A stretch of DNA of 64,000 nucleotides from a virus. Location: the IMG/VR virus record IMGVR_UViG_3300042885_000570, positions 21,149-85,148 of that record. One strand, given 5' to 3'. Under the pieces are notes generated by a model. It did not search any database. It was not told where the DNA came from and saw only the letters and a program-made list of their open reading frames with translations. The position numbers and the translations under genes were made by a program. This document shows positions 1 through 64,000 of the stretch, piece by piece; the first letter of the stretch is position 1; each line of letters opens with the position of its first letter.

Positions 1-2906
1 CAAGTCTGAGCTTTCTCAACTTGGTTTACAAATCCTTCTGGGTTATGTAATAGATTAATATATGTTACAAGTTTTTTAGATTCATTACCTAACTTGTAAT
101 GGTCTAATAGTTGCTCAAAACTTTTATCAACATCAGTATCAAATATGTAATTTTTATCTACACCATTAACAGTCTTTATATAATTCTTATATGCATCTTC
201 AAGTTCTGCATCTGTTTTATACTTATTTTCAGCATTTTTTTCACCAAAAGCTTTATCTAAGATTAATTCTTTTTCCTCATCAGATAACTCCTCAATACCT
301 GCTTCTTTTTTATACGCTTCTAATACAGCATCAGCTGTAGTTCTATTATTATAAACATCATGTTTTGTATGTGCTTCTAAGAATTTTTCTAAAGCATTTA
401 ACCTATCTTCTTTTTCTTGTATTTGTTGTTTATTTGAAGGGTCTTTTACATCTTTTAATCCAGCAATCTCATTTTTAAGCATTACTGTTTCATTGTAGAT
501 TCTACTTGGTTGAAAAATTAAATCCATGTCTAACTGAGACATGTTTTGCATTGATGGATTATTTAATATAGAACCACTTATGTCACTCATTCTTTTTGTA
601 GTATTCATGAAAGCATGATTACTGAATACATAACTTTTTTTAGCATTCTCCCATGCACTGTGAAATATTGCAGCTTTAGTATAATCAGGTGATGCCTGAT
701 CAAAGTCTGCTAAGTTTACTGGATTAGGGAATCTATCAGTTGCATATTTATAAGACTTCTCAATTGAGTCAATATTATTTAATACTTTATCAATTTTTTC
801 TTGCTCTTTTGCACCTGTACCTTTTTCAAAACCAAAGGCTTCTTCAAATTCTTCAGGACTTGTTTCTTTAAAAGATGCAATATGGTCTTTGAAATAATTA
901 AGTGTATTGGTATCTAATGCTGTATGAACTTGAGAAACAAATGCATCACTTAATTCATCTTTAGCTTCTTTAGTATTTGCATCTTCAACACCTGAAACAG
1001 TATTATTTTGTACACCATAGTTAAATACTCTTGAATTAAAAAATTCTTTTGGGTCTGCATATAAAGCTGTTAGTCTATTAGCAACACCTTCACCATGTGT
1101 TTTTCTTAAGTCTTTATATTCTTGATATTTTGCTTTATTGAATATATTGTTATATCCATAATCTAAACCACCTTTAACTGCATTTAAACCTCCAGAAAAT
1201 AATCCCATTAATGCACCAGATGCAAATGTTTCAAAACCTTGTGCTGAAAATTGATCTCCTAGTTTTTCATACATTAATGAACTCTGTGCTCTATTATATA
1301 AATGAGCACCTAATTCTTTATTTTTATATGCCGTTAAATAATATTCTTCATTAGCTGTAGATATAACTTCTTGTAAATTTTCTTGTACACCCTCCATTAA
1401 GTTGGCTTTAAGATACCTTCCAGCTACTTTAGCAGTTACACTTACAGGTGCTTTTTTAAATCCTTTAAGTGAGTTTTTAAGTGAGTTTTCTACATAGTTA
1501 AACTCACCTTTAGCAATTTTTTTACCCGCTTCTGCTGTTTTTTCAAATACAACTTTACCACCTTTTAGATTTAATACATCATCTACTTTAGATTGTAATG
1601 CTCTTTTTGATATACCTGATTTTAATAAATTAGGTATTACAATTTTATTTGATGCAAAGATTAAAGCAGTATTCCACATTAATGTGTTCATACCTGATTC
1701 TTTTGCATTCTTAGTTAATTGATATTGTTCATCATCACTTGGTGCTCTACCATTTTTTTTATAAAACGCATCATATGATTTATCATATACTGCATTATCA
1801 TTCATACCAGCTTCAAGTCTAGCTTCAGATAATGCCATATTAATATTTCTTACATCTCTAAATAGACCACCTGCTGTTCTACTTGTACCCTGTGCTAATC
1901 TTGCTAATCCTGTTAAGTTATCAGCATTTTTACCAATACCAATTACTGCATCAAACGTATTTTCAACGGGATTTAAAAATTTACCTATCTTACTTGCACC
2001 AATATTTTCTGCTGCTTTCCACATTTTTCTAGCACCATTGATATTGTTTGCTTCTTTAAGTGTAGTATTAATAGCTTTATAACCCTTTGTTGCCATATCA
2101 AAAGCATCACCTATTTTTCCAATCTTTCTTGCATTGTTAGCAGTAGCAGCAAAGAAAGATCCACCTGCGGTAATAGGAGAAAGTAAAGCACCAGCTGCTT
2201 CTTCAAGAATAGCTTCACCAATGATACCTGCTGTATAAGCAAAACTCATTGCTGTATTATTAAAAAATGCACCCATTCCTTTTTTAGATGACTGACCAAT
2301 AGCTGCTGCATTTTCATATACTCTTGCATCTTCTAAGTCAGCACTAAAATCACCTTGTAACATTTTAACTAAACTCTTAGGTCCAGATACAAAACCTCTA
2401 CCTAATAATGGCATGAATGAATTCTTCATCATTCTTGAAAAATCATCTCCCATAGTAGTATGAGCATTATACATTGCCTCATTATCTCTTAATGGAGAGA
2501 AGCCTATTTCATCAAATTTCTTTTGACCATATGCTGCATATCTTTTATAGAAAGAGTTACCTGATGGACCAGCATTATATGCATTAACTTTTGCATATTG
2601 GTTTTTATCATGTGTTGTAGCAACATTCATTTGAAAACTCTTACCAATTGCATCTTTCATTTCATTTGCTGAAAGTTTTTTATTTGGATTTTGTGATGCA
2701 GGTCTTCCAGGTGCATGACCAGTTATTGCATCCTGTATAATGTAATTTGGATTTGTACTACTTAATGGAGGTGTAACAGGAAAGTTAATTTTATTATCTT
2801 TTAAATCATCACCTTCAAAAGCAGACATGCTTTTACTATTAATTGCAGGACCACTTACTTTACCAAATTCTAATCCTAATGGGTTTAATGAGCTATTGTT
2901 TTCCAT
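1..2906 (-). CDS. Large ejection/cargo-type virion protein, N-terminal ~968 aa (runs off the window edge)
   Basis: Not in the ORF track. ATG at 2904-2906 overlaps the upstream TAA (TAATG). Reads MENNSSLNPLGLEFGKVSGP..., and sampled stretches stay open. Contains Ala/Gly-rich hydrophobic helices and an NLMEGVQENLQE motif. Position matches crAss-like giant ejected proteins. Confidence 0.7.
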   Translation of the reverse strand, partial: MENNSSLNPLGLEFGKVSGPAINSKSMSAFEGDDLKDNKINFPVTPPLSSTNPNYIIQDAITGHAPGRPASQNPNKKLSANEMKDAIGKSFQMNVATTHDKNQYAKVNAYNAGPSGNSFYKRYAAYGQKKFDEIGFSPLRDNEAMYNAHTTMGDDFSRMMKNSFMPLLGRGFVSGPKSLVKMLQGDFSADLEDARVYENAAAIGQSSKKGMGAFFNNTAMSFAYTAGIIGEAILEEAAGALLSPITAGGSFFAATANNARKIGKIGDAFDMATKGYKAINTTLKEANNINGARKMWKAAENIGASKIGKFLNPVENTFDAVIGIGKNADNLTGLARLAQGTSRTAGGLFRDVRNINMALSEARLEAGMNDNAVYDKSYDAFYKKNGRAPSDDEQYQLTKNAKESGMNTLMWNTALIFASNKIVIPNLLKSGISKRALQSKVDDVLNLKGGKVVFEKTAEAGKKIAKGEFNYVENSLKNSLKGFKKAPVSVTAKVAGRYLKANLMEGVQENLQEVISTANEEYYLTAYKNKELGAHLYNRAQSSLMYEKLGDQFSAQGFETFASGALMGLFSGGLNAVKGGLDYGYNNIFNKAKYQEYKDLRKTHGEGVANRLTALYADPKEFFNSRVFNYGVQNNTVSGVEDANTKEAKDELSDAFVSQVHTALDTNTLNYFKDHIASFKETSPEEFEEAFGFEKGTGAKEQEKIDKVLNNIDSIEKSYKYATDRFPNPVNLADFDQASPDYTKAAIFHSAWENAKKSYVFSNHAFMNTTKRMSDISGSILNNPSMQNMSQLDMDLIFQPSRIYNETVMLKNEIAGLKDVKDPSNKQQIQEKEDRLNALEKFLEAHTKHDVYNNRTTADAVLEAYKKEAGIEELSDEEKELILDKAFGEKNAENKYKTDAELEDAYKNYIKTVNGVDKNYIFDTDVDKSFEQLLDHYKLGNESKKLVTYINLLHNPEGFVNQVEKAQT

Positions 2907-5851
2907 TATTTTACACTTCTAAAGTTTTCATTATTTATATCTTGCACCTGTGACCAATAGTTAAAGGCATCATTTCTTCTTTGTTCTAACTCTTGACCTG
3001 AAGCAATTCCAGCACCAGGTACTGAAGCTTGCTCATATCTTTTAGTATCTGGATTGTAAAACTTATAACCAAAATTGTATTTATAACCACCCATGATATC
3101 ATCTTTTTCAAATGTAATGTTATTCATGTTATCACCATCATTAGGATCTTTTATTGTAACTTTTTTATTAAAGTTTACGTCAGCTTCTAATGGTGTAGTA
3201 TAAGTAGATTGGAATAAGTTATTTGTCCAATTTTTATTATCTGATACTAATGATATACCATTTTGTAAAATATAATCTGCTTGTTGTTGAGATATAATTC
3301 CAGCAGATTTAACACCTTTTTCTGTTTTAGTATAAGTTTGTTTCTTTAACCATTCAGCGTCAGGATAAATAATCATTGCCCCTTTATTTGTTTTATTTTG
3401 AGCTAATGGTTGTGCAGCTAATCTGAATCCTTTAAATGTACTATTATATTTTGCTGTTTCATTAAACATTGCATCTAATAATTGTTTACCTTCTTTATTT
3501 CTATTAACTCCAGAAGCAACAGGACCCAAAAATCTTACATCAACATCATTATCAAAATCAAGACTTTTAATATCTTTTTTAAATTCAGTCCAGTTAGCAG
3601 CCCCAACTGAGTTATAAGCATTAGGGTATACAGTAATACCTTGTTGACCAATAGTAGTTAAACCAGCTCCTTTCATATCTGCCATTGCTGATATACCTGG
3701 AGGAGGTGTTAACTTAATATCAGTAGATTGGTATGCATCATGAATAGCTTTTTTAAGTTCATTATATGGTGTTTCAGGTTTATTAGGTTTTACTTTACTA
3801 TCTTTTATTTTAGTACCTGTTACTGGTGATACAGTAAACATTTCATTACTAATATTAGCCCATCTTTGTTTTTCTGCTTCTACTTTTGGATTTGAGTGAG
3901 GAGGTGTAATACCTGAACGCTTAATAAACTCTGCTTCAGAAACTTGATTACCATTTTCATCAAACATGAACTTAACATAGTTTTTCATGTCTTTATCAAG
4001 AGTTCTTTCAAGATGATTCTTAACATCTTGTATTGTACCTTTTTTCCACTTTTGTAAATTAGTAGTATAAGTATAGTAATCATTCAAACCTGTATTAAAC
4101 TGACTCATGTTTTTACCAACTTCATCAAACTCTTTAACACCTTTGTTATAGTTTTGAGAAATAACCTTTTGGAAACCAGTTGTAATCTTTTTAAGTTTAG
4201 TTGTACCTAACTCACCTTTAATGAATTTATGTGGATCATTTTTTAATTGCTGGTTAAACTTCTCAATAGTCATATTTTTATCACCAAAGATAGTTTGCAT
4301 ATCATCAGCAGATAACTTACCTTTTAGAGACTCAAGTGATGATAACATATTAGTTAAATATGGTGTAACACCTTTATCAATAAATCTATTAGAATATGTT
4401 GCAGAAGCATCTTTTAAGTTTATAACATCAGTACTTGCTCCTTTTGTTTTTTGTTCAACAGTATATTGATCTGCATCTTCACTAATAATAGCTCTACCAT
4501 AAGTTGCACTAGCAGGATTCTGATCATAATGATATGCACCAGATTCAACTAAGTGTTTATCCATGTTTGCAAGACTTGCAGTTTTTGCTGCACGTTCTCT
4601 ACTAGCATTAGCAGAAGCAACTTCTTGCATTCTATATTTATGTGCTTCAGCTTGTACAGCATACGGGTTAGCATTAATATCTTGTTTTGCATCTTTAAAT
4701 GCAAATACATTTGCAGCTTCACCTAAATCTTTTTGCATTAATCTTGATGCCATTGCATTATCTACTTTCCATCTTAATGATTCAATATCACCATAAGGGT
4801 TTTCAAATCCTGTACTAGTTGAAGGAGTCCCTGATTTTTCAGAAAGTGATTCAACATTACTACTTGTAGAACTTAGTAAAGATGAGTTAATATTTTTTGC
4901 TTCATTAAGACGTTCTAGATAACTTGCTGTTTCTGGTGTTGCCTCATTTGAAGCTACAGCTTTTTCAGCTTCAGCAGCTTTAGTACTATACACCTTATCA
5001 TTTTTTTCTAATCTTGCTTGTCTAGCTTCATTCTCAGCTTTAAGCATTTTATAACTTTCAGAAAGATAACTCATTTCAGCAGCATTTTTATCTCCAGCAA
5101 ATTGAGCTGCATTAGAATATGCATAATCTTTTCTATTTACATAAGCTTGAGTTTTATATACATCAATAACACCAGGATCAGATCCTAATGTAGCTTCAAA
5201 TAAATGTGAAAGTTTAGGTATAAGTTGTTCACCATTTTTAGTTTTAACAACCCATTTACCGTCAGGACTAAAATCAACAGTTTCAACAGATAGACCAGCA
5301 TCTTTAGCAATTTTCTGTGCTTTCTCCATTACATTAACATAAGGAGTATAGTTTGCATTTCCAATTGACATTGTCTCCTCAAGAGAAGCATTTTTAAATT
5401 CTTCAGTTTTATATTCAAGTGCTTTTAAACCAGCTTCCCAATATTGTGCTCTTTGTTTTTCATCTCTGTTATTTTTTAATCCAGCTGCATATGACTTTTG
5501 ACTATTTATATTTTTAGTCCAAGCCATATCTTTCATAAGATTTTTATCTTCATAGAAAGGTTTAAATACTTGTTGAGCTTGAGTAACATTTTGTTCAAGA
5601 GATAAGTCTAAACCAGAGACACGCTTAAGATTAAAATCAATTGATTTAATTAATTCATCTTTTTTCTTAAGATTATCACCGTGAGTTAAATCTGCATAAA
5701 AATATTGACCATAAACATTGTTTAATGCTTTATAGTTTGTATCATACTGATTTTGCTTAGTCTGCAATGCGTTTGCATAAAAGTTTAAATCAGGTTGAAA
5801 TGGTTGAAACTGAGGTATATAATCTGTAACTCCTTGAAGATAAGTTGCCAT
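2906..5851 (-). CDS. Ejection/cargo virion protein (981 aa)
   Basis: MATYLQGVTDYIPQFQPFQPDL start, helical Q/A/K-rich N-half, synteny downstream of the muzzle gene as in crAss-like phages. Confidence 0.65.
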   Translation of the reverse strand: MATYLQGVTDYIPQFQPFQPDLNFYANALQTKQNQYDTNYKALNNVYGQYFYADLTHGDNLKKKDELIKSIDFNLKRVSGLDLSLEQNVTQAQQVFKPFYEDKNLMKDMAWTKNINSQKSYAAGLKNNRDEKQRAQYWEAGLKALEYKTEEFKNASLEETMSIGNANYTPYVNVMEKAQKIAKDAGLSVETVDFSPDGKWVVKTKNGEQLIPKLSHLFEATLGSDPGVIDVYKTQAYVNRKDYAYSNAAQFAGDKNAAEMSYLSESYKMLKAENEARQARLEKNDKVYSTKAAEAEKAVASNEATPETASYLERLNEAKNINSSLLSSTSSNVESLSEKSGTPSTSTGFENPYGDIESLRWKVDNAMASRLMQKDLGEAANVFAFKDAKQDINANPYAVQAEAHKYRMQEVASANASRERAAKTASLANMDKHLVESGAYHYDQNPASATYGRAIISEDADQYTVEQKTKGASTDVINLKDASATYSNRFIDKGVTPYLTNMLSSLESLKGKLSADDMQTIFGDKNMTIEKFNQQLKNDPHKFIKGELGTTKLKKITTGFQKVISQNYNKGVKEFDEVGKNMSQFNTGLNDYYTYTTNLQKWKKGTIQDVKNHLERTLDKDMKNYVKFMFDENGNQVSEAEFIKRSGITPPHSNPKVEAEKQRWANISNEMFTVSPVTGTKIKDSKVKPNKPETPYNELKKAIHDAYQSTDIKLTPPPGISAMADMKGAGLTTIGQQGITVYPNAYNSVGAANWTEFKKDIKSLDFDNDVDVRFLGPVASGVNRNKEGKQLLDAMFNETAKYNSTFKGFRLAAQPLAQNKTNKGAMIIYPDAEWLKKQTYTKTEKGVKSAGIISQQQADYILQNGISLVSDNKNWTNNLFQSTYTTPLEADVNFNKKVTIKDPNDGDNMNNITFEKDDIMGGYKYNFGYKFYNPDTKRYEQASVPGAGIASGQELEQRRNDAFNYWSQVQDINNENFRSVK

Positions 5852-5916
5852 AATGTTAATGTTTGTCTATACTGTAAATATATTAAAATTTTATAAGTTT
5901 ACTAAACCTGGAAAGT

Positions 5917-8517
5917 TTAGGTAAACATAAATGGGAATACATTAGAACCCATTACATAACCCATTTGAGTTGTCCCACCTTTTTTACCATATAGTTTCCC
6001 TATCATATCTGGATCAACTGCATCACCACTACCACTACTATTATATCTTTTAATACGATCTTTTAATAATATTTGTTGTGACTCAGGATCTAACTTAGAA
6101 TTTTGTAGTTGCATTGCATACTCATCTAAACTCATTTCATCAGTAGGTTTATAATTTTTACCTTTAGTAAAACGCATTCTACCACCGCTTCTTGGATCTA
6201 CTGCATATTGAGGATACATCTGATTCATTGCATCAGTTTTCATCATATTAGTTGTCAATGTATTTTGAGCATCTGCAAGATTATGTCTAAAAGCACTTTT
6301 AGTATTTTTAAATTGTTGATTAAGACGTGCAACATCATCATATAATCCTTTATTCTGTGCTTGATTATATCTTTGTGCCTCATTCATTACTTGTGCATTA
6401 TTACCTGCAAACTGATTAGCAACACCAACATTCATATTATTATATCTACCAAGTGTATCAGCTGCTTGTTTAGCAGCTTGACCTTGTGTTGATGCAGATC
6501 TTGCAGAAGCTGCTTGTGGTCCTGTAAATTGAGCAAGGGCAGTATTAGCAATATTTGCTTGTTCAGATTGAGCTGCTAATTCTCTTGTAGGATCATAAAA
6601 AGTAGGAGACATTAATTGTGGTTCATATCTTGCTGCCCATGGTAAAGTTTTATCAACATTAAAATAATCACCTGCTGCAAGAGCTAAATTTAATTTATCT
6701 TGTTTCCATGCTTCTGGTTGACCTGCATAGGCTGCTTCTGGAACATCCTCTGGATTAACATCAGCTGCATCTGCTTCAGTAGTATCTTCAACAGGTTGCG
6801 CTTCATTTTCATATTGAAACTCTGGTTTACCACCTACTGCATCAAAATGCTCAATTCCACCTAATATATCATTACCCATTGATGGTCTATATTCACCTTC
6901 ACCTAATGAATTTTCAATACCTTTTGTAACATCAGCATAATTCTTTTTATAGAAGTCTTCTGATAATAATGCTTTATCATCTTCTGGTACATCTTTGATT
7001 CCTAGGGTACCTGCAAATTGTCTTCTAGCTTGTGCTTTTAATTTAGGATCTTTTTGTATACGGTCAACTTCATCAAATGCCTCATCATCTGACATACCTA
7101 AACCTTTAGCTTGCTCATATATGAATCTTTGTTCATATAAGTCAGGAGTAAATCCTGCAACAAATGAACCAGTATTTTTTATTTTACCTGTTTTTGAATC
7201 AAGTTTAGAATAAGGACCTGTTGCACCTTGACTAACAACTTTATATTTATCCGTACCTAATACACCTTTAGCATTAGTAGCATTAAGAGCTCTTGATAAT
7301 TTTACTCTATCTTTAAAATCACCATCCCACTTACCTGTAATTTTTATATTACCATTTTTATCTGTAGTAATACCTCCAGCTTTTATTCCTTTTGCAATAA
7401 TAGCATTAGCATCCTCAATAAGTTGAGCATTCTCAGGAGATTGTTTTTTAAATTCTTCTACAGATATACCTAAAGACTTTGTATCTGCAGTAGGAGTTTT
7501 ACCAAGTGTTGCTGCTGTTACTTTCTTGTATGTGCCATCTTCTTGTTTAACATAGTCACCTGCTCTAGTATCAGTAGTAATTCTATCTCTTACAACAGCA
7601 TCTTTAGGTAAGTTATCTTTAGTGTAAACTTTTGATTTTACTTCACCTTTACTTTGGTATCTATCTAATGAACCACCGTTTCTGTATAATTGTTGTCCAG
7701 GATAACTATAATCACCTGTCATTATACCATATTGAGCCATAGGAGGTACTTCCATCATCTCTTCTTGAGGATTCTGCATACCTTGAACTTGCTCCATAGA
7801 TTCTTCTTCAGGAGATTGCATACCCATACCTTGGTTTTCATATGGATTCTGCATTGCTTGTGCATTCATCTCAGCTTCAGGTTCTGGTTTTTGTGGTATC
7901 AAATCTTCTTCATTGATACCCATTGCCTCCATATATGGTTGAGCTACTTCAGGGATACCTTGTGGGAATCCTTTCTTAGCTTCTTGTGCTAATGCTAATG
8001 CACCTAACTTAAGATTAATATTCTTAATCATTAACTCTGCAGATTTCTTATCTATCTTATCTGAGTTAGGATCTTCTAATATTTTTCTATACTTATTGAT
8101 ATCATATGGTTTTGCTAATTCAGCTGGAGTATATCCTTTTTTACCACAGGCTTTTGCAAACATTTTTAAAATATTACAATCAGTAATCTTCATTGCTGCA
8201 GTATCACTAAAAATAAATGTACCGTCAGGTAAGTTTAATGGTACACCGCCTTCATGATGTCTTTTACCACTAATGATCATATGCTCAGTGAATCCATCAC
8301 CATTGATATCACCAAATGCGGTTTCCCCACCTTCAGCTTCTAGATTAGCTTCATCTCTTGGAACTTGTTTCAAGTATCTTGTATTCTCAAGATGTCTTGA
8401 TGCAGCATTCATATCAGCTCCACCAAAACTAATTACTTGTTTATTTAAATTGTTACCTGTAAAACCTCCCGATTTTGCTTGTGGTAATCTCTTAGTTATT
8501 TTTACTTTAAAGTGCAT
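5917..8517 (-). CDS. Cargo/internal virion protein (866 aa)
   Basis: N-terminal EAEGGE...GKRHHEGGVP...IFSD motif seen in crAss-like cargo proteins, Q/N/A-rich helical C-half, several x-x-x-GG motifs. Confidence 0.65.
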   Translation of the reverse strand: MHFKVKITKRLPQAKSGGFTGNNLNKQVISFGGADMNAASRHLENTRYLKQVPRDEANLEAEGGETAFGDINGDGFTEHMIISGKRHHEGGVPLNLPDGTFIFSDTAAMKITDCNILKMFAKACGKKGYTPAELAKPYDINKYRKILEDPNSDKIDKKSAELMIKNINLKLGALALAQEAKKGFPQGIPEVAQPYMEAMGINEEDLIPQKPEPEAEMNAQAMQNPYENQGMGMQSPEEESMEQVQGMQNPQEEMMEVPPMAQYGIMTGDYSYPGQQLYRNGGSLDRYQSKGEVKSKVYTKDNLPKDAVVRDRITTDTRAGDYVKQEDGTYKKVTAATLGKTPTADTKSLGISVEEFKKQSPENAQLIEDANAIIAKGIKAGGITTDKNGNIKITGKWDGDFKDRVKLSRALNATNAKGVLGTDKYKVVSQGATGPYSKLDSKTGKIKNTGSFVAGFTPDLYEQRFIYEQAKGLGMSDDEAFDEVDRIQKDPKLKAQARRQFAGTLGIKDVPEDDKALLSEDFYKKNYADVTKGIENSLGEGEYRPSMGNDILGGIEHFDAVGGKPEFQYENEAQPVEDTTEADAADVNPEDVPEAAYAGQPEAWKQDKLNLALAAGDYFNVDKTLPWAARYEPQLMSPTFYDPTRELAAQSEQANIANTALAQFTGPQAASARSASTQGQAAKQAADTLGRYNNMNVGVANQFAGNNAQVMNEAQRYNQAQNKGLYDDVARLNQQFKNTKSAFRHNLADAQNTLTTNMMKTDAMNQMYPQYAVDPRSGGRMRFTKGKNYKPTDEMSLDEYAMQLQNSKLDPESQQILLKDRIKRYNSSGSGDAVDPDMIGKLYGKKGGTTQMGYVMGSNVFPFMFT

Positions 8518-8526
8518 AATACAAAA

Positions 8527-10680
8527 TTATAAGTATTCTAATTCTCCTCCATTAGCTAGGAAGTCGTCTATCTCTTCTTGAGTCATGTATTGAATATCCT
8601 CATCTTCATCTTCAGTGTTACCACCCATAGCATAAACACCACCACCATATCTTGAAACATCTTTAAATCCAGTATCATCAGGTCTAAAATTACCAGCTTG
8701 ATCATAATCACCTCTATCATCTTCATTACTAATACCAAAATTAGATTCAGCTGGCTTTAAATTATTTATCATCTCATTCTCTTGTTTTTTAGCATTAATT
8801 TGATTTGCTTGATCTGCAAAACCTTTTACTAAATTTTCACCTAATATAATATTAGCACCTAAATTACTTCTATCTTTTTTAACTTGAAAATCTTGTGAGT
8901 AATTATCTAGTGCTTCAGTAGAAGGTTTGTTATTTACTTGATTAGGATCCATAGTAATATTATCTGGCTGCATACTTTCAGGTACTGTAGCTTGAATTTG
9001 ATTACCAGTTACATCTTTTGTAGGGGCTTTATCAAAATAACCTTGAAGATTACTAATACTCATGTTATTAGCATTAGGGTCAAAACCTACTTCAGTACCT
9101 ATTTGTGCTCTATATAATTCAGGAATAGAAACATCTCCACCATATTCTTTTTGTTTATTACTTAAAGAAGAAGCCTGGTTAGCTATTGCTTGTGCTTTAT
9201 TAGCATCACCAAATGGTACATAACCTGGATTACTTTGTTGTATTCTTGCAACTTCTTTAGGATCATTAAATACATCTGCATCTTTATTACCTAAGAATCT
9301 ATTAAGTTGTGCATCATCTCTTCTTTCTCTTCTTTGAGCACGTGCATCCATTGGAGGATAATAAGGCATATCACTTGCTTGTGTTGCAGCAGGAGTTGTA
9401 GGTTGTGCACCTTGAGGTATTTCAGGTACCATTCCTGACCTAGTCATACGTGCACCCAATTGCTTTATACCAGGAATACCAGATCTCATCATCATATCTG
9501 CAACAGGTTGTCTATTACCTTTTCTGTCTTGAGCAGCGTATTGAGCATCAAGTGTTTTTGCTTGATCTTCTGTAGGCATTTTAATTTGTGGTGTAGCACC
9601 CGCTGCTGTTGCATTTGGATTACCATAATTTACAGTATATGCTTTTGGTCTACCTAATAATCCTCTTTTAGTTACATCAACACTTGTTACTTGTCTACCT
9701 GCAAGATTAGGATTAACTGCTGCTTGACCTGTAGCAGTATAGTAAGGAGAATTAACTGCTTGAACATATTGTCTACCTGATCTTTTAGGCATTTTGAAAC
9801 CACCTTCAGCATATTCATTATAATCTATATCACCATCTTGATACATTTCATCAGCAGATTCATTATCTCCACCACCAATGAATTTATATAAACCGGAATC
9901 AGTATCTGTAAAACCACCAAATTGTTCTCTATTAAAATCTATATTTGTACCTACTTGTGGATTATCAAATATATCATGTATACCAGTCGCATATGCACCA
10001 ATGTGATGCATTAGATTTTCTTTATCTGGTTGATTTTGTTGAGCACCTCCATTTTGGTATCTACCATACTGAGATTCAGCTGCTTGTTTTAATGCTGCTT
10101 CATTAGCTGTATTTTTAACAGCACCCAAGAATCCTTTTACATGTGATTCTCTACCATTTAATACATCATTAGTACCTGGAGAAGGCGTATCACCACCTTG
10201 ACCCATTTTAGCAAACTTAGTATACTCTTTAATAAAACTTCTTTTACTAAGTTTAGAACCACCTTGTTTCATATAGTTAGCTTCATCTTCTGGAGTATCT
10301 TCAGTAGTTGACATATCTATATCAGTATTATACATAGCTGCAAGTTGTTGCTGTCTTGCTTCTTCCTCAGCTGCTTCTTGTTCTTCAAGTAAAGCTTGTT
10401 CTTCTTCTTGTGCTCTTGCTTGTTCTTCTGCTGCAAGTTGTTGCGCTTCAACAGATATAGTATTTTCATTTAAACCAAGGTTATCACTAACACTTGTTAT
10501 GTATTCATCAGCAACGTCTTCATCAATACCAGCACCAGCTAAGTCATCTCTTAATGCATCAGTATCTCCATCAAAGTCATCAGATGACATTTTTTGTGTA
10601 AGATAAGATACTATTCGTTGTTGTTGAGTAGCTTGGTTTGATTGACCACCAGCTTTATATACTCTTACTCTCTTTTTCAT
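8527..10680 (-). CDS. Low-complexity internal virion protein (717 aa), GG-punctuated
   Basis: Long ORF with acidic and Q-rich segments and about 12 GG-type motifs; synteny with cargo genes. Confidence 0.55.
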   Translation of the reverse strand: MKKRVRVYKAGGQSNQATQQQRIVSYLTQKMSSDDFDGDTDALRDDLAGAGIDEDVADEYITSVSDNLGLNENTISVEAQQLAAEEQARAQEEEQALLEEQEAAEEEARQQQLAAMYNTDIDMSTTEDTPEDEANYMKQGGSKLSKRSFIKEYTKFAKMGQGGDTPSPGTNDVLNGRESHVKGFLGAVKNTANEAALKQAAESQYGRYQNGGAQQNQPDKENLMHHIGAYATGIHDIFDNPQVGTNIDFNREQFGGFTDTDSGLYKFIGGGDNESADEMYQDGDIDYNEYAEGGFKMPKRSGRQYVQAVNSPYYTATGQAAVNPNLAGRQVTSVDVTKRGLLGRPKAYTVNYGNPNATAAGATPQIKMPTEDQAKTLDAQYAAQDRKGNRQPVADMMMRSGIPGIKQLGARMTRSGMVPEIPQGAQPTTPAATQASDMPYYPPMDARAQRRERRDDAQLNRFLGNKDADVFNDPKEVARIQQSNPGYVPFGDANKAQAIANQASSLSNKQKEYGGDVSIPELYRAQIGTEVGFDPNANNMSISNLQGYFDKAPTKDVTGNQIQATVPESMQPDNITMDPNQVNNKPSTEALDNYSQDFQVKKDRSNLGANIILGENLVKGFADQANQINAKKQENEMINNLKPAESNFGISNEDDRGDYDQAGNFRPDDTGFKDVSRYGGGVYAMGGNTEDEDEDIQYMTQEEIDDFLANGGELEYL

Positions 10681-10740
10681 ATAATGTGTAATATATATTA
10701 AATATAATAATTTTTGGTTTACTCAATAAACATTAAAAGT

Positions 10741-13700
10741 TTAATCAAGTTCTTCTACTGTATATCCTGCTTTTCTTAATAATGCTATAGTATGTTCATC
10801 TAATTCATCTTCCCAAACTTCTTCTATTGTACCACCTTGTTTTAAATTTCCTTTTATAGCTTCACCTGTTGCTCCTATAATATTAGGAATAAACCCTTCT
10901 TTTAAATATTCAGATGGTGCCCCCATTGCATCTGTAGCACCTTTCATTATTGCCTCTGTTCTTGTAGGAAGATCTATATAGTCATTAGGATCACCATTTT
11001 CTAAACGTATTTGATCAGCAACATCTTGATCTTTTACATAACTCATAGGATCATAAGTAGATCCAGCAATTGCACCAGCACCAATACCAGTTGTTAAAGC
11101 AGCAGCACCAAATTTTTCTCCTACTTTTTGTAAACCTGCACCAGTTGTAGCCCATTGAAACTTATTGTTCATAAGCTTTTCTTTATCAATAGGCACGTAT
11201 CTATTTGAAAAAGGTAATCTTCTATTCAATGATACACCAGCATCTGTTAAAGGTACTTGTTTTACACCAGTACCCCAGTTATTTTGAATTGGATATGATG
11301 CATTACCTTTTCTAAAATTCCTACCTATAAAACCTTGTTGATTAGCAGAACCCAAACCTATTTTAGAACCATCTACTGAACCATCTATTTTAGCTGAGTA
11401 TATATCTGATGCATTTGTTTTACCAACTTTTGTTGTTAAATCAGCATCTGGACCTTTTTTAACTAATCCTTTGGCTTTATTGAATAATGATTTAGATTCT
11501 ACTAGTTTACCATTTTCAATTGAGTTACCTATTACATTACCTAATGGTTTAATTGCACCTTCTAATTTTTTACCATAACCTGGAACCCAGTTTAATGGAC
11601 TGATTCTATTCATTGCTTTATTTAAAAAAGGCATGTAAGATTTATCAGCAATATTTGCTATTACTTTATTCTTAGGACCAATAGCACCTTGAATAAGTTC
11701 AGGAGAGAAACCAGCATTTAAGTTACCTCCACCTGTACTTGGTGTACTAGGAGCTCTTTCAGGTATAAATTTAGCTAACTTACCTTCTGCTTTATTAAGT
11801 ACATTTGCACTTCCTTTTACAAGGCCGCTTGCAGTTTTAAGACCTTTTAATCCAAGTATTCCTAATCCCATTTCAGTTGCACCAGATGCAACATTTCCTT
11901 TATTCATTTCATTTCTTGCATGTGCTCCCCAGTTTCCAGGATTAAAAGTATTAAACACATCATTGACACCTAAACCTCTTGACTGCTTAGTTGCACTTAA
12001 AAATTTATCATAGTCAGGACTTTCAGTATTCATTAATCCTTCATGCATACCTGGTATATAAGCTTGATCACCTGATATAAAATTTGCTGCCATTAATAAG
12101 GGTTGAGATAAAGCTGCTTGTGATCTATCTACAATTTTTTCCATTGTAGATGCTTTATTATATTTGGCCCATTGTTTTTTTTCAAATTCTGCTTGAGCTT
12201 TTTTTCTTTGTATTTCAGCAAGTGCAGCCGCTTCTTTTTTTGCCTTTTGTTCAGCCTTGTATTGTGGTGACTTAATTATTGCGGCATTATTTATATCACT
12301 TACTGCTTGCTTAGGAGTTACTGTACGTGTATTATCACTTACTTGTGTTTTAGGCATACGCTTCATCAAGTCATTTTCTTTTTGCTTTGCTTGATTTTGT
12401 ATATTTTGTTGTCTATTTTGTTCTTGTAGTTTACGGAATTGCTCTAATTTTTTAGCATTAGCTACTGAAGGTGAAGTATCTGTTTTTTTAACTTTTGGTT
12501 TTGGACTTGATGGACCTTTTAAACCATAATTAACTCCTGAGTAAACTGTTTTACCACCTTGTGCTTTAGCAAGTTCATGTTGTACATAACCTCCTTCTTT
12601 ACGTATTTGTGATACTGGTTGTTTAGTACCTCTTTGTTTAGCTTGATACTCAAGAGTTTTTCTTGTGAACTCATCAGCATCTCTTTTTCTTATTTCTTTT
12701 TCAACATCTTGTTGATTATACCCTTCTGGCATTTCCATATTTTCACCATGATATAGAGTAGGATTCCAATTTCTATAATGAACAGGTTTAACATATGGTC
12801 TAGCAGGTATGATAGTTTGCTCAGGTGATACAAATCTTTCTATTGGTTTTAATGGTAATGTAGAAATAGGTTCAGTAGTAGTATTACTAGTAGTATTAAT
12901 AGATTTTGGCTTATCTTTTTTGGGTACAAACTTTACAGGTTGTACTGGTTTTTTATATTGTGGATATACAACTATTCCATTAATCACTCTACTACCAATA
13001 GGTCTAATATTTGGATTAATTTTGTCTCCACGTAGTGTCCAGCCATCAATACTAGGCCAGTATTTATCAATGTTGTATTTATCAAAATCAAGAGATACTC
13101 CAGAGTAACCAGGTGCACGAGAATCCCATTCACCAGGATAAAATTTTCCTTTATCTTTAAAAGGTGCTGTAAGATTGTACATTTTTAAACTATCGTCTTG
13201 CATTTTCTTTAGATACTTAAACTTTTTAGGGTCACTTATCTCTAATGGTTTTTTAGATTCTACATTTTTTGATTTAATAGGAGTATTGTTTGAAACAGGT
13301 TGTTTTAATACAACAGGTTGTACAGGTTTTTTAAATACAGGATAAACAGTCTCTCCTTTATAATTAGTTTGTTTATCTTTTTTTTGTCCTATAGGTTGGA
13401 TTTTAGAATAAGTCCACCCTTTAATCATGTCTTTATCCAGAGGTTGTATTTCTTGTGCAGGTAAATTCTTTAATCCTTTTTCACTATTATTATACAAACT
13501 CAAACTATCAGCATACATCTTATTTCTAAAGGCATACTCTTTAGGATCAGATATTTCTAATGGTTTTTTAATAAGACCTTTCTGTGCTTTAACTAATTCA
13601 TGTTGTACATAACCTCCTTCTTCATATTCAGATATTTCTTTTACTACATAACCTCCATCTCTATATGCTTGTATTTCTTCATCAGTAAGTTCTAAGTCTT

Positions 13701-14625
13701 CATATTCATCATTATTCTCTCCACCTTCTTGCAAGGTATATTTTAAAGTTAGATTTCCAGTTGGATTAAATAGACTTCCTGGTACCATAGTATTATTAAC
13801 TCCAGCACTAAAATTAATATGATCACCAAGATTTTTATTATAACCTACACCTGTTGTAAAACTTGGATTAAATTTACTACCTGGTTCTGTATAATTTTTT
13901 AATGTAGCATCAGCATCAAAGTTTTTAAATCTTTTATTATAACCTAATTCTGAATATAGATTACCCATAGCATTTTTATTAAAAAATGGCAACTCTACAT
14001 TAGTACTTCCATGTAATCCAGATTTATGTTGAAAGTCAGCACCTAGTCCAATTGCTTGTCCTGGTGCTCTATCTTCATTTTCTTGAATATATGTATATAA
14101 CCATGGATTACTATGTACTCCACCATCTTGTTCAGTAGGTAGATTGTAGCCATAGTTTAATTCATAGTGGCTTAATGGATTAGGATCAAGATTAATAGGT
14201 CCAAGTTTAGAACCTCCAGATTTAAACTCAGCATTAGGATCAAATATCTTACTCTTTTTATTTTGAAATAATTTATTTTTAGCAAATAATTTATTAGTAG
14301 CAGACATGCTTTTAGAGTACTTCTTACTTTTAAGAGTACCACCTCTTCTACCTATTGGTGTTTCATCTACATAAGATGCACCTTTGAAATTACGGTTTTG
14401 TTCTGGGTACATTATAGCACCTGGTCCTACATTAGGTTGAGCCCATATTGGATGATTAACACCTTTCATAGTAATCTCATTACCAGGTACTCTTACTGGT
14501 TTTCCTTGATTAGCAGGATTCCAATAACCCATTGGATCAACAGTTATATCTCTTGGCTTTGCTGGTGCTTTTGCTTTACCTAATTCTGATACAGCTTTAG
14601 ATAATACTTTCTTATTGTATGCCAT
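10741..14625 (-). CDS. Mosaic internal virion polyprotein-like protein (1294 aa)
   Basis: Modules separated by GG motifs, internal duplications (KKPLEISDPK x2, EGGYVQHELxKAQxG x2), hydrophobic segments near the C-terminus. Confidence 0.55.
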   Translation of the reverse strand: MAYNKKVLSKAVSELGKAKAPAKPRDITVDPMGYWNPANQGKPVRVPGNEITMKGVNHPIWAQPNVGPGAIMYPEQNRNFKGASYVDETPIGRRGGTLKSKKYSKSMSATNKLFAKNKLFQNKKSKIFDPNAEFKSGGSKLGPINLDPNPLSHYELNYGYNLPTEQDGGVHSNPWLYTYIQENEDRAPGQAIGLGADFQHKSGLHGSTNVELPFFNKNAMGNLYSELGYNKRFKNFDADATLKNYTEPGSKFNPSFTTGVGYNKNLGDHINFSAGVNNTMVPGSLFNPTGNLTLKYTLQEGGENNDEYEDLELTDEEIQAYRDGGYVVKEISEYEEGGYVQHELVKAQKGLIKKPLEISDPKEYAFRNKMYADSLSLYNNSEKGLKNLPAQEIQPLDKDMIKGWTYSKIQPIGQKKDKQTNYKGETVYPVFKKPVQPVVLKQPVSNNTPIKSKNVESKKPLEISDPKKFKYLKKMQDDSLKMYNLTAPFKDKGKFYPGEWDSRAPGYSGVSLDFDKYNIDKYWPSIDGWTLRGDKINPNIRPIGSRVINGIVVYPQYKKPVQPVKFVPKKDKPKSINTTSNTTTEPISTLPLKPIERFVSPEQTIIPARPYVKPVHYRNWNPTLYHGENMEMPEGYNQQDVEKEIRKRDADEFTRKTLEYQAKQRGTKQPVSQIRKEGGYVQHELAKAQGGKTVYSGVNYGLKGPSSPKPKVKKTDTSPSVANAKKLEQFRKLQEQNRQQNIQNQAKQKENDLMKRMPKTQVSDNTRTVTPKQAVSDINNAAIIKSPQYKAEQKAKKEAAALAEIQRKKAQAEFEKKQWAKYNKASTMEKIVDRSQAALSQPLLMAANFISGDQAYIPGMHEGLMNTESPDYDKFLSATKQSRGLGVNDVFNTFNPGNWGAHARNEMNKGNVASGATEMGLGILGLKGLKTASGLVKGSANVLNKAEGKLAKFIPERAPSTPSTGGGNLNAGFSPELIQGAIGPKNKVIANIADKSYMPFLNKAMNRISPLNWVPGYGKKLEGAIKPLGNVIGNSIENGKLVESKSLFNKAKGLVKKGPDADLTTKVGKTNASDIYSAKIDGSVDGSKIGLGSANQQGFIGRNFRKGNASYPIQNNWGTGVKQVPLTDAGVSLNRRLPFSNRYVPIDKEKLMNNKFQWATTGAGLQKVGEKFGAAALTTGIGAGAIAGSTYDPMSYVKDQDVADQIRLENGDPNDYIDLPTRTEAIMKGATDAMGAPSEYLKEGFIPNIIGATGEAIKGNLKQGGTIEEVWEDELDEHTIALLRKAGYTVEELD

Positions 14626-17600
14626 TATCTGAGTGATATTTGATTTTTACTATTACTTAATTTAACTATCATGTTGACATCCTTAGAATCAATTTTACTC
14701 AAAAATAAGAAATTTAAATAGTGTCTGAATTTTTTTCTTTCTAATTGTGGCTTATTATAGTTTAAGTTAACTGCATTTAAAGTTTTAATATAACCATTTG
14801 ACTGTGTATTCCATATTACTTCTTGAATATAGTTACCTGCAAGAATTGTTGTACCTGGAACTAGTGGTCCAGTTGGAGGATAATTAGAACCTATTGGGAA
14901 CTCTCCTCTATTTTTAGTTATATCCCAGAACTGGTTAAACCTATATTTGTTTTCCTCTTTAGCAAATAAGATATCAATAGATGTTGGATTTACTTTTGGA
15001 TACGTATCAGCTAATGTAATATTATTCTTAGGAAATAAGTTAAGATTTAAGTATCCAGAAACTTGCTCAGAATTATATATTACTGCTTTATCAAAGTTAA
15101 AATCTAATACATGAAATTGATCAACACAATTTAATGTACTATTTTTATAACATTCAAGCATGTATTCCATAGATTTTAAAGTAGTAACTGTTTGTCCAGT
15201 AATTAATGGAATCTCAATCTCAAATGGATATTGTACACCATAAAAGTTACAGTAACTATCACATACATAATTATGTTTCCATAGTTTACCTCCTTTAGTA
15301 GACATAAAGTATTGTCTACCAGGAAACACAAAGTCAGGAGACCAATCATGATGAGAGACCCAATAATCATTTTTAGGGTCAAAACTTGTAGTCCAAGATG
15401 CATTTTCAAATATAAGGGGATCACCTAAGTCTACTTTAGTAATACCATTAACTAAAAAGTAATTACTATATTCAATATATTCTACTGTAGTATTTGCTGG
15501 TAAATCTTTTCTTAATTGATAATCTTTTTTAGAGAAATAAATAACACCATTGTAGTTATCATACACGGCTTGTGTACCAATACCAGCAACAGGATTATCT
15601 GTATGTGGATAATTAGGAAAATCTTCAATAAGCTTATAGGGTAAGAATAAACTAAACCACCATTTCATACCTTGTTGAGATATTTCTTTAAGACCACCTT
15701 CAAATGCAAATACTCTTCCTTGATTTTGAGAGATATAATACATACCTGCTGGCGTAGCAATAACACCAAACTTGTTTTGAGATGAACCGTATTCATATTC
15801 AGCATCAGAAATTGTTACATTCTGAGGAGGATTAGCAAATAATCCACCATCACCTATTGTAATCTTAGTGCCTAAATCTGTTTCAAGAGTATCAACACCT
15901 TGATAAACTAAAGGACTAGCATTCTGGAATGTAATAAACATACCTGTTTTAGCATATGCTTTTATACTAGTAATTCTATTTTTAAAATCTTTATAGTTAT
16001 TTACAAGATATACAAACCATGAATCTTTTGATGATTCATTTTGTTGAGGTAATGAATATATAACTCTATCAGGATAGTAAGTATAACATAACTGAGATAC
16101 AGTAGGATTATAATATCTAGACTGTAAATTACCTTGTGAAAAGTATTGAGTAAATACTTTAGATATACTTAATGAATAGTCATATGCATAATAGTTACCT
16201 CTTGCAATAGTATCAGGGTTCATATTAAACATAGCATTCAAATCAGTATATGTATTATGATCATAATGTTGTTCATATACTGCAGTACCGGGTTGTCTAA
16301 AATCTACTAATACATCTGACTCAACAAAGAAATCTCTTACTGATGAATTAGCTAAATAAAAGTAAGCATCTTTAACACCAAACAATCCTGGATAATCACC
16401 TTCATTATCATCATTGTAATTATAATCTTTCCAATCAAGTTGGTAATATGATCTTGGTAACAAACCAGATCCAGGAGGTGGAGCAATTATATCAGCTAAA
16501 GAAGTAGGTGTTAAATCAGCTACATCATATAGTTGACTGTTGACCCAGAATCTAGGTTCAGCAATCATACTTCTTAAAATGTAGTTATACTCATATCCAT
16601 CTGGTTGGCCGTATAACCAATCATAGAAAAAGAACATGTTATTCTTTTCAGTGTATCTATTAACATAAGTATCACCTCCAAAGAATACTGGAGTCTGATT
16701 AATTACATTTAATGGTACTAGAACAGCTCTATTACCGGCAGGTGTATTTATATTACAATAAAATGAGCGCACTGTAACTGGTATATTTTCTCCATTATAA
16801 TTTAACTTTTGCTCTGATGGAGTAATTGGTATTTGTTTAATGGAATCAAGTTGACCATATTGGTTTCTTAATCTTACTTTCATACCACCATATTGACTTG
16901 CAATAGGTAAGTTAAACTGATTTGATTTTTTATCTGTAGTATTAACAGGAAGACCTGCTATTACTGCAGTACCTAGAGTAACCAAAGATTTATCTTCTAC
17001 ACCTGGAATTGTAATAAAATCAGGACCACCAACAGTACTATTTTTACTAGAAGTTCTAATTGTAACTGTTGTTTGTCTTTTAAGATTATTTATTACATAG
17101 TTTATACCACTGAATGGTTTAACATTTTGGATATTATTTTTTAAGTAAAAACTATCTTCAATATTAAATCTTTGTACCTGGGATAAATTAGGTGCATTAA
17201 AATTACTATAAAAACCTTCTGCAATAGATTGTAATGCATATTGTCTATATGGTATAAATGTATAGAATAATTTTATTGCAGTATTAGCACCTTCAGCAAA
17301 ATAAAATATAGATTGCTGTAAATAATTTAAAAGTCCAATTGGACCAGCATATTTATATTTTGGTATTTCTTTTGAATATGTTTTTCCATTAATACCAATT
17401 GCTCCTGCAATAGCTGCTGTACCCGCTGCTAATTGAAAAGGTGTATTAAATGCATTATATATTGAAAGAGCAGGAATTGTATCTTTAAGTGGATTAAGAG
17501 AATCAACTAAATAACCACCTAATGTAAAGTATTGATTTATAGCAACATCATATGCAGACTTTAATGGTTGAAAAATACCTCCTGCTGTACGTGCTGCAGC

Positions 17601-19847
17601 TGCACTAATATCTCCACCACCTGTTGCTGGACCATTTGTAGATTCTGTTATAGACCATTTACCACCATTTTGAATTGCAGTTTCAATTACACCTGCTAGT
17701 GTTGCAACAATAACTACAGCATCAGCTAGTAATTTAAAGTTAGGATGTTGATCTGGTTCTTGAAAGTATTGTACTGATGTACCAGATAATGAACCATATA
17801 GTTTTAACTCAGTAACAGATAAATATGGATTTCTAAAGTTAGTATCAGGAGAATGAAAAGTTACCATATTAGATGGTATATCTTGAAGAGTATCATCCGT
17901 TAATCTGATATAAGGATCATTGTTACCTGCTACGTGTCCACCTATTGAACTTGAGTAAGGTGTAATAGTATTGAATGGATAATTGGGATATAGTCCTTTT
18001 CTACCTGCATTATTATTACCCTTGATTTCATAACTACGTAAGTTATTTAACATACCTTTAGCTATGATAGATCTGTTACCTTCTCTTGAACCTCTTAGTA
18101 TTTCATAACCTACTATTCCTGGTATATCAAAACCATCATTATCTTTAGGTAAAATAATATTTACAAAGTTGACACCCATCAGTCTAATAGCTTGTCCGCC
18201 TTGTGCATAATGGTTTGTTAAATTAGAACCATTGGTTATATTATCAGGAAACTTGTGATGTCTTATTGGTTTACCACATAAGTCAAACTGAGGATCAGTT
18301 GTTCCTGTCCAACAATGAGATGATGCATTCCATACTTCATCTTTATTATCTGGATACTTTTCAGTAGATTCCCAGTAACCCATAGTACCTTGAGCCTTAA
18401 TTATACCACCGTCTGGTAAAGTTCCAGATGCAGCATTTGCTGTAGCTGTATTATATATTTCAAATACTCTATCATCTGTATTAATTGCATTTTGATCACT
18501 TAAAGGTGATGTTTCAGGTAATGTACCTCCACCTGGAACATTAAAGTCTACTGGAGCTCTACCTGGTATATGATATGATGCAGACTTATCACCGGTATTA
18601 TAAATCCATCTTATAAAGAATGTATATACTTCATCTCTTAAGTAACTAGTATTACTTCCCCCTTGTACATAATAATCTGCAGGATACTCAACAGAAACCC
18701 ATTGAGCTTGTATTTGATTAGCTAAAGGCTGATAGTTAAAATCAAACTTAGACCTTGGAGCTATTCTTAATAGATAATTATTAACCTCAGTAATTTGATC
18801 TGATGTTTCATACACAGCATTTCTCAAAGGTATTTGCTCAATAGGAACAGCTATTAAATCAGTTTTAATCTGATCAAGATGTATTACTGAAGTCTTAGTA
18901 GAATATATACCAATTCTTTTTGCTACTGCACCTTGGTTAATAATCTGTACCACTACTAATTCAAATTCATCAAAATTAGTTGAGTCAGCTGTAATAAGAA
19001 TATCTATAGCTCCTTGTGAGTTATCAACACTCCAGATAGGTTGTGTATTACTTGGTGAAAAATAATCTGTAACTTTTTGACCGCTTATAGTGTATGCAAT
19101 AGTAGCAAAGTAAGACCCATTTAATAATACCCCACCACCAACTCCTGGTTTAACCTGAATTGTCGGTGTTTGCATTAAACGTGCAAGTCTTATATCTTCA
19201 CAATTTAATGTAGTTAAGTCAGTACATATTATACAATCATTAATTGTTTGACAGTTCTGATTCCAGGAAACACCAGGCCACTGTATTGTAGCAGATGTAC
19301 CATTACTATATGTATTATTTCCAATCCATTGATATGTATCTCCTGGCCATAATGCATCATCACCAATATTTAAATATCTATCTGGATTATTTCCATCAGC
19401 AAAGTATACAGCCCAAGAGCAATCTTCTTTTTCTCTTGAAGCACCAGTTATTAAATATCTTTTGTCAAAGTTTAAACAAGCATCTTGTACAATAATTCTA
19501 TACTTACAAGTATCTTCTTCATATAATCCTATTTCATGTCCTGTAGGTAAACCTATACCATTAGATGGATAAGCTACTGTAAATATTATCCATTTATCAG
19601 AATATAAATGTATTGTACCTATAATATATTTTTTACCAGATAGTGTTGCACCTGCTTCACCACATAAGACATTAGATACTTCATTAGATAAAGTACCTAT
19701 GTTACCTTCAATAGTATTGTTCACAGCATTACGTGCATGTGTCCACATACCTTCAGCAATGAATGTAGGATCTGAATCTTTATTTAATCCTTTTACAAAG
19801 GTGTTTGTTTTATTTTGACTAGTATCTTGTATATTTTTCTTTGCCAT
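14625..19847 (-). CDS. Tail stabilisation / muzzle protein (1740 aa)
   Basis: N-terminal FVKGLNKD...WTHARNAVN...GTLSNE, YLRDEVYTFFIRW...YHIPGR, IRHHKFPD and FFGGDTY motifs typical of the crAss-like P22 gp10-like stabilisation protein; follows ring proteins. Confidence 0.8.
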   Translation of the reverse strand: MAKKNIQDTSQNKTNTFVKGLNKDSDPTFIAEGMWTHARNAVNNTIEGNIGTLSNEVSNVLCGEAGATLSGKKYIIGTIHLYSDKWIIFTVAYPSNGIGLPTGHEIGLYEEDTCKYRIIVQDACLNFDKRYLITGASREKEDCSWAVYFADGNNPDRYLNIGDDALWPGDTYQWIGNNTYSNGTSATIQWPGVSWNQNCQTINDCIICTDLTTLNCEDIRLARLMQTPTIQVKPGVGGGVLLNGSYFATIAYTISGQKVTDYFSPSNTQPIWSVDNSQGAIDILITADSTNFDEFELVVVQIINQGAVAKRIGIYSTKTSVIHLDQIKTDLIAVPIEQIPLRNAVYETSDQITEVNNYLLRIAPRSKFDFNYQPLANQIQAQWVSVEYPADYYVQGGSNTSYLRDEVYTFFIRWIYNTGDKSASYHIPGRAPVDFNVPGGGTLPETSPLSDQNAINTDDRVFEIYNTATANAASGTLPDGGIIKAQGTMGYWESTEKYPDNKDEVWNASSHCWTGTTDPQFDLCGKPIRHHKFPDNITNGSNLTNHYAQGGQAIRLMGVNFVNIILPKDNDGFDIPGIVGYEILRGSREGNRSIIAKGMLNNLRSYEIKGNNNAGRKGLYPNYPFNTITPYSSSIGGHVAGNNDPYIRLTDDTLQDIPSNMVTFHSPDTNFRNPYLSVTELKLYGSLSGTSVQYFQEPDQHPNFKLLADAVVIVATLAGVIETAIQNGGKWSITESTNGPATGGGDISAAAARTAGGIFQPLKSAYDVAINQYFTLGGYLVDSLNPLKDTIPALSIYNAFNTPFQLAAGTAAIAGAIGINGKTYSKEIPKYKYAGPIGLLNYLQQSIFYFAEGANTAIKLFYTFIPYRQYALQSIAEGFYSNFNAPNLSQVQRFNIEDSFYLKNNIQNVKPFSGINYVINNLKRQTTVTIRTSSKNSTVGGPDFITIPGVEDKSLVTLGTAVIAGLPVNTTDKKSNQFNLPIASQYGGMKVRLRNQYGQLDSIKQIPITPSEQKLNYNGENIPVTVRSFYCNINTPAGNRAVLVPLNVINQTPVFFGGDTYVNRYTEKNNMFFFYDWLYGQPDGYEYNYILRSMIAEPRFWVNSQLYDVADLTPTSLADIIAPPPGSGLLPRSYYQLDWKDYNYNDDNEGDYPGLFGVKDAYFYLANSSVRDFFVESDVLVDFRQPGTAVYEQHYDHNTYTDLNAMFNMNPDTIARGNYYAYDYSLSISKVFTQYFSQGNLQSRYYNPTVSQLCYTYYPDRVIYSLPQQNESSKDSWFVYLVNNYKDFKNRITSIKAYAKTGMFITFQNASPLVYQGVDTLETDLGTKITIGDGGLFANPPQNVTISDAEYEYGSSQNKFGVIATPAGMYYISQNQGRVFAFEGGLKEISQQGMKWWFSLFLPYKLIEDFPNYPHTDNPVAGIGTQAVYDNYNGVIYFSKKDYQLRKDLPANTTVEYIEYSNYFLVNGITKVDLGDPLIFENASWTTSFDPKNDYWVSHHDWSPDFVFPGRQYFMSTKGGKLWKHNYVCDSYCNFYGVQYPFEIEIPLITGQTVTTLKSMEYMLECYKNSTLNCVDQFHVLDFNFDKAVIYNSEQVSGYLNLNLFPKNNITLADTYPKVNPTSIDILFAKEENKYRFNQFWDITKNRGEFPIGSNYPPTGPLVPGTTILAGNYIQEVIWNTQSNGYIKTLNAVNLNYNKPQLERKKFRHYLNFLFLSKIDSKDVNMIVKLSNSKNQISLR

Positions 19848-19859
19848 AATGTAAAAGTA

Positions 19860-20876
19860 TTATAATATTCTTGTGCTATTGTAGTTATAACTTTTAAACA
19901 TGTCATAATACTTAGCATACTGTGCTCTTCTGTTAGCCATCCATAAGCCTTTCATTTCTGCAAAGTTTGGAGTATTCACAATTGATAAAGCATAATTTCT
20001 AGCAGCTTTAAGTCTTTGCTCAATAAGTGATAACTTTTGAGATACATCCTCACCATTAAGATACAAGTTTTCAAATATTCTTTGCTTCATAGCATACTCA
20101 TAGTATTCATTGATCTCATCATGATCCGGAACTAATAAGTTACCATCAGCATCTTCTAGTGCTCCTTGGTAATTAAGATATACTTTACCACATTCAAATG
20201 TAGTATGTAAGAATCCGTCTTTAAGCCACGCAGTATTTGGTGCATTTAAATAAAGATTTGGACAATCACATTCTATATTCTGAGATGCTTTAAATCTTAA
20301 TGGTAGTATTGCTGTATAAACTCTTGTTACTCCTGTAGGTAACACTTGTATCAATTCAAATTGCTCACCTTTACAGTTAGAGAATACTCTAGGTTTAATA
20401 CATGTATCACCAAATGGGTTATTAGGATCAAATCCAGGAACTACTACTGGAGAACAATCTGTAACATGACCTTGACAAGCTGCAGTATGATTACATGGAT
20501 TAGCATTACATGTTCTACAGTTAACAGTTGGAGGAGCACATTGATCTATAGTACTTGGTACCTCATTATACGGTACTTCCATTATAGTAGTACCACCATG
20601 TTGGTAACCCACATGTTCTTCAAATGTACCACATATAGATCCAAAGTTCATAGTAAAGAAATCATCAGGTAGTTTAACCTTATGATGCTCTACTTCTAAT
20701 ATAACTTCTTTAGTCATATTGATTCTTAACCCTAAGTCATATGTGACTCTCCTAGCAACTTTAATAAGTTGTTGAGGCTCTATCATATTTTCAAGAGCAA
20801 ATGTGTTTAAATCAATTGTAACATCTTCCAGTAGCTGGTCAAATGTTCTTAGCTTTAGAGTATAATTAAAGTCCAT
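19860..20876 (-). CDS. Tail ring / tubular protein with Cys-rich insertion (338 aa)
   Basis: VKLPDDF...GKVYLNYQG..D.DGNLLVPD pattern of crAss-like ring proteins; adjacent to the muzzle gene. Confidence 0.7.
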   Translation of the reverse strand: MDFNYTLKLRTFDQLLEDVTIDLNTFALENMIEPQQLIKVARRVTYDLGLRINMTKEVILEVEHHKVKLPDDFFTMNFGSICGTFEEHVGYQHGGTTIMEVPYNEVPSTIDQCAPPTVNCRTCNANPCNHTAACQGHVTDCSPVVVPGFDPNNPFGDTCIKPRVFSNCKGEQFELIQVLPTGVTRVYTAILPLRFKASQNIECDCPNLYLNAPNTAWLKDGFLHTTFECGKVYLNYQGALEDADGNLLVPDHDEINEYYEYAMKQRIFENLYLNGEDVSQKLSLIEQRLKAARNYALSIVNTPNFAEMKGLWMANRRAQYAKYYDMFKSYNYNSTRIL

Positions 20877-21547
20877 TATCTTAATGAGTTTTGACTATCA
20901 TCTGAACCATTAGTAGGTATACTGATAGACATAGTTAATTCTTTTAATACATATTGTTCAATCTCACCAAATAGATAATCTGGAAAAGGTAATTGATCAT
21001 CATTTCTAAACCTGCATTCCTCTGAAGTATCACAGGTAAAACCTGATATGTTACCTTCAAATACACCTTCAACTTTAATTGCTTCCCACTGTACATTTGG
21101 CATATATAAGTAACCATTCAAATACCAGAAATATTTTCTAGTATTATATTTAAAACTTGTAACCTTAGTCATTGATGAATATGTACCTGGATCAGTTCTG
21201 AATAATTCTACTGATGTATCTAATGAAGATACAGTACGTATAAGTGGACCATTAAGCCCATCAAAAAACTTAGGTAGCTTTTCTTTAGTTCTTTTTATAT
21301 AACATCCTGATGTAATTCCTACACATCCTGCTTCAACTTTATCTACATCCATTAACTCTACATAAGTCAATGTAGAAAAGATTGAACTAATCTTCATTAA
21401 CCTATTCTGGTTATCTTCTCTTTTTAATAGAGACTTGCCATATTTAGATATAGCAAAGTATATAGTTCTATCAGTTAAGAATGGATCTTCCTTAACTGCT
21501 TTAAGAGCATTTCTTACTCTTGATATTGCTTCTCCTATAGTTGTCAT
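20876..21547 (-). CDS. Tail ring / tubular protein (223 aa)
   Basis: YFWYLNGYLY...IKVEGVFE pattern and synteny. Confidence 0.65.
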   Translation of the reverse strand: MTTIGEAISRVRNALKAVKEDPFLTDRTIYFAISKYGKSLLKREDNQNRLMKISSIFSTLTYVELMDVDKVEAGCVGITSGCYIKRTKEKLPKFFDGLNGPLIRTVSSLDTSVELFRTDPGTYSSMTKVTSFKYNTRKYFWYLNGYLYMPNVQWEAIKVEGVFEGNISGFTCDTSEECRFRNDDQLPFPDYLFGEIEQYVLKELTMSISIPTNGSDDSQNSLR

Positions 21548-22131
21548 ATGTCAAATTCATTATATGTTTCTAATCTTTTATTATCTCTATCTTGTGCATA
21601 GCTTTTTTTAATAGCATACTCAAACATCTTACGTATTTTTTTCATTGGATCAACCTGAATATAAATAGGCCAATTTGTTGAATATGTTTTAGCAACTCCT
21701 CTTTTAAATAATCTACATCCATTGAATGCCCAGCATTCTCTATTGCTGAATCTGTATTTATTTTGTAGTGTTGTATAAAATATCTTTGCTAGTTTACCGT
21801 CTGTATCCCAGTTATTATTTGTAACTATCACACCATACTTAGTTGACTTAGCAAAATCAATATTTTTTTTCTTGCTTGTTTGACAGGTCCCTATAAATAT
21901 GTGCCCAATGTTTTCTGGTAACTCTACACCATCTCTTGTATCAATTACAGTTTCCCAAAACACTTTATGAAAAGTATTGCAAATAGTTCTCAGGTCTTTA
22001 TCACTTACATCTTTAAATCTTTTATGCTTTTCTCTAAATGCATTGAAGAATTTTTGATTCAAGATGTGATGTACTTCAGGTCTAAATCTTTTACCTTTTA
22101 CATCTGGCCCTTTAAATACTTTACTTTCCAT
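21544..22131 (-). CDS. IHF/HU-like protein (195 aa)
   Basis: Helix followed by DGVELPENIGHIFI beta-turn; IHF-like genes precede ring genes in crAss-like phages. Confidence 0.55.
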   Translation of the reverse strand: MESKVFKGPDVKGKRFRPEVHHILNQKFFNAFREKHKRFKDVSDKDLRTICNTFHKVFWETVIDTRDGVELPENIGHIFIGTCQTSKKKNIDFAKSTKYGVIVTNNNWDTDGKLAKIFYTTLQNKYRFSNRECWAFNGCRLFKRGVAKTYSTNWPIYIQVDPMKKIRKMFEYAIKKSYAQDRDNKRLETYNEFDI

Positions 22132-22214
22132 ATCCTATATATTAATATACTAAAAATTTCAGACTTATAAAAGTTTACAAGTCAAAACAAATATAGTACT
22201 TATAACTCATATAT

Positions 22215-22250
22215 AAAAAATAACCCCGGTAATGAGCACATACCGGGGTC
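22215..22250 (-). terminator. Intrinsic terminator
   Basis: GACCCCGGTA / TACCGGGGTT stem followed by a U-tract on the minus strand. Confidence 0.8.
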
Positions 22251-22259
22251 TTGTTGTTA

Positions 22260-22284
22260 GCCACAGAAACCAACAAACTGCGAC
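22260..22284 (-). ncRNA. 3'-UTR hairpin with an 11-nt U/G loop, candidate regulatory RNA
   Basis: GUCGCAG-UUUGUUGGUUU-CUGUGGC; two G-U pairs form only on the minus strand; lies between the 411-aa stop and the terminator. Confidence 0.45.
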
Positions 22285-22290
22285 ATATTT

Positions 22291-23526
22291 TTAATCTGCT
22301 AATAATACTTTAACAGCTACACCATTTATAATTACGCTCCAATATTTTGTTTGTGTCACTGAACCCGTAGTAATAGTACCTGCATTAGAGCTTACTGAAC
22401 CTACAATAAATTGATTATTACCCGTAGCAGTTGCTCCATTACCTATTATAATAGAATTACTAAAATTATTAGAAGCAGTGGATGAACCAATACTAATATT
22501 ATCACTTCCTGTAGTATTATCAACTAAGGCATTAGCACCAATACCAATATTATTGCTACCTATAGTATTACTGTTTAAAGCCGCATAACCTATTCCTGTA
22601 TTATTACCACCTGTAGTTGTAAAAGAAAGCACTACTGAACCTACTCCTGTATTACCACTACTTGTACTATATGCTAATGCATCTTTTCCAACTGCTGTAT
22701 TTTGACCACCAGTAATATTTGAAAGTAAAGATCTTGCTCCAATTGCTGTATTGGTCCCCCCATTAGTATTGTTTAATAAAGCAGATGTTCCTAATGCTGT
22801 ATTATAAGACCCTGCAATATTTGCATCAAGTGCATCTTTACCTACTGCAGTATTAGTTGAAATATTTCCTAAACCTGTTCCAATTTTTACAGTATTGAAA
22901 TAAGAATCAGCTCCTATATATATTGCAGCAGGTCTTTCAATATCTCCAGTTTTATTTGAACCAGCATCTGTTGTTGTTCCTTGCAAATAAAAATTGGAGC
23001 CACCTCCTCCACCTCCACCTGTAGCAACAAGTGGACTAGCAGGTGTACCAAGACCGGTAATAGTTGTACCATCTACAGAAATTCTAACAATAGGATTTTG
23101 AGGATCTGTATTATCAGTATTTAAACCAGTTACAGATTGTACTAAACCATCTACAAGTTCACAACAAGCTATAAGTTCATTTACAGTTGTTGTTAAAGAT
23201 GTTATTTTACTATTTATTTCAATTATCTCTCCTTCAATTGTAGTAAGTCTATTATTAATAATAAGTAATTGAGAATTGATGTAGAGAGTCAATTTAATAA
23301 TTTCTTCACAGAAATAAGACACAATACTATCAAGTGCTTCTGCAATTGTATCATCTTGATTTACTACAATATCTTCACCACATAGAATATCAGGTAATGT
23401 AAATACGATACACTGTGCATCAAATACTTCTGCACACGGTTGAGGATTTGGACAAGCCGCTGGAGTTGGGCATGGGGGTAAAGAAGGATAAGCATCTTGA
23501 CAACCGCATTTTATACATGTATTCAT
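22291..23526 (-). CDS. Tail fibre protein with YadA/Hep_Hag-like repeats (411 aa)
   Basis: Cys-rich N-terminal anchor, coiled coil, 14-aa NTAVGxxALxxNTTG repeats. Confidence 0.7.
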   Translation of the reverse strand: MNTCIKCGCQDAYPSLPPCPTPAACPNPQPCAEVFDAQCIVFTLPDILCGEDIVVNQDDTIAEALDSIVSYFCEEIIKLTLYINSQLLIINNRLTTIEGEIIEINSKITSLTTTVNELIACCELVDGLVQSVTGLNTDNTDPQNPIVRISVDGTTITGLGTPASPLVATGGGGGGGSNFYLQGTTTDAGSNKTGDIERPAAIYIGADSYFNTVKIGTGLGNISTNTAVGKDALDANIAGSYNTALGTSALLNNTNGGTNTAIGARSLLSNITGGQNTAVGKDALAYSTSSGNTGVGSVVLSFTTTGGNNTGIGYAALNSNTIGSNNIGIGANALVDNTTGSDNISIGSSTASNNFSNSIIIGNGATATGNNQFIVGSVSSNAGTITTGSVTQTKYWSVIINGVAVKVLLAD

Positions 23527-23534
23527 AATATTTT

Positions 23535-24983
23535 TTATTTAACTTTTTGAATTGATAATCTTGCAACATCACCTGCTGTTGCTGTATATGCAACATCGCT
23601 TAAGTTTAAAATGTTTAATTGAAGTTGAGCACCTACTGTTAAATCTAAACCTAATGCAGTTCCTGTAATATCTACAAATTGAGTTACTTGATTAAGAGTT
23701 GCACTACTTACAACATAGTATCCTGCAGATGTTGAACTTACAATTCCTGCTATCACCATGCCACTAGTAAAACCTACACCTGGTTTAGATAAATGAACAT
23801 AAAAGTTTAAATTATATCTACCTGTTGCTGGACAAGACCACACACCTGTTGCTGGATTATAAGCATTGTCTTCATCATATAACTCAGTTAAAAGTTGTAC
23901 TACACCGTCACCAATTAAATTAATTGATGAAGAAGGTGTTTCAAGTGGAAGATTAGATGGAGTACTTGATGCAAGCATTGCTCCTGGTACAATAACATCA
24001 GCTGTTAAAGTATACGTTGGTCCTACACCTACTGATAAGTTTACAGTTGCTGTATCAGCTATTGATGGAGCTTGAGGTATTACATCGGCACTAACTACAT
24101 AAGCAGGTCCACCTGTTACATTCATAGTAATTGTTGGAGTAGCTAATGCAGCTACTGTTACACTTCCATCTCTTAAATCTTTAATACAAGCCCAGACATT
24201 ATTTAATGTACCAGCAATAGTTCCAGTTGGTGCAGTCCATAAACCTGCATACTGTGCAGACATTTGTGCAGCTGGATTAACTTTAGATAAGTCAGTAGAT
24301 GCAACAGTTTGATTTGAAATTGTTGCAGCTAATTGGCCACTGTTACCAGTAATAGCAACATATGGAAACCAGATCTGATTAATGTATGATTGAACAACTG
24401 TTTCAACGGGTTGTGTACCACTCAATGATGGTATTGAAGGTAATGTTTGAGTTAATGTTACTTCTAATACTGGAATAACAGGAGCAGGTGCATCTTCTAA
24501 TGTAGTTACTCTAACATCTAAATCATTAATAGCAGCTTGTTGTAATGCATTTGTATCAATGATTGCACAAACCTTTTCTCCAATAGCAATTGCATATTCA
24601 GTAAGAGTCATTGTTGTTGCAGTTCCTACAACAAAACAAGGAGCTACAGTGATAATACAATCAGTTGGACAACCAGTTGAATCACCAGGTGTACTTGGCG
24701 TGCTTGGAGCATTTTCAAGTTCACAAATCTTTACAATTAAAAAGTTAATTAAATCAGTAAATGTTTGTGGAGCACAGTTGACTAAATTGAAACAACTTAT
24801 ATCATATGCTGAAATATTAAATGTATCTAACAGAGTACATAATTCAGTAGCTAGTTTTGCAACTACATCTGTAATACTATCACCTTTACATACATTTATA
24901 CATGCTAAATCAGGACCACCCCAAATTACACAATTTGAAGATGTTGGTGAGCATGGAGAATTATCAAAGTTTAATGGTTTCAT
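23535..24983 (-). CDS. Tail fibre protein with C1q/TNF-like C-terminal domain (482 aa)
   Basis: CVIWGGPDLAC N-terminal motif, coiled coil, YNPATGVWSCPATGRYNLNF C1q-like signature. Confidence 0.7.
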   Translation of the reverse strand: MKPLNFDNSPCSPTSSNCVIWGGPDLACINVCKGDSITDVVAKLATELCTLLDTFNISAYDISCFNLVNCAPQTFTDLINFLIVKICELENAPSTPSTPGDSTGCPTDCIITVAPCFVVGTATTMTLTEYAIAIGEKVCAIIDTNALQQAAINDLDVRVTTLEDAPAPVIPVLEVTLTQTLPSIPSLSGTQPVETVVQSYINQIWFPYVAITGNSGQLAATISNQTVASTDLSKVNPAAQMSAQYAGLWTAPTGTIAGTLNNVWACIKDLRDGSVTVAALATPTITMNVTGGPAYVVSADVIPQAPSIADTATVNLSVGVGPTYTLTADVIVPGAMLASSTPSNLPLETPSSSINLIGDGVVQLLTELYDEDNAYNPATGVWSCPATGRYNLNFYVHLSKPGVGFTSGMVIAGIVSSTSAGYYVVSSATLNQVTQFVDITGTALGLDLTVGAQLQLNILNLSDVAYTATAGDVARLSIQKVK

Positions 24984-25017
24984 ATCTTTTGTATATATTA
25001 TAATATAAGTATTTTAA

Positions 25018-26538
25018 TTAAGAATTACAACCACATCCGCAATCAATATCTCTTTGACAACAGTTGCTTGTTGGTGCACATAAATAATCTGGGTTATTAA
25101 TTGCTTGTAATTCAAGTAATTGGAACTTAATGTCAAGGCGCATGATTTCTTCTTCAGAACAACATGGTGCAATACCATATCTTTCTGATATAACATTTCT
25201 ATAAAGTATCTCAGAATACTCACATGCAATTCTTTCATAGTATTGAGTTGTACACGCAGGAGAATTATATCCTGGTCTTACACTTCTTATAGGTTTTGGA
25301 ACTACACATTGACTATCTACACAGTCTCCACAGTTTGTAGTTATTTTTGGTAAAGCCCAGTCTCCTGGAAAGATCCATTTTAATACACACTGTTGTGCAC
25401 TTTGTTCACCAGCAGCAAGTATAATGCTTCCATAAACATTATCACAATCCAAATATCCAAATGTTTGAGTAGTAGTAGAGTTATTAGTTATAGCACTACA
25501 TATACATGGAGAAGTAAGTGCACACTCTAAACATGTAGCATAAGTATCTCCAACAATTACTAAATCATCTGATGTATTAACTGTAGTTTCTGCAACAGTC
25601 CAACAAGTATCAGGATAAAATGTAAGTTTAACTATTTCACCAACATATGCTGCTAAATTTGTTGTTGTGTAGATAGCACCTCTTATTTCATCACAATCAT
25701 ATAAAACATATCTCTGAGCTTCACACTCTGGACAACTTGCAAAACTACTTATTATAGTTACTACTGATGGTGATGGATAAATACTTGAAAACACAGTAAC
25801 ATTAAAACATCCTGGATGCTCTTCCATTGTTACAGTCTTACCTATATAAGCAGATAAGTCTTGTTCAGTAAATACTGTTAATGGGTTTGATGTTCCACAA
25901 GATTGTAATTTATAATAATTAGGTGGATTACATGTAGCACATGAATCAAATGTTTGTGTAACTGTTGTACTTACATAAGGCAACTCTTCATCACATGCTA
26001 GCAATAAAACAATTGTCCAGCATCCTGTAAATTCTGCTAACTTAACAGTTTCATTTAATGCATAAGGAAAAGCAAGATCTTGATTGTATGAATATATTAC
26101 TTCATCTGTATCACAGTTTGTTAATTCATAACATGATGTTGGACAACCTGATATTAAATTACATGTTTCACCTACAAATATTTCATTATCTAATCCTGAT
26201 ACTATAGGATAAGAGTATGAACAAATTTTAACTGGTGCTGTTACTGTTTCAACAACATAACCGTCATCAATTGTAATATAAGAAACATTACCTGTACCTG
26301 TAATAGTATAACATTTGGGAACACAAACACCACATAGTAGTTCATAGTATATTGAAATCGGTGTAATAACACTTGGTGTAGAATCAAAACTCAAAACATA
26401 CCAACAGGGAACTGGTTCTAAATTAGTATAGACTAAGTCACCAACATTAGCTGCACACTCTGGACAACCTGCATCATCAGTATATACAACTTGATCATTA
26501 ATACAATTGACTAACTTATAAAAAAAATTTCTTGCCAT
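25018..26538 (-). CDS. Cys-rich repeat structural protein (506 aa)
   Basis: Four ~68-aa repeats YxLxxC...C(W/F)x(V/I)...CxxC; located in the tail cluster. Confidence 0.55.
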   Translation of the reverse strand: MARNFFYKLVNCINDQVVYTDDAGCPECAANVGDLVYTNLEPVPCWYVLSFDSTPSVITPISIYYELLCGVCVPKCYTITGTGNVSYITIDDGYVVETVTAPVKICSYSYPIVSGLDNEIFVGETCNLISGCPTSCYELTNCDTDEVIYSYNQDLAFPYALNETVKLAEFTGCWTIVLLLACDEELPYVSTTVTQTFDSCATCNPPNYYKLQSCGTSNPLTVFTEQDLSAYIGKTVTMEEHPGCFNVTVFSSIYPSPSVVTIISSFASCPECEAQRYVLYDCDEIRGAIYTTTNLAAYVGEIVKLTFYPDTCWTVAETTVNTSDDLVIVGDTYATCLECALTSPCICSAITNNSTTTQTFGYLDCDNVYGSIILAAGEQSAQQCVLKWIFPGDWALPKITTNCGDCVDSQCVVPKPIRSVRPGYNSPACTTQYYERIACEYSEILYRNVISERYGIAPCCSEEEIMRLDIKFQLLELQAINNPDYLCAPTSNCCQRDIDCGCGCNS

Positions 26539-26544
26539 TATGTT

Positions 26545-26679
26545 TTATTTTTTTGGTTGTTGCTTAAGCTTCACTTCATATGCTGTAATACAGTTAGTAC
26601 ATACTTGAGCTTTATTTGATGCAACTCTTTTTTGACATCCGCAAGAAAGAGCTTTTTTACAATTAGGACATGCTGCCAT
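26545..26679 (-). CDS. 44-aa Cys-rich microprotein
   Basis: Hand-translated MAACPNCKKALSCGCQKRVASNKAQVCTNCITAYEVKLKQQPKK; fills the intergenic gap. Confidence 0.7.
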   Translation of the reverse strand: MAACPNCKKALSCGCQKRVASNKAQVCTNCITAYEVKLKQQPKK

Positions 26680-26698
26680 TTTTATTGGTTTTAATGGG

Positions 26699-27241
26699 TT
26701 AACAACTTTTACAATTAATTTTTTTCATCAACTTTACAGCATAGTTGTAAAGAGACATTCCTTGATTAGCTTCATGACAGAATTCTACTTTTGCTTTAGC
26801 AGCATCCAAGTACATCTTAGCCATTTTAAGACTCTCAAGTTTTTGTTGAATTACTTGAGACGGTTCACATGCAGCAAGATCTAAGTTACATAAAATAGTA
26901 TTATAAGTATTTAATGCTTTAGATATTCTTAAGTGATTGTATTCTACAAATACTATATCATTAGGTGATACACTATACTTGATAACGTATATACCATCAG
27001 GTATATCAGCTAATACAGTTGCACAATTCTGTGTTTGTAATTGTAAATCACATGCTGTAAGTATTGTATTATCACCTGGTACAATTGTAAGTTGTGTAGA
27101 ATAATTAAATCCTGGTACCGTTACATTTAATGTAGGGCACGTAACTGGAATTAACGGTGTATAAATACTTGTATCAAGTATAGACATGATGCAAGGATTC
27201 AATACAGTTGGGACTTCTAAACTTAATATATGTTGAGCCAT
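26699..27241 (-). CDS. Putative tail hub / structural protein (180 aa)
   Basis: IPDGIYVIKYSVSP motif recurrent in crAss-like structural proteins; synteny. Confidence 0.5.
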   Translation of the reverse strand: MAQHILSLEVPTVLNPCIMSILDTSIYTPLIPVTCPTLNVTVPGFNYSTQLTIVPGDNTILTACDLQLQTQNCATVLADIPDGIYVIKYSVSPNDIVFVEYNHLRISKALNTYNTILCNLDLAACEPSQVIQQKLESLKMAKMYLDAAKAKVEFCHEANQGMSLYNYAVKLMKKINCKSC

Positions 27242-27251
27242 AATGTTTTAT

Positions 27252-27286
27252 AAAAAAAGGGAGGGAAAACTAATTCACCTCCCTTT
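27252..27286 (-). terminator. Intrinsic terminator
   Basis: AAAGGGAGG / CCTCCCTTT stem plus U-tract on the minus strand. Confidence 0.7.
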
Positions 27287-27311
27287 GTTAGTATTGTAAG
27301 ATAACTACTTA

Positions 27312-28616
27312 TTAAGCAGTAATGTCAATTAAAGGAACACAAGCTGTAATAGCTTCAATTACTTCTAACTCAACACATTGACCACAGTTTGCAGTCCAGT
27401 CATCAACAAATTTTTCAAAATCAAGTTCAACACCATTAGTGATAATCTCTAATAAGTATTGATCATTATCAAATGTACCAGTTGGGTTATTGAAACGTGG
27501 AACTGAATGTTGTAAATAGTATCTTGTATAGAAAGCTGTTCTATTGATAGTATTTAAGATTTGATCTCCTTGAGTCACCTCTCTGATTCTTAAATCTGTA
27601 GCAAAGAAGTTTTGTCTGTATCTCTCAGATAAGATTACATCTCTTGCAACTGACTCACCAAGACCCATTGCTTGTAAACCTTCACACTCAGTAACAACAC
27701 ATAATCCTTCAAATTCACATGGAGCACCATTGTAATCAACTAAAGAAGCATACAATTTAACTGGCTCTTTTTCAAAGAAGTCAGAAGTTTGGAATGTACA
27801 GTCATTGAAGTCTGTACCAACATAAGCACCAAATAAAGTAATACCTGCGTATTGACCTATTACGTGTCCTGGAGATACATAGTTATCCCAAGTACCACCG
27901 ATTGTAAAACCAGCTGGTGGAACAAGACCTGCAGTAACAGTTCCTGGAGCATACCATAAAGAATTATCTTCAGCAGTAACTACTGGTAATACAAATGGAG
28001 AGATTACAGTTTTAGCTGAATCAACAATTGTATTTGGTAAAGACTCACCAACAATTGCTTGAGCCCATTGGATCATTACTAAAGTACCATCAACATCTAC
28101 TGGAGCAATTGCTCCTGCTGGACAACATCCTGTGTAAGCTTCAACAGTTAAGTATGCATTGTGATTTAAGAATCTTAATGCTGGAGAACCTTTAACGTCA
28201 ATACGTAAAGAATAAGTCTCATCACATAAAAAATCTCTCTCACATGAACCACCTTGTGCTGCAGTAAATGGAGTGAATCCAATGTTAATTACATTTTGTT
28301 GAGCTGGATTAGGATCTACTCTGTAAAATCTATTAATGTATTTAGGATTAATAGTTTTAGACTTGTTAGATTCTAAGTACCCACCATGAGAACCAATCTT
28401 GTCTTTAGAATACAATGATCCTGAAGCAAGAATTAATGGACAACATCCATTTGGAGGGTTACCAATATCAACAATATCCCAAGTTTTTGGATCAACAAAA
28501 GCAAAGTCACCTGTAGCAAGAATGTTACCTGGTGTACCTAGTTGTCCTAGTGATAAATCTGTGAAACCTTGTGTTCCAACAAAAGCCTTCTGGAAGGCGT
28601 GATTAAAATAAGCCAT
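27312..28616 (-). CDS. Abundant virion structural protein (434 aa; possible auxiliary capsid or tail protein)
   Basis: Has its own promoter-like element and terminator; codon usage resembles the MCP gene (TTC/AAC/TAC rich); conserved crAss-like position. Confidence 0.6.
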   Translation of the reverse strand: MAYFNHAFQKAFVGTQGFTDLSLGQLGTPGNILATGDFAFVDPKTWDIVDIGNPPNGCCPLILASGSLYSKDKIGSHGGYLESNKSKTINPKYINRFYRVDPNPAQQNVINIGFTPFTAAQGGSCERDFLCDETYSLRIDVKGSPALRFLNHNAYLTVEAYTGCCPAGAIAPVDVDGTLVMIQWAQAIVGESLPNTIVDSAKTVISPFVLPVVTAEDNSLWYAPGTVTAGLVPPAGFTIGGTWDNYVSPGHVIGQYAGITLFGAYVGTDFNDCTFQTSDFFEKEPVKLYASLVDYNGAPCEFEGLCVVTECEGLQAMGLGESVARDVILSERYRQNFFATDLRIREVTQGDQILNTINRTAFYTRYYLQHSVPRFNNPTGTFDNDQYLLEIITNGVELDFEKFVDDWTANCGQCVELEVIEAITACVPLIDITA

Positions 28617-28679
28617 AACTTTTTAATTTTAATTTATAAACATATATATAATATACTAAAACATTTTGTTTTAGCAAAA

Positions 28680-29132
28680 TTATTTTAAAAATAATAATTT
28701 ATATTTAGCTGAGTTAAGCGTATCCTTAACTGTATCAAGAGCATTTACAATTTCTGAATAAGGCATCTTAGCTTGTAATCCAGTTACCATTGCTGTAATG
28801 TCTCTGATGTATCCTAAACCATCCGCTGGTGTTGCTAATGTTCTTGGTGCTACTTCACTGTACTGTAATAATAGTTCAGCTGCTCCTTGATATCCTTCTG
28901 CTAAGTCATCTGCGTGTCCTGGTAAGGCATCGTATAATTCATTCAATGCTTTATGTGCAGCAAATGCTCCAGCACCTTGAACTTTCAAATGTAGTTTATG
29001 AAAACTAGTTGCAGCATTCATTAACTCACTCACACATGCAGCTACCATAGAATCTACTGATCCTCCACTTGGTGCTGAGTAAGATGCAGCAGATGATGTT
29101 GCGTCTCTTTTTAATAATTTGGGTCTTTCCAT
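28680..29132 (-). CDS. Dps/ferritin-like protein (DUF5856-like, 150 aa)
   Basis: FHKLHLKVQG..FAAHKALNELYD...DDLAE matches the Dps four-helix pattern. Confidence 0.7.
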   Translation of the reverse strand: MERPKLLKRDATSSAASYSAPSGGSVDSMVAACVSELMNAATSFHKLHLKVQGAGAFAAHKALNELYDALPGHADDLAEGYQGAAELLLQYSEVAPRTLATPADGLGYIRDITAMVTGLQAKMPYSEIVNALDTVKDTLNSAKYKLLFLK

Positions 29133-29143
29133 TGTTATAAATA

Positions 29144-29842
29144 TTAATTGTTTCTTTCTGCTGTTTCTGTTCCTCTAGAGAATTGATTACCAGATTCAAT
29201 ATCACCAGCTAGTACACTTACAGCTTCATCTATTAAAACCTCTATAATATCATCTTTAAATTCACATTCTACATTAGTTACTGTTTGTGTTCCTGTATAA
29301 GGATCTACACAACCTTGTACTTCTATTCTTACTGGTTGTCTGTAATAAGTTAATGCACCAGAACTAATATCAAAATCATTATTGGTATATACATTAACTC
29401 TATTACTCTTTAAAGTAGCAAATGTTTCTGCCCATTCAAAGCTAGGTTTTTTAGCTTCATCAAATAATAATTGATTTAAGTTACCCTCCTCTGCAAGATA
29501 CACTGACATTCTTCTATCATCACAACATCCTTTCTTAGCAGTAACATCTACACGTTTCCATTGTAAATAATCAGCAGGTAAGTCTGAGTAAGATGATATA
29601 TCAGATTTAACAAATGGTATATTAATAGTACCTAGTAACAATTGTAAATCATCTATTCTTCTAGTTGATTGTTCATCACCTTCTTGCACAACATTAATAC
29701 CGTGAAGTTGTCTTCTGACCCATTCTACTTGAGCTTTATTAAATGCCTCAACTACTTGCCAACATTCAATGTTGTCGTAGTCTTGGCTATCTAATTTGTT
29801 TAGCCTTTGTTTTACTTTTATTACTAATACACTATTTTGCAT
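29144..29842 (-). CDS. Ring / head-tail connector protein (232 aa)
   Basis: EAFNKAQ...LPADYL...KKPSFEW...LTYYRQP pattern of crAss-like ring proteins. Confidence 0.7.
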   Translation of the reverse strand: MQNSVLVIKVKQRLNKLDSQDYDNIECWQVVEAFNKAQVEWVRRQLHGINVVQEGDEQSTRRIDDLQLLLGTINIPFVKSDISSYSDLPADYLQWKRVDVTAKKGCCDDRRMSVYLAEEGNLNQLLFDEAKKPSFEWAETFATLKSNRVNVYTNNDFDISSGALTYYRQPVRIEVQGCVDPYTGTQTVTNVECEFKDDIIEVLIDEAVSVLAGDIESGNQFSRGTETAERNN

Positions 29843-29845
29843 CTG

Positions 29846-30493
29846 TTATCCTTTTACGCGTTTAAGTCTTGGATTTTTAGCTTTAGCTTTAGCACTAGCT
29901 TTTCTAGTTGATGCAGCTAATATAGCTCCAGCAGCTTGTTTACTTACACCTTGTTTAGCAGCTATCTTAGACTGAACAGCTTTGAAACCTGGATGAGTTG
30001 CTCCACCTAATTTTTTTACTGTACTCTTTGGTCCAGCATATTCCATTTTACCAGTTGACTTATTAATCTTATAATTATCTTGATTTCCTTTTAATCTTTC
30101 TTTTTGATCAAGTTTTAATTGTTCAAGCTTTAATCTTTCTTGTTCAAGCCTTAATGTTTCTCTTGGATCCATATGAGGCGGTTTAATTAATGTTGGTTTT
30201 ACATTTGAATTACTCCAAGGTCTATACTTTGTTGTATCAGTGATTATACCATCTTGAGCTTTAGGTATAACTTTTTTAGTATTACCCTTTGCTTTCATTT
30301 TTGCACCAGCGATTCTATCTGCTTTAGATTTACCAGGATTATTATCTATACCAGCTATAATAGATAGAATACCAAATGGACTAGTTCCACCAGATTTCAT
30401 CATAGGTTTTCTTTCAGGAGCACATGCACCTGCAGCTGTTCTTACTTTAGTATTTTTGCAAGAAGTCTTAACTGCTCTATTAGTAGTTGCCAT
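29846..30493 (-). CDS. Basic modular protein (215 aa)
   Basis: K/A-rich; modules FGILSIIAGIDNNP and HPGFKAVQSKIAAKQGV each follow a GG motif. Confidence 0.6.
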   Translation of the reverse strand: MATTNRAVKTSCKNTKVRTAAGACAPERKPMMKSGGTSPFGILSIIAGIDNNPGKSKADRIAGAKMKAKGNTKKVIPKAQDGIITDTTKYRPWSNSNVKPTLIKPPHMDPRETLRLEQERLKLEQLKLDQKERLKGNQDNYKINKSTGKMEYAGPKSTVKKLGGATHPGFKAVQSKIAAKQGVSKQAAGAILAASTRKASAKAKAKNPRLKRVKG

Positions 30494-30495
30494 GA

Positions 30496-31395
30496 CTATT
30501 TCTTTTTAGATTTAACTACTCCACCTTTCTTTTTTGTCATGTCATATACCTTCTTAGCTACATAACCTATAGGACTAGCCATCACACCTGCTTTGAACTC
30601 TGCTGCTGCACTTCTAGGTTTTGGTTTTGCGTCTCCAGCTATTTTACTTTTAAGGGCACTATATTTTTTTATATTAGCTTCACGCATCTCATCTACTGAA
30701 GGTCTTGGACCAACAGTTTTTTTAACTGGTCCTGTTGCACCCTTCTTTGGTGTATAACCACTAGTATTTACTGGTGATGCTGTTGCACCTCTCTTTGGTG
30801 AATAACCACTAGTTTTAGTAGATGGAGATTTAGTATTTATAACAGTATCTTCATATTTAGTTTTAGGTCTTTGTTTAGGAATAGTAATACCCACCATAGG
30901 ATCACCAAATTCTATACTTGGTTTTCTAACTGGTTCAGTACTTTTAGGAGCAGCTGTTGTTTTAGCACTTACGCCAGCTCTTACTCTTGATGAATCAACT
31001 TTTGACTTAATACCTTTTGGGTTAGGACCTTTAGGAGAAGTAGCGTTTATTCTTGCCATTGCTGCTCTTGGAGTTTCACCAGGTCTACTTGTTGGTGTTG
31101 TTTCAAACATTCCTACACCAGTACTTTTTACTTCTCCTTTTGACTGGTATTTTGTAATTGATTTTTTAACCATTGCATTTCTAGCATCATTAGCTTTTCT
31201 AAAAGTAGTTAATACATGTTCTTTTTTAGTTCCACCTTTTTTCATAGACTCAGGACCTGTTTGACCTGCACCTGTAAAATATGGTATTCCAGCTGCAAAC
31301 GGTTTTTTACCTGGACCCATAGCTTTAGTAGCCATACCACCTTTAGACATTTTTTTCATTGTACCCCCACAAGAAGCGCATCCTAACTTTTTCAT
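30496..31395 (-). CDS. Very basic K/P/T-rich protein (~299 aa)
   Basis: Likely start MKKLGCASCGG at 31395 rather than 31419; SPKR/TPKK motifs; KKGG motifs. Confidence 0.6.
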   Translation of the reverse strand: MKKLGCASCGGTMKKMSKGGMATKAMGPGKKPFAAGIPYFTGAGQTGPESMKKGGTKKEHVLTTFRKANDARNAMVKKSITKYQSKGEVKSTGVGMFETTPTSRPGETPRAAMARINATSPKGPNPKGIKSKVDSSRVRAGVSAKTTAAPKSTEPVRKPSIEFGDPMVGITIPKQRPKTKYEDTVINTKSPSTKTSGYSPKRGATASPVNTSGYTPKKGATGPVKKTVGPRPSVDEMREANIKKYSALKSKIAGDAKPKPRSAAAEFKAGVMASPIGYVAKKVYDMTKKKGGVVKSKKK

Positions 31396-31406
31396 AATAT
31401 ATAAAT

Positions 31407-31679
31407 TTAACAGTTCCACTTTTTTAAAGAAAGAGCCTTTCTAGTAGGTCTTCCTTTTTCATCTTTCATAGGTCCACTTACTCCAGACATTCTAGCACAA
31501 AAACTTTTACGTCTCTTAGCATCTTTACTATCAGGATCTAATTTAGATGGTTTAGTAGTAACTGCCATCTTAAGTTTAGAACCAGGATTAGCTTTTCTAT
31601 AGGAAGCAACACCTTTAGCATTTAAGCCTCCGGTTTTGCTTTTTCCTACAGATCTTGTCCATGCAGGTGTCTTTGCCAT
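31407..31679 (-). CDS. Basic phage protein (DUF6321-like, 90 aa)
   Basis: GGLNAKG.ASY...GSKLK...RRKSFCARM...SLKKWNC signature. Confidence 0.65.
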   Translation of the reverse strand: MAKTPAWTRSVGKSKTGGLNAKGVASYRKANPGSKLKMAVTTKPSKLDPDSKDAKRRKSFCARMSGVSGPMKDEKGRPTRKALSLKKWNC

Positions 31680-31681
31680 GG

Positions 31682-33280
31682 TTATTTCTTTTTATTTCTT
31701 TTAACAATACCACCTTTTTTCATCATCATTTTTTTCTCTGTATCAGAAATCTTTTCTTTTAGTCTTTCTGATCTTTCCTCATTACCTCTTGAAGCAGCTC
31801 TTCCTGCTCTTCTTTCTCTACTTTCATTCAACATACCTCTTACTTTATTACCAAAAGTTGCTCTTGGTTGTGCACCACTTGCAGGAGTAGAACTTGAAGG
31901 TTTACTTGATGAAGTACTTGAACTTGTACTTGCAGTTGATGTTGCTGCAGCTTTTGGTTGAATGATTTCTTTTTTAGCTTCAATAGTATTAGCAATTTGT
32001 GTTGTAGGTTTCATTTCCATTTTATCAACCTTATTATCTGCTTTTGAAATTGCAGGTGTTGCAGGTTTTTTAACTAAAGGTTTAGTTTCTTTTTTCTTAG
32101 GTGTTAACTCTTTAAAATTATCCTCTGCTTTAGTTTTTCTACTTGCATTTGCTTTTTCACCAGCTTTAATAATATCTTTTCCTAATGAACCAGTTCTCTC
32201 ATCTTTTTTATTTGATGTTACAGGTGATTCATAGTTTTTTGTTGCTGGATTAAAACCATACCATTTAGATGAAACACCTCTTCCCCATTTATCTTTTGCA
32301 GGTTTATAATCTACACCTTTCTTTTTAAGTTCATCTTTTAAAGAAGGCGTTTTTATAAGTGTGTCAGTTTTTATACCTGTTTTATTTCCACCTACTTTAG
32401 GTTTTGTTTCATCTTTTTTAGCTTCAGGTTTTTTAGTATCTTTTTTAGCTTTATCCTCTTTGCTTTTAGAATAGTCATATAGTTTTTTAATACCATAAGT
32501 TGCTGCTGCAGCACCTAGAATAACACCACCAACTTTACCAGCCTTAGCTAATTTAGCATTTTTAAGAGCTTTAGCTTTTTCAGCAATTTTAACATTTCTT
32601 AAAGTTTTACTACGTTCAGCAGGTGGTTTACCTGCTAGTCTTCTTCTTTCAACTCCAGACATTCTTCGAGTTCTTTTTAAGTTTGCTTTAGGAGCTTTTT
32701 CAGCAGCTGCTTTTTCAGCAACAGATTTTTCAGCAGCTGCTTTTTCAGCAGCAAGTCTTTCATTTGCTCTTGCTTTTATATCAGCTAAAGCTTTTCTCTT
32801 AGAACCTACACCTGGAGTTTCACCTTTAGAAGCACCTCCACGAGTTCTTGGTTTAGTGTCTACTAGTGGTTTCTTTTCTAATGGTGTTTTCTTTGCATAC
32901 TTACCAGATGTACCTGGAGTATTTCCTTTACTTACACCACCACGTGTTCTTGGAGTAGTTGTAGTAGTTGTAGTAGTAACAGGTTTAGACGCAACTGGTT
33001 TAACTGGTTTCTTAGCTGCAGGTTTAGGTGCTGGTTTAGAAGCCGTAGTAGTTGGTCTAACAGGAGCTTTATATCCTTCACCTTTTACAACTTGTCCCAT
33101 AGTTTTTGGATCAGTAGGTTTTAATTTAGTTGAACTTACTACAGGTTTGGGAGCTGGCTTAGGCTTAGGCTTAGGCGCAGGTTTATTATTTATCCCACCA
33201 GGATTAATACCTTTTGGGTTAGGACCACCTTTATATCTTGAGTTAGATTTTATCCCTTTTGGATTTATTTTACTTGCCAT
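31682..33280 (-). CDS. Histone-H1-like K/P/A-rich protein (532 aa)
   Basis: Extreme Lys/Pro/Ala content, AAEKA repeats, PRTRGG x2, one hydrophobic helix, C-terminal MKKGG. Confidence 0.6.
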   Translation of the reverse strand: MASKINPKGIKSNSRYKGGPNPKGINPGGINNKPAPKPKPKPAPKPVVSSTKLKPTDPKTMGQVVKGEGYKAPVRPTTTASKPAPKPAAKKPVKPVASKPVTTTTTTTTPRTRGGVSKGNTPGTSGKYAKKTPLEKKPLVDTKPRTRGGASKGETPGVGSKRKALADIKARANERLAAEKAAAEKSVAEKAAAEKAPKANLKRTRRMSGVERRRLAGKPPAERSKTLRNVKIAEKAKALKNAKLAKAGKVGGVILGAAAATYGIKKLYDYSKSKEDKAKKDTKKPEAKKDETKPKVGGNKTGIKTDTLIKTPSLKDELKKKGVDYKPAKDKWGRGVSSKWYGFNPATKNYESPVTSNKKDERTGSLGKDIIKAGEKANASRKTKAEDNFKELTPKKKETKPLVKKPATPAISKADNKVDKMEMKPTTQIANTIEAKKEIIQPKAAATSTASTSSSTSSSKPSSSTPASGAQPRATFGNKVRGMLNESRERRAGRAASRGNEERSERLKEKISDTEKKMMMKKGGIVKRNKKK

Positions 33281-33291
33281 GATCTTTCAGA

Positions 33292-33462
33292 TTAACATTT
33301 TTTACCTTTACTTCCACCCATTTTCATTTTAGGTGAAGCCTGTGGTTTGTTAACTTTTCCACATGATTTACCTGATGCATTTTTTAATGCATAAACTGGA
33401 GCGTTGGTTCCACCAACTCTACCTGTTGCTTTTTGCTGTACGTTTACTTTTGCGTTAGCCAT
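33292..33462 (-). CDS. 56-aa basic microprotein
   Basis: Hand-translated MANAKVNVQQKATGRVGGTNAPVYALKNASGKSCGKVNKPQASPKMKMGGSKGKKC; fills the gap on the coding strand. Confidence 0.7.
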   Translation of the reverse strand: MANAKVNVQQKATGRVGGTNAPVYALKNASGKSCGKVNKPQASPKMKMGGSKGKKC

Positions 33463-33515
33463 GATATATAGTTTAAAAAAAGCATACCAGCATTACTGGT
33501 ATACTCTAGAGTTAT

Positions 33516-34526
33516 TTACATATTCCACAGTTTTTCAACTTGTGCATTTAAATCTTTTAAAATATCCTCATTTAAAGGACTTTTTAAGAACTCAATTACA
33601 TCTGATACATTTCTACCTAACAAGCTATTTGTTCTTGCATGGTAGATATAACCATCTGCCTTATTTATAATATACTTAAAAAATATGGAATCTTTAACAA
33701 TTGCTTTGATTTTTAATGTTTCCATATCTAAAGCTGCTGCATCTAAGAAACCTTTTGCTGCTCTTTCTTTGTTACCTTCAGTACCTTCACCATTAATGTG
33801 TCTATCCATATTGTCATAGATAACATCATTAGGTGTATGTTTTTTATACTGTACACTAGCTGTATCAACTGCTTTTGCAATATAGAATAACTTAGTACTA
33901 TTTTTATCAAATAGTTTCTGTAACTCAGCAAGTGCTTTATTTTTAAGTTTTTTGTATTCAGTTTTAACACCACTTGTTTCAGTTACTTTATCCAAGTAAA
34001 ATTTTGGCGGTACTGCTTTTGATCTAGCATCTTCATAACTTCTTGATACAAGTGAGAATCCTCCAGCTTCAACAGCATATAGTTTAATTCTATCATATGG
34101 ATTTGCAGGATCTAGATATACTGGATCATTACCACATGACATGTTGATTTTATTCCAGAATTCTTTATTATCTGGTCTTAATAATTTTACATCATTCCAG
34201 AATGTAGGACTTTCTACATCTAAAATATTAGCAGCTAATTCTCTTTCTAGTTCTGCTACAGCTTTTCTAATTTCTTTAGTTTTAGCTTCTCTCTCTTCTG
34301 CAGGTAATAATTTAATCTCAGGAGCAAATTCATTTAATCCTGTTACATATCTTATTACTCCATTTTGTTCTAAGCAAGCTAGTTGCTCGTAATGTTTTAC
34401 ACCATCAAATAATGATTGGCCATAATGTTCTAATCCCATATTTGACATTGAATTGTCAAAATAAGGTTTAACAGAGATCTTGTTGCTCTTGTTAACGTTA
34501 AATACTTCTACGTGTGTGAAATCCAT
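33516..34526 (-). CDS. Conserved crAss-like protein downstream of MCP (336 aa)
   Basis: RYVTGLNEFAPE...FW motif; position immediately after MCP. Confidence 0.6.
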   Translation of the reverse strand: MDFTHVEVFNVNKSNKISVKPYFDNSMSNMGLEHYGQSLFDGVKHYEQLACLEQNGVIRYVTGLNEFAPEIKLLPAEEREAKTKEIRKAVAELERELAANILDVESPTFWNDVKLLRPDNKEFWNKINMSCGNDPVYLDPANPYDRIKLYAVEAGGFSLVSRSYEDARSKAVPPKFYLDKVTETSGVKTEYKKLKNKALAELQKLFDKNSTKLFYIAKAVDTASVQYKKHTPNDVIYDNMDRHINGEGTEGNKERAAKGFLDAAALDMETLKIKAIVKDSIFFKYIINKADGYIYHARTNSLLGRNVSDVIEFLKSPLNEDILKDLNAQVEKLWNM

Positions 34527-34565
34527 TTTGTGTTGGTTTTAAAATGTTTATAATTGTAAATATAT

Positions 34566-34599
34566 AAAAAAAGGAGGAGAATAAACCCCTCCTCTTTTT
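34566..34599 (-). terminator. Intrinsic terminator after MCP
   Basis: GAGGAGG / CTCCTCC-type stem followed by a U-tract on the minus strand. Confidence 0.7.
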
Positions 34600-34617
34600 A
34601 TTTTCTAGTTTGACATA

Positions 34618-36234
34618 TTAGAATGATCCACCTGTGATTGGATTTCTCATAACAATTTTCAATACTTTAGTTGGATCTTTAACCCAAATAGCTGGCATTG
34701 TTTGAGACATCATTACACGGTAACCGTTGAATTGTCCAGAAGATTGGAATCCTTGAGATCTACCCATGTAATCCATTGTTCCATTTTGGTACCACCATTT
34801 CAATTGATTATCCCAAGATAATTTCAACATGTAGATGTTGTCATTAGTATTATCTGTGATATCAAAGATAATGAATGAGTAAGAAGATAATGGGAAACCA
34901 TCAATGATAGGGTTCTCAATATCATTAGTATGAACATTATCAAATGCAGGATTCAATACAAATTTCACATTAGCCAAGAATGGAATAACGTAAGAAGTGT
35001 AAGCAAATCCAAAGTTTAAGTCCATACCTTTACCAGTGATAGCACCGATATCAGCAGCTTGAATCAATAAACCTGAAGAGATAGCTTCTTGTTTAATTGC
35101 TTCATTAACCATTCTCATACCACCCATACCTGTTTGAACAACAAGTTGACGTTTAGGATCTGGTCCTTGGAACTCAACTTTACCATTGAAGAAGTTATAT
35201 AACTCTCCTCTGAATAAATCTAAGTTAAAGTTGTTTTTGTTGTAGATACGTTTGAAAGAGTTATCTAACTGTTTCCATAAACCTACAGATAATCTTACAT
35301 CATCTGGTCCGTCTTGACGTACTCTACCCCCGTGACCCCACATAAGGTAAGTCTCAATATCAGAAGCAATCTTAGTTAAGTGAGCAGCCTCCATGTTAGT
35401 TAAGAAAGTTCTTGATAAATCACCATTATCAAATGCTTTTTTAACTGAGTCTTTACCCATTACTTTAACCATATCATCCAAAGATGAAATAGATGGATCT
35501 AATCCTTTCAAGTGAGATCTCCAGATTTCTGTAACTGGTACAGTACCATCTGCATTCATACCACCTTTGATCATTAAATCTGCTCTAGAAGAGATAGAAT
35601 AATGAACGTGAGCTTCAGCACCACCAACAAAGTTATAATACTCACGGAATCCTGTGTTAGTTTGGATGTCTGAGAATCTCTCACCATACTCACCTCTAGC
35701 AGAACCTTTACGGAATACTTTAGTACCATTAGCTAAATAAGCATTATCAATGTACTTGTAGTTATCATTGTTAACTAACTGTACTGTATAGATGAATCCG
35801 TCACCAATTGGTAAGATATCATCAGCAGTAATGTACATCTCAACTCCATTGTATTTGTCATAGGTAATGATATCACCATGTCCAAATTCTCTTTTGTTAA
35901 GCTTGATTTTGAAAGTAGTACCTTCAATACCTTTAGCAGTGTTAGCTGGTTCAATGTCTTCAACAATGTAAGGAAGATCAATTGAAACTGGAGTTTGCCA
36001 TTTGTACTCACCTCTTGCGTTATCTACATTGATAACGTTTTTTCCACCAAAAGAAGATAACTGGTATAAAGGCATTTCAACTTTCTGAGCCATAGCCCAT
36101 AAGTCTACTGGACCTAAATCCATTGGTTCTGCATCTTTTAGCATGTTTTGTAAATGGTATGAATCAACATGTGAACTAGCATTGTATGCCGTATCACGTA
36201 GGAAAATACCATTATTTAATACTGGAGTTGCCAT
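34618..36234 (-). CDS. Major capsid protein (538 aa)
   Basis: Order TerL-portal-acidic protein-MCP, GEYKW and ETYLMWG motifs, optimised codons, downstream terminator. Confidence 0.85.
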   Translation of the reverse strand: MATPVLNNGIFLRDTAYNASSHVDSYHLQNMLKDAEPMDLGPVDLWAMAQKVEMPLYQLSSFGGKNVINVDNARGEYKWQTPVSIDLPYIVEDIEPANTAKGIEGTTFKIKLNKREFGHGDIITYDKYNGVEMYITADDILPIGDGFIYTVQLVNNDNYKYIDNAYLANGTKVFRKGSARGEYGERFSDIQTNTGFREYYNFVGGAEAHVHYSISSRADLMIKGGMNADGTVPVTEIWRSHLKGLDPSISSLDDMVKVMGKDSVKKAFDNGDLSRTFLTNMEAAHLTKIASDIETYLMWGHGGRVRQDGPDDVRLSVGLWKQLDNSFKRIYNKNNFNLDLFRGELYNFFNGKVEFQGPDPKRQLVVQTGMGGMRMVNEAIKQEAISSGLLIQAADIGAITGKGMDLNFGFAYTSYVIPFLANVKFVLNPAFDNVHTNDIENPIIDGFPLSSYSFIIFDITDNTNDNIYMLKLSWDNQLKWWYQNGTMDYMGRSQGFQSSGQFNGYRVMMSQTMPAIWVKDPTKVLKIVMRNPITGGSF

Positions 36235-36266
36235 TTGTTTTTATTTATTTATTTATATTATTTATT

Positions 36267-37520
36267 TTAAAATCTTTTAAACATACTACTACCAGATGAT
36301 CTTGATATTGTATTGTTACTTGTAGTTTTTCTTGCTTGTTGTTTTTCATCTACAGTATTTGAAGATGCAATCTTTTTAGCCTCTTCAGTTTTTAACATTC
36401 TTACTGTTTTTTCTGTTGCAACTTTAGTACCTTGATCTTTTATCTTAGCTCTGTATCCTTCTGGATCTGCTAATAACCATAGTGCTTCAGCAATAAGATC
36501 ATGTCTTGGTTCTACAAACTGATACTTCTCTAATAGGTGACCTAACATATTTGTAGGCTTACCTGATATTGAAGGATAGTTTGGTTGAACTAATCCACTA
36601 TACAGCATGTTCTGTGTTTTCTTATCAAGCTTAACTCCATCAAGTTCTCCTGTTGACAATACGTTATATACATTATCCGTATATACTTTTGCAGCTTGAA
36701 CTTGTTGCTCTTTCTTAGTTTCTTGTTCTGCTAGTTTTCTAGATACAATCTCTTCCTGCATTCTATCCAACTTAGGTTTAAACTGTTTAGCTTTTTGTCC
36801 TAACTTATCTACATCTGCCCAATCTTCAATCTCTGACTCTATTTCCTCTGGTGTACCAAAGTTTGTAGCGTATAAGTATTGTCTTGCAATCTCAGCTTGA
36901 TGATTCTCATCTTCTGGATCTAATTCAAATACTTCTTCTACTTGAGCAAGAGTTCTAAATAATCCTTTAAGATCTTGTCCACCATCAGCTACATATTTAG
37001 CTGCAGTTTTCAATTCATCAGGTAAAGCATTAAAAAACTCTTTTGGCACATCTTCTTTAATCTTTCTCTCTTTCTCTTGAAAGTTAGCTTCAAACAACTC
37101 TCTAAAGTCTTTAGTAGTATAATCCTCTAGATCTTTATCATCATCAAATCCAAAAAGTGTACCTTCTTCAATCATCTTAGAAGCTAACTCATATAAACCT
37201 GACTTATCTACTTTAGGTCTACCTTTATTACCTGCTTCTTCTTCCTGAGCAATAAGTCCATCTAATTCATCAATTGTCTCTTGAACTTCTTCCTTAGTGA
37301 TTGTTTGCTCTGCAGTATCTTGTTTAGTTGTTACACCAGTTTTACTATCAAGGAACTCATAATCAGTTTTAGCATCTTTAGAAAAAAGAGACTTTTTCTC
37401 TTCTTCCTCTTCTGGTAGCATCACGTTATCCGCTCCAGGCATTCCAAATAATTCATCCAAGTTTACATCTACCTGTGAAACGGTAGTGTTATCTTGTGTT
37501 GCTTGCTCATCAGTATTCAT
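36267..37520 (-). CDS. Acidic scaffold-like head assembly protein (417 aa)
   Basis: Highly acidic, helical; lies between portal and MCP. Confidence 0.6.
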   Translation of the reverse strand: MNTDEQATQDNTTVSQVDVNLDELFGMPGADNVMLPEEEEEKKSLFSKDAKTDYEFLDSKTGVTTKQDTAEQTITKEEVQETIDELDGLIAQEEEAGNKGRPKVDKSGLYELASKMIEEGTLFGFDDDKDLEDYTTKDFRELFEANFQEKERKIKEDVPKEFFNALPDELKTAAKYVADGGQDLKGLFRTLAQVEEVFELDPEDENHQAEIARQYLYATNFGTPEEIESEIEDWADVDKLGQKAKQFKPKLDRMQEEIVSRKLAEQETKKEQQVQAAKVYTDNVYNVLSTGELDGVKLDKKTQNMLYSGLVQPNYPSISGKPTNMLGHLLEKYQFVEPRHDLIAEALWLLADPEGYRAKIKDQGTKVATEKTVRMLKTEEAKKIASSNTVDEKQQARKTTSNNTISRSSGSSMFKRF

Positions 37521-37633
37521 ATGTTGGTCTTTATGTTACTATTAATAATATAAGTATTTTTTTTACAAATAAACTTCATATATTTAAAATAGACTATTTT
37601 TTAATATTGTTTTTTGCCACTATATAGCTAAGT

Positions 37634-40387
37634 CTATTTCTTCTTATTATCAGTTTTGCTTTTTGTATCAAATTTGTTCTTATTCTCTCTAGCAATTTGT
37701 AATTGTTTATCTGCTATTGACTGTTGTGCTTGTAGTTTTTCTCTTTCAAGTTGCATCTTTTGAGAATCTGAAGATTGTCTATTTGATTCTTTTTGTCTTT
37801 CAAGATTCATCTGACTAGTAAATTGCTCAGACTTTTGTATATCTCTCATTGAATCAGTAAAATCAGACATTTGATTTTGATTAATATCTTGAGTAGCACC
37901 AAATCCAGCAGCTCTAATTTCAGCAACAAGTATATCTCTTTGTCTATTTTTCTCTTCTCTGATATCTGTATTATCAGATTTAAGTTTTTCTGCTTGAGCT
38001 TGAGCTTGTAATTGCTGTTCTTGCATTTGTTGTTGATGCTGCATTTCTGCATCTTTCTGCGCTTTGATTTTTTGCTCAGAATCTTTAAGTACTGAGTTTA
38101 ACTCAGCTATACTTTCTGATTGTACTAATTTACCTAAGTCATAGATAGATGCCCCAGTAGTATTATTATTTAAAGCCATATTTTTTAACTGTTCTAATAC
38201 TGCTCTGTAATTAGCTTTAGTAGTTGCAAATATGTTTAAGTCTCTCATAAGCAAATCTGTACCATTAATCTGGAAGTTTACTTTCTCATCTGCACCAGTA
38301 ACATAAGTTAATCTTGCTGATGGTTTAGTAGAGTGATAGAATTGAGCTAAGTCAGTTCTCATCTGATGTACTCTTGGCATTAAGTAATCTGAGTGTTGTA
38401 TGAAATACATTTCAGTCTGTGCATAAGAAGCACCTACTGCTTGCTCAACTCCTGTTGCAGTTTGTTGAGAAAGTTGTTGTCCCATTCTTTGTGGGTTAAT
38501 ACCTATAACTTCATATGCTTGTTGTTTCATATATGTAGCTAACTGTATCCTTGACATCAACCTATTTGTTTGTTCTAGGTCTAGTTTTTGGAAATGCTGA
38601 AAGTTTAAAGCATTTTCTGTATTAGTAATACTGGTATCTAAAGGAAGCATCTGAAAATTCTTCATTGCTACATATGCTTTAGCTAAGTTGTTCTTACCCC
38701 AATCTTCACCCATTGAGTGTCTTGGTAATGCATTCTGATCAAGTAAGATAACTGTACCTAGTTCATCTACTAGTATATCCGCTATTTGGTTATTAACAAT
38801 GTTATATCCTATTTGGAAAGGTTTCATTAAATCAATCAATGCAGTTGACTTAGTATTTCTATCTGAGAATACTGCACCCTCTACTGGTAGTTTACATCCG
38901 TAGATAGAGTTATCACCTTTAAATTGAAATCTTAATGGTCCTATATTTTGTTTATCAATACCAATATATAGTGGAGTAAATCCACCAGGATTATTCATAC
39001 CCCAGAATGATGGAATATTAGGTCCAATTTTTACACCACCCCATACTTCATTAATCCAGATCCAATCTATGTGCTCTCCGTATACTAGATTATCTTTAGT
39101 TTTGTTTTTAAAGAGTCTTGTATCATATATAGGATTATCAGTTACTTTATAGTCTTCTGTAATAATCTCTGTTATTACTTCACCTGAGTCAGTAATTTTA
39201 GTTAAGTGACCTACTTTTCTCTGAGATTTCCAGTAACCTGTAGTTACTCTCAACAAGTATGCAGTACCTTGATCATAATAATCTTCACCTTCTCTTAAGA
39301 TGTAGTTTACAATATCACCCGCATTGAAAATATTATTAGCTGCTGCAGTAGAATATTGACGCATACCTAGTGAAGGCATGTTAGTATTCCACTCATGTGA
39401 TTTAGTAGCATCATAAAATGATCCGTCATTTTGTACACCACCAATATTATATCCTGCTGATCTAATTGGATAGATAGCTTCTAGTGATGCCATCTGATCT
39501 TCATTCATCATATATCCATACTTATCAATAACATCTGATACAGTTAACATATCTGTTTTACCAACCCAGTTAGATTGTGATATATATCTTGCATCAGGAG
39601 ATTTGTGATAAAATGTAAGTACAGGATTCCATAACTCTACGTCATAGTCATCTTCCATCATACGCATATGCCAGAATTCTCTATCTGTAATAAGCATATC
39701 TCTGAAACCTCTTTCCTCTAACTCATCCATTCTAAATCTTTCAACATCTACTTCATGTTGGTGAGTAGCCCATTGCTCTACCATTGATCTATAATCCTTT
39801 TTAAAGAATTGTTCAATCTCTGGTAATGATTTTAATTTTTCTGGATTCAATTGTTGTTGTGCCTCTTCAGATTCAGGATCCATACCTTGTTCTACCATTG
39901 CAGCAATAATTTTCATGCTTGCATCAGACATAAGTACATCCTCTACCATCTGTCTTTTTTGCTCCATCATCTCATTATAAGATCCTTCATCTACTGCACG
40001 GTATGATAACTTACTTGATCTTTTAGCAAACTCAGCTACAAGAACATTAATAACATTAGGGATGATTGGATAAAACTTTAACTCAAGTGCGGATGCATCT
40101 TCTTTAGTAAGCGTCTCAATGATATCTCTGTAGTCATTGTCTTCTTCAACTATATAGTCAGTTCTATCAATAACACCTTTAGCTAACTTATAGTTTTTCA
40201 TTAGCCTACGCGCGTTTCTTTTAATCTGTTTAAGACCATTCCACTCTAACCAGTCAAGATTCCATGCAGCCCACTTGTCATCTTTTTCCTTTTTAGGAAT
40301 AAACTGTAATGGTTGCGTAATACTACCTAATCTATTGTGTTCTGTTTTAGCTCCGTTTTTGAGCTGAAGGGCATTATATACTTGCAT
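37634..40387 (-). CDS. Portal protein (917 aa)
   Basis: FYPIIPNVINVLVAEF, WIWINEVWGG.KIG, KLPVEG, IGINPQRMGQ motifs, C-terminal coiled coil; follows TerL. Confidence 0.85.
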   Translation of the reverse strand: MQVYNALQLKNGAKTEHNRLGSITQPLQFIPKKEKDDKWAAWNLDWLEWNGLKQIKRNARRLMKNYKLAKGVIDRTDYIVEEDNDYRDIIETLTKEDASALELKFYPIIPNVINVLVAEFAKRSSKLSYRAVDEGSYNEMMEQKRQMVEDVLMSDASMKIIAAMVEQGMDPESEEAQQQLNPEKLKSLPEIEQFFKKDYRSMVEQWATHQHEVDVERFRMDELEERGFRDMLITDREFWHMRMMEDDYDVELWNPVLTFYHKSPDARYISQSNWVGKTDMLTVSDVIDKYGYMMNEDQMASLEAIYPIRSAGYNIGGVQNDGSFYDATKSHEWNTNMPSLGMRQYSTAAANNIFNAGDIVNYILREGEDYYDQGTAYLLRVTTGYWKSQRKVGHLTKITDSGEVITEIITEDYKVTDNPIYDTRLFKNKTKDNLVYGEHIDWIWINEVWGGVKIGPNIPSFWGMNNPGGFTPLYIGIDKQNIGPLRFQFKGDNSIYGCKLPVEGAVFSDRNTKSTALIDLMKPFQIGYNIVNNQIADILVDELGTVILLDQNALPRHSMGEDWGKNNLAKAYVAMKNFQMLPLDTSITNTENALNFQHFQKLDLEQTNRLMSRIQLATYMKQQAYEVIGINPQRMGQQLSQQTATGVEQAVGASYAQTEMYFIQHSDYLMPRVHQMRTDLAQFYHSTKPSARLTYVTGADEKVNFQINGTDLLMRDLNIFATTKANYRAVLEQLKNMALNNNTTGASIYDLGKLVQSESIAELNSVLKDSEQKIKAQKDAEMQHQQQMQEQQLQAQAQAEKLKSDNTDIREEKNRQRDILVAEIRAAGFGATQDINQNQMSDFTDSMRDIQKSEQFTSQMNLERQKESNRQSSDSQKMQLEREKLQAQQSIADKQLQIARENKNKFDTKSKTDNKKK

Positions 40388-40393
40388 ATCTTT

Positions 40394-42598
40394 TTATTTT
40401 AAATTTTTAAATGGTGACCTGTTTAGTTTTTGACCTTCACCTAATCCACTTCTTCCTATATGTCTAAAAGGACTACTCTTTAATTTATACAAATTTTTTG
40501 ACTTATCCAATTTTAAACTTGCATCATCCATAACAACTCTCTTTGCATAACCAATATTTGCTTGTTGTATTTTTAAGAAAGACACTAGTGCAGCAAAGGC
40601 TACAAGCCTATCCACGTTGAGTCCATCTTGATAAGCTTGCATTTCTTTAAGTAACATAATATCTGGAATCCTTTCTACTCCATAATGTATCTTAACAGTA
40701 GTACCATCATCTTTCTGTATATGATCTATTTCTTCAGATAAGAAATCTTGAGTATAACTGATCATATGATTCTTGAATAGTACACCTGTATTTCTCCATC
40801 CATACTCTTGGAATACATTAGCATTAGCTCCTACATCTTTTAAGAATACTATTTGGTTTCTTGGTACTAGGTATCTTTGTTTCTTTCTAGCTAGCATATG
40901 ATTTATAAACTGTGAGATATTGTTCTCCACAATTGTAAAGGCATTATACCATTCTATTATTAGTTCTAGTCTCTCATGTGTTTTATTGATATCATCAAAT
41001 CTTCCGCACCATGCTGCTACAATCTTGTCTCTTTCTATAAATGTCTCAGCCTCACCGTTAGTAATCTTAGTCACTTCAACCGGTGCTTTCATTACATAGA
41101 TGGAACATAGTGATTCTGAGGTAGTTGTCTTACCTTCTGCAACAGGGTCAATACTTGCATAGTACATTCCATATGTAGGATCAGGTACTGGTCTTTCCCA
41201 TACTACTAGTGTACCAGTTTTATCTTCTGTCTTTTTAGATATAGGAAACTCTGATATTGGTAATTTATTTGTAGATTTTACTTTTACTTTACCTGTCTCA
41301 TCTCTAGATATATCTAGATGCTCTGATGAATATTCTTTTTCTTCTATTCTTCTTATCTGTGCATTAACTAAATGAGGAGGAAACTTAGCTGCTTTTCTAA
41401 ATGCAAATGCCTCTTCTATATTTCTTGGATGCTGAGAAACCTCAAGTTGATAATCTTTAGCTTCCTTGTTTTTCTTTATCTCTTCAAAATATTCATCTAA
41501 TGCTACTAATGCTTCTTCAACAAGTGAATTACCATAGTCATCTATGTAAGGTGGCATTGACCACTGCTCAGGTATAAATAAACCTGACTGACCTATTGTA
41601 CCATCTTTATCTATAAGATTAGTGTCTACAGGATATATATCATTACTAGTAGGATCAAGTATCATTTTCTTTAAAGGCTCACATTGTTCCAAATCCCCTA
41701 CTGATCCTGCTGCTATAAATAATCCAGTGGTTATCATACCTGATTTAAGTGCTGGTTTGATATATCCAAATGTAGTATCCATCTTAGGAGCAATTCCTGC
41801 TTCTTCATGAAAGAAGAACTTAACCGGACCCCCAACACCATTTGTTGGATCTTTCTCAAATGACATACCTTGCATAGTACCTTTAAGTCCTACTTCAGCT
41901 TTTCTATCACCTTTTCTTATCTCAATCTTTTGTTGCCACATCATCACCTTGTCTGGAGACATAGGTCTATACCATGCCGTGTGCTCATTTAAGAATGCTG
42001 CGTACTCTGATAAGAATTTCCACGTACCTTTCTCATTAATGTAATCTTTCAGGGAGGCACCCATCTTTAGAGTAACCCCTGCTTCAAACCATAACTGATT
42101 AATAAGCTTACCTGCGTGAAAATATGATGATGCTATCTGACGTTTTTTAAGAATAGCTACGTGCATGTAATTTATCTCTGCAAGTATTTCATATAACGCC
42201 ATATGATATTGAGCATCTCTTATCTTAGCAAATCCAAACTTTTGCTCCTCCTTATCAAAGATAGGTAAGAAGTTTAACCACATGTAATAATCTCTAGTAA
42301 GATACCATGACTTATTATTTGCTTTAACTATTACACCTAATCTGCATTTAGCTTTCTGGTCATCCCAGTATTTAATAAAATCTTTAGATTTAAATGGAGC
42401 TACACAATATACCTTGTCCCTGTTGAATCTTGTAGACTCAGAATTAAATATGGCATTAGTATTTTCATCAAATTCATACTCACCTGGTTCTCTAAATATT
42501 GACTTTATATAATCACCAAAATCTTTTCTACTATCAAATGTAGTAGTAGTCCAGGTACCATTATCCCAGGTTGGTATATTTGTATATATGTTTTCCAT
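40394..42598 (-). CDS. terL: Terminase large subunit (734 aa)
   Basis: Walker A-like KKRQIASSY, Walker B FHEEAG, nuclease motifs ASIDPV, IVENN and DRLV. Confidence 0.9.
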   Translation of the reverse strand: MENIYTNIPTWDNGTWTTTTFDSRKDFGDYIKSIFREPGEYEFDENTNAIFNSESTRFNRDKVYCVAPFKSKDFIKYWDDQKAKCRLGVIVKANNKSWYLTRDYYMWLNFLPIFDKEEQKFGFAKIRDAQYHMALYEILAEINYMHVAILKKRQIASSYFHAGKLINQLWFEAGVTLKMGASLKDYINEKGTWKFLSEYAAFLNEHTAWYRPMSPDKVMMWQQKIEIRKGDRKAEVGLKGTMQGMSFEKDPTNGVGGPVKFFFHEEAGIAPKMDTTFGYIKPALKSGMITTGLFIAAGSVGDLEQCEPLKKMILDPTSNDIYPVDTNLIDKDGTIGQSGLFIPEQWSMPPYIDDYGNSLVEEALVALDEYFEEIKKNKEAKDYQLEVSQHPRNIEEAFAFRKAAKFPPHLVNAQIRRIEEKEYSSEHLDISRDETGKVKVKSTNKLPISEFPISKKTEDKTGTLVVWERPVPDPTYGMYYASIDPVAEGKTTTSESLCSIYVMKAPVEVTKITNGEAETFIERDKIVAAWCGRFDDINKTHERLELIIEWYNAFTIVENNISQFINHMLARKKQRYLVPRNQIVFLKDVGANANVFQEYGWRNTGVLFKNHMISYTQDFLSEEIDHIQKDDGTTVKIHYGVERIPDIMLLKEMQAYQDGLNVDRLVAFAALVSFLKIQQANIGYAKRVVMDDASLKLDKSKNLYKLKSSPFRHIGRSGLGEGQKLNRSPFKNLK

Positions 42599-42600
42599 AA

Positions 42601-43293
42601 TTAAAGTCTTTTATAATGAAACCATTCAGGAGTTGTTATTGTTCCATTTAAGTATGCTCTTACAGTACTAAATGGTTTATTTAAAAATTCTGATAATTCT
42701 TTTCCTGAACCAAATATAGTATTAGTTTTAAGACACTTGATTGATTTTGCATTATAATGTTTAGCACCTGAAACACTTATTTTAATTTTTAATTTAGTTT
42801 CATCTGAAACATGTGTTCCTGATCTAAAATTACGCATCTTATTTTTAGATTCAATTGTATGCTTTTTACCTAACCATGTCTGTCTTCCTTTTGCTTTTAA
42901 AGATATTTTATTTTTTGCTTCATTAGTATGTTGTTTACCATAAAATGGATTAAATATATTTTCAATAGAAGCAATATACTCTTCTCTTAATAATTTATAT
43001 GTTCTAGAAGATGGTGCATATCTAATATTTTTTTTTGTATTAAGCATGTTCCATAATGCAGTATGCATAGCAGGTGAATTTGGATAAATTTTTGTAAGTA
43101 GTAAATGTGCAATGTAATGTTCTTTTGGTGTTAATAATACAATATTAGGATGATTAGTATTTCTACAATCACCTTCACCACCAAAAGATTTTGGTTTTAT
43201 ATGATGGGCTTCATAATAAATACCAGCTGCTTTTTTTCTAGCTTCTGATTTTGCTTTTATAATTAACTTATTATAAATGTTTATATAATTCAT
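42601..43293 (-). mobile_element. Free-standing HNH homing endonuclease with NUMOD3-like repeats (230 aa)
   Basis: EAHHIKPKSFGG...NIVLLTPKEHYIAHLLL HNH core; NPFYGKQHTNEAK and GKKHTIESK repeats. Confidence 0.85.
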
Positions 43294-43314
43294 ATGTGTT
43301 TGATTATTAATGTA

Positions 43315-43830
43315 TTATGAGTCATACGAGAGACCAATTCCTCCACGTACTTTACTAGACTGCTCATCTTGTAAATCTTTATATACACCTTTGAAAGATA
43401 ATCTTATCTGATCAAAGTTTTTAGCTGCTGCAATTAATGAATTTATATTTCCATCTCTACCTGCACTAATAGCTGTAGTCTCCATGTATCTAGCTAATCT
43501 ATCCAACATACTTCCTATACCTTTGTATGCTCTAGATGTAGGTGTGCTATACATATCTTCACAGAATTTTAATGCTTGCCTGATGGCCTCATCTTCTGTA
43601 GAAAAATCTGCTTCTATTTCCTCTATAATAATTTCTTCTTTATCTATCTCTGGTGTGTGAAAGAATGGATTAGAATCTGGATTAGGGCAAGTCATATAAA
43701 ATAAATACTGATATACCTTAAGGTGATTATCCGGATACTTTTCCATTATGTTTTTAAGAGTACGTAGAGTATAACAGTGCTCTGTTGGTACTACTACTCC
43801 ATTTTGTATGTCAAATAGTTTAGTATACAT
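43315..43830 (-). CDS. Putative terminase small subunit (171 aa)
   Basis: Helical protein upstream of TerL ending SKVRGG; assignment mainly by synteny. Confidence 0.45.
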   Translation of the reverse strand: MYTKLFDIQNGVVVPTEHCYTLRTLKNIMEKYPDNHLKVYQYLFYMTCPNPDSNPFFHTPEIDKEEIIIEEIEADFSTEDEAIRQALKFCEDMYSTPTSRAYKGIGSMLDRLARYMETTAISAGRDGNINSLIAAAKNFDQIRLSFKGVYKDLQDEQSSKVRGGIGLSYDS

Positions 43831-43831
43831 A

Positions 43832-44122
43832 TTAAAAAGGGTTTTTTACTTTTGGTTTAGACTTTATATTGAATAGATTTTTAAAACCATCTATTAATCC
43901 AGTTGCAAGATATGGCCAAAAAAGTAAATGATCATTATTATTTACAATATATCCTTTTAAATACTCCTCTTCTGGTGAGTAATTCTTACCTATTTTTTTA
44001 TTAGGTTTAATCTTTACAAGTAACTTACCTTTATATCTAAATAATACTAAACCTGAATAACCTAATATAACTGTTCTAAATGGGTAGTTCTTATCAAAAT
44101 GTCTTACTTGATAAAATTTCAT
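43832..44122 (-). CDS. Hypothetical protein (96 aa)
   Basis: ORF packed between neighbours on the coding strand. Confidence 0.6.
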   Translation of the reverse strand: MKFYQVRHFDKNYPFRTVILGYSGLVLFRYKGKLLVKIKPNKKIGKNYSPEEEYLKGYIVNNNDHLLFWPYLATGLIDGFKNLFNIKSKPKVKNPF

Positions 44123-44124
44123 AA

Positions 44125-44931
44125 TTATAAGTTTTTTAAAATTGCTATTACTTCTTCTTTTAAATATGGCATCTCCATAGGTATTACCTGTTTGATTACA
44201 GGATCACCTCCGTCATCATATTTGGTAATAGGATAACCATTATTATCTTCACCTTCTAATTCAAATAGTACATGATGTATAAACATCTTTCCTGGTTTTA
44301 ATCTAGGATTGTGCTTTAACATAATATACATGTAAATACTTAATTGTAATGCATAGTGATTAAAGTTACAGTCATCTAAATGAGATACCGGATGTTGTAG
44401 TTTATCACTGATACCATCCCAGTCTTTATATGATTCTGTATCAATTTTCTTATTAGTCTTGTAATCAATGATGTTTATCTTATCATTTACTACTTCTACC
44501 AAATCTGATTGTCCACATATTCCAACTGATTTTAGGTATACCATATGTTCAGGATATACACCTGGATCCAACTTCTGTAATGGTGCATACTTTAAACTGT
44601 TCTCTTCTGGTACAGGAGGTACAATAGGAATGATAACTCCATCCACTTCTAGTGAAGATAGACTGCATAGATCAGCTTCTCTTTGGTTGTGATAATATGT
44701 ACCTAATGTAGTAGCTCTTAATGCTTCATCATCCCATATCTTAATGATATCTTCAGGTTTAATCCCATACCATTTAGATTTTTTATTCTTAGAAACCTTT
44801 TTAGCTACTGCTTCTTTATCAAAATGCTTCTTAAGTTTTGATATAAGACTTGTTACACTAGTCCACTTGATTTGTTCTTCACCTTCAATACTAGTGTAAC
44901 TGTGATCATCTGCTTTAAATACTATACTCAT
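44125..44931 (-). CDS. PD-(D/E)XK exonuclease (268 aa)
   Basis: GQSDLV...IIDYKTNK...HYALQLSIY motifs. Confidence 0.85.
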   Translation of the reverse strand: MSIVFKADDHSYTSIEGEEQIKWTSVTSLISKLKKHFDKEAVAKKVSKNKKSKWYGIKPEDIIKIWDDEALRATTLGTYYHNQREADLCSLSSLEVDGVIIPIVPPVPEENSLKYAPLQKLDPGVYPEHMVYLKSVGICGQSDLVEVVNDKINIIDYKTNKKIDTESYKDWDGISDKLQHPVSHLDDCNFNHYALQLSIYMYIMLKHNPRLKPGKMFIHHVLFELEGEDNNGYPITKYDDGGDPVIKQVIPMEMPYLKEEVIAILKNL

Positions 44932-45230
44932 GCTGTCTCAAGATTATTAATTATTTCTTTAGCTAATATAATAGATGGTGTATCATGTGAATCTAGCATC
45001 TTTTTTAAATTCTCACACTCTTCAGGATCTAATTTATTCTCAAGTTGAATAATACGTATACTTTGTCTATATACTTTTAACTCCAGTTTTTCAATTAGCA
45101 TTCCCCACTTAGGTGTAAGATCACCACCATTTGCAAATTTACTTGCTGTACTATTTATATCCATACCGTTACTACCAATATGATTAGATGTATATAAACC
45201 TTGTGCTGTTAAATTTCCTAGAGTTGCCAT
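44928..45230 (-). CDS. Hypothetical protein (100 aa)
   Basis: ATGA-coupled ORF in the operon. Confidence 0.6.
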   Translation of the reverse strand: MATLGNLTAQGLYTSNHIGSNGMDINSTASKFANGGDLTPKWGMLIEKLELKVYRQSIRIIQLENKLDPEECENLKKMLDSHDTPSIILAKEIINNLETA

Positions 45231-45232
45231 AA

Positions 45233-45532
45233 TTATAATGTATTAAGTTTATCTTCTTCTTCTTCTGTAAGTACTGCATGCCATCTTAAGTCTGGACACT
45301 CTGCTGATAATGATCTTAACTTAATAGTAAATGAGCATCCACATAAATTACAACATGGTTGTGTACCTGGTACTACACATGATGTACCTATATCATCTTT
45401 TCTCACACATGCATTACACACCTCTCTTCTTTGTGCAGCTACTTCCTCTACAAATTCATCTCTTATTAGGGCATTCTTTATACCCTCCATGATCTGCTTT
45501 CTATTCTTCCAAATCTTTCCCAGTTTTCCCAT
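45233..45532 (-). CDS. Zn-binding protein (99 aa)
   Basis: RREVCNAC...CNLCGC...K.RS...CP...W pattern. Confidence 0.65.
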   Translation of the reverse strand: MGKLGKIWKNRKQIMEGIKNALIRDEFVEEVAAQRREVCNACVRKDDIGTSCVVPGTQPCCNLCGCSFTIKLRSLSAECPDLRWHAVLTEEEEDKLNTL

Positions 45533-45890
45533 CTGCTTTCTCTTTTAAAAATTTATCCTTTAATTGTTTTTCCTGTTGAAGCACTATTTTAATGTTATTC
45601 ATCTTTTCAAGTTTAGCTTCTAGATTCTTTTTATCAAAGTAATTACTAAATGTATTAGTAGTTGCTTTATTAACTCTAGCATTATACTTGTTAATTAATC
45701 CATCAATAGTTCTTTCTTTAACTACCATTTGCCCTAAACCATCAATGTTTATTTTAGTATGACTTAAATTACTTAATAGTTTTCTTACCTCTTTATAGTA
45801 AAATGTCATAAAAGTATCCACTAATGATTCTGATTGGTTTAAATCTTCAGCTACTTGTTTATATAATATGATAGGTTTCTTTGGTATCAT
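45501..45890 (-). CDS. HU/IHF-like DNA-binding protein (129 aa)
   Basis: VAEDLNQSESLV...INIDGLGQMVVK resembles the HU fold. Confidence 0.65.
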   Translation of the reverse strand: MIPKKPIILYKQVAEDLNQSESLVDTFMTFYYKEVRKLLSNLSHTKINIDGLGQMVVKERTIDGLINKYNARVNKATTNTFSNYFDKKNLEAKLEKMNNIKIVLQQEKQLKDKFLKEKADGKTGKDLEE

Positions 45891-46249
45891 TTGCCTAAAA
45901 ACTTATAATCCAATAATATATCTCCTTCTGTCTGAACCTTTAAACCTGGGTTTAATTTAATCATTTTTTTATCTGCATCATCTTTGATCACTAACATATT
46001 TTTCATTGCTTTATTAACTGCATTTCTAACTGTTTGTGGAGATTTAAAAATCATGTGTTCATCTGATGATGCATCATAACAAAAATGAGTTAACTCAATT
46101 GGTCCTGTTATGCTCAATAATGTTAAACAGTTTAAGTCAGATTCACTCACTACTATACGGTTAATATAGCAGTGAGATAATATCTGAAACTTTACAATTT
46201 CCCATTTAGGCATTACAGCACGTTTCTGTACTTGTATTACTAATGCCAT
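45887..46249 (-). CDS. Winged-HTH (RepL-like) protein (120 aa)
   Basis: SPQTVRNAVNKAMKNMLVIK...IKLNP recognition helix and wing. Confidence 0.5.
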   Translation of the reverse strand: MALVIQVQKRAVMPKWEIVKFQILSHCYINRIVVSESDLNCLTLLSITGPIELTHFCYDASSDEHMIFKSPQTVRNAVNKAMKNMLVIKDDADKKMIKLNPGLKVQTEGDILLDYKFLGK

Positions 46250-46255
46250 ATCTAA

Positions 46256-46537
46256 TTATTTTTGTCCTTGCTCAGGAATGTTTGGGGAATTGTCAATGTC
46301 ATGATCAGAACCTGTTGGTTGCTCTTGTTGGTTTTGCTCCATCATAGCATACTGATACTGGATTGATGTTCTTTTGAATCTTGCCTCATCAATTTCACAC
46401 AATGTTTTTTCATACTCTGCTTGTGCTCTTAAATAAGGTAATGACTCAGTGTAGAATCTAAGCATCTGCTCTTTTTTCTCAGCTAATTCTTCTGCTGTTA
46501 ACTCTACTTCTTGCTCTTGTTGGTTTACATTTTCCAT
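46256..46537 (-). CDS. Acidic coiled-coil hypothetical protein (93 aa)
   Basis: ORF downstream of a TATATTTG element. Confidence 0.6.
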   Translation of the reverse strand: MENVNQQEQEVELTAEELAEKKEQMLRFYTESLPYLRAQAEYEKTLCEIDEARFKRTSIQYQYAMMEQNQQEQPTGSDHDIDNSPNIPEQGQK

Positions 46538-46597
46538 CTTATATATTTTTAAGTTTACACAAATATACTAAATAAGTTTAAACTTTTATTATTTAAA

Positions 46598-46628
46598 CAA
46601 AAAAACTCAGACTTATAAGGCCTGAGTT
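46598..46628 (-). terminator. Intrinsic terminator after the lysis cluster
   Basis: AACTCAG / CTGAGTT stem plus U-tract on the minus strand. Confidence 0.65.
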
Positions 46629-46649
46629 AAATATGTATTATGGAGAGTG

Positions 46650-46808
46650 TTATCTATTCTTGATAGTAAAGTTTAAAACTGTAAGCATGTAGAAACGTCT
46701 ATCTATATCCATTTCTATTGTAAAGATATCTATAGCTCCTAGTCTTAATCTTACACAAACCTTATCCCATTGTTTATGTTTTATTGTCCAAGCATTTCTT
46801 ACTTTCAT
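46650..46808 (-). CDS. 52-aa hypothetical protein
   Basis: Hand-translated MKVRNAWTIKHKQWDKVCVRLRLGAIDIF...FTIKNR; ATGA overlap with the endolysin stop. Confidence 0.65.
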   Translation of the reverse strand: MKVRNAWTIKHKQWDKVCVRLRLGAIDIFTIEMDIDRRFYMLTVLNFTIKNR

Positions 46809-47401
46809 ACTATATCTTTTGATTCAATTAATGTATAAGTAAAATGATTACCGTGTATTTTAGCTGCTTTCTTACAGATCTTCATAAATGCATCAAAGTC
46901 TTTAACTCTTTTGAATACTTGACATCCTTCTGACCAGTTCTCTACCCATGTAGAATCTTGTCCAGCTTTGTGTATATTGATACCAAACATTCCTGTATCA
47001 GTATTAGCTTCATCATATACTAGATCTTTATTAGAATCTCTGAATACTTTTACAGCACCAAGTCTTTGACATAATGCTTCATATTTACCTTGATGTTTAT
47101 CAATTGAATAAACTCCTCTATATTGTCCTGGAACTAATCTTGCTACACCTTTTACATTATGATACTGTTGTACTCCTTTCTTACCTGGTTCTGTAGTATT
47201 CTTCCACTCATTGAATTGCCATACACCATTCTCATCTCTGTAAGATATAGTAATAGTATCATCAAATAAGTTAGTAACTACTTTACCTGTTGAGGAGTTA
47301 CGGATACCTACAATGTTTACATCATATCCTTTATCTGCTGTATCTTCAAACCACTTGTATCCTTTGGCCAATACTGCATTTCTAACTTGACTTAAAATCA
47401 T
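46805..47401 (-). CDS. Endolysin candidate, L,D-transpeptidase (YkuD)-like fold (198 aa)
   Basis: FGINIHKAG...NWSEGCQV His/Cys motif; next to transmembrane genes. Confidence 0.7.
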   Translation of the reverse strand: MILSQVRNAVLAKGYKWFEDTADKGYDVNIVGIRNSSTGKVVTNLFDDTITISYRDENGVWQFNEWKNTTEPGKKGVQQYHNVKGVARLVPGQYRGVYSIDKHQGKYEALCQRLGAVKVFRDSNKDLVYDEANTDTGMFGINIHKAGQDSTWVENWSEGCQVFKRVKDFDAFMKICKKAAKIHGNHFTYTLIESKDIV

Positions 47402-47402
47402 A

Positions 47403-47684
47403 TTATTGTTTATTAGTGATTATGTCTTCAACATAATGATCTCTCTGTTGTATTAAGTATGACTCTCTTATTGTCATTCTCTCAATCTGATCATTAATTA
47501 ACTCATTTATTATTAAATCTTTTTTTGCTAATTCAGCTTCAGTCTTTATACGTTGTGTATCATATATCTTATTCTGATAATATAATCCACCTAGCATTAA
47601 GACTATTGTAAAAGATTGTTCTTTTAATCTTGATAAAAAAATATCTAACACGCTTGTTGCTAAATTATTTTTAGATTCACTCAT
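47403..47684 (-). CDS. Membrane-anchored coiled-coil protein (93 aa)
   Basis: FTIVLMLGGLYY hydrophobic segment then coiled coil; in the lysis cluster. Confidence 0.5.
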   Translation of the reverse strand: MSESKNNLATSVLDIFLSRLKEQSFTIVLMLGGLYYQNKIYDTQRIKTEAELAKKDLIINELINDQIERMTIRESYLIQQRDHYVEDIITNKQ

Positions 47685-48172
47685 ATAACTATTTCATAAA
47701 AGAAATTAGCTTTACACCAATCATAAAGATCTTGAGGTGAAAACCTGTATGCTTTTTCTACTCCGTATACCCAAGCTACGTATTCAGAACAATACATTGC
47801 TCTAGTTGTATCTCCTTTTTCTACCCATTCACCTGTTACTAGTTCAACTGGTTGTCTAAGTAGTAAGCCTTCAAAATCATATGCTGTGTGTCCTACTTTT
47901 GTAAGAGCTCTTTGTGCAAATGTTTTTTCATTTACTAGGTCAGATGATCTATGTACAGTAATACTGTAATTGTATTTATCCTGCCAATCATTCCAAGGTC
48001 TTAAGTTTACACCATCTTTTTGTGCATCTATTACATATGGTTGTCCCCATATCTCAATAAATACTGCTGAGTGACTAAATTTAGATTTAGTAGCTTTTTT
48101 AATTAATCTACTCAATAACTTTTTACCACTACAATGTAGTATGTCTCCTGTTTTTAATGCTGTAGCATTCAT
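47681..48172 (-). CDS. Permuted papain-like (YiiX/YebB, NlpC/P60) hydrolase (163 aa)
   Basis: LKTGDIL...FSHSAV...YCSEYV, with His preceding Cys. Confidence 0.8.
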   Translation of the reverse strand: MNATALKTGDILHCSGKKLLSRLIKKATKSKFSHSAVFIEIWGQPYVIDAQKDGVNLRPWNDWQDKYNYSITVHRSSDLVNEKTFAQRALTKVGHTAYDFEGLLLRQPVELVTGEWVEKGDTTRAMYCSEYVAWVYGVEKAYRFSPQDLYDWCKANFFYEIVI

Positions 48173-48483
48173 TTAGCGTTTTGTTTTATTTGAAAGGACA
48201 CAAGTTCACCCACAGTATCAGATAGTTTCCCTATCTGTGATGCCATGTTTTTGATCTCTTGTTGTGTTACCTCTTGTATTAACTGATACTTCAATCTATG
48301 TTCTTGCTCAAGCAGTTCAAGTTTCCCTTTTAATTTACCATGATCTTCCCTATGCTCTTGAAATTCTTTACTCAAAGAGCTTAAGTCTGTAATGATTGTC
48401 TTATAAGAACTCTTAATAAAGAAACCTATAATTGCTATTATTGTTCCTGAGACAAATAATATAATTGTTAGCATTGAATCCAT
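48169..48483 (-). CDS. Holin/antiholin-like protein with one TM helix and a coiled coil (104 aa)
   Basis: N-terminal TM helix MLTIILFVSGTIIAIIGFFI. Confidence 0.55.
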   Translation of the reverse strand: MDSMLTIILFVSGTIIAIIGFFIKSSYKTIITDLSSLSKEFQEHREDHGKLKGKLELLEQEHRLKYQLIQEVTQQEIKNMASQIGKLSDTVGELVSFQIKQNAK

Positions 48484-48541
48484 CTGTTATTTTTTATAAA
48501 TATATACATATAATATAATAAAAAAAACAATAGGATAATAA

Positions 48542-48766
48542 TTATTCAACAGTTAATTGTGATAAAGTTGCAGTTACTGATCCGGCTAATAACAAATAGC
48601 CAGCTGCTGAAACAAGTGCTGCAGGTAATGCAACAGGCGCAGCTATTATAACTCCACCAATAGCACCAGCTACTACACCTAATCTTTGTACTTTTTTCCA
48701 AAATGTTGGTGTCTTACCATTCCATCTTGTTTTTAATTCTGTTGCTGTTGTTTTTATCTTTTTCAT
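48542..48766 (-). CDS. Holin-like protein with two TM helices (74 aa)
   Basis: Basic N-terminus, TPTFWKK, two hydrophobic helices. Confidence 0.6.
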   Translation of the reverse strand: MKKIKTTATELKTRWNGKTPTFWKKVQRLGVVAGAIGGVIIAAPVALPAALVSAAGYLLLAGSVTATLSQLTVE

Positions 48767-48796
48767 AATTCAAATTGGTTTCTTATTTAATTAAGT

Positions 48797-49435
48797 TTAT
48801 GAGTACAATGTACAAGCAAATCTAATCCCGGTAGCCGTACCAGTTGGTGCTGTAGGCATGGTTGTTATATTTGCTGTATTAGTTATTCCAAATAAAGCAT
48901 CTGAGATTCCCACATCATATACAGTTCTCCAAGAAATTCCATCTGCATAGTACCCTACAACAAGATTTTCTCCAACTACTAAGTCTAATGTTTGTCCTAC
49001 TTCTGCTGTAAGTGAAATTTCATTTGGTCCAATAGAACATGCCGCAGCACCTTGACCTATTAAAGTCAATGTACTACCTAAACGACCTCTATAAATCCCA
49101 AAATAAACTATATCAGTACCAGAAAAACCCCATAGTTTTACTTTAGATATAGTTCCTGTAACTGTACTTATTGTTTGATAATAGTATTGAGTTGATGCAG
49201 CGGTTGGTGCTGTATCCGCAGAAGATACATCTTGAGGTGAAAACCCAACCGCAGTATTACTTACATTAAATATTTCTAATATTACTCCTGCTGAATTTTT
49301 ATAATGAACTAACTTATCTGTTAAATCAAAGAAATATGTACTATTTGATACAGAAGCCCAATCAGCACTTGATGCTGTAGTTACTGTATATTTAGTTCCT
49401 GCTACAGGTGTTCCTGTTACTGTTAATACCGCCAT
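48797..49435 (-). CDS. Fibre-tip / receptor-binding-like protein (212 aa)
   Basis: Thr/Val-rich beta protein; N-terminal ~56 aa paralogous to the next gene. Confidence 0.5.
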   Translation of the reverse strand: MAVLTVTGTPVAGTKYTVTTASSADWASVSNSTYFFDLTDKLVHYKNSAGVILEIFNVSNTAVGFSPQDVSSADTAPTAASTQYYYQTISTVTGTISKVKLWGFSGTDIVYFGIYRGRLGSTLTLIGQGAAACSIGPNEISLTAEVGQTLDLVVGENLVVGYYADGISWRTVYDVGISDALFGITNTANITTMPTAPTGTATGIRFACTLYS

Positions 49436-49450
49436 AATTATATATATATA

Positions 49451-50050
49451 TCAAATCTCTTCTATCCACAATTGGATCAACATTGTAACTTGCGTAGGCT
49501 CAGTAACAAGGTTAGCTATTATTGCTTGCACGTTTATTTCATCTCCTTCTGTTACCGCTGCACTTATTGTGTAAATATCATGTCTTGTAAAAGGAGCTGT
49601 ACCTGAATACAAGTTTGTTCCGGTAATTGTTGTAGAAGTACTTGTAGTATTATTAAAAAGCTGAATCGTTGGTGAGGGTGATGCTGAAGATGAAACACCA
49701 TTAACATTAGTCATTATACTTACTTTCTTAACCACTCCTGATTTTGGGACGGCAACCCTTCTACTTCCAACATTTGTTGCAGAAGGGGTAGTATAATTAA
49801 GCCCACCAATATTCCAAGTAGTATTCCTAGACATTGTATTTGTAGCGTGACCAAGAGTTAAAGTATAACCTGATATAGGTGTAAATACCTCTAAAACTAT
49901 ACCACTACTACTTTTGTAATGAACAAGTTTATCAACTTTATCATAAAAGTATGTGTTATTAGCTACTGAAGGCCAGTCCGCTGATGTATCAGTTACAACT
50001 GTATAATTGACTGCACCTGCCATTCTTGTTGTTACTGTAGTTACTGCCAT
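49451..50050 (-). CDS. Fibre-tip / receptor-binding-like protein (199 aa)
   Basis: Shares the SADW.SV.N.TYF.D..DKLVHYK.S.G..LE.F N-terminus with 48797..49435. Confidence 0.5.
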   Translation of the reverse strand: MAVTTVTTRMAGAVNYTVVTDTSADWPSVANNTYFYDKVDKLVHYKSSSGIVLEVFTPISGYTLTLGHATNTMSRNTTWNIGGLNYTTPSATNVGSRRVAVPKSGVVKKVSIMTNVNGVSSSASPSPTIQLFNNTTSTSTTITGTNLYSGTAPFTRHDIYTISAAVTEGDEINVQAIIANLVTEPTQVTMLIQLWIEEI

Positions 50051-50051
50051 T

Positions 50052-50342
50052 TTATAAAGTATTTGCTTGTTCTACAAATGAATCAAATTCTAGTTTTTGC
50101 TCTGGTGTCATATCATCATATGGATATTCAACAAATTCAGCAGTAGCATTTAAACTATTTGTTTCCGTAAATTTAATAACCCTTTTAATTGGATTACTAA
50201 TATTGAATGTAAATAATTTTGAACCCTCTAAATAAGTGAAATCAACTCCTACAAATTGTGACAGTTCAAGAGTTTTATCAAGTTGAAATTGCTCATTATA
50301 GCAATAAACTTGCGTATCTATTATATCTATTTTCTCTATCAT
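50052..50342 (-). CDS. Hypothetical protein, possible fibre chaperone (96 aa)
   Basis: Small acidic ORF coupled to the fibre gene. Confidence 0.5.
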   Translation of the reverse strand: MIEKIDIIDTQVYCYNEQFQLDKTLELSQFVGVDFTYLEGSKLFTFNISNPIKRVIKFTETNSLNATAEFVEYPYDDMTPEQKLEFDSFVEQANTL

Positions 50343-52792
50343 TATATTAATATATTACCTTGATTATCACTTGTGTTTGTTATTCCTTGAATTATGTTAG
50401 TTGAATTAACCGCTGTTGTTGATCCCTTATACACGTTACTTGAATACTTCCAAGTTGAACCAGGATACCCAGTTATACAATAAGCAGATGCGTTTGTTAC
50501 CTCTAAGAATGAATTTAAAATTTCCCTAGCTCCCAAAGCATTTGTTGATGTACAATGTCCTCCTACATTGTTCCATAAACATCTTACAGTTGAATTATAA
50601 ATACTTGAAGAATTAGTTGCTACAGATGAAGTTGATTGAGTATAACTATTGTACAATGTAGCGGTAGCTCCATAGTTACTAGAAGAAATAAGAGTTGAAT
50701 TATAAAATGTTCCAGAACCACCAATTCCTGATGTTGAAATTCCTACACAACTTCTACCTTCGCCAGATAAACCTGTACCAGATGTTGATATACCAGTGCA
50801 ATTAGTTATTCTTTGTGCGGATATACCAATTCCTGATGTTGAAATACCAGTACATTCATAAACTTCTCCATTAGATGCTATACCGTTTCCTGACACAGCT
50901 CTTCCTGTAGAATTATAAAGAAAACCTACAGGTGTATTTATACCAGTTCCTGTACCAGTTGATTCAAAATAAGAATCATAAACTCTAACATTTCCTAAAC
51001 CATCATACATTCCATCTAAATATCCTATACCGTGTGCATTATATATAATTCCCATTCCAACACAACAATATCCAAAATCATTTAAAAATGATGCATTAAA
51101 ACATTTTATTTTAGCATTACCATCTTGAAAACTTAAAACATTACCTGTACCAGTTCCAACGGTTCTTCCAGTTCTTACTACTTTTAAATTATATAATTCA
51201 ACTGTTCCAGATAACGCAAATGTAAGTGCATTAGTTCCATCATTCACACTTAATGTATAAGTATGTCCGTTTCCATTAATATTAACACCATTTTTTAAAG
51301 TAATTGTAACTGAACCAGTTTCTGCAATATCAGCAAACATCTCTACTGTTTGACCGCTAACCGCAGCAGTCATAGCAAGACTTAATGTAGCATAATAAGT
51401 ATAAACACCACTTGCATTTGCTATTCCACAAACACCGCTAGTTGATGATGGTGTCGCCCATTGAGCTTTACCATCTGATGTTATACAAGTTAATACTTTA
51501 CCTACTCCTTCAGTACCATCAGTTAATTGTAATGAGTAATTACTTGTAGCTCCTGTTGCTGCAAATTTTCCTCCTATATTTTCAACACTTGTTCCTTGTG
51601 TAATACCTGATACTCCAATATTTAATAAACTGTTAGTAGAAGCAGCTCCTTGTACTCCAACATTTTTTCCTGCGATATTTGTACCATATGCTTGTCCATC
51701 TACACCAATTTGAGTTCCTGAACCTGCGTATGTATTATATCCTGAAATAGCTGAAGCTTGCGCATTTGCCTGTACAAGAAGTTTTTTAGTAACATCTACT
51801 ACTGTATTTCCAATAGCAGCAACAGTTCCGTTATCTAATATAATAGAATCTCCAATACTAAATCCAGATCCAGTAAACTTAGATAAATAATTTGTAGTCC
51901 CTGAACCAGTTACTGTACCAATATTCCAAGTTCTATCTGCTGATAGATCAAATGTAGTACCATTAATAGTTATATTTCTTGTTGCTGGTACTTTAGCATT
52001 AAATACTGCAAAGTCAGAAGAAGATAAATAACCATCTGCTATTGCTGATGCTTGTGCAATACTAATAGCTGGTGTTAATCCTCCTGAAGATACAACAGGT
52101 GCTGTACCTGTAACTGAAGTAACTGCTCCTGTAGGTATAACTTGATTTAATGTAGTTAATCCTACTGAGTAATGTTGACTACCTTCTGTTCTAAAGTTTA
52201 CCGTTTGAGATACACCTGTTGTGTTCTCTACATTAATCTTAACAACAATTCTATCTGTTGTAAGAAGTGTTGTTGCTGGAAATACACCGTCAGATACATA
52301 CATAGTAGTAGTAGTTGACATTCCTGTAACTATCTCAGGATCAGGAGTAAAAATTAATGTTTCTGTTCCTCCTAAATCTCTCTTGTATACTGTAGGTCTA
52401 ATTATCCAATTTTGACCTGCTGCTACTGCATCAAAATGTAAAAAGAATTGCCATAATCCTCCAGGTATTTGTGTAGTACCTGGTATATTACTAGGAGTTT
52501 GATATTCAGCAATTACTGAAGTTGCTCCTGCTAACACTGTTAATGGTATAACTTGTTCTACCGCACTAGCAACAATTGATGAAAATTCTTTATAAGGAGC
52601 TTGATCTACAGTTTGGTTTAAGTAATATGTAGTATTACCTGATCCACCAGGAATAGTAACTGTAACATCACCATCTACTGTAGATGCATTAACACCTGAA
52701 CCTACAAAATCAATACTGTTTACATCTGCCGTTATTATTGCAGATTCTTCTAAAACTGCAATTCTTTTTTTTATGTTTATTTCTGTACTCAT
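50342..52792 (-). CDS. Tail fibre/spike with beta-helix repeats (816 aa)
   Basis: VTSVTGTAPVVSSGG..P.ISI..A...DGYLSS.D fibre motif; CTGISTSGxG repeats. Confidence 0.7.
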   Translation of the reverse strand: MSTEINIKKRIAVLEESAIITADVNSIDFVGSGVNASTVDGDVTVTIPGGSGNTTYYLNQTVDQAPYKEFSSIVASAVEQVIPLTVLAGATSVIAEYQTPSNIPGTTQIPGGLWQFFLHFDAVAAGQNWIIRPTVYKRDLGGTETLIFTPDPEIVTGMSTTTTMYVSDGVFPATTLLTTDRIVVKINVENTTGVSQTVNFRTEGSQHYSVGLTTLNQVIPTGAVTSVTGTAPVVSSGGLTPAISIAQASAIADGYLSSSDFAVFNAKVPATRNITINGTTFDLSADRTWNIGTVTGSGTTNYLSKFTGSGFSIGDSIILDNGTVAAIGNTVVDVTKKLLVQANAQASAISGYNTYAGSGTQIGVDGQAYGTNIAGKNVGVQGAASTNSLLNIGVSGITQGTSVENIGGKFAATGATSNYSLQLTDGTEGVGKVLTCITSDGKAQWATPSSTSGVCGIANASGVYTYYATLSLAMTAAVSGQTVEMFADIAETGSVTITLKNGVNINGNGHTYTLSVNDGTNALTFALSGTVELYNLKVVRTGRTVGTGTGNVLSFQDGNAKIKCFNASFLNDFGYCCVGMGIIYNAHGIGYLDGMYDGLGNVRVYDSYFESTGTGTGINTPVGFLYNSTGRAVSGNGIASNGEVYECTGISTSGIGISAQRITNCTGISTSGTGLSGEGRSCVGISTSGIGGSGTFYNSTLISSSNYGATATLYNSYTQSTSSVATNSSSIYNSTVRCLWNNVGGHCTSTNALGAREILNSFLEVTNASAYCITGYPGSTWKYSSNVYKGSTTAVNSTNIIQGITNTSDNQGNILI

Positions 52793-52803
52793 CTTAATAT
52801 GTT

Positions 52804-54054
52804 TTATCTACTTACTTCTTCCCAATCTAATGAAACATATGCTCCTAAAGTTCCTCCTGTAGCATCAATAGCCATTTCAATAACCAATTCAAGAGGTGTA
52901 CTTGTAAAAGTATTTCTTTCTAACTGACTAGCAAATATTGCCTCTTTTAATATATTGATACTTGGAGAACCTTGATTGGATGAATTTACATATCCTTGTG
53001 CTAATACTCTACCCCCCGTAACAGATGTTCCTGTAAGATTATATTCTACAGCAGAATCTGCTCCTGCTGATGTCCATGCACCTCCTGTTGTTATAGCAGA
53101 TTGTACAATTCTCCATGCATAGTTTTTACCATTACCAATTCCTAATAAAGATACCGCTGTAGTTATAACTATAGCATCTAATGTAGTAGCTTTAAGTCTT
53201 ATTCCCACCATTGGATAATACGTTCCAGCTACAGCAAATGTTTTAGGTGTTGTGATAGGTGTTCCAATAGCTTGTTGCGCTCCTCTAAGCTCATAACCTC
53301 CTTCAGATATTGCAGTAGAACAAACTTGTTTTAATGTACTAGCACTAGCTGTTACTCCTGTATTAGTTATCTCATATCTTAATGGTAATGAAGCTGTAGT
53401 GATATAAGTAGAAGTAATTAAATTAGCGTGATTAAATCTATGACATACAATAAAGTTACCGTCTATAACAAAACCTACTCTAACAGTACCTTCTCCTAAC
53501 CACTCAATATCCATGAATAATATTTGAGCTTTGGTTATATCTAAAGTCACTCCTGATGGACCATTACCATCTAAGGTATCAGCATTCCAAGAAGCTTGAT
53601 TAACTACTGATTCTGTAACTACACCTGTAACTAAACTTCTTTCTACAAAGCTTAAAGTACTATTGTTTAACTGAATGTATATTCCATTCTGTGTACCAAA
53701 GTAACCTACTCTCTGTCTTAGATTGGTTTGAGCAGGAGCCATTACAAATGTATTTAGTACTAGTAATGACTTACCTGGTTGATATGACATTACTTTAAAT
53801 GTTTCTCTTAGTACTTGAGATCCACTTGTAGTATCTACATTTAGATTTACTAATCCTTCATTTGCACTAAATACAGCTGCTCCTCCACTTGCAGTAGAGG
53901 TAGCCCACAGACCATTGTCTTTGTATCTATTTGATGAATCAAATAGTGTTAAAGGGTTTGATACACGCAACCTACCAAATGCATCTCCCAACATTGGATC
54001 ATTCTTCAAAATAGAAGAACTACTTGATCCGCTATATGTTATAGCAGTACTCAT
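52804..54054 (-). CDS. Virion structural protein, DAFGRLRVS family (416 aa)
   Basis: DAFGRLRVSNPLTLFDS...YQPGKS...EWLG.G.VRVGF motifs. Confidence 0.6.
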   Translation of the reverse strand: MSTAITYSGSSSSSILKNDPMLGDAFGRLRVSNPLTLFDSSNRYKDNGLWATSTASGGAAVFSANEGLVNLNVDTTSGSQVLRETFKVMSYQPGKSLLVLNTFVMAPAQTNLRQRVGYFGTQNGIYIQLNNSTLSFVERSLVTGVVTESVVNQASWNADTLDGNGPSGVTLDITKAQILFMDIEWLGEGTVRVGFVIDGNFIVCHRFNHANLITSTYITTASLPLRYEITNTGVTASASTLKQVCSTAISEGGYELRGAQQAIGTPITTPKTFAVAGTYYPMVGIRLKATTLDAIVITTAVSLLGIGNGKNYAWRIVQSAITTGGAWTSAGADSAVEYNLTGTSVTGGRVLAQGYVNSSNQGSPSINILKEAIFASQLERNTFTSTPLELVIEMAIDATGGTLGAYVSLDWEEVSR

Positions 54055-54728
54055 TACGAATTAAATATAATCACTAATTCAGTACCTGTACCATTATAAG
54101 AAATAGTACCTGCAGCATAACTGTTATTTAAAGCTCCTGCAGTAAAGTTTAATGTTTCACTTGGCTTAATTGTTTCACCTAGTATAGTACCATTTGCAGA
54201 TCCTACGTTAGACACTGAAAAGTCATATACTAAAGGAGCAATAGTTCCTGATCCTGTAGCTCTAACTAGATTAGGTGTTCTTGTTACAGACGTAGTATTA
54301 GTTACTAATTGTGCAGCATTTGAATCTACACTAAGCAATGTAGTTTCAGTAGCTAGTCCTGTTGTGTTACTTACAATTTGTGCTAGATAAGTATTAGGAT
54401 TGATATACGTTATTGGTGCAACAGGTGTACCTGGAGTATTTGTTCCTGCTAAATAATAAACTGGTGGATCAAATGTTCCGGTACCTGCATTATAAATTCT
54501 TACCTCCAACCAAGTAACATCATTAGCATCAATAACTAAAGCTGCTTCATATTCAGTTCCTGCTTGAATTGCAGTTAATATTTGGTTAAGTAATGAATCT
54601 ACATTACTTGTATTTGTGTTAATATCAGTAAGGTTATCACATGCACACTCTTGACCAAATAGCATTTTTAATTGCCATGGCATGTTTGTCCCTTTACCAC
54701 CGTATGTTTTTAAATTTCCTACAGACAT
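54054..54728 (-). CDS. Structural protein (~224 aa)
   Basis: Probable start MSVGNLKTYGG at 54728; the track's start at 54800 lies in the terminator/promoter region. Confidence 0.55.
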   Translation of the reverse strand: MSVGNLKTYGGKGTNMPWQLKMLFGQECACDNLTDINTNTSNVDSLLNQILTAIQAGTEYEAALVIDANDVTWLEVRIYNAGTGTFDPPVYYLAGTNTPGTPVAPITYINPNTYLAQIVSNTTGLATETTLLSVDSNAAQLVTNTTSVTRTPNLVRATGSGTIAPLVYDFSVSNVGSANGTILGETIKPSETLNFTAGALNNSYAAGTISYNGTGTELVIIFNS

Positions 54729-54783
54729 AATAATTGATTTATATATAATAATATACAGAAAACTTTCTATATAAGCAAATATA

Positions 54784-54811
54784 AAAAAGAAAAGCCACAT
54801 CTCTGTGGCTA
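54784..54811 (-). terminator. Intrinsic terminator
   Basis: AGCCACA / TGTGGCT stem plus U-tract. Confidence 0.65.
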
Positions 54812-54817
54812 TTGCTT

Positions 54818-54964
54818 TTAATTTTCTTGAACTAGTTGAGGTTCTGCAAATAGAACTCCTAATGCTTGTGTTATCATAGCTGCATCTTGTAAACTAAATG
54901 CTCCTTTAAGGAATGCTTGATTTAAAGCTTGTTCAACTACTTGTTTTGCATCTTCTGATTTCAT
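54818..54964 (-). CDS. 48-aa hypothetical protein
   Basis: Hand-translated MKSEDAKQVVEQALNQAFLKGAFSLQDAAMITQALGVLFAEPQLVQEN; ATGA overlap. Confidence 0.65.
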   Translation of the reverse strand: MKSEDAKQVVEQALNQAFLKGAFSLQDAAMITQALGVLFAEPQLVQEN

Positions 54965-55179
54965 ATTTTTTGTAATTCAGTTACTTGTTTTTTAGTAAGT
55001 CCTGCAACAAACCATTCTTTAGCTAACATAATTCTGATGTGCTCTTCATTACGTGCTACTGTTGCTGTTTCTTCTTCAGTTAAAGTCTCTTTTGCTTTTA
55101 ACTCAGTGATTAATGCTACACTATCGTATGCTGCTGATACTGATTTTGCTACTTGCTCTGTTGTTAATTCTAATTCCAT
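54961..55179 (-). CDS. Fibre-associated small protein (72 aa)
   Basis: AAYDSV.LI...RNEEHIRIMLAKEWF motif, directly downstream of a fibre gene. Confidence 0.55.
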   Translation of the reverse strand: MELELTTEQVAKSVSAAYDSVALITELKAKETLTEEETATVARNEEHIRIMLAKEWFVAGLTKKQVTELQKI

Positions 55180-55219
55180 GATATTTATTTTTTTGTAAAG
55201 TTAATATATTTATTATTTA

Positions 55220-57166
55220 TTATGCTAATAAAATTTTTCTTGCTACACCGTTGATAACTACATTCCATACTTGAGTAGAGGTGTTTACTTCTGATGCTAC
55301 TGAACCTGCGTTTGTACCTACTGATCCTACAACAAATTGATTAGATCCAGGAGATGATGCCCCAAAACCAAGTATAACTGATCCACTGAAATTACCTGTA
55401 AATGTTGATGAACCTACTAAAGTATTACTACTACCTGTTGTATTTGTAGTACCTGAACTAGTTCCTACAGAAACATTGTTTGTACCTGTAGTATTATTTG
55501 GTAATGCATCTGTACCGATTGCAACATTGTTTATACCTGTTGTATTTAACACTGCTGACCTGTTACCTACAGCAACATTGCTTGTACCTGTAGTACTTGT
55601 ATATAATGCTGCTACACCAATTGCAACACTATCTGATCCACTTATATTTGAATATAATGCATTAAACCCATTAGCTGTATTATTAGACCCAGTAGTATTT
55701 AATCTTAATGTACTTGTACCAACTGCTGTATTCTCAGCACCTGTACTATTTGAGAATAAAGAATTTTTACCTACTGCAATATTACTATTACCCGTTATAT
55801 TATTATATAATGCCTGTGAGCCAACTGCTGTATTATCTGCACCAGTTGTATTTTGTCTTAAAGCTTGTAGCCCTAATGCATTGTTATAGTTTCCTGTAGT
55901 ATTACTGTATAAAGCTTGTCTACCTACGGCAACATTATAACTTGCAGTTGTATTAGAATACAATGCCTCAACACCAATAGCTACTGATTGACCACCTGTA
56001 GTATTATTAAGTAATGAATTATTACCAATTCCAATATTTAGTATACCGGTTGTATTATTATATAAAGTACTATATCCAACTGCTAAATTTTGATCAACAT
56101 TATTGTTATATAATGCATAACCACCAATACCAATATTTGTAGAACTAGTAACATTATTTAATAAAGAATAAGAACCTAATCCTATATTAAAAATACCTTC
56201 AGTATTATTACGTAATGCTTGAAATCCTTGTGCTATGTTATAACTACCTGTAGTATTATTACTTAATGCACTAGAGCCAACTGCTGTATTTTGTGCTCCT
56301 GTAGTATTATTTATTAAACTAAAGTATCCAAGCGCAGTATTATCAGAACTAGTTGTATTACTAGCTAAAGATGCTCGACCAACTGCCGTGTTATTAGTTC
56401 CTGTAGTATTACTTGATAAAGCAGCTCCTCCAATTGCAGTATTACTTGTACCAGTAGTATTACTTGATAAACTAAAACCTCCAATAGCTAAAAGACTTGA
56501 TCCAGTAGTATTTGCTTGTAATGCATTTCTTCCTATTGCAATACTAGAATTTGTTGTAGTATTATATAATGTATTAGTACCAATTGCTATATTATCTGCT
56601 GCAGTAATATTTGTTCTAAGTGCATATGCACCAATTCCAATATTACTAAATCCTGTAGTATTACTATACAATGTTTGATAACCAATTGCAACATTAGCAT
56701 CACCTGTAGTATTTACTCTTAATGCTAACTCACCATATGACGTATTAGTAGCAATATTACCATTACCATTATTCCATATTGTTTTATCACCCGCATTATA
56801 TTCTAACCAAGCAGGTAATGTACTACCAGCATAATTAGGAATATTTAATGTTGATCCTATTAATGTAGCAGGACCAGATGAACCTGTTGTAGTTAAAGTA
56901 ATATTATTCTGTTTAGCATTTAATAAAGATATTAAATCACCTTGAGTATTAATGTTACCAGAAATAGATCCCCAAGCTGCTGTTGCAGGAGGTAATAAAC
57001 TAGCAACACTACTAACTAAATCAGTTGTAGTTATTAATGCTGGTTGGTAATTACCATAGAAGTTTGGATCTCTTACACCTACCGTGAACAAGTCAGTTGC
57101 TTCTAATAGTGTTCTAACCTTTCTATTATTAATAAGGTTAGTATAGTTTGTTATATTATTTAACAT
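55220..57166 (-). CDS. Long tail fibre with ~30 YadA/Hep_Hag-like 14-aa repeats (648 aa)
   Basis: Tandem NTTGxxNxAxGxxAL repeats; WGSISG.I..Q.DL...LNAKQ motif. Confidence 0.75.
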   Translation of the reverse strand: MLNNITNYTNLINNRKVRTLLEATDLFTVGVRDPNFYGNYQPALITTTDLVSSVASLLPPATAAWGSISGNINTQGDLISLLNAKQNNITLTTTGSSGPATLIGSTLNIPNYAGSTLPAWLEYNAGDKTIWNNGNGNIATNTSYGELALRVNTTGDANVAIGYQTLYSNTTGFSNIGIGAYALRTNITAADNIAIGTNTLYNTTTNSSIAIGRNALQANTTGSSLLAIGGFSLSSNTTGTSNTAIGGAALSSNTTGTNNTAVGRASLASNTTSSDNTALGYFSLINNTTGAQNTAVGSSALSNNTTGSYNIAQGFQALRNNTEGIFNIGLGSYSLLNNVTSSTNIGIGGYALYNNNVDQNLAVGYSTLYNNTTGILNIGIGNNSLLNNTTGGQSVAIGVEALYSNTTASYNVAVGRQALYSNTTGNYNNALGLQALRQNTTGADNTAVGSQALYNNITGNSNIAVGKNSLFSNSTGAENTAVGTSTLRLNTTGSNNTANGFNALYSNISGSDSVAIGVAALYTSTTGTSNVAVGNRSAVLNTTGINNVAIGTDALPNNTTGTNNVSVGTSSGTTNTTGSSNTLVGSSTFTGNFSGSVILGFGASSPGSNQFVVGSVGTNAGSVASEVNTSTQVWNVVINGVARKILLA

Positions 57167-57188
57167 AGCTTTATATATTATATATATT

Positions 57189-57223
57189 AAAATACCACAA
57201 ATATACTATATCTGTGGTATTTA
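57189..57223 (-). terminator. Terminator-like hairpin overlapping a TATATTTG element
   Basis: AAATACCACA / TGTGGTATTT inverted repeat. Confidence 0.55.
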
Positions 57224-57242
57224 TTTTTTTAATGTTTTTTAC

Positions 57243-57479
57243 TTAAGGTAATATTTCAGGTACATGTGTAGTTTTAATATCTCCAGATTCACTATCATGG
57301 AAATATACACCTAATCCATATGCATCATATACATTTTTATTAGAATATGTATCATAATTAAAAATTTCAAATAATGCATTTAATGCTACTGCTTTTTCTT
57401 CTAATGATACTGAGTTATCCATCAATACTGATGCATATACTTTAATATTTGCTTCTCTTAATACAACTGGTAATGCCAT
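57243..57479 (-). CDS. Hypothetical protein (78 aa)
   Basis: ORF on the coding strand with an AT-rich leader. Confidence 0.55.
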   Translation of the reverse strand: MALPVVLREANIKVYASVLMDNSVSLEEKAVALNALFEIFNYDTYSNKNVYDAYGLGVYFHDSESGDIKTTHVPEILP

Positions 57480-57519
57480 GATATTTATTTTTTATAGTTT
57501 ATATTTATTTATTTATTTG

Positions 57520-58059
57520 TTAATTAATTGTGTATAATTCATAATATACATACAAATCACCATCCCAGTTATTAACCCCAGCTGTTGCAGGATTAGCATT
57601 ATAAAGATTAAACTCTAATCCAGTTGCAATTCCTGTAGTAATTAAATGTGGAATAGCATTGTCAGTTATAGTGTTTTTGTAATATACAGAATACTGTACA
57701 TATATATTATCTCTATTGGCTAAAGTAAGATCTAAATCTAAATTATCAATTGTGAAAGATACTGAAGTAGCATAAGCTGGATCAGGAGTTAAAGGAGCAG
57801 ATGATCCCATATTAAGAATATCAATAATACCACGGGGAGTATCTACTATTACAGTACTAGTAACTGCAATATCTAACTCATAGTGCTTAGTGTTACCAAC
57901 ATTACCTGATTGTACTGCATCATTTAATGTCATTGCTACTGTAAGATACTTATCATCTCTTTTAGTTGATGGTGCACCAACTGCAATTAGAGATCCATCT
58001 GGAAGTGTAGTAGTTACACGTTTTGCTTTAATCCAGGAAATAAAATTTAAAATGTCCAT
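57520..58059 (-). CDS. Structural / fibre-associated protein (~179 aa)
   Basis: Probable start MDILNFISWIK at 58059; beta-rich. Confidence 0.55.
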   Translation of the reverse strand: MDILNFISWIKAKRVTTTLPDGSLIAVGAPSTKRDDKYLTVAMTLNDAVQSGNVGNTKHYELDIAVTSTVIVDTPRGIIDILNMGSSAPLTPDPAYATSVSFTIDNLDLDLTLANRDNIYVQYSVYYKNTITDNAIPHLITTGIATGLEFNLYNANPATAGVNNWDGDLYVYYELYTIN

Positions 58060-58112
58060 AGTTGTTAATCTTTTTATTAATACATATAATATAATATACA
58101 CAATAATAATAT

Positions 58113-58182
58113 AAAAACAAAATCCCAGATAATTAATCTGGGACTTTCTTACCTATCTTGTCAATACGTTTAAATATTAGAG
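58113..58182 (-). ncRNA. Candidate sRNA copy A
   Basis: TATATTTA element at 58187-58194, no ORF, GACAAGATAGGTAAGAA followed by a terminator; homologous to 60614-60678. Confidence 0.5.
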
Positions 58183-58193
58183 CATGTAAATAT

Positions 58194-58232
58194 AAAAAAA
58201 ATTCCCAATAAGTATAAACTTATCAGGAATCT
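58194..58232 (-). terminator. Intrinsic terminator
   Basis: ATTCCTGATAAGT / ACTTATTGGGAAT stem plus U-tract. Confidence 0.7.
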
Positions 58233-58287
58233 TTTTTCAGCGAGAAAGACTGAGAGAAAAAAGGAGTGCTAATGTATATATAATATT

Positions 58288-58521
58288 TTAATTAATAAAC
58301 CTTCTACCACTCTTTTTTCTTATTCTTTTTGTTTTAACTAAACCGCGTCTTGCAGATACTCTATGTTTTATCATTGCATTTTTCATTCTTGCATCCTCAC
58401 CTCTTACAATTCTTTCTCTATTACCTAGATCAGAATTGTGAGTCTTACCTTGATTATAGTTAGGACCAACTATATGTGGGGCACATGAATACAGTAATAA
58501 TAAAACAATTAAACATCTCAT
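58288..58521 (-). CDS. Small lipoprotein (77 aa)
   Basis: MRCLIVLLLLYS-C lipobox; basic C-terminus. Confidence 0.6.
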   Translation of the reverse strand: MRCLIVLLLLYSCAPHIVGPNYNQGKTHNSDLGNRERIVRGEDARMKNAMIKHRVSARRGLVKTKRIRKKSGRRFIN

Positions 58522-58943
58522 TTTTTCAGTTCAGCAATTCTTCTTTTTAAATACACTTCAGCTTTTTCCAGATCCTCTAATTCTTTAGTAGCATCTTTTT
58601 TACCTGCTCTTGCAATATACTTGATAACATTACCTAAGTAAAAGTCTTTATCTAATCCCCATGCTTCAAGTACATTGAATACTTCATAAGTACTATTAAC
58701 TCCTCCATAATGAGAAGGTCTTAGTGCAGTATTAGGTACTGTAACTGCTTTAGGTTTTGCACCTCCAAAAGGATCTTTACCTACATAAGGATTAGAGTCA
58801 ACTCTTTTAAGGTAATCCTCATACATTACATTAGATTTATTTGCAGCAATCTCAGCCATAATTTTCATACTCTTTTTATATGTAGTAGAAGTCTCAGGTT
58901 TATCAACCATCTTCTTGTATGTGTTACAAACTAATTCAGACAT
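58518..58943 (-). CDS. DUF3310 domain protein (~141 aa)
   Basis: PSHY...FYLGNVIKYIARAGKK....EDLEKA..YL; probable start MSELVC at 58943. Confidence 0.85.
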   Translation of the reverse strand: MSELVCNTYKKMVDKPETSTTYKKSMKIMAEIAANKSNVMYEDYLKRVDSNPYVGKDPFGGAKPKAVTVPNTALRPSHYGGVNSTYEVFNVLEAWGLDKDFYLGNVIKYIARAGKKDATKELEDLEKAEVYLKRRIAELKK

Positions 58944-58944
58944 C

Positions 58945-59235
58945 TTACCAAACAATTGCAATATCATACTCACTAAGCATAAGCTTGATAGTTTCATCTA
59001 CTTCAATAACTTCTGCACCTTTAATTGCATTAACTGATACATAAACTGAATCACCTGCTGCTACAGTTTTAACTTCTTCACCTACTGCAAACACTTCTAA
59101 ACGTGTCCACTTTTTCATTGACTCTTGTTCAATGTGTGCTTTATCTGCTTCACTCAATTGGATAGCTGACTCTTTCATCTCTGGTTGGTTCACCAACACT
59201 CTACGTCCTTTTAGACTCTTAAACGCTGTACTCAT
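58945..59235 (-). CDS. groES: Co-chaperonin GroES-like protein (96 aa)
   Basis: LKGRRVLV...VFAVGEEVKTVAAGDSVY...LSEYDIAIV. Confidence 0.8.
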   Translation of the reverse strand: MSTAFKSLKGRRVLVNQPEMKESAIQLSEADKAHIEQESMKKWTRLEVFAVGEEVKTVAAGDSVYVSVNAIKGAEVIEVDETIKLMLSEYDIAIVW

Positions 59236-59240
59236 AATTT

Positions 59241-60200
59241 TTAGTTTTTATTATAACTTAACATATCTACTTTTAACTTTGGATAACACTTGTACCCCAC
59301 CAAGTTAAAGTCTTGTAAAGATAATAAATTTATTACACTATTAAAGTTTAAAGCTGATGGATTTTCCAAAAAAAGTTTAAACTTAGATTTATCTATTTCT
59401 AATCTGCTATCAAGATATAATTCTGGATCTCTAGCCATCAACTCTTTTGCTACCTCAATTTGGTTATCATATATATGGACATTCTTTAACTCTCCAATAA
59501 CTGCAATACATTTATATCCCGTGAATATTTCTAGTACTTGGGCTAGTGCTGCATAGAACATTACATTAACCGGAGTACCCAAGAAAAAATCTGTAGACCT
59601 TTGACTCCATGCAAGTGTGAACTTATAAGTATCTTCTACAGGCTGGCATATTACTTGGAATGAATAATGACACGGAGGTAAACACATCCTAGGTAAGTCT
59701 GCAGGATTCCAAGAGTTAACTATTAATGATGTTGACATAGGTGTATTAATCATGGAAGAAACAAGGTTATATAACTGATCAACTCCATTGGCATTTCTCC
59801 ATTGGTGTGAATAGATTCTACCCATACTATATATAGACGCTGAAGCTTTACTAGTGTGCTCCTTTTTCTTTGCTTTCCAACCTTCATATAAATAATTTGC
59901 AGAGGCCTCTGAGTACTCATGGAAGTTGGCCCAATCCTTATCCCAGAATCTAACACCCATTTCCCAAAGCTTCCTTATATCAGTAGAACCAGACATAAAG
60001 AATAACAACTCTGCTATTGCTCCTTTAAAATAAATCTCCTTTGTAGTTAATGCAGGAAAAGATATAGATGGTCTACAATAAATATTAATCATTGGGATCT
60101 CAATTCTCTCTACACCTTTTCTATTTGGATCCTGATACTTATACCCATTGTAATAAATCTCTTCTAATATCTTCTTGTATTGCCTATCAAATATTGCCAT
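59241..60200 (-). CDS. thyA: Thymidylate synthase (319 aa)
   Basis: FPALTTKE, ELLFF, LPPCH catalytic Cys, QRSTDFFLGTPVN, HIYDN. Confidence 0.92.
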   Translation of the reverse strand: MAIFDRQYKKILEEIYYNGYKYQDPNRKGVERIEIPMINIYCRPSISFPALTTKEIYFKGAIAELLFFMSGSTDIRKLWEMGVRFWDKDWANFHEYSEASANYLYEGWKAKKKEHTSKASASIYSMGRIYSHQWRNANGVDQLYNLVSSMINTPMSTSLIVNSWNPADLPRMCLPPCHYSFQVICQPVEDTYKFTLAWSQRSTDFFLGTPVNVMFYAALAQVLEIFTGYKCIAVIGELKNVHIYDNQIEVAKELMARDPELYLDSRLEIDKSKFKLFLENPSALNFNSVINLLSLQDFNLVGYKCYPKLKVDMLSYNKN

Positions 60201-60212
60201 AATATAACCCGT

Positions 60213-60249
60213 AAAAAATAAGCCCCAAGATTTTAATCTCAGAGCTTAT
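60213..60249 (-). terminator. Terminator-like hairpin just upstream of the thyA start
   Basis: ATAAGCTCTGAGATT / AATCTTGGGGCTTAT stem plus U-tract. Confidence 0.6.
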
Positions 60250-60324
60250 AATTAAAAAAAAAATCAATCAGATAAAAATACTTAACCGAAAAAGTATAAT
60301 ATGCTAGTCCACAAATATAAACAT

Positions 60325-60591
60325 TTATTCTAATACTTTATAAAATTTTTCAAATATTTTTTCAGACATGATAGAATACTCCCCTTGCCAGTCCCGTATA
60401 ACATAATCCCCCCGGTCAACTCTCAATTCTTTCCCCCCACTATACAACCATAAAGCCCAAAACTTTCTCTGCCTATAATCAAGCATCCCTTCATAATCTT
60501 CCATAGCAGCAATCTCAATAGCCATCTTCTCTGTACCATCATACTGTAATGCTTCTACAGTTCTTGGTTTCTCTGTGTATAGTTTCATCAT
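60325..60591 (-). CDS. Conserved small phage protein (PGDYG-like, ~88 aa)
   Basis: KPRTVEALQYDG...GDYVIR...IFEKFY pattern. Confidence 0.6.
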   Translation of the reverse strand: MMKLYTEKPRTVEALQYDGTEKMAIEIAAMEDYEGMLDYRQRKFWALWLYSGGKELRVDRGDYVIRDWQGEYSIMSEKIFEKFYKVLE

Positions 60592-60613
60592 AATATATTT
60601 AAAATACAAATAT

Positions 60614-60678
60614 AAAACAAAATCCCCAGACTGGCATCTGAGGATCTTCTTACCTAACCGCTTGTCTTATTTATTAAC
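60614..60678 (-). ncRNA. Candidate sRNA copy B
   Basis: TATATTTG at 60683-60690, no ORF, GACAAGCGGTTAGGTAAGAA followed by a terminator. Confidence 0.5.
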
Positions 60679-60682
60679 AAAA

Positions 60683-60690
60683 CAAATATA
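60683..60690 (-). promoter_or_regulatory. Bacteroidota-type -7 promoter element TATATTTG (representative copy)
   Basis: Exact copies also at 22188, 46560, 54776, 57198, 60312 and 60607; TATATT(T/A)N variants at 5875, 10699, 22142, 28648, 34557, 37545, 54748, 58106 and 58187; all near gene boundaries on the minus strand. Confidence 0.65.
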
Positions 60691-60794
60691 TATATAATTA
60701 CTGATACCGGATAGGCTTTCCCGTGATTCTTCCTGAGTGAGATTGATTAACAGAGGGACTACGGTATTCAGGTATGGTGTATGTGTGGCTTAGA

Positions 60795-60850
60795 GGTGGA
60801 CCCTCCATAAAAAACCCCCACCCCCTCAGCCCGGAGGTGGTACCCCCTAT
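60795..60850. other. G/C-tract element at the transcription strand switch
   Basis: Five runs of 3-5 C on the plus strand in an otherwise AT-rich genome. Confidence 0.5.
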
Positions 60851-60905
60851 ACTTGCTTCGCAGCCTTAACCATATCATAACTATCATTAACTAAAATTAA
60901 TTGAT

Positions 60906-61082
60906 ATGAAGTACACATTCCACTACAAATGTATGATATTCTGTACTCTAATACTTGCTGGTGCAAGTGTTGAGTTCATACTTGAACGCATGCCAACACT
61001 GGCTGCTGCGTTCACATGTTTATGTTTCTACTTCTTGATGGGGACCCTTATGGCCCCTGATAATGAGAAGTATGTTAAGTAA
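60906..61082 (+). CDS. 58-aa membrane microprotein with two TM helices
   Basis: Hand-translated MKYTFHYKCMIFCTLILAGASVEFILERMPTLAAAFTCLCFYFLMGTLMAPDNEKYVK; cassette 1. Confidence 0.65.
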   Translation: MKYTFHYKCMIFCTLILAGASVEFILERMPTLAAAFTCLCFYFLMGTLMAPDNEKYVK

Positions 61083-61144
61083 GTAATAAATAACATAGGA
61101 GCCTAATGGCTCTTATGTTTTTTTCTTGTGACCATATTATAACT

Positions 61145-61240
61145 ATTATTGATACACAAGTTTGTATAGTAGGTGAGCACACACCGACCCCCTTGAGGGA
61201 ACCCAAGCATAAGAGGATATAATCCTCTTATTTTTTTTTC
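61145..61240 (+). ncRNA. ORF-less early cassette RNA
   Basis: Lies between motif copy 2 and a terminator; no ATG; short hairpins GGTG/CACC and CCC/GGG. Confidence 0.55.
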
Positions 61241-61281
61241 TTTACCATATTATAACTGTTATTAATTTAAACTTAAAGATT

Positions 61282-61428
61282 ATGTGGTACAATAGAGTAG
61301 TGTTTGATAGTGATGATAACATCATTATCAAAGAAAGAATATTTATAGAAAATTACAAAGGTCCATTGATAGCCTCTTATGGCCTAGATATCCTAGGCCA
61401 TTGGGTTGAAGAATGGTGGGAGAATTAA
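61282..61428 (+). CDS. 48-aa early microprotein
   Basis: Hand-translated MWYNRVVFDSDDNIIIKERIFIENYKGPLIASYGLDILGHWVEEWWEN; cassette 3. Confidence 0.65.
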   Translation: MWYNRVVFDSDDNIIIKERIFIENYKGPLIASYGLDILGHWVEEWWEN

Positions 61429-61489
61429 TTAAGGGGAGTAATCCCCTTTTTTAGTCACCATTTTATAACTATAATTAAAACTTATTATT

Positions 61490-61648
61490 ATGAAAAAAGG
61501 AAATATACTTGTTTTTAAAGACAGAGAAGAGGTTATTATAAAAGCCAAAAACAATAGAACTACAGGTGAGATTATTACTGATAAAAATACATACAGTACT
61601 GATTTTATTAAAAGATGGTTAGAATTTGGCTTTGTTAAGATTAAATAA
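61490..61648 (+). CDS. 52-aa early microprotein
   Basis: Hand-translated MKKGNILVFKDREEVIIKAKNNRTTGEIITDKNTYSTDFIKRWLEFGFVKIK; cassette 4. Confidence 0.7.
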   Translation: MKKGNILVFKDREEVIIKAKNNRTTGEIITDKNTYSTDFIKRWLEFGFVKIK

Positions 61649-61712
61649 GGGGGTATAATACCCCTTTTTTGTCACCATTTTATAACTCCTTATAATATTA
61701 AATCTTATTACT

Positions 61713-61865
61713 ATGACACAAGATGAATACACTCGTATGGAGTCTGAGTTCTACCAAGAACTCTCTGACTTCATATCCAAAGAGCAAGAAGCCTTTGCTC
61801 TTTGGATGTTGAATAACGCGGATATGACTTATCCACGTGAAGATGATGATGATCTCCCTTTCTAA
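61713..61865 (+). CDS. 50-aa acidic microprotein ending DDDDLPF
   Basis: Hand-translated MTQDEYTRMESEFYQELSDFISKEQEAFALWMLNNADMTYPREDDDDLPF; cassette 5. Confidence 0.75.
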   Translation: MTQDEYTRMESEFYQELSDFISKEQEAFALWMLNNADMTYPREDDDDLPF

Positions 61866-61939
61866 AAAGAAAGGAGAGGTCATCTCTCTTTTAGTCTAAC
61901 CATTTTATAACTAATAATAATAACTTAAAAACATACATT

Positions 61940-62257
61940 ATGAAAACAATGATTGAAGGTATCTTAGGATACAATAAGGTAAGAGTTGTGATGACTCAAG
62001 GTTGTGTAATCATACAACCAAAACACAACATATCTTTTGAAAAAACACAAGATGTGCTAGAATCACTTTCACTAAAAATGAAAGTAAGACCTTCATACAC
62101 AGAGGATGTATATGAGAAAGAATATGTGATTTATGCAAAGCATAACTCACAAACAAACTTATATTTTGAACTAATATGTTCAGAATTAAGAACTGAAGAG
62201 GAATATCATCAAGGCAACATTGATGCACTACCTTCATTCTTTGGATATGAAGATTAA
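61940..62257 (+). CDS. Early hypothetical protein (105 aa)
   Basis: Cassette 6; followed by a CACC-TTCG-GGTG terminator. Confidence 0.75.
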   Translation: MKTMIEGILGYNKVRVVMTQGCVIIQPKHNISFEKTQDVLESLSLKMKVRPSYTEDVYEKEYVIYAKHNSQTNLYFELICSELRTEEEYHQGNIDALPSFFGYED

Positions 62258-62308
62258 AGAGATTACACCTTCGGGTGTTTCTCTTTTCTGTTAAACCATT
62301 TTATAACT

Positions 62309-62450
62309 GTCATTGATAGAGTGAACTAATGATCTCTGTCACTATTATGAATACCTCAGAGGCATTCTCCTTATTGCTTTGGAGATGTAAGTACCGTAAA
62401 AGGCTTTAGCAGGCAAGAAGAGAGAACTTAATTGTTCTCTCTTATTTTTT
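62309..62450 (+). ncRNA. Structured early cassette RNA, or a 20-aa micro-ORF at 62347-62409
   Basis: Cassette 7; hairpins GATAGAG/CTCTGTC and GCATTCTCC/GGAGATGT, then a terminator. Confidence 0.4.
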
Positions 62451-62491
62451 AGTCTTAAACCATTTTATAACTGTCATTAAAACTATTTATT

Positions 62492-62749
62492 ATGAAAACT
62501 ATTAAAGACTTAGTAAACTTAAATGATGCACATAGTATACAACTATGTGCTACACCAGACTTCATCCATACTGGTAAAAGAACCATACATAGTGTAATAT
62601 CATCCTTTAAATATGCTATCAGATTAGTCTCTGATACAAAAGATGATTTATTTATCTATACCTATAAGGATGTGGATCTTCAACAGGTTATGAATATGCC
62701 TGTTGATATTGATAGGAGGTATAACCTGTTAGTAACTCAAGATGTATAG
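62492..62749 (+). CDS. Early hypothetical protein (85 aa)
   Basis: Cassette 8. Confidence 0.7.
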   Translation: MKTIKDLVNLNDAHSIQLCATPDFIHTGKRTIHSVISSFKYAIRLVSDTKDDLFIYTYKDVDLQQVMNMPVDIDRRYNLLVTQDV

Positions 62750-62751
62750 GC

Positions 62752-62856
62752 TTGAGTACCACAATAACACAAGACTCTTAGAGAGTTTTGTGTTTCCTTC
62801 TAAGGCATTAGCCCTTTGGAAGAAGAAGCAACTGATGAGTAATGGATATACTCAAG
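62752..62856 (+). ncRNA. Multi-stem structured RNA in a 3' UTR
   Basis: CTTGAGTA / TACTCAAG closing stem enclosing two hairpins; separate terminator at about 62866-62897. Confidence 0.5.
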
Positions 62857-62952
62857 GTGTGTTTAAAATAGTGTGTGTCAAATGATGCACACTATTTCCC
62901 CTTTGGGGACCATTTTATAACTATTAATAATATTAATTAAAACTTAAAGATT

Positions 62953-63147
62953 ATGACTAAAGAAGAAAAACAAATAATAAGAAATCATATTGATAATCTT
63001 AAAATGATTTTAAGTGATGATACAACGTATACAGTAACAGGCACATACGGGCAAGATGATTATGAGGTAAGTCAAGAGTTTAAAAGTTATAACTCAAAAT
63101 ACTTATTAGAAATCAAAAACTATTTGCAAGAGAAATTGGAAGAGTAA
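62953..63147 (+). CDS. Early hypothetical protein (64 aa)
   Basis: Cassette 9. Confidence 0.7.
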   Translation: MTKEEKQIIRNHIDNLKMILSDDTTYTVTGTYGQDDYEVSQEFKSYNSKYLLEIKNYLQEKLEE

Positions 63148-63218
63148 TAATAAGAGAGGGTTTAGGCTCTCTCTTTATTTTACCATTTTATAACTAATAA
63201 TAATTTAAATTAAAGATT

Positions 63219-63584
63219 ATGGAAAAGATAGAAGGAACACTAGTAAAAGGCCTCTTAGGAAAAATTATCCCAAGTTATAGGATAATATATGCTTGTCACC
63301 AAGCAGTAAGGGGATTTGATAATTTTAGCACTGATGCAATTATCTATGCTAAATTAGAATGGAGTAAATACCTAAGAGATACCTATGATGAAAAAAGTAG
63401 GATTAAATATCTTTGGGAAAAATGTTTTGAGTATGATTCACCAAATATTAGAATACCCATCATTGATGTAGATATTGATGAAATATATGGTATTGAAATA
63501 CTTGTTACTGAACATCCAAAAAAGGTAATGCCACATCCAGTAGAGGAAGTAGCAAAAAAGGGAGATGATGGTTTACCTTTTTAA
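63219..63584 (+). CDS. Early hypothetical protein ending GDDGLPF (121 aa)
   Basis: Cassette 10. Confidence 0.75.
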   Translation: MEKIEGTLVKGLLGKIIPSYRIIYACHQAVRGFDNFSTDAIIYAKLEWSKYLRDTYDEKSRIKYLWEKCFEYDSPNIRIPIIDVDIDEIYGIEILVTEHPKKVMPHPVEEVAKKGDDGLPF

Positions 63585-63651
63585 CAATAAGAGAGGGCTT
63601 AGGCTCTCTCTCTTTTAAACCATTTTTTAACTATTATTAAACTTAAAAATT

Positions 63652-63852
63652 ATGGACTATTTAAAACAAAACATTGAAAAGTATTATGCAAATGAAATTA
63701 CAATTGAAGAACTTAAGAAAGCATTACACTTTTTTATAGATGATGTAGTAATTCCTGATGCTATATATACTAAAAAACAAATGGATAATGATAAGCATAT
63801 GAGAACTGCATTATCAAATATGTTAGACGCATATGAAGATCAAGAATTTTAA
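63652..63852 (+). CDS. Early hypothetical protein (66 aa)
   Basis: Cassette 11. Confidence 0.7.
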   Translation: MDYLKQNIEKYYANEITIEELKKALHFFIDDVVIPDAIYTKKQMDNDKHMRTALSNMLDAYEDQEF

Positions 63853-63920
63853 GATAGGGGGCTAGTATCCCCCTTTTTATTAAACCATTTTTTAACTGAT
63901 AATAATTAAAACTATTTATT

Positions 63921-64000
63921 ATGAAAGATTTTATTCACACAGGTTGGTATGGACCTACATTAACTACCACTGAAGATCCTGACTTAAAGGTAATAGAAAG
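63921..64000 (+). CDS. Early protein, truncated by the window edge
   Basis: MKDFIHTGWYGPTLTTTEDPDLKVIE...; cassette 12. Confidence 0.6.
   Translation, partial: MKDFIHTGWYGPTLTTTEDPDLKVIE

Follow-up and report, generated by a model that had tools for sequence, protein, structure and literature searches.

Gly-Gly tags of three probable cargo proteins of a crAss-like phage look more like uncut couplers than protease cut sites

Three adjacent open reading frames (ORFs) on the minus strand of the 64,000-nt DNA analysed here (the window) encode proteins of 1294, 717 and 866 aa punctuated by Gly-Gly (GG) motifs, and these motifs look more like uncut couplers between successive cargo proteins than protease cut sites. 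The reading adopted, in which the three ORFs encode cargo (ejection) proteins of modular build and GG marks conserved, probably uncut docking and joint tags, is proposed tentatively, with a confidence a little short of even. At least three types of tag are distinguished, two of which seem to be each other's partner. The first would be an acidic C-terminal unit in which a short helix leads through a Gly-Gly (or Gly-Tyr) turn into a terminal strand; the second would be a basic N-terminal head, in which a Lys/Arg-Val-Arg/Lys-Ile-type strand is followed by Pro/Ala-x-x-Gly(-Gly); and the third would consist of joints of the form aromatic-x-x-Gly-Gly or aromatic-Gly-Gly, placed where disordered linkers connect the modules.

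The source of the window is, on sequence grounds, an uncultured crAss-like phage (crassvirus), Pfam and PHROG scans having matched the muzzle, ring 1, ring 2, capsid and portal families. The muzzle gene (14625..19847, minus strand; 1740 aa; Pfam PF25731 crAss_MUZ, E = 1.7e-27; PHROG virion structural protein) provides the synteny anchor. The three ORFs directly follow it, at the gp45/gp46 position that holds the cargo genes in crAss001. They are probably carried in the particle and injected; none of them matches a Pfam family and the 1294-aa ORF also lacks a PHROG family. The same order of the three genes, with the same tags, is found in 5/5 relatives.

The preliminary description of this DNA had proposed that the three ORFs are punctuated by a short motif, [MYFLAK][KQRE]xGG, and the punctuation proved to be real, being both enriched over shuffled sequences and conserved in homologues. 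The three ORFs (2877 aa) contain 11 matches, versus 1.97 expected from whole-protein shuffles (0/500 reach 11), 1.91 from 30-aa block shuffles (0/2000) and 4.54 when GG is held fixed and its context alone is shuffled (7/2000). Against this excess of 11 over about 2, the window's remaining 46 ORFs (15,453 aa) contain a single match where 4.02 are expected, and four large ORFs located upstream in the genome (981, 2259, 4015 and 1099 aa) contain none. The pattern is also in excess in the basic block at 29.8-33.3 kb (5 versus 1.02 expected; 1/500), which encodes four lysine-rich small proteins (29846..33280, minus strand; 215, 307, 90 and 532 aa) with Lys-x-Gly-Gly near their ends. All 20 pentapeptides previously listed lie at GG sites (3 in the 866-aa, 9 in the 717-aa and 8 in the 1294-aa ORF) and the four single-Gly variants (AQYG, YQDG, AQIG and AQKG) are found in the translations, while the figure of "about 35" motifs is a loose count, the strict pattern giving 16 (11 + 5) and all overlapping GG giving 48 (34 + 14).

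Bare GG is only in mild excess in the three ORFs (34 versus 23.6 expected; 14/500 shuffles reach 34), with 10 versus 6.8 in the 866-aa, 13 versus 6.1 in the 717-aa and 11 versus 10.9 in the 1294-aa ORF, so that there is no enrichment of bare GG in the latter. This, together with the lack of conservation at GG sites 381, 553 and 562 of the 866-aa protein, would fit the explanation that GG has no specific function and is either a generic flexible turn or a consequence of composition in disordered proteins rich in glycine. Such an explanation is nevertheless very improbable: the pattern exceeds both the block and the GG-fixed shuffles, and the aromatic and basic positions flanking GG sites are 3- to 6-fold enriched. 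Because the pattern was defined after inspecting these ORFs, conservation in homologues is the independent test, and by this comparison the generic explanation appears largely refuted. Identity for GG glycines, for glycines elsewhere and for residues overall is 0.96, 0.57 and 0.51 in the 717-aa family (49 sequences), 0.79, 0.55 and 0.45 in the 1294-aa family (85 subjects), and 0.53, 0.34 and 0.30 in the 866-aa family (59 sequences); paired glycines are near-invariant over families with a mean column identity of 24%.

GG sites are also found in predicted disorder and at module boundaries. Segments with pLDDT <50 hold 10/11 GG sites of the 717-aa protein, of which they represent 66%, and 5/10 GG sites of the 866-aa protein, of which they represent 24%. 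In the 1294-aa family, 147/326 end points of high-scoring segment pairs (HSPs) lie within 8 aa of GG, versus 38.6 +/- 14.4 in a circular-shift null (0/2000), and 48/168 distinct end positions do so versus 20.2 (0/2000). The coincidence of homology breakpoints with GG therefore holds in this family, whereas the related test on alignment insertion hot spots is not significant in the 717-aa (5/12 versus 3.5; 435/2000) and 866-aa (3/12 versus 2.7; 927/2000) families.

The 1294-aa protein (10741..14625, minus strand) is modular, with 10 GG sites and 85 homologues of partial coverage. Its residues 1-24 (14554..14625, minus strand) contain no GG and are nearly identical in the listed N-termini of the family and in 5/5 relatives; they would represent a different kind of head, with a putative function. 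At its C-terminus, residues 1262-1294 (10744..10842, minus strand) form an acidic tail with GG at 1264, a Gly-Tyr turn and a terminal strand, the last 30 aa having a net charge of -8. The tail pattern is C-terminal in 38/86 members of the family and in 5/5 relatives, but it is also internal 55 times in the 86-member family and is therefore not strictly an end tag. In the window itself, an internal copy of the acidic tail unit is found at residues 311-330 (13636..13695, minus strand), with GG at 324 and another GG joint beyond it at 337; HSP ends of the family pile up at residues 330-360.

The 717-aa protein (8527..10680, minus strand; 70 homologues) is mostly predicted disorder (AlphaFold2 mean pLDDT 47.8) and contains 11 GG sites. 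Its basic head tag, residues 1-12 (10645..10680, minus strand; charge +5), consists of a basic strand, predicted at residues 5-9, followed by Gly-Gly; K2, V5, R6, Y8 and G11 are invariant (49 sequences), and the head pattern lies within the first 30 aa in 64/70 members and is never internal. The acidic tail unit, residues 699-717 (8530..8586, minus strand; last 30 aa charge -12), comprises a helix (701-709), Gly711-Gly712 and a terminal strand (713-716), both predicted by AlphaFold2 with a pLDDT of about 74. M699, I704, F707, G711, G712, L714 and E715 are invariant, and 69/70 C-termini are of one type, GG plus 5 residues.

The 866-aa protein (5917..8517, minus strand) belongs to a very large family (1846 cluster representatives, E <= 0.001) and has an AlphaFold2 mean pLDDT of 75.9, the regions predicted to be folded being at about 45-210, 293-540 and 600-830. 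Residues 1-18 (8464..8517, minus strand; charge +5), within a segment of pLDDT <50, form a basic head tag made of a basic strand, Leu-Pro and Gly-Gly at 17-18. Conservation is at least 90% at V5, I7, P12 and G17, and the head pattern occurs within the first 30 aa in 107/150 representatives and internally in 4. The folded N-terminal domain, residues 45-210 (7888..8385, minus strand; pLDDT >90), has E60, E62, E65, G84, H87, G90, G91 and P93 invariant, and in the predicted model GG63 and GG90, both inside this domain, are structural rather than joints. The C-terminal tag, residues 843-866 (5920..5991, minus strand), differs from the acidic tails in consisting of Lys-Lys-Gly-Gly followed by a hydrophobic Phe/Pro-rich end, a type of end shared by many of the 150 representatives; in related loci, the protein encoded next after such an end starts with a conserved Pro/Phe/Gln-rich segment.

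The acidic C-terminal tails (-8 and -12) and the basic N-terminal heads (+5 and +5) are complementary, each tail being followed by a head strand on the next-encoded protein. This pairing was followed in the best 80 of 363 confirmed related loci, 3 of which lacked a pattern-defined domain ORF and 2 an upstream ORF, yielding 60 distinct pairs, 56 with the domain at the N-terminus. Among these 56, head and tail occur together in 48 and are both lacking in 5, with head only in 2 and tail only in 1 (Fisher p = 3e-5); the three mixed pairs are near-variants missed by the search patterns. Among 44 distinct tail/head strings, 37 combine Glu at the third position after GG with Arg/Lys as the third residue of the strand, the sole tails with Lys (2) are paired with the sole heads with Gln (2), a close sister retaining Glu and Arg, and the sole tails without GG (2) are paired with the sole heads without the strand (2). 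The co-loss of tail and head is confined to one clade (77-100% identical) and the Lys/Gln charge swap amounts to one or two events within three close relatives; hence the tail-head association is largely phylogenetic. A counter-example exists at the other junction of one locus (L001), where the 1294-like tail has Lys where others have Glu and the following head is unchanged.

Fused forms of the 866-aa family, in which the N-domain is internal, represent 14/150 representatives. Within 150 aa upstream of the N-domain, the head strand is found in 1/14 and the tail unit in 0/14, so that at least one tag is missing at the joint in 14/14, and 13/14 carry a head at their own N-terminus. About 3.1 GG per 150 aa persist at the joint where split forms have tail and head, and therefore cutting flanking GG would leave both forms with identical mature ends. 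This observation fits an alternative raised in the preliminary description, namely that the ORFs encode polyproteins cut by a GG-specific maturation protease. Here, a phage or host protease would cut the GG motifs inside the phage head and so free modules together with small basic peptides, comparable to adenovirus/ASFV core maturation or T4 internal-protein processing; the head and tail tags would act as propeptides and might be lost once docking had occurred.

Cleavage is unlikely, but has several points in its favour. The motif is shaped like known GG-type protease sites (hydrophobic/aromatic, basic/polar, x, Gly, Gly), and its sites lie in predicted disorder, at homology breakpoints, close to both termini of the 717- and 866-aa proteins and of two lysine-rich proteins, and near the C-terminus of the 1294-aa protein. 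Among the small basic proteins, homologues of the 307-aa protein have Lys-x-Gly-Gly near the N-terminus (GG within the first 45 aa) in 28/29 and near the C-terminus (last 25 aa) in 17/29, and substitutions of either glycine are very rare in the 717-aa family. However, the head tag of the 866-aa family loses the second Gly in most relatives (kept in 17/58; Tyr, Gln or Leu in 28), conservation reaches both flanks of many GG sites, and GG63 and GG90 of the 866-aa protein, as well as GG711 in the 717-aa tail unit, fall inside confidently predicted structure. Furthermore, simple cut-and-discard gives the co-variation of tail and head no role. A scheme of docking followed by cutting would fit most of the same data as uncut docking.

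The search for a protease also argues against cleavage. Pfam and PHROG scans of the window ORFs, with Pfam only for the large upstream ORFs, recognised no protease other than a C92 amidase, which lies in a probable lysis cassette, and six-frame searches for Peptidase_C48, C5, C39, S78, S77 and ClpP gave matches in 0/5 records, including a 100% complete 121-kb relative. The adenovirus protease and ASFV pS273R process core proteins after Gly-Gly, and the present motif is similar in having a hydrophobic residue before Gly-Gly, on basic core-like and large virion proteins. It differs in that the hydrophobic/aromatic residue is three or one before the first Gly rather than two, and no Peptidase_C5 or C48 was found in the five records. 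In phage T4, internal proteins carry a capsid targeting sequence that is removed by the prohead protease gp21. The likeness lies in a short conserved N-terminal peptide common to unrelated head-packed proteins, including small basic DNA-associated ones, but here the motif is different, tags are also found at C-termini and internal joints, tail and head co-vary, and S77 (T4 gp21-type), S78 and ClpP are found in 0/5 records.

The cargo protein C1 of crAss001, gp45, offers a comparison. Like the cargo ORFs of the window, it is encoded just after the muzzle gene, its basic N-terminus precedes a GG at residue 20, and it has a Lys-rich, GG-bearing C-terminus and five aromatic-GG sites; it differs in being one protein where three are found here. 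According to the structural atlas, its cryo-EM segments are resolved at residues 214-245 (tail barrel) and 425-552 (portal wing) and are bound to portal wing and ring proteins, and gp45 is proposed to span from the tail into the capsid and to be ejected N-terminus first (Bayfield et al. 2023, PMC10172136; PDB 7qog, 7qoi, 7qoj, 7qol and 8ckb by sequence look-up). Of the four boundaries of these two segments, as given there, 3 lie within 10 aa of an aromatic-GG site (null 0.44; 18/5000). The site Ala425-Phe426-Gly427-Gly428 falls within segment 425-552, described as modelled in one piece, and the text of PMC10172136 lacks the words protease, peptidase, scaffold, cleav- and proteol-, which both speak against cleavage. 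On the side of cleavage, re-analysis of the only per-band gel data of crAss001, a test of little power, revealed no full-length gp45 signal. Homology between gp45 and the 866-aa family is not detectable (BLASTP best E 0.01 over 73 aa; hhalign probability 0.6%; no hit in a profile search against PDB sequences), and the evidence from gp45 is therefore by analogy. With no protease of a relevant family recognised in the ORFs and records searched, a gp45 site inside a modelled segment and a variable second Gly in the head, the proposal of GG-specific cleavage finds no support.

The binding of gp45 segments bounded by such sites to portal wing and ring proteins would also fit independent loading tags, i.e., uncut addresses for packing into the procapsid and tail that share a third binding partner (scaffold, portal wing, inner capsid or tail-barrel wall) and do not bind the neighbouring cargo. 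The tags are indeed terminal and confined to the cargo-position and lysine-rich proteins, with one pattern match elsewhere in the window, and Lys-x-Gly-Gly is also present on small basic proteins without an obvious tail/head partner. Tail-head co-variation would also result if both tags bound one third partner. This explanation is nonetheless quite improbable, as it leaves unexplained the succession of acidic tail and basic head at gene boundaries, the loss of the tag pair at fusion joints and the swap from Glu/Arg to Lys/Gln, and no third partner was identified. The earlier suggestion of a repeated capsid-loading tag comes closer to the data than cleavage does, in that conserved end and joint tags are seen on the packaged proteins, but these tags are of several types and not a single signal.

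Polyketide and non-ribosomal peptide synthases have docking domains at the ends of successive subunits. The likeness to the uncut couplers proposed here is a functional analogy only, in complementary C- and N-terminal tags, polypeptides in gene order and tags that are dispensable on fusion; sequences and setting are unrelated, and binding is here putative. Under the docking reading, the tail of each protein would dock on the head of the next-encoded protein, probably strand against strand with Glu facing Arg/Lys, and internal GG joints would act as flexible links wherever these modules share one covalent chain. The 1294-, 717- and 866-aa proteins may thereby be packed as a chain without covalent links, arranged in gene order, and might be ejected in this form too.

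Judged by sequence, the window belongs to a crAss-like phage; it is part of a source record of 85 kb, which CheckV estimates to be 72% complete. The virion module gave Pfam matches to PF24228 Ring_1 (1.6e-09), PF23898 Crass_capsid (2.3e-32) and PF25702 Ring_2 (1.5e-24), a portal match to phrog_6547 (5.7e-90) and a muzzle protein gene (14625-19847, minus strand; PF25731 crAss_MUZ, E 1.7e-27). Directly after the muzzle gene, and on the same strand, lies the 1294-aa ORF (10741-14625), followed by the 717-aa ORF (8527-10680) and the 866-aa ORF (5917-8517), beyond which come ORFs of 981, 2259, 4015 and 1099 aa, in that order. Pfam and PHROG scans returned no family match for the 1294-, 717- and 866-aa ORFs, and the 717- and 866-aa proteins have no tblastn match among 50,697 GenBank phage records, which also include no cultured relative with proteomics. 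In metagenomes, 1846 cluster representatives match the 866-aa protein at E ≤ 0.001. According to the text of Bayfield 2023 (PMC10172136), the cargo genes gp45 and gp46 of crAss001 occupy the same place, before the virion RNA-polymerase genes. The gp45 gene comes directly downstream of gp44, encoding the muzzle, as do the three ORFs here. Because of this synteny, the preliminary labelling of the three products as internal-virion cargo proteins is reasonable, and they are treated below as putative cargo. Two of the large ORFs beyond the window have matches of their own: the 4015-aa ORF (C1:5210-17257 of the source genome G000) to a circularly permuted YpsA SLOG domain (E 1.6e-06), and the 2259-aa ORF (C1:17275-24054) weakly to PD-(D/E)XK and integrase-SAM-like domains.

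The preliminary description had noticed that these proteins are punctuated by a short motif, [MYFLAK][KQRE]xGG, and all 20 pentapeptides that it listed are present in the translations. The pattern is enriched, as had been proposed, with 11 occurrences in the three ORFs against 1.97 expected from whole-protein shuffles (0/500) and 1.91 from 30-aa block shuffles (0/2000). When the Gly-Gly (GG) dipeptides are fixed and their context alone is shuffled, 4.54 are expected (7/2000). A lysine-rich block at 29.8-33.3 kb carries the pattern five times (1.02 expected), the rest of the window (15,453 aa) once (4.02 expected) and the four large ORFs upstream in the genome (981, 2259, 4015 and 1099 aa) not at all. 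Bare GG is mildly enriched in the three ORFs (34 against 23.6 expected) and unenriched in the 1294-aa ORF (11 against 10.9), hence the distinctive feature is the context of the GG rather than glycine content.

Since these very ORFs supplied the pattern, conservation is the proper test. In the 717-aa family (49 aligned sequences, mean column identity 24%), the 24 glycines of GG sites are 96% identical, compared with 57% for other glycines and 51% overall, and G11, G141, G162, G163, G211, G515, G680, G711 and G712 are invariant. The corresponding identities for GG glycines, other glycines and all residues are 0.79, 0.55 and 0.45 in the 1294-aa family and 0.53, 0.34 and 0.30 in the 866-aa family, in which the sites at 381, 553 and 562 are unconserved. 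Among family members, the third position before GG favours Tyr, Phe or Met by 3- to 6-fold and the residue that follows it favours Lys, Gln or Arg; 150 listed representatives of the 866-aa family (of 1846) hold 2.58 strict-motif matches per 1000 aa. The motif is a genuine and conserved feature, restricted to the cargo-position and basic proteins. That it is an artefact of composition or of turn formation, to which the mild excess of bare GG would be suited and the shuffled-context counts would not, is highly improbable.

One interpretation offered earlier was a single repeated capsid-loading tag. The presence of tags on the cargo proteins stands, while the idea of one kind gives way to three: a basic N-terminal strand (head), an acidic C-terminal helix-GG-strand unit (tail) and an internal aromatic GG linker (joint). 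The head of the 717-aa protein is a basic strand followed by Gly-Gly, in which K2, V5, R6, Y8 and G11 are invariant, and that of the 866-aa protein is a like strand followed by Leu-Pro-x-Ala-x-x-Gly-Gly. The head pattern falls within the first 30 residues in 64/70 members of the 717-aa family and 107/150 representatives of the 866-aa family, and is internal in 0 and 4, respectively. The tail of the 717-aa protein is predicted to comprise a helix (residues 701-709), Gly711-Gly712 and a terminal strand (713-716), with a pLDDT of ~74, and 69/70 relatives end in the same way, with GG plus five residues of one type. A unit of this kind, having a Gly-Tyr turn, closes the 1294-aa protein, which has an extra internal copy at residues 311-330. 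Joints take the form aromatic-x-x-GG or aromatic-GG within linkers predicted to be disordered. The net charge of the last 30 residues is -8 (1294-aa) and -12 (717-aa), and that of the first 20 residues is +5 in both the 717- and the 866-aa protein; therefore, an acidic tail always comes before the basic head of the next gene. Gene order and tags are unchanged in 5/5 close relatives.

Conservation across related loci is also high for two further ends, the C-terminus of the 866-aa protein (hydrophobic and Phe/Pro-rich; 5920-5991, minus strand) and the N-terminus of the 981-aa protein (Pro/Phe/Gln-rich; 5780-5851, minus strand), which may form a third junction of different chemistry. In about eight distinct loci (L011-L090, from the related loci), the ORF after the 866-like gene shares the first five or six residues of the 981-like protein and then becomes GIY-YIG-type, suggestive of the insertion, just past the 981-like start, of a homing-endonuclease gene or an intron ORF. 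In addition, the large terminase gene is directly followed, on its own strand, by a NUMOD3-motif, homing-endonuclease-like ORF (42601-43293, minus strand).

The lysine-rich block contributes a 307-aa ORF (30496-31419, minus strand), whose start is probably the ATG 8 codons downstream, because the cluster representative is 299 aa long. Among 29 homologues, GG occurs within the first 45 residues in 28, in the form Lys-x-Gly-Gly, and within the last 25 in 17. Most of them have a conserved N-terminal Cys-x-x-Cys right before the first Gly-Gly, which could serve for metal binding or disulfide formation on a putative DNA-associated head protein. Adjoining the block in the head module, a 150-aa ORF (28680-29132, minus strand) has matches to DUF5856 and to a PHROG whose annotation is starvation-inducible (Dps-like) regulator or DNA-binding protein.

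The placement of the GG sites differs between the proteins. Modelled by AlphaFold2 with its family alignment (A1), the 717-aa protein is predicted to be largely disordered (mean pLDDT 47.8; 482/717 residues below 50), and 10/11 GG sites lie in segments below 50, which make up 66% of the protein. Three confident folded parts are predicted for the 866-aa protein (pLDDT 75.9), and the 24% predicted to be disordered holds 5/10 GG sites (GG17, GG32, GG281, GG553 and GG847), while the invariant GG63 and GG90 fall within the predicted folded N-terminal domain. A Foldseek search of this model against the PDB gave no match at E ≤ 0.001. In a wide VIA-align search the best Z was 8.2, and all 50 listed rows fell within residues 589-789, a long helical hairpin; the two T7 tail/ejection-complex chains among them (Z 7.5 and 7.3) are within the range expected for helical hairpins.

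A check had also been proposed of whether homology breakpoints map to the GG sites, and it is positive for the 1294-aa family, where 147/326 internal BLAST HSP ends lie within 8 aa of a GG. Under circular shifts 38.6 +/- 14.4 are expected and 147 was never reached (0/2000); counted as distinct positions, 48/168 are near GG against 20.2 expected. The 12 largest insertion points show no significant proximity to GG sites in either A1 or the 866-aa family alignment (A2). Besides its GG units, the 1294-aa protein has internal direct repeats at residues about 338-480 and 425-565, including two copies of a ~27-aa segment starting Lys-Lys-Pro-Leu-Glu-Ile-Ser-Asp-Pro and two of a Tyr-Pro-x-x-Lys-Lys-Pro-Val-Gln-Pro-Val segment. 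A role of the joints as DNA-level recombination linkers was considered and rejected, 15 nt seeming too short for it.

The relationship between tails and heads was followed in the best 80 of 363 confirmed loci that contain a relative of the 866-aa protein, taken with 4-kb flanks. Leaving out three loci without an ORF having the N-domain pattern and two without an upstream ORF, 60 distinct pairs were obtained, 56 of them with the domain at the N-terminus. In these 56 pairs from the best 80 of 363 loci, 48 combine a head with an upstream GG tail, five have neither, two have the head alone and one has the tail alone (Fisher p = 3e-5), the three mixed pairs being near-variants that escape the search patterns. 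Among the 44 distinct tail/head strings from the same best 80 of 363 loci, 37 pair Glu, third after the GG of the tail, with Arg or Lys as the third residue of the head strand. Lys takes the place of Glu in just two, paired with the sole two Gln heads, and the GG unit is missing from just two tails, paired with the sole two strandless heads. The co-loss belongs to a single clade and the charge swap is confined to three close relatives, one of which retains Glu and Arg; between them they amount to no more than one to three events rather than dozens. The related locus L001 has, at the other junction, Lys in place of the tail Glu with an unchanged head.

Fused genes give a second view of this relationship. 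The 866-type N-domain is internal in 14/150 representatives, after a 717-like or other region, and within 150 aa upstream of it the head strand is found in 1/14 and the tail unit in 0/14. About three GG sites are kept at the joint and 13/14 have an N-terminal head of their own. Tail and head are thus both present when modules are separate, and at least one is missing when they are fused; loss of the pair on fusion is as a non-covalent coupler predicts. A counter-case is the 1294-aa family, in which the tail unit persists internally. A complex prediction for the 717-aa tail (residues 660-717, A1) with residues 1-215 of the 866-aa protein (A2) scored 0.03 against a mark of 0.32, in a run without controls, and speaks neither for nor against docking. 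Tags that each bind a third partner independently of one another, as loading signals, are an improbable explanation. A short conserved N-terminal peptide on packaged proteins, as seen here (64/70, 107/150 and 28/29), is shared with T4-type capsid targeting, but the prohead protease of that system (S77/S78/ClpP type) was not found (0/5 records).

The same fused forms would also fit propeptides, as cutting at the flanking GG sites would yield identical mature ends in both architectures. The polyprotein reading put forward at the outset, release by a GG-specific maturation protease, agrees with the form of the motif, which resembles a protease-site type, and with its placement at ends, at joints and in predicted disorder; its occurrence on small lysine-rich proteins is also in keeping with it. 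The part of this reading that failed is a protease of a known family, six of which were searched in six frames, alongside Pfam and PHROGs on the window ORFs and Pfam on the large upstream ORFs. None was recognised in this genome or in the four relatives searched with it, of which one is 100% complete: the clan CE cysteine proteases PF00770 and PF02902 (C5/C48; 0/5 records at E ≤ 1), PF03412 (Peptidase C39; 0/5 viral records) and the prohead protease types PF03420, PF04586 and PF00574 (S77, S78 and ClpP; 0/5 records). The nearest named look-alike of the 417-aa ORF between portal and capsid is a scaffolding protein, with a score (0.83) no better than chance. Within the window, a protease-like fold was recognised in one ORF alone, a Peptidase_C92 (permuted papain-like amidase; 47681-48172, minus strand). 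Because it adjoins a small membrane-protein ORF (104 aa, weak membrane-transporter match; 47681-48483 for the two, minus strand), the pair is probably a lysis cassette and C92 a lysis enzyme. Furthermore, 28/58 relatives have Tyr, Gln or Leu in place of the second Gly of the head tag, and none of the terms protease, peptidase, scaffold, cleav- and proteol- appears in the available text of the crAss001 atlas paper. That an unrecognised protease or one of the host cuts these sites, perhaps once docking has occurred, is opposed on several points and appears rather unlikely.

The crAss001 cargo protein C1, gp45, offers a structural comparison. By BLASTP, its best E value is 0.01 to the 866-aa ORF (over 73 aa), and 1.6 and 0.99 to the other two ORFs; the A2 profile gave no match at E ≤ 1 among PDB sequences including gp45, and hhalign assigned the 866-aa family and gp45 a probability of 0.6%. 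Because homology is undetectable, evidence from gp45 applies by analogy only. This protein has five aromatic-GG sites, and of the four ends of its two segments resolved by cryo-EM, three are no more than 10 residues from such a site. Its portal-bound segment is given as residues 425-552 in the text of Bayfield 2023 (PMC10172136). It includes Ala-Phe-Gly-Gly at 425-428, so that this site seems uncut, which is a further point against cleavage.

Whether gp45 is cut in virions was approached with the per-band MALDI peak lists of the crAss001 virion gel (Shkoporov et al. 2018, PMC6235969 supplement), fingerprinted against in-silico tryptic digests of 30 crAss001 proteins. About 11-12 of the 13 bands were cleanly identified: gp44 and gp34, with gp40, in bands 1 and 2, gp50 and gp47 in band 3, gp49 and gp44 in band 4, gp20 in band 5, gp26 and gp22 in band 6, gp22 and gp25 in band 7, gp25 in band 8, gp23 in band 9, gp32 in band 11, gp36 in band 12 and gp29 in band 13. 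In none of the 13 bands did gp45 or gp46 score above shuffled decoys, hence these data are silent on whether gp45 is whole or cut. As described in Bayfield 2023 (PMC10172136), mass spectrometry there was of a single excised band, hence without size information. That bands 1 and 2, both above 300 kDa, contain gp34 and gp40 as well as the gp44 muzzle suggests a tail-tip complex that resists SDS on this reducing gel; the disulfide-stabilised tail assembly reported in Bayfield 2023 (PMC10172136) may be related to it.

Tentatively, the most likely reading is that the motifs are a set of uncut end and joint tags. Each acidic tail would have the basic head of the following gene product as its docking site, and the cargo would be strung together in the order of its genes. 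It is possible, if doubtful, that the tags couple the cargo proteins into one thread, of which gp45 would represent the first three members, fused and shortened. Such a thread would comprise the 1294-, 717- and 866-aa proteins, then the 981-aa protein and the giant polymerase-bearing proteins, and would extend from the muzzle, by way of the tail barrel and the portal, into the capsid, gene order being the physical order in the particle and the order of ejection.

Crassviruses are among the most abundant phages known. A literature search joining crAss phages with Gly-Gly, diglycine or double-glycine found no paper on the motif. For crAss001, the sole solved structure, how ~5 MDa of cargo is loaded and passes a narrow tail ahead of the DNA is presented as an open question in the text of Bayfield 2023 (PMC10172136). 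Tail-to-head docking, if true, would explain ordered loading and ejection as well as the free interchange of split and fused genes, and a thread, if true, would mean that crassviruses have a built-in metering of the proteins injected ahead of the DNA. Cutting at the tags, if true, would indicate a phage maturation protease that has so far escaped recognition. In both cases, the tags are concrete, mutable handles for experiment, and the tag code could predict the packaged and injected proteins of uncultured phages.
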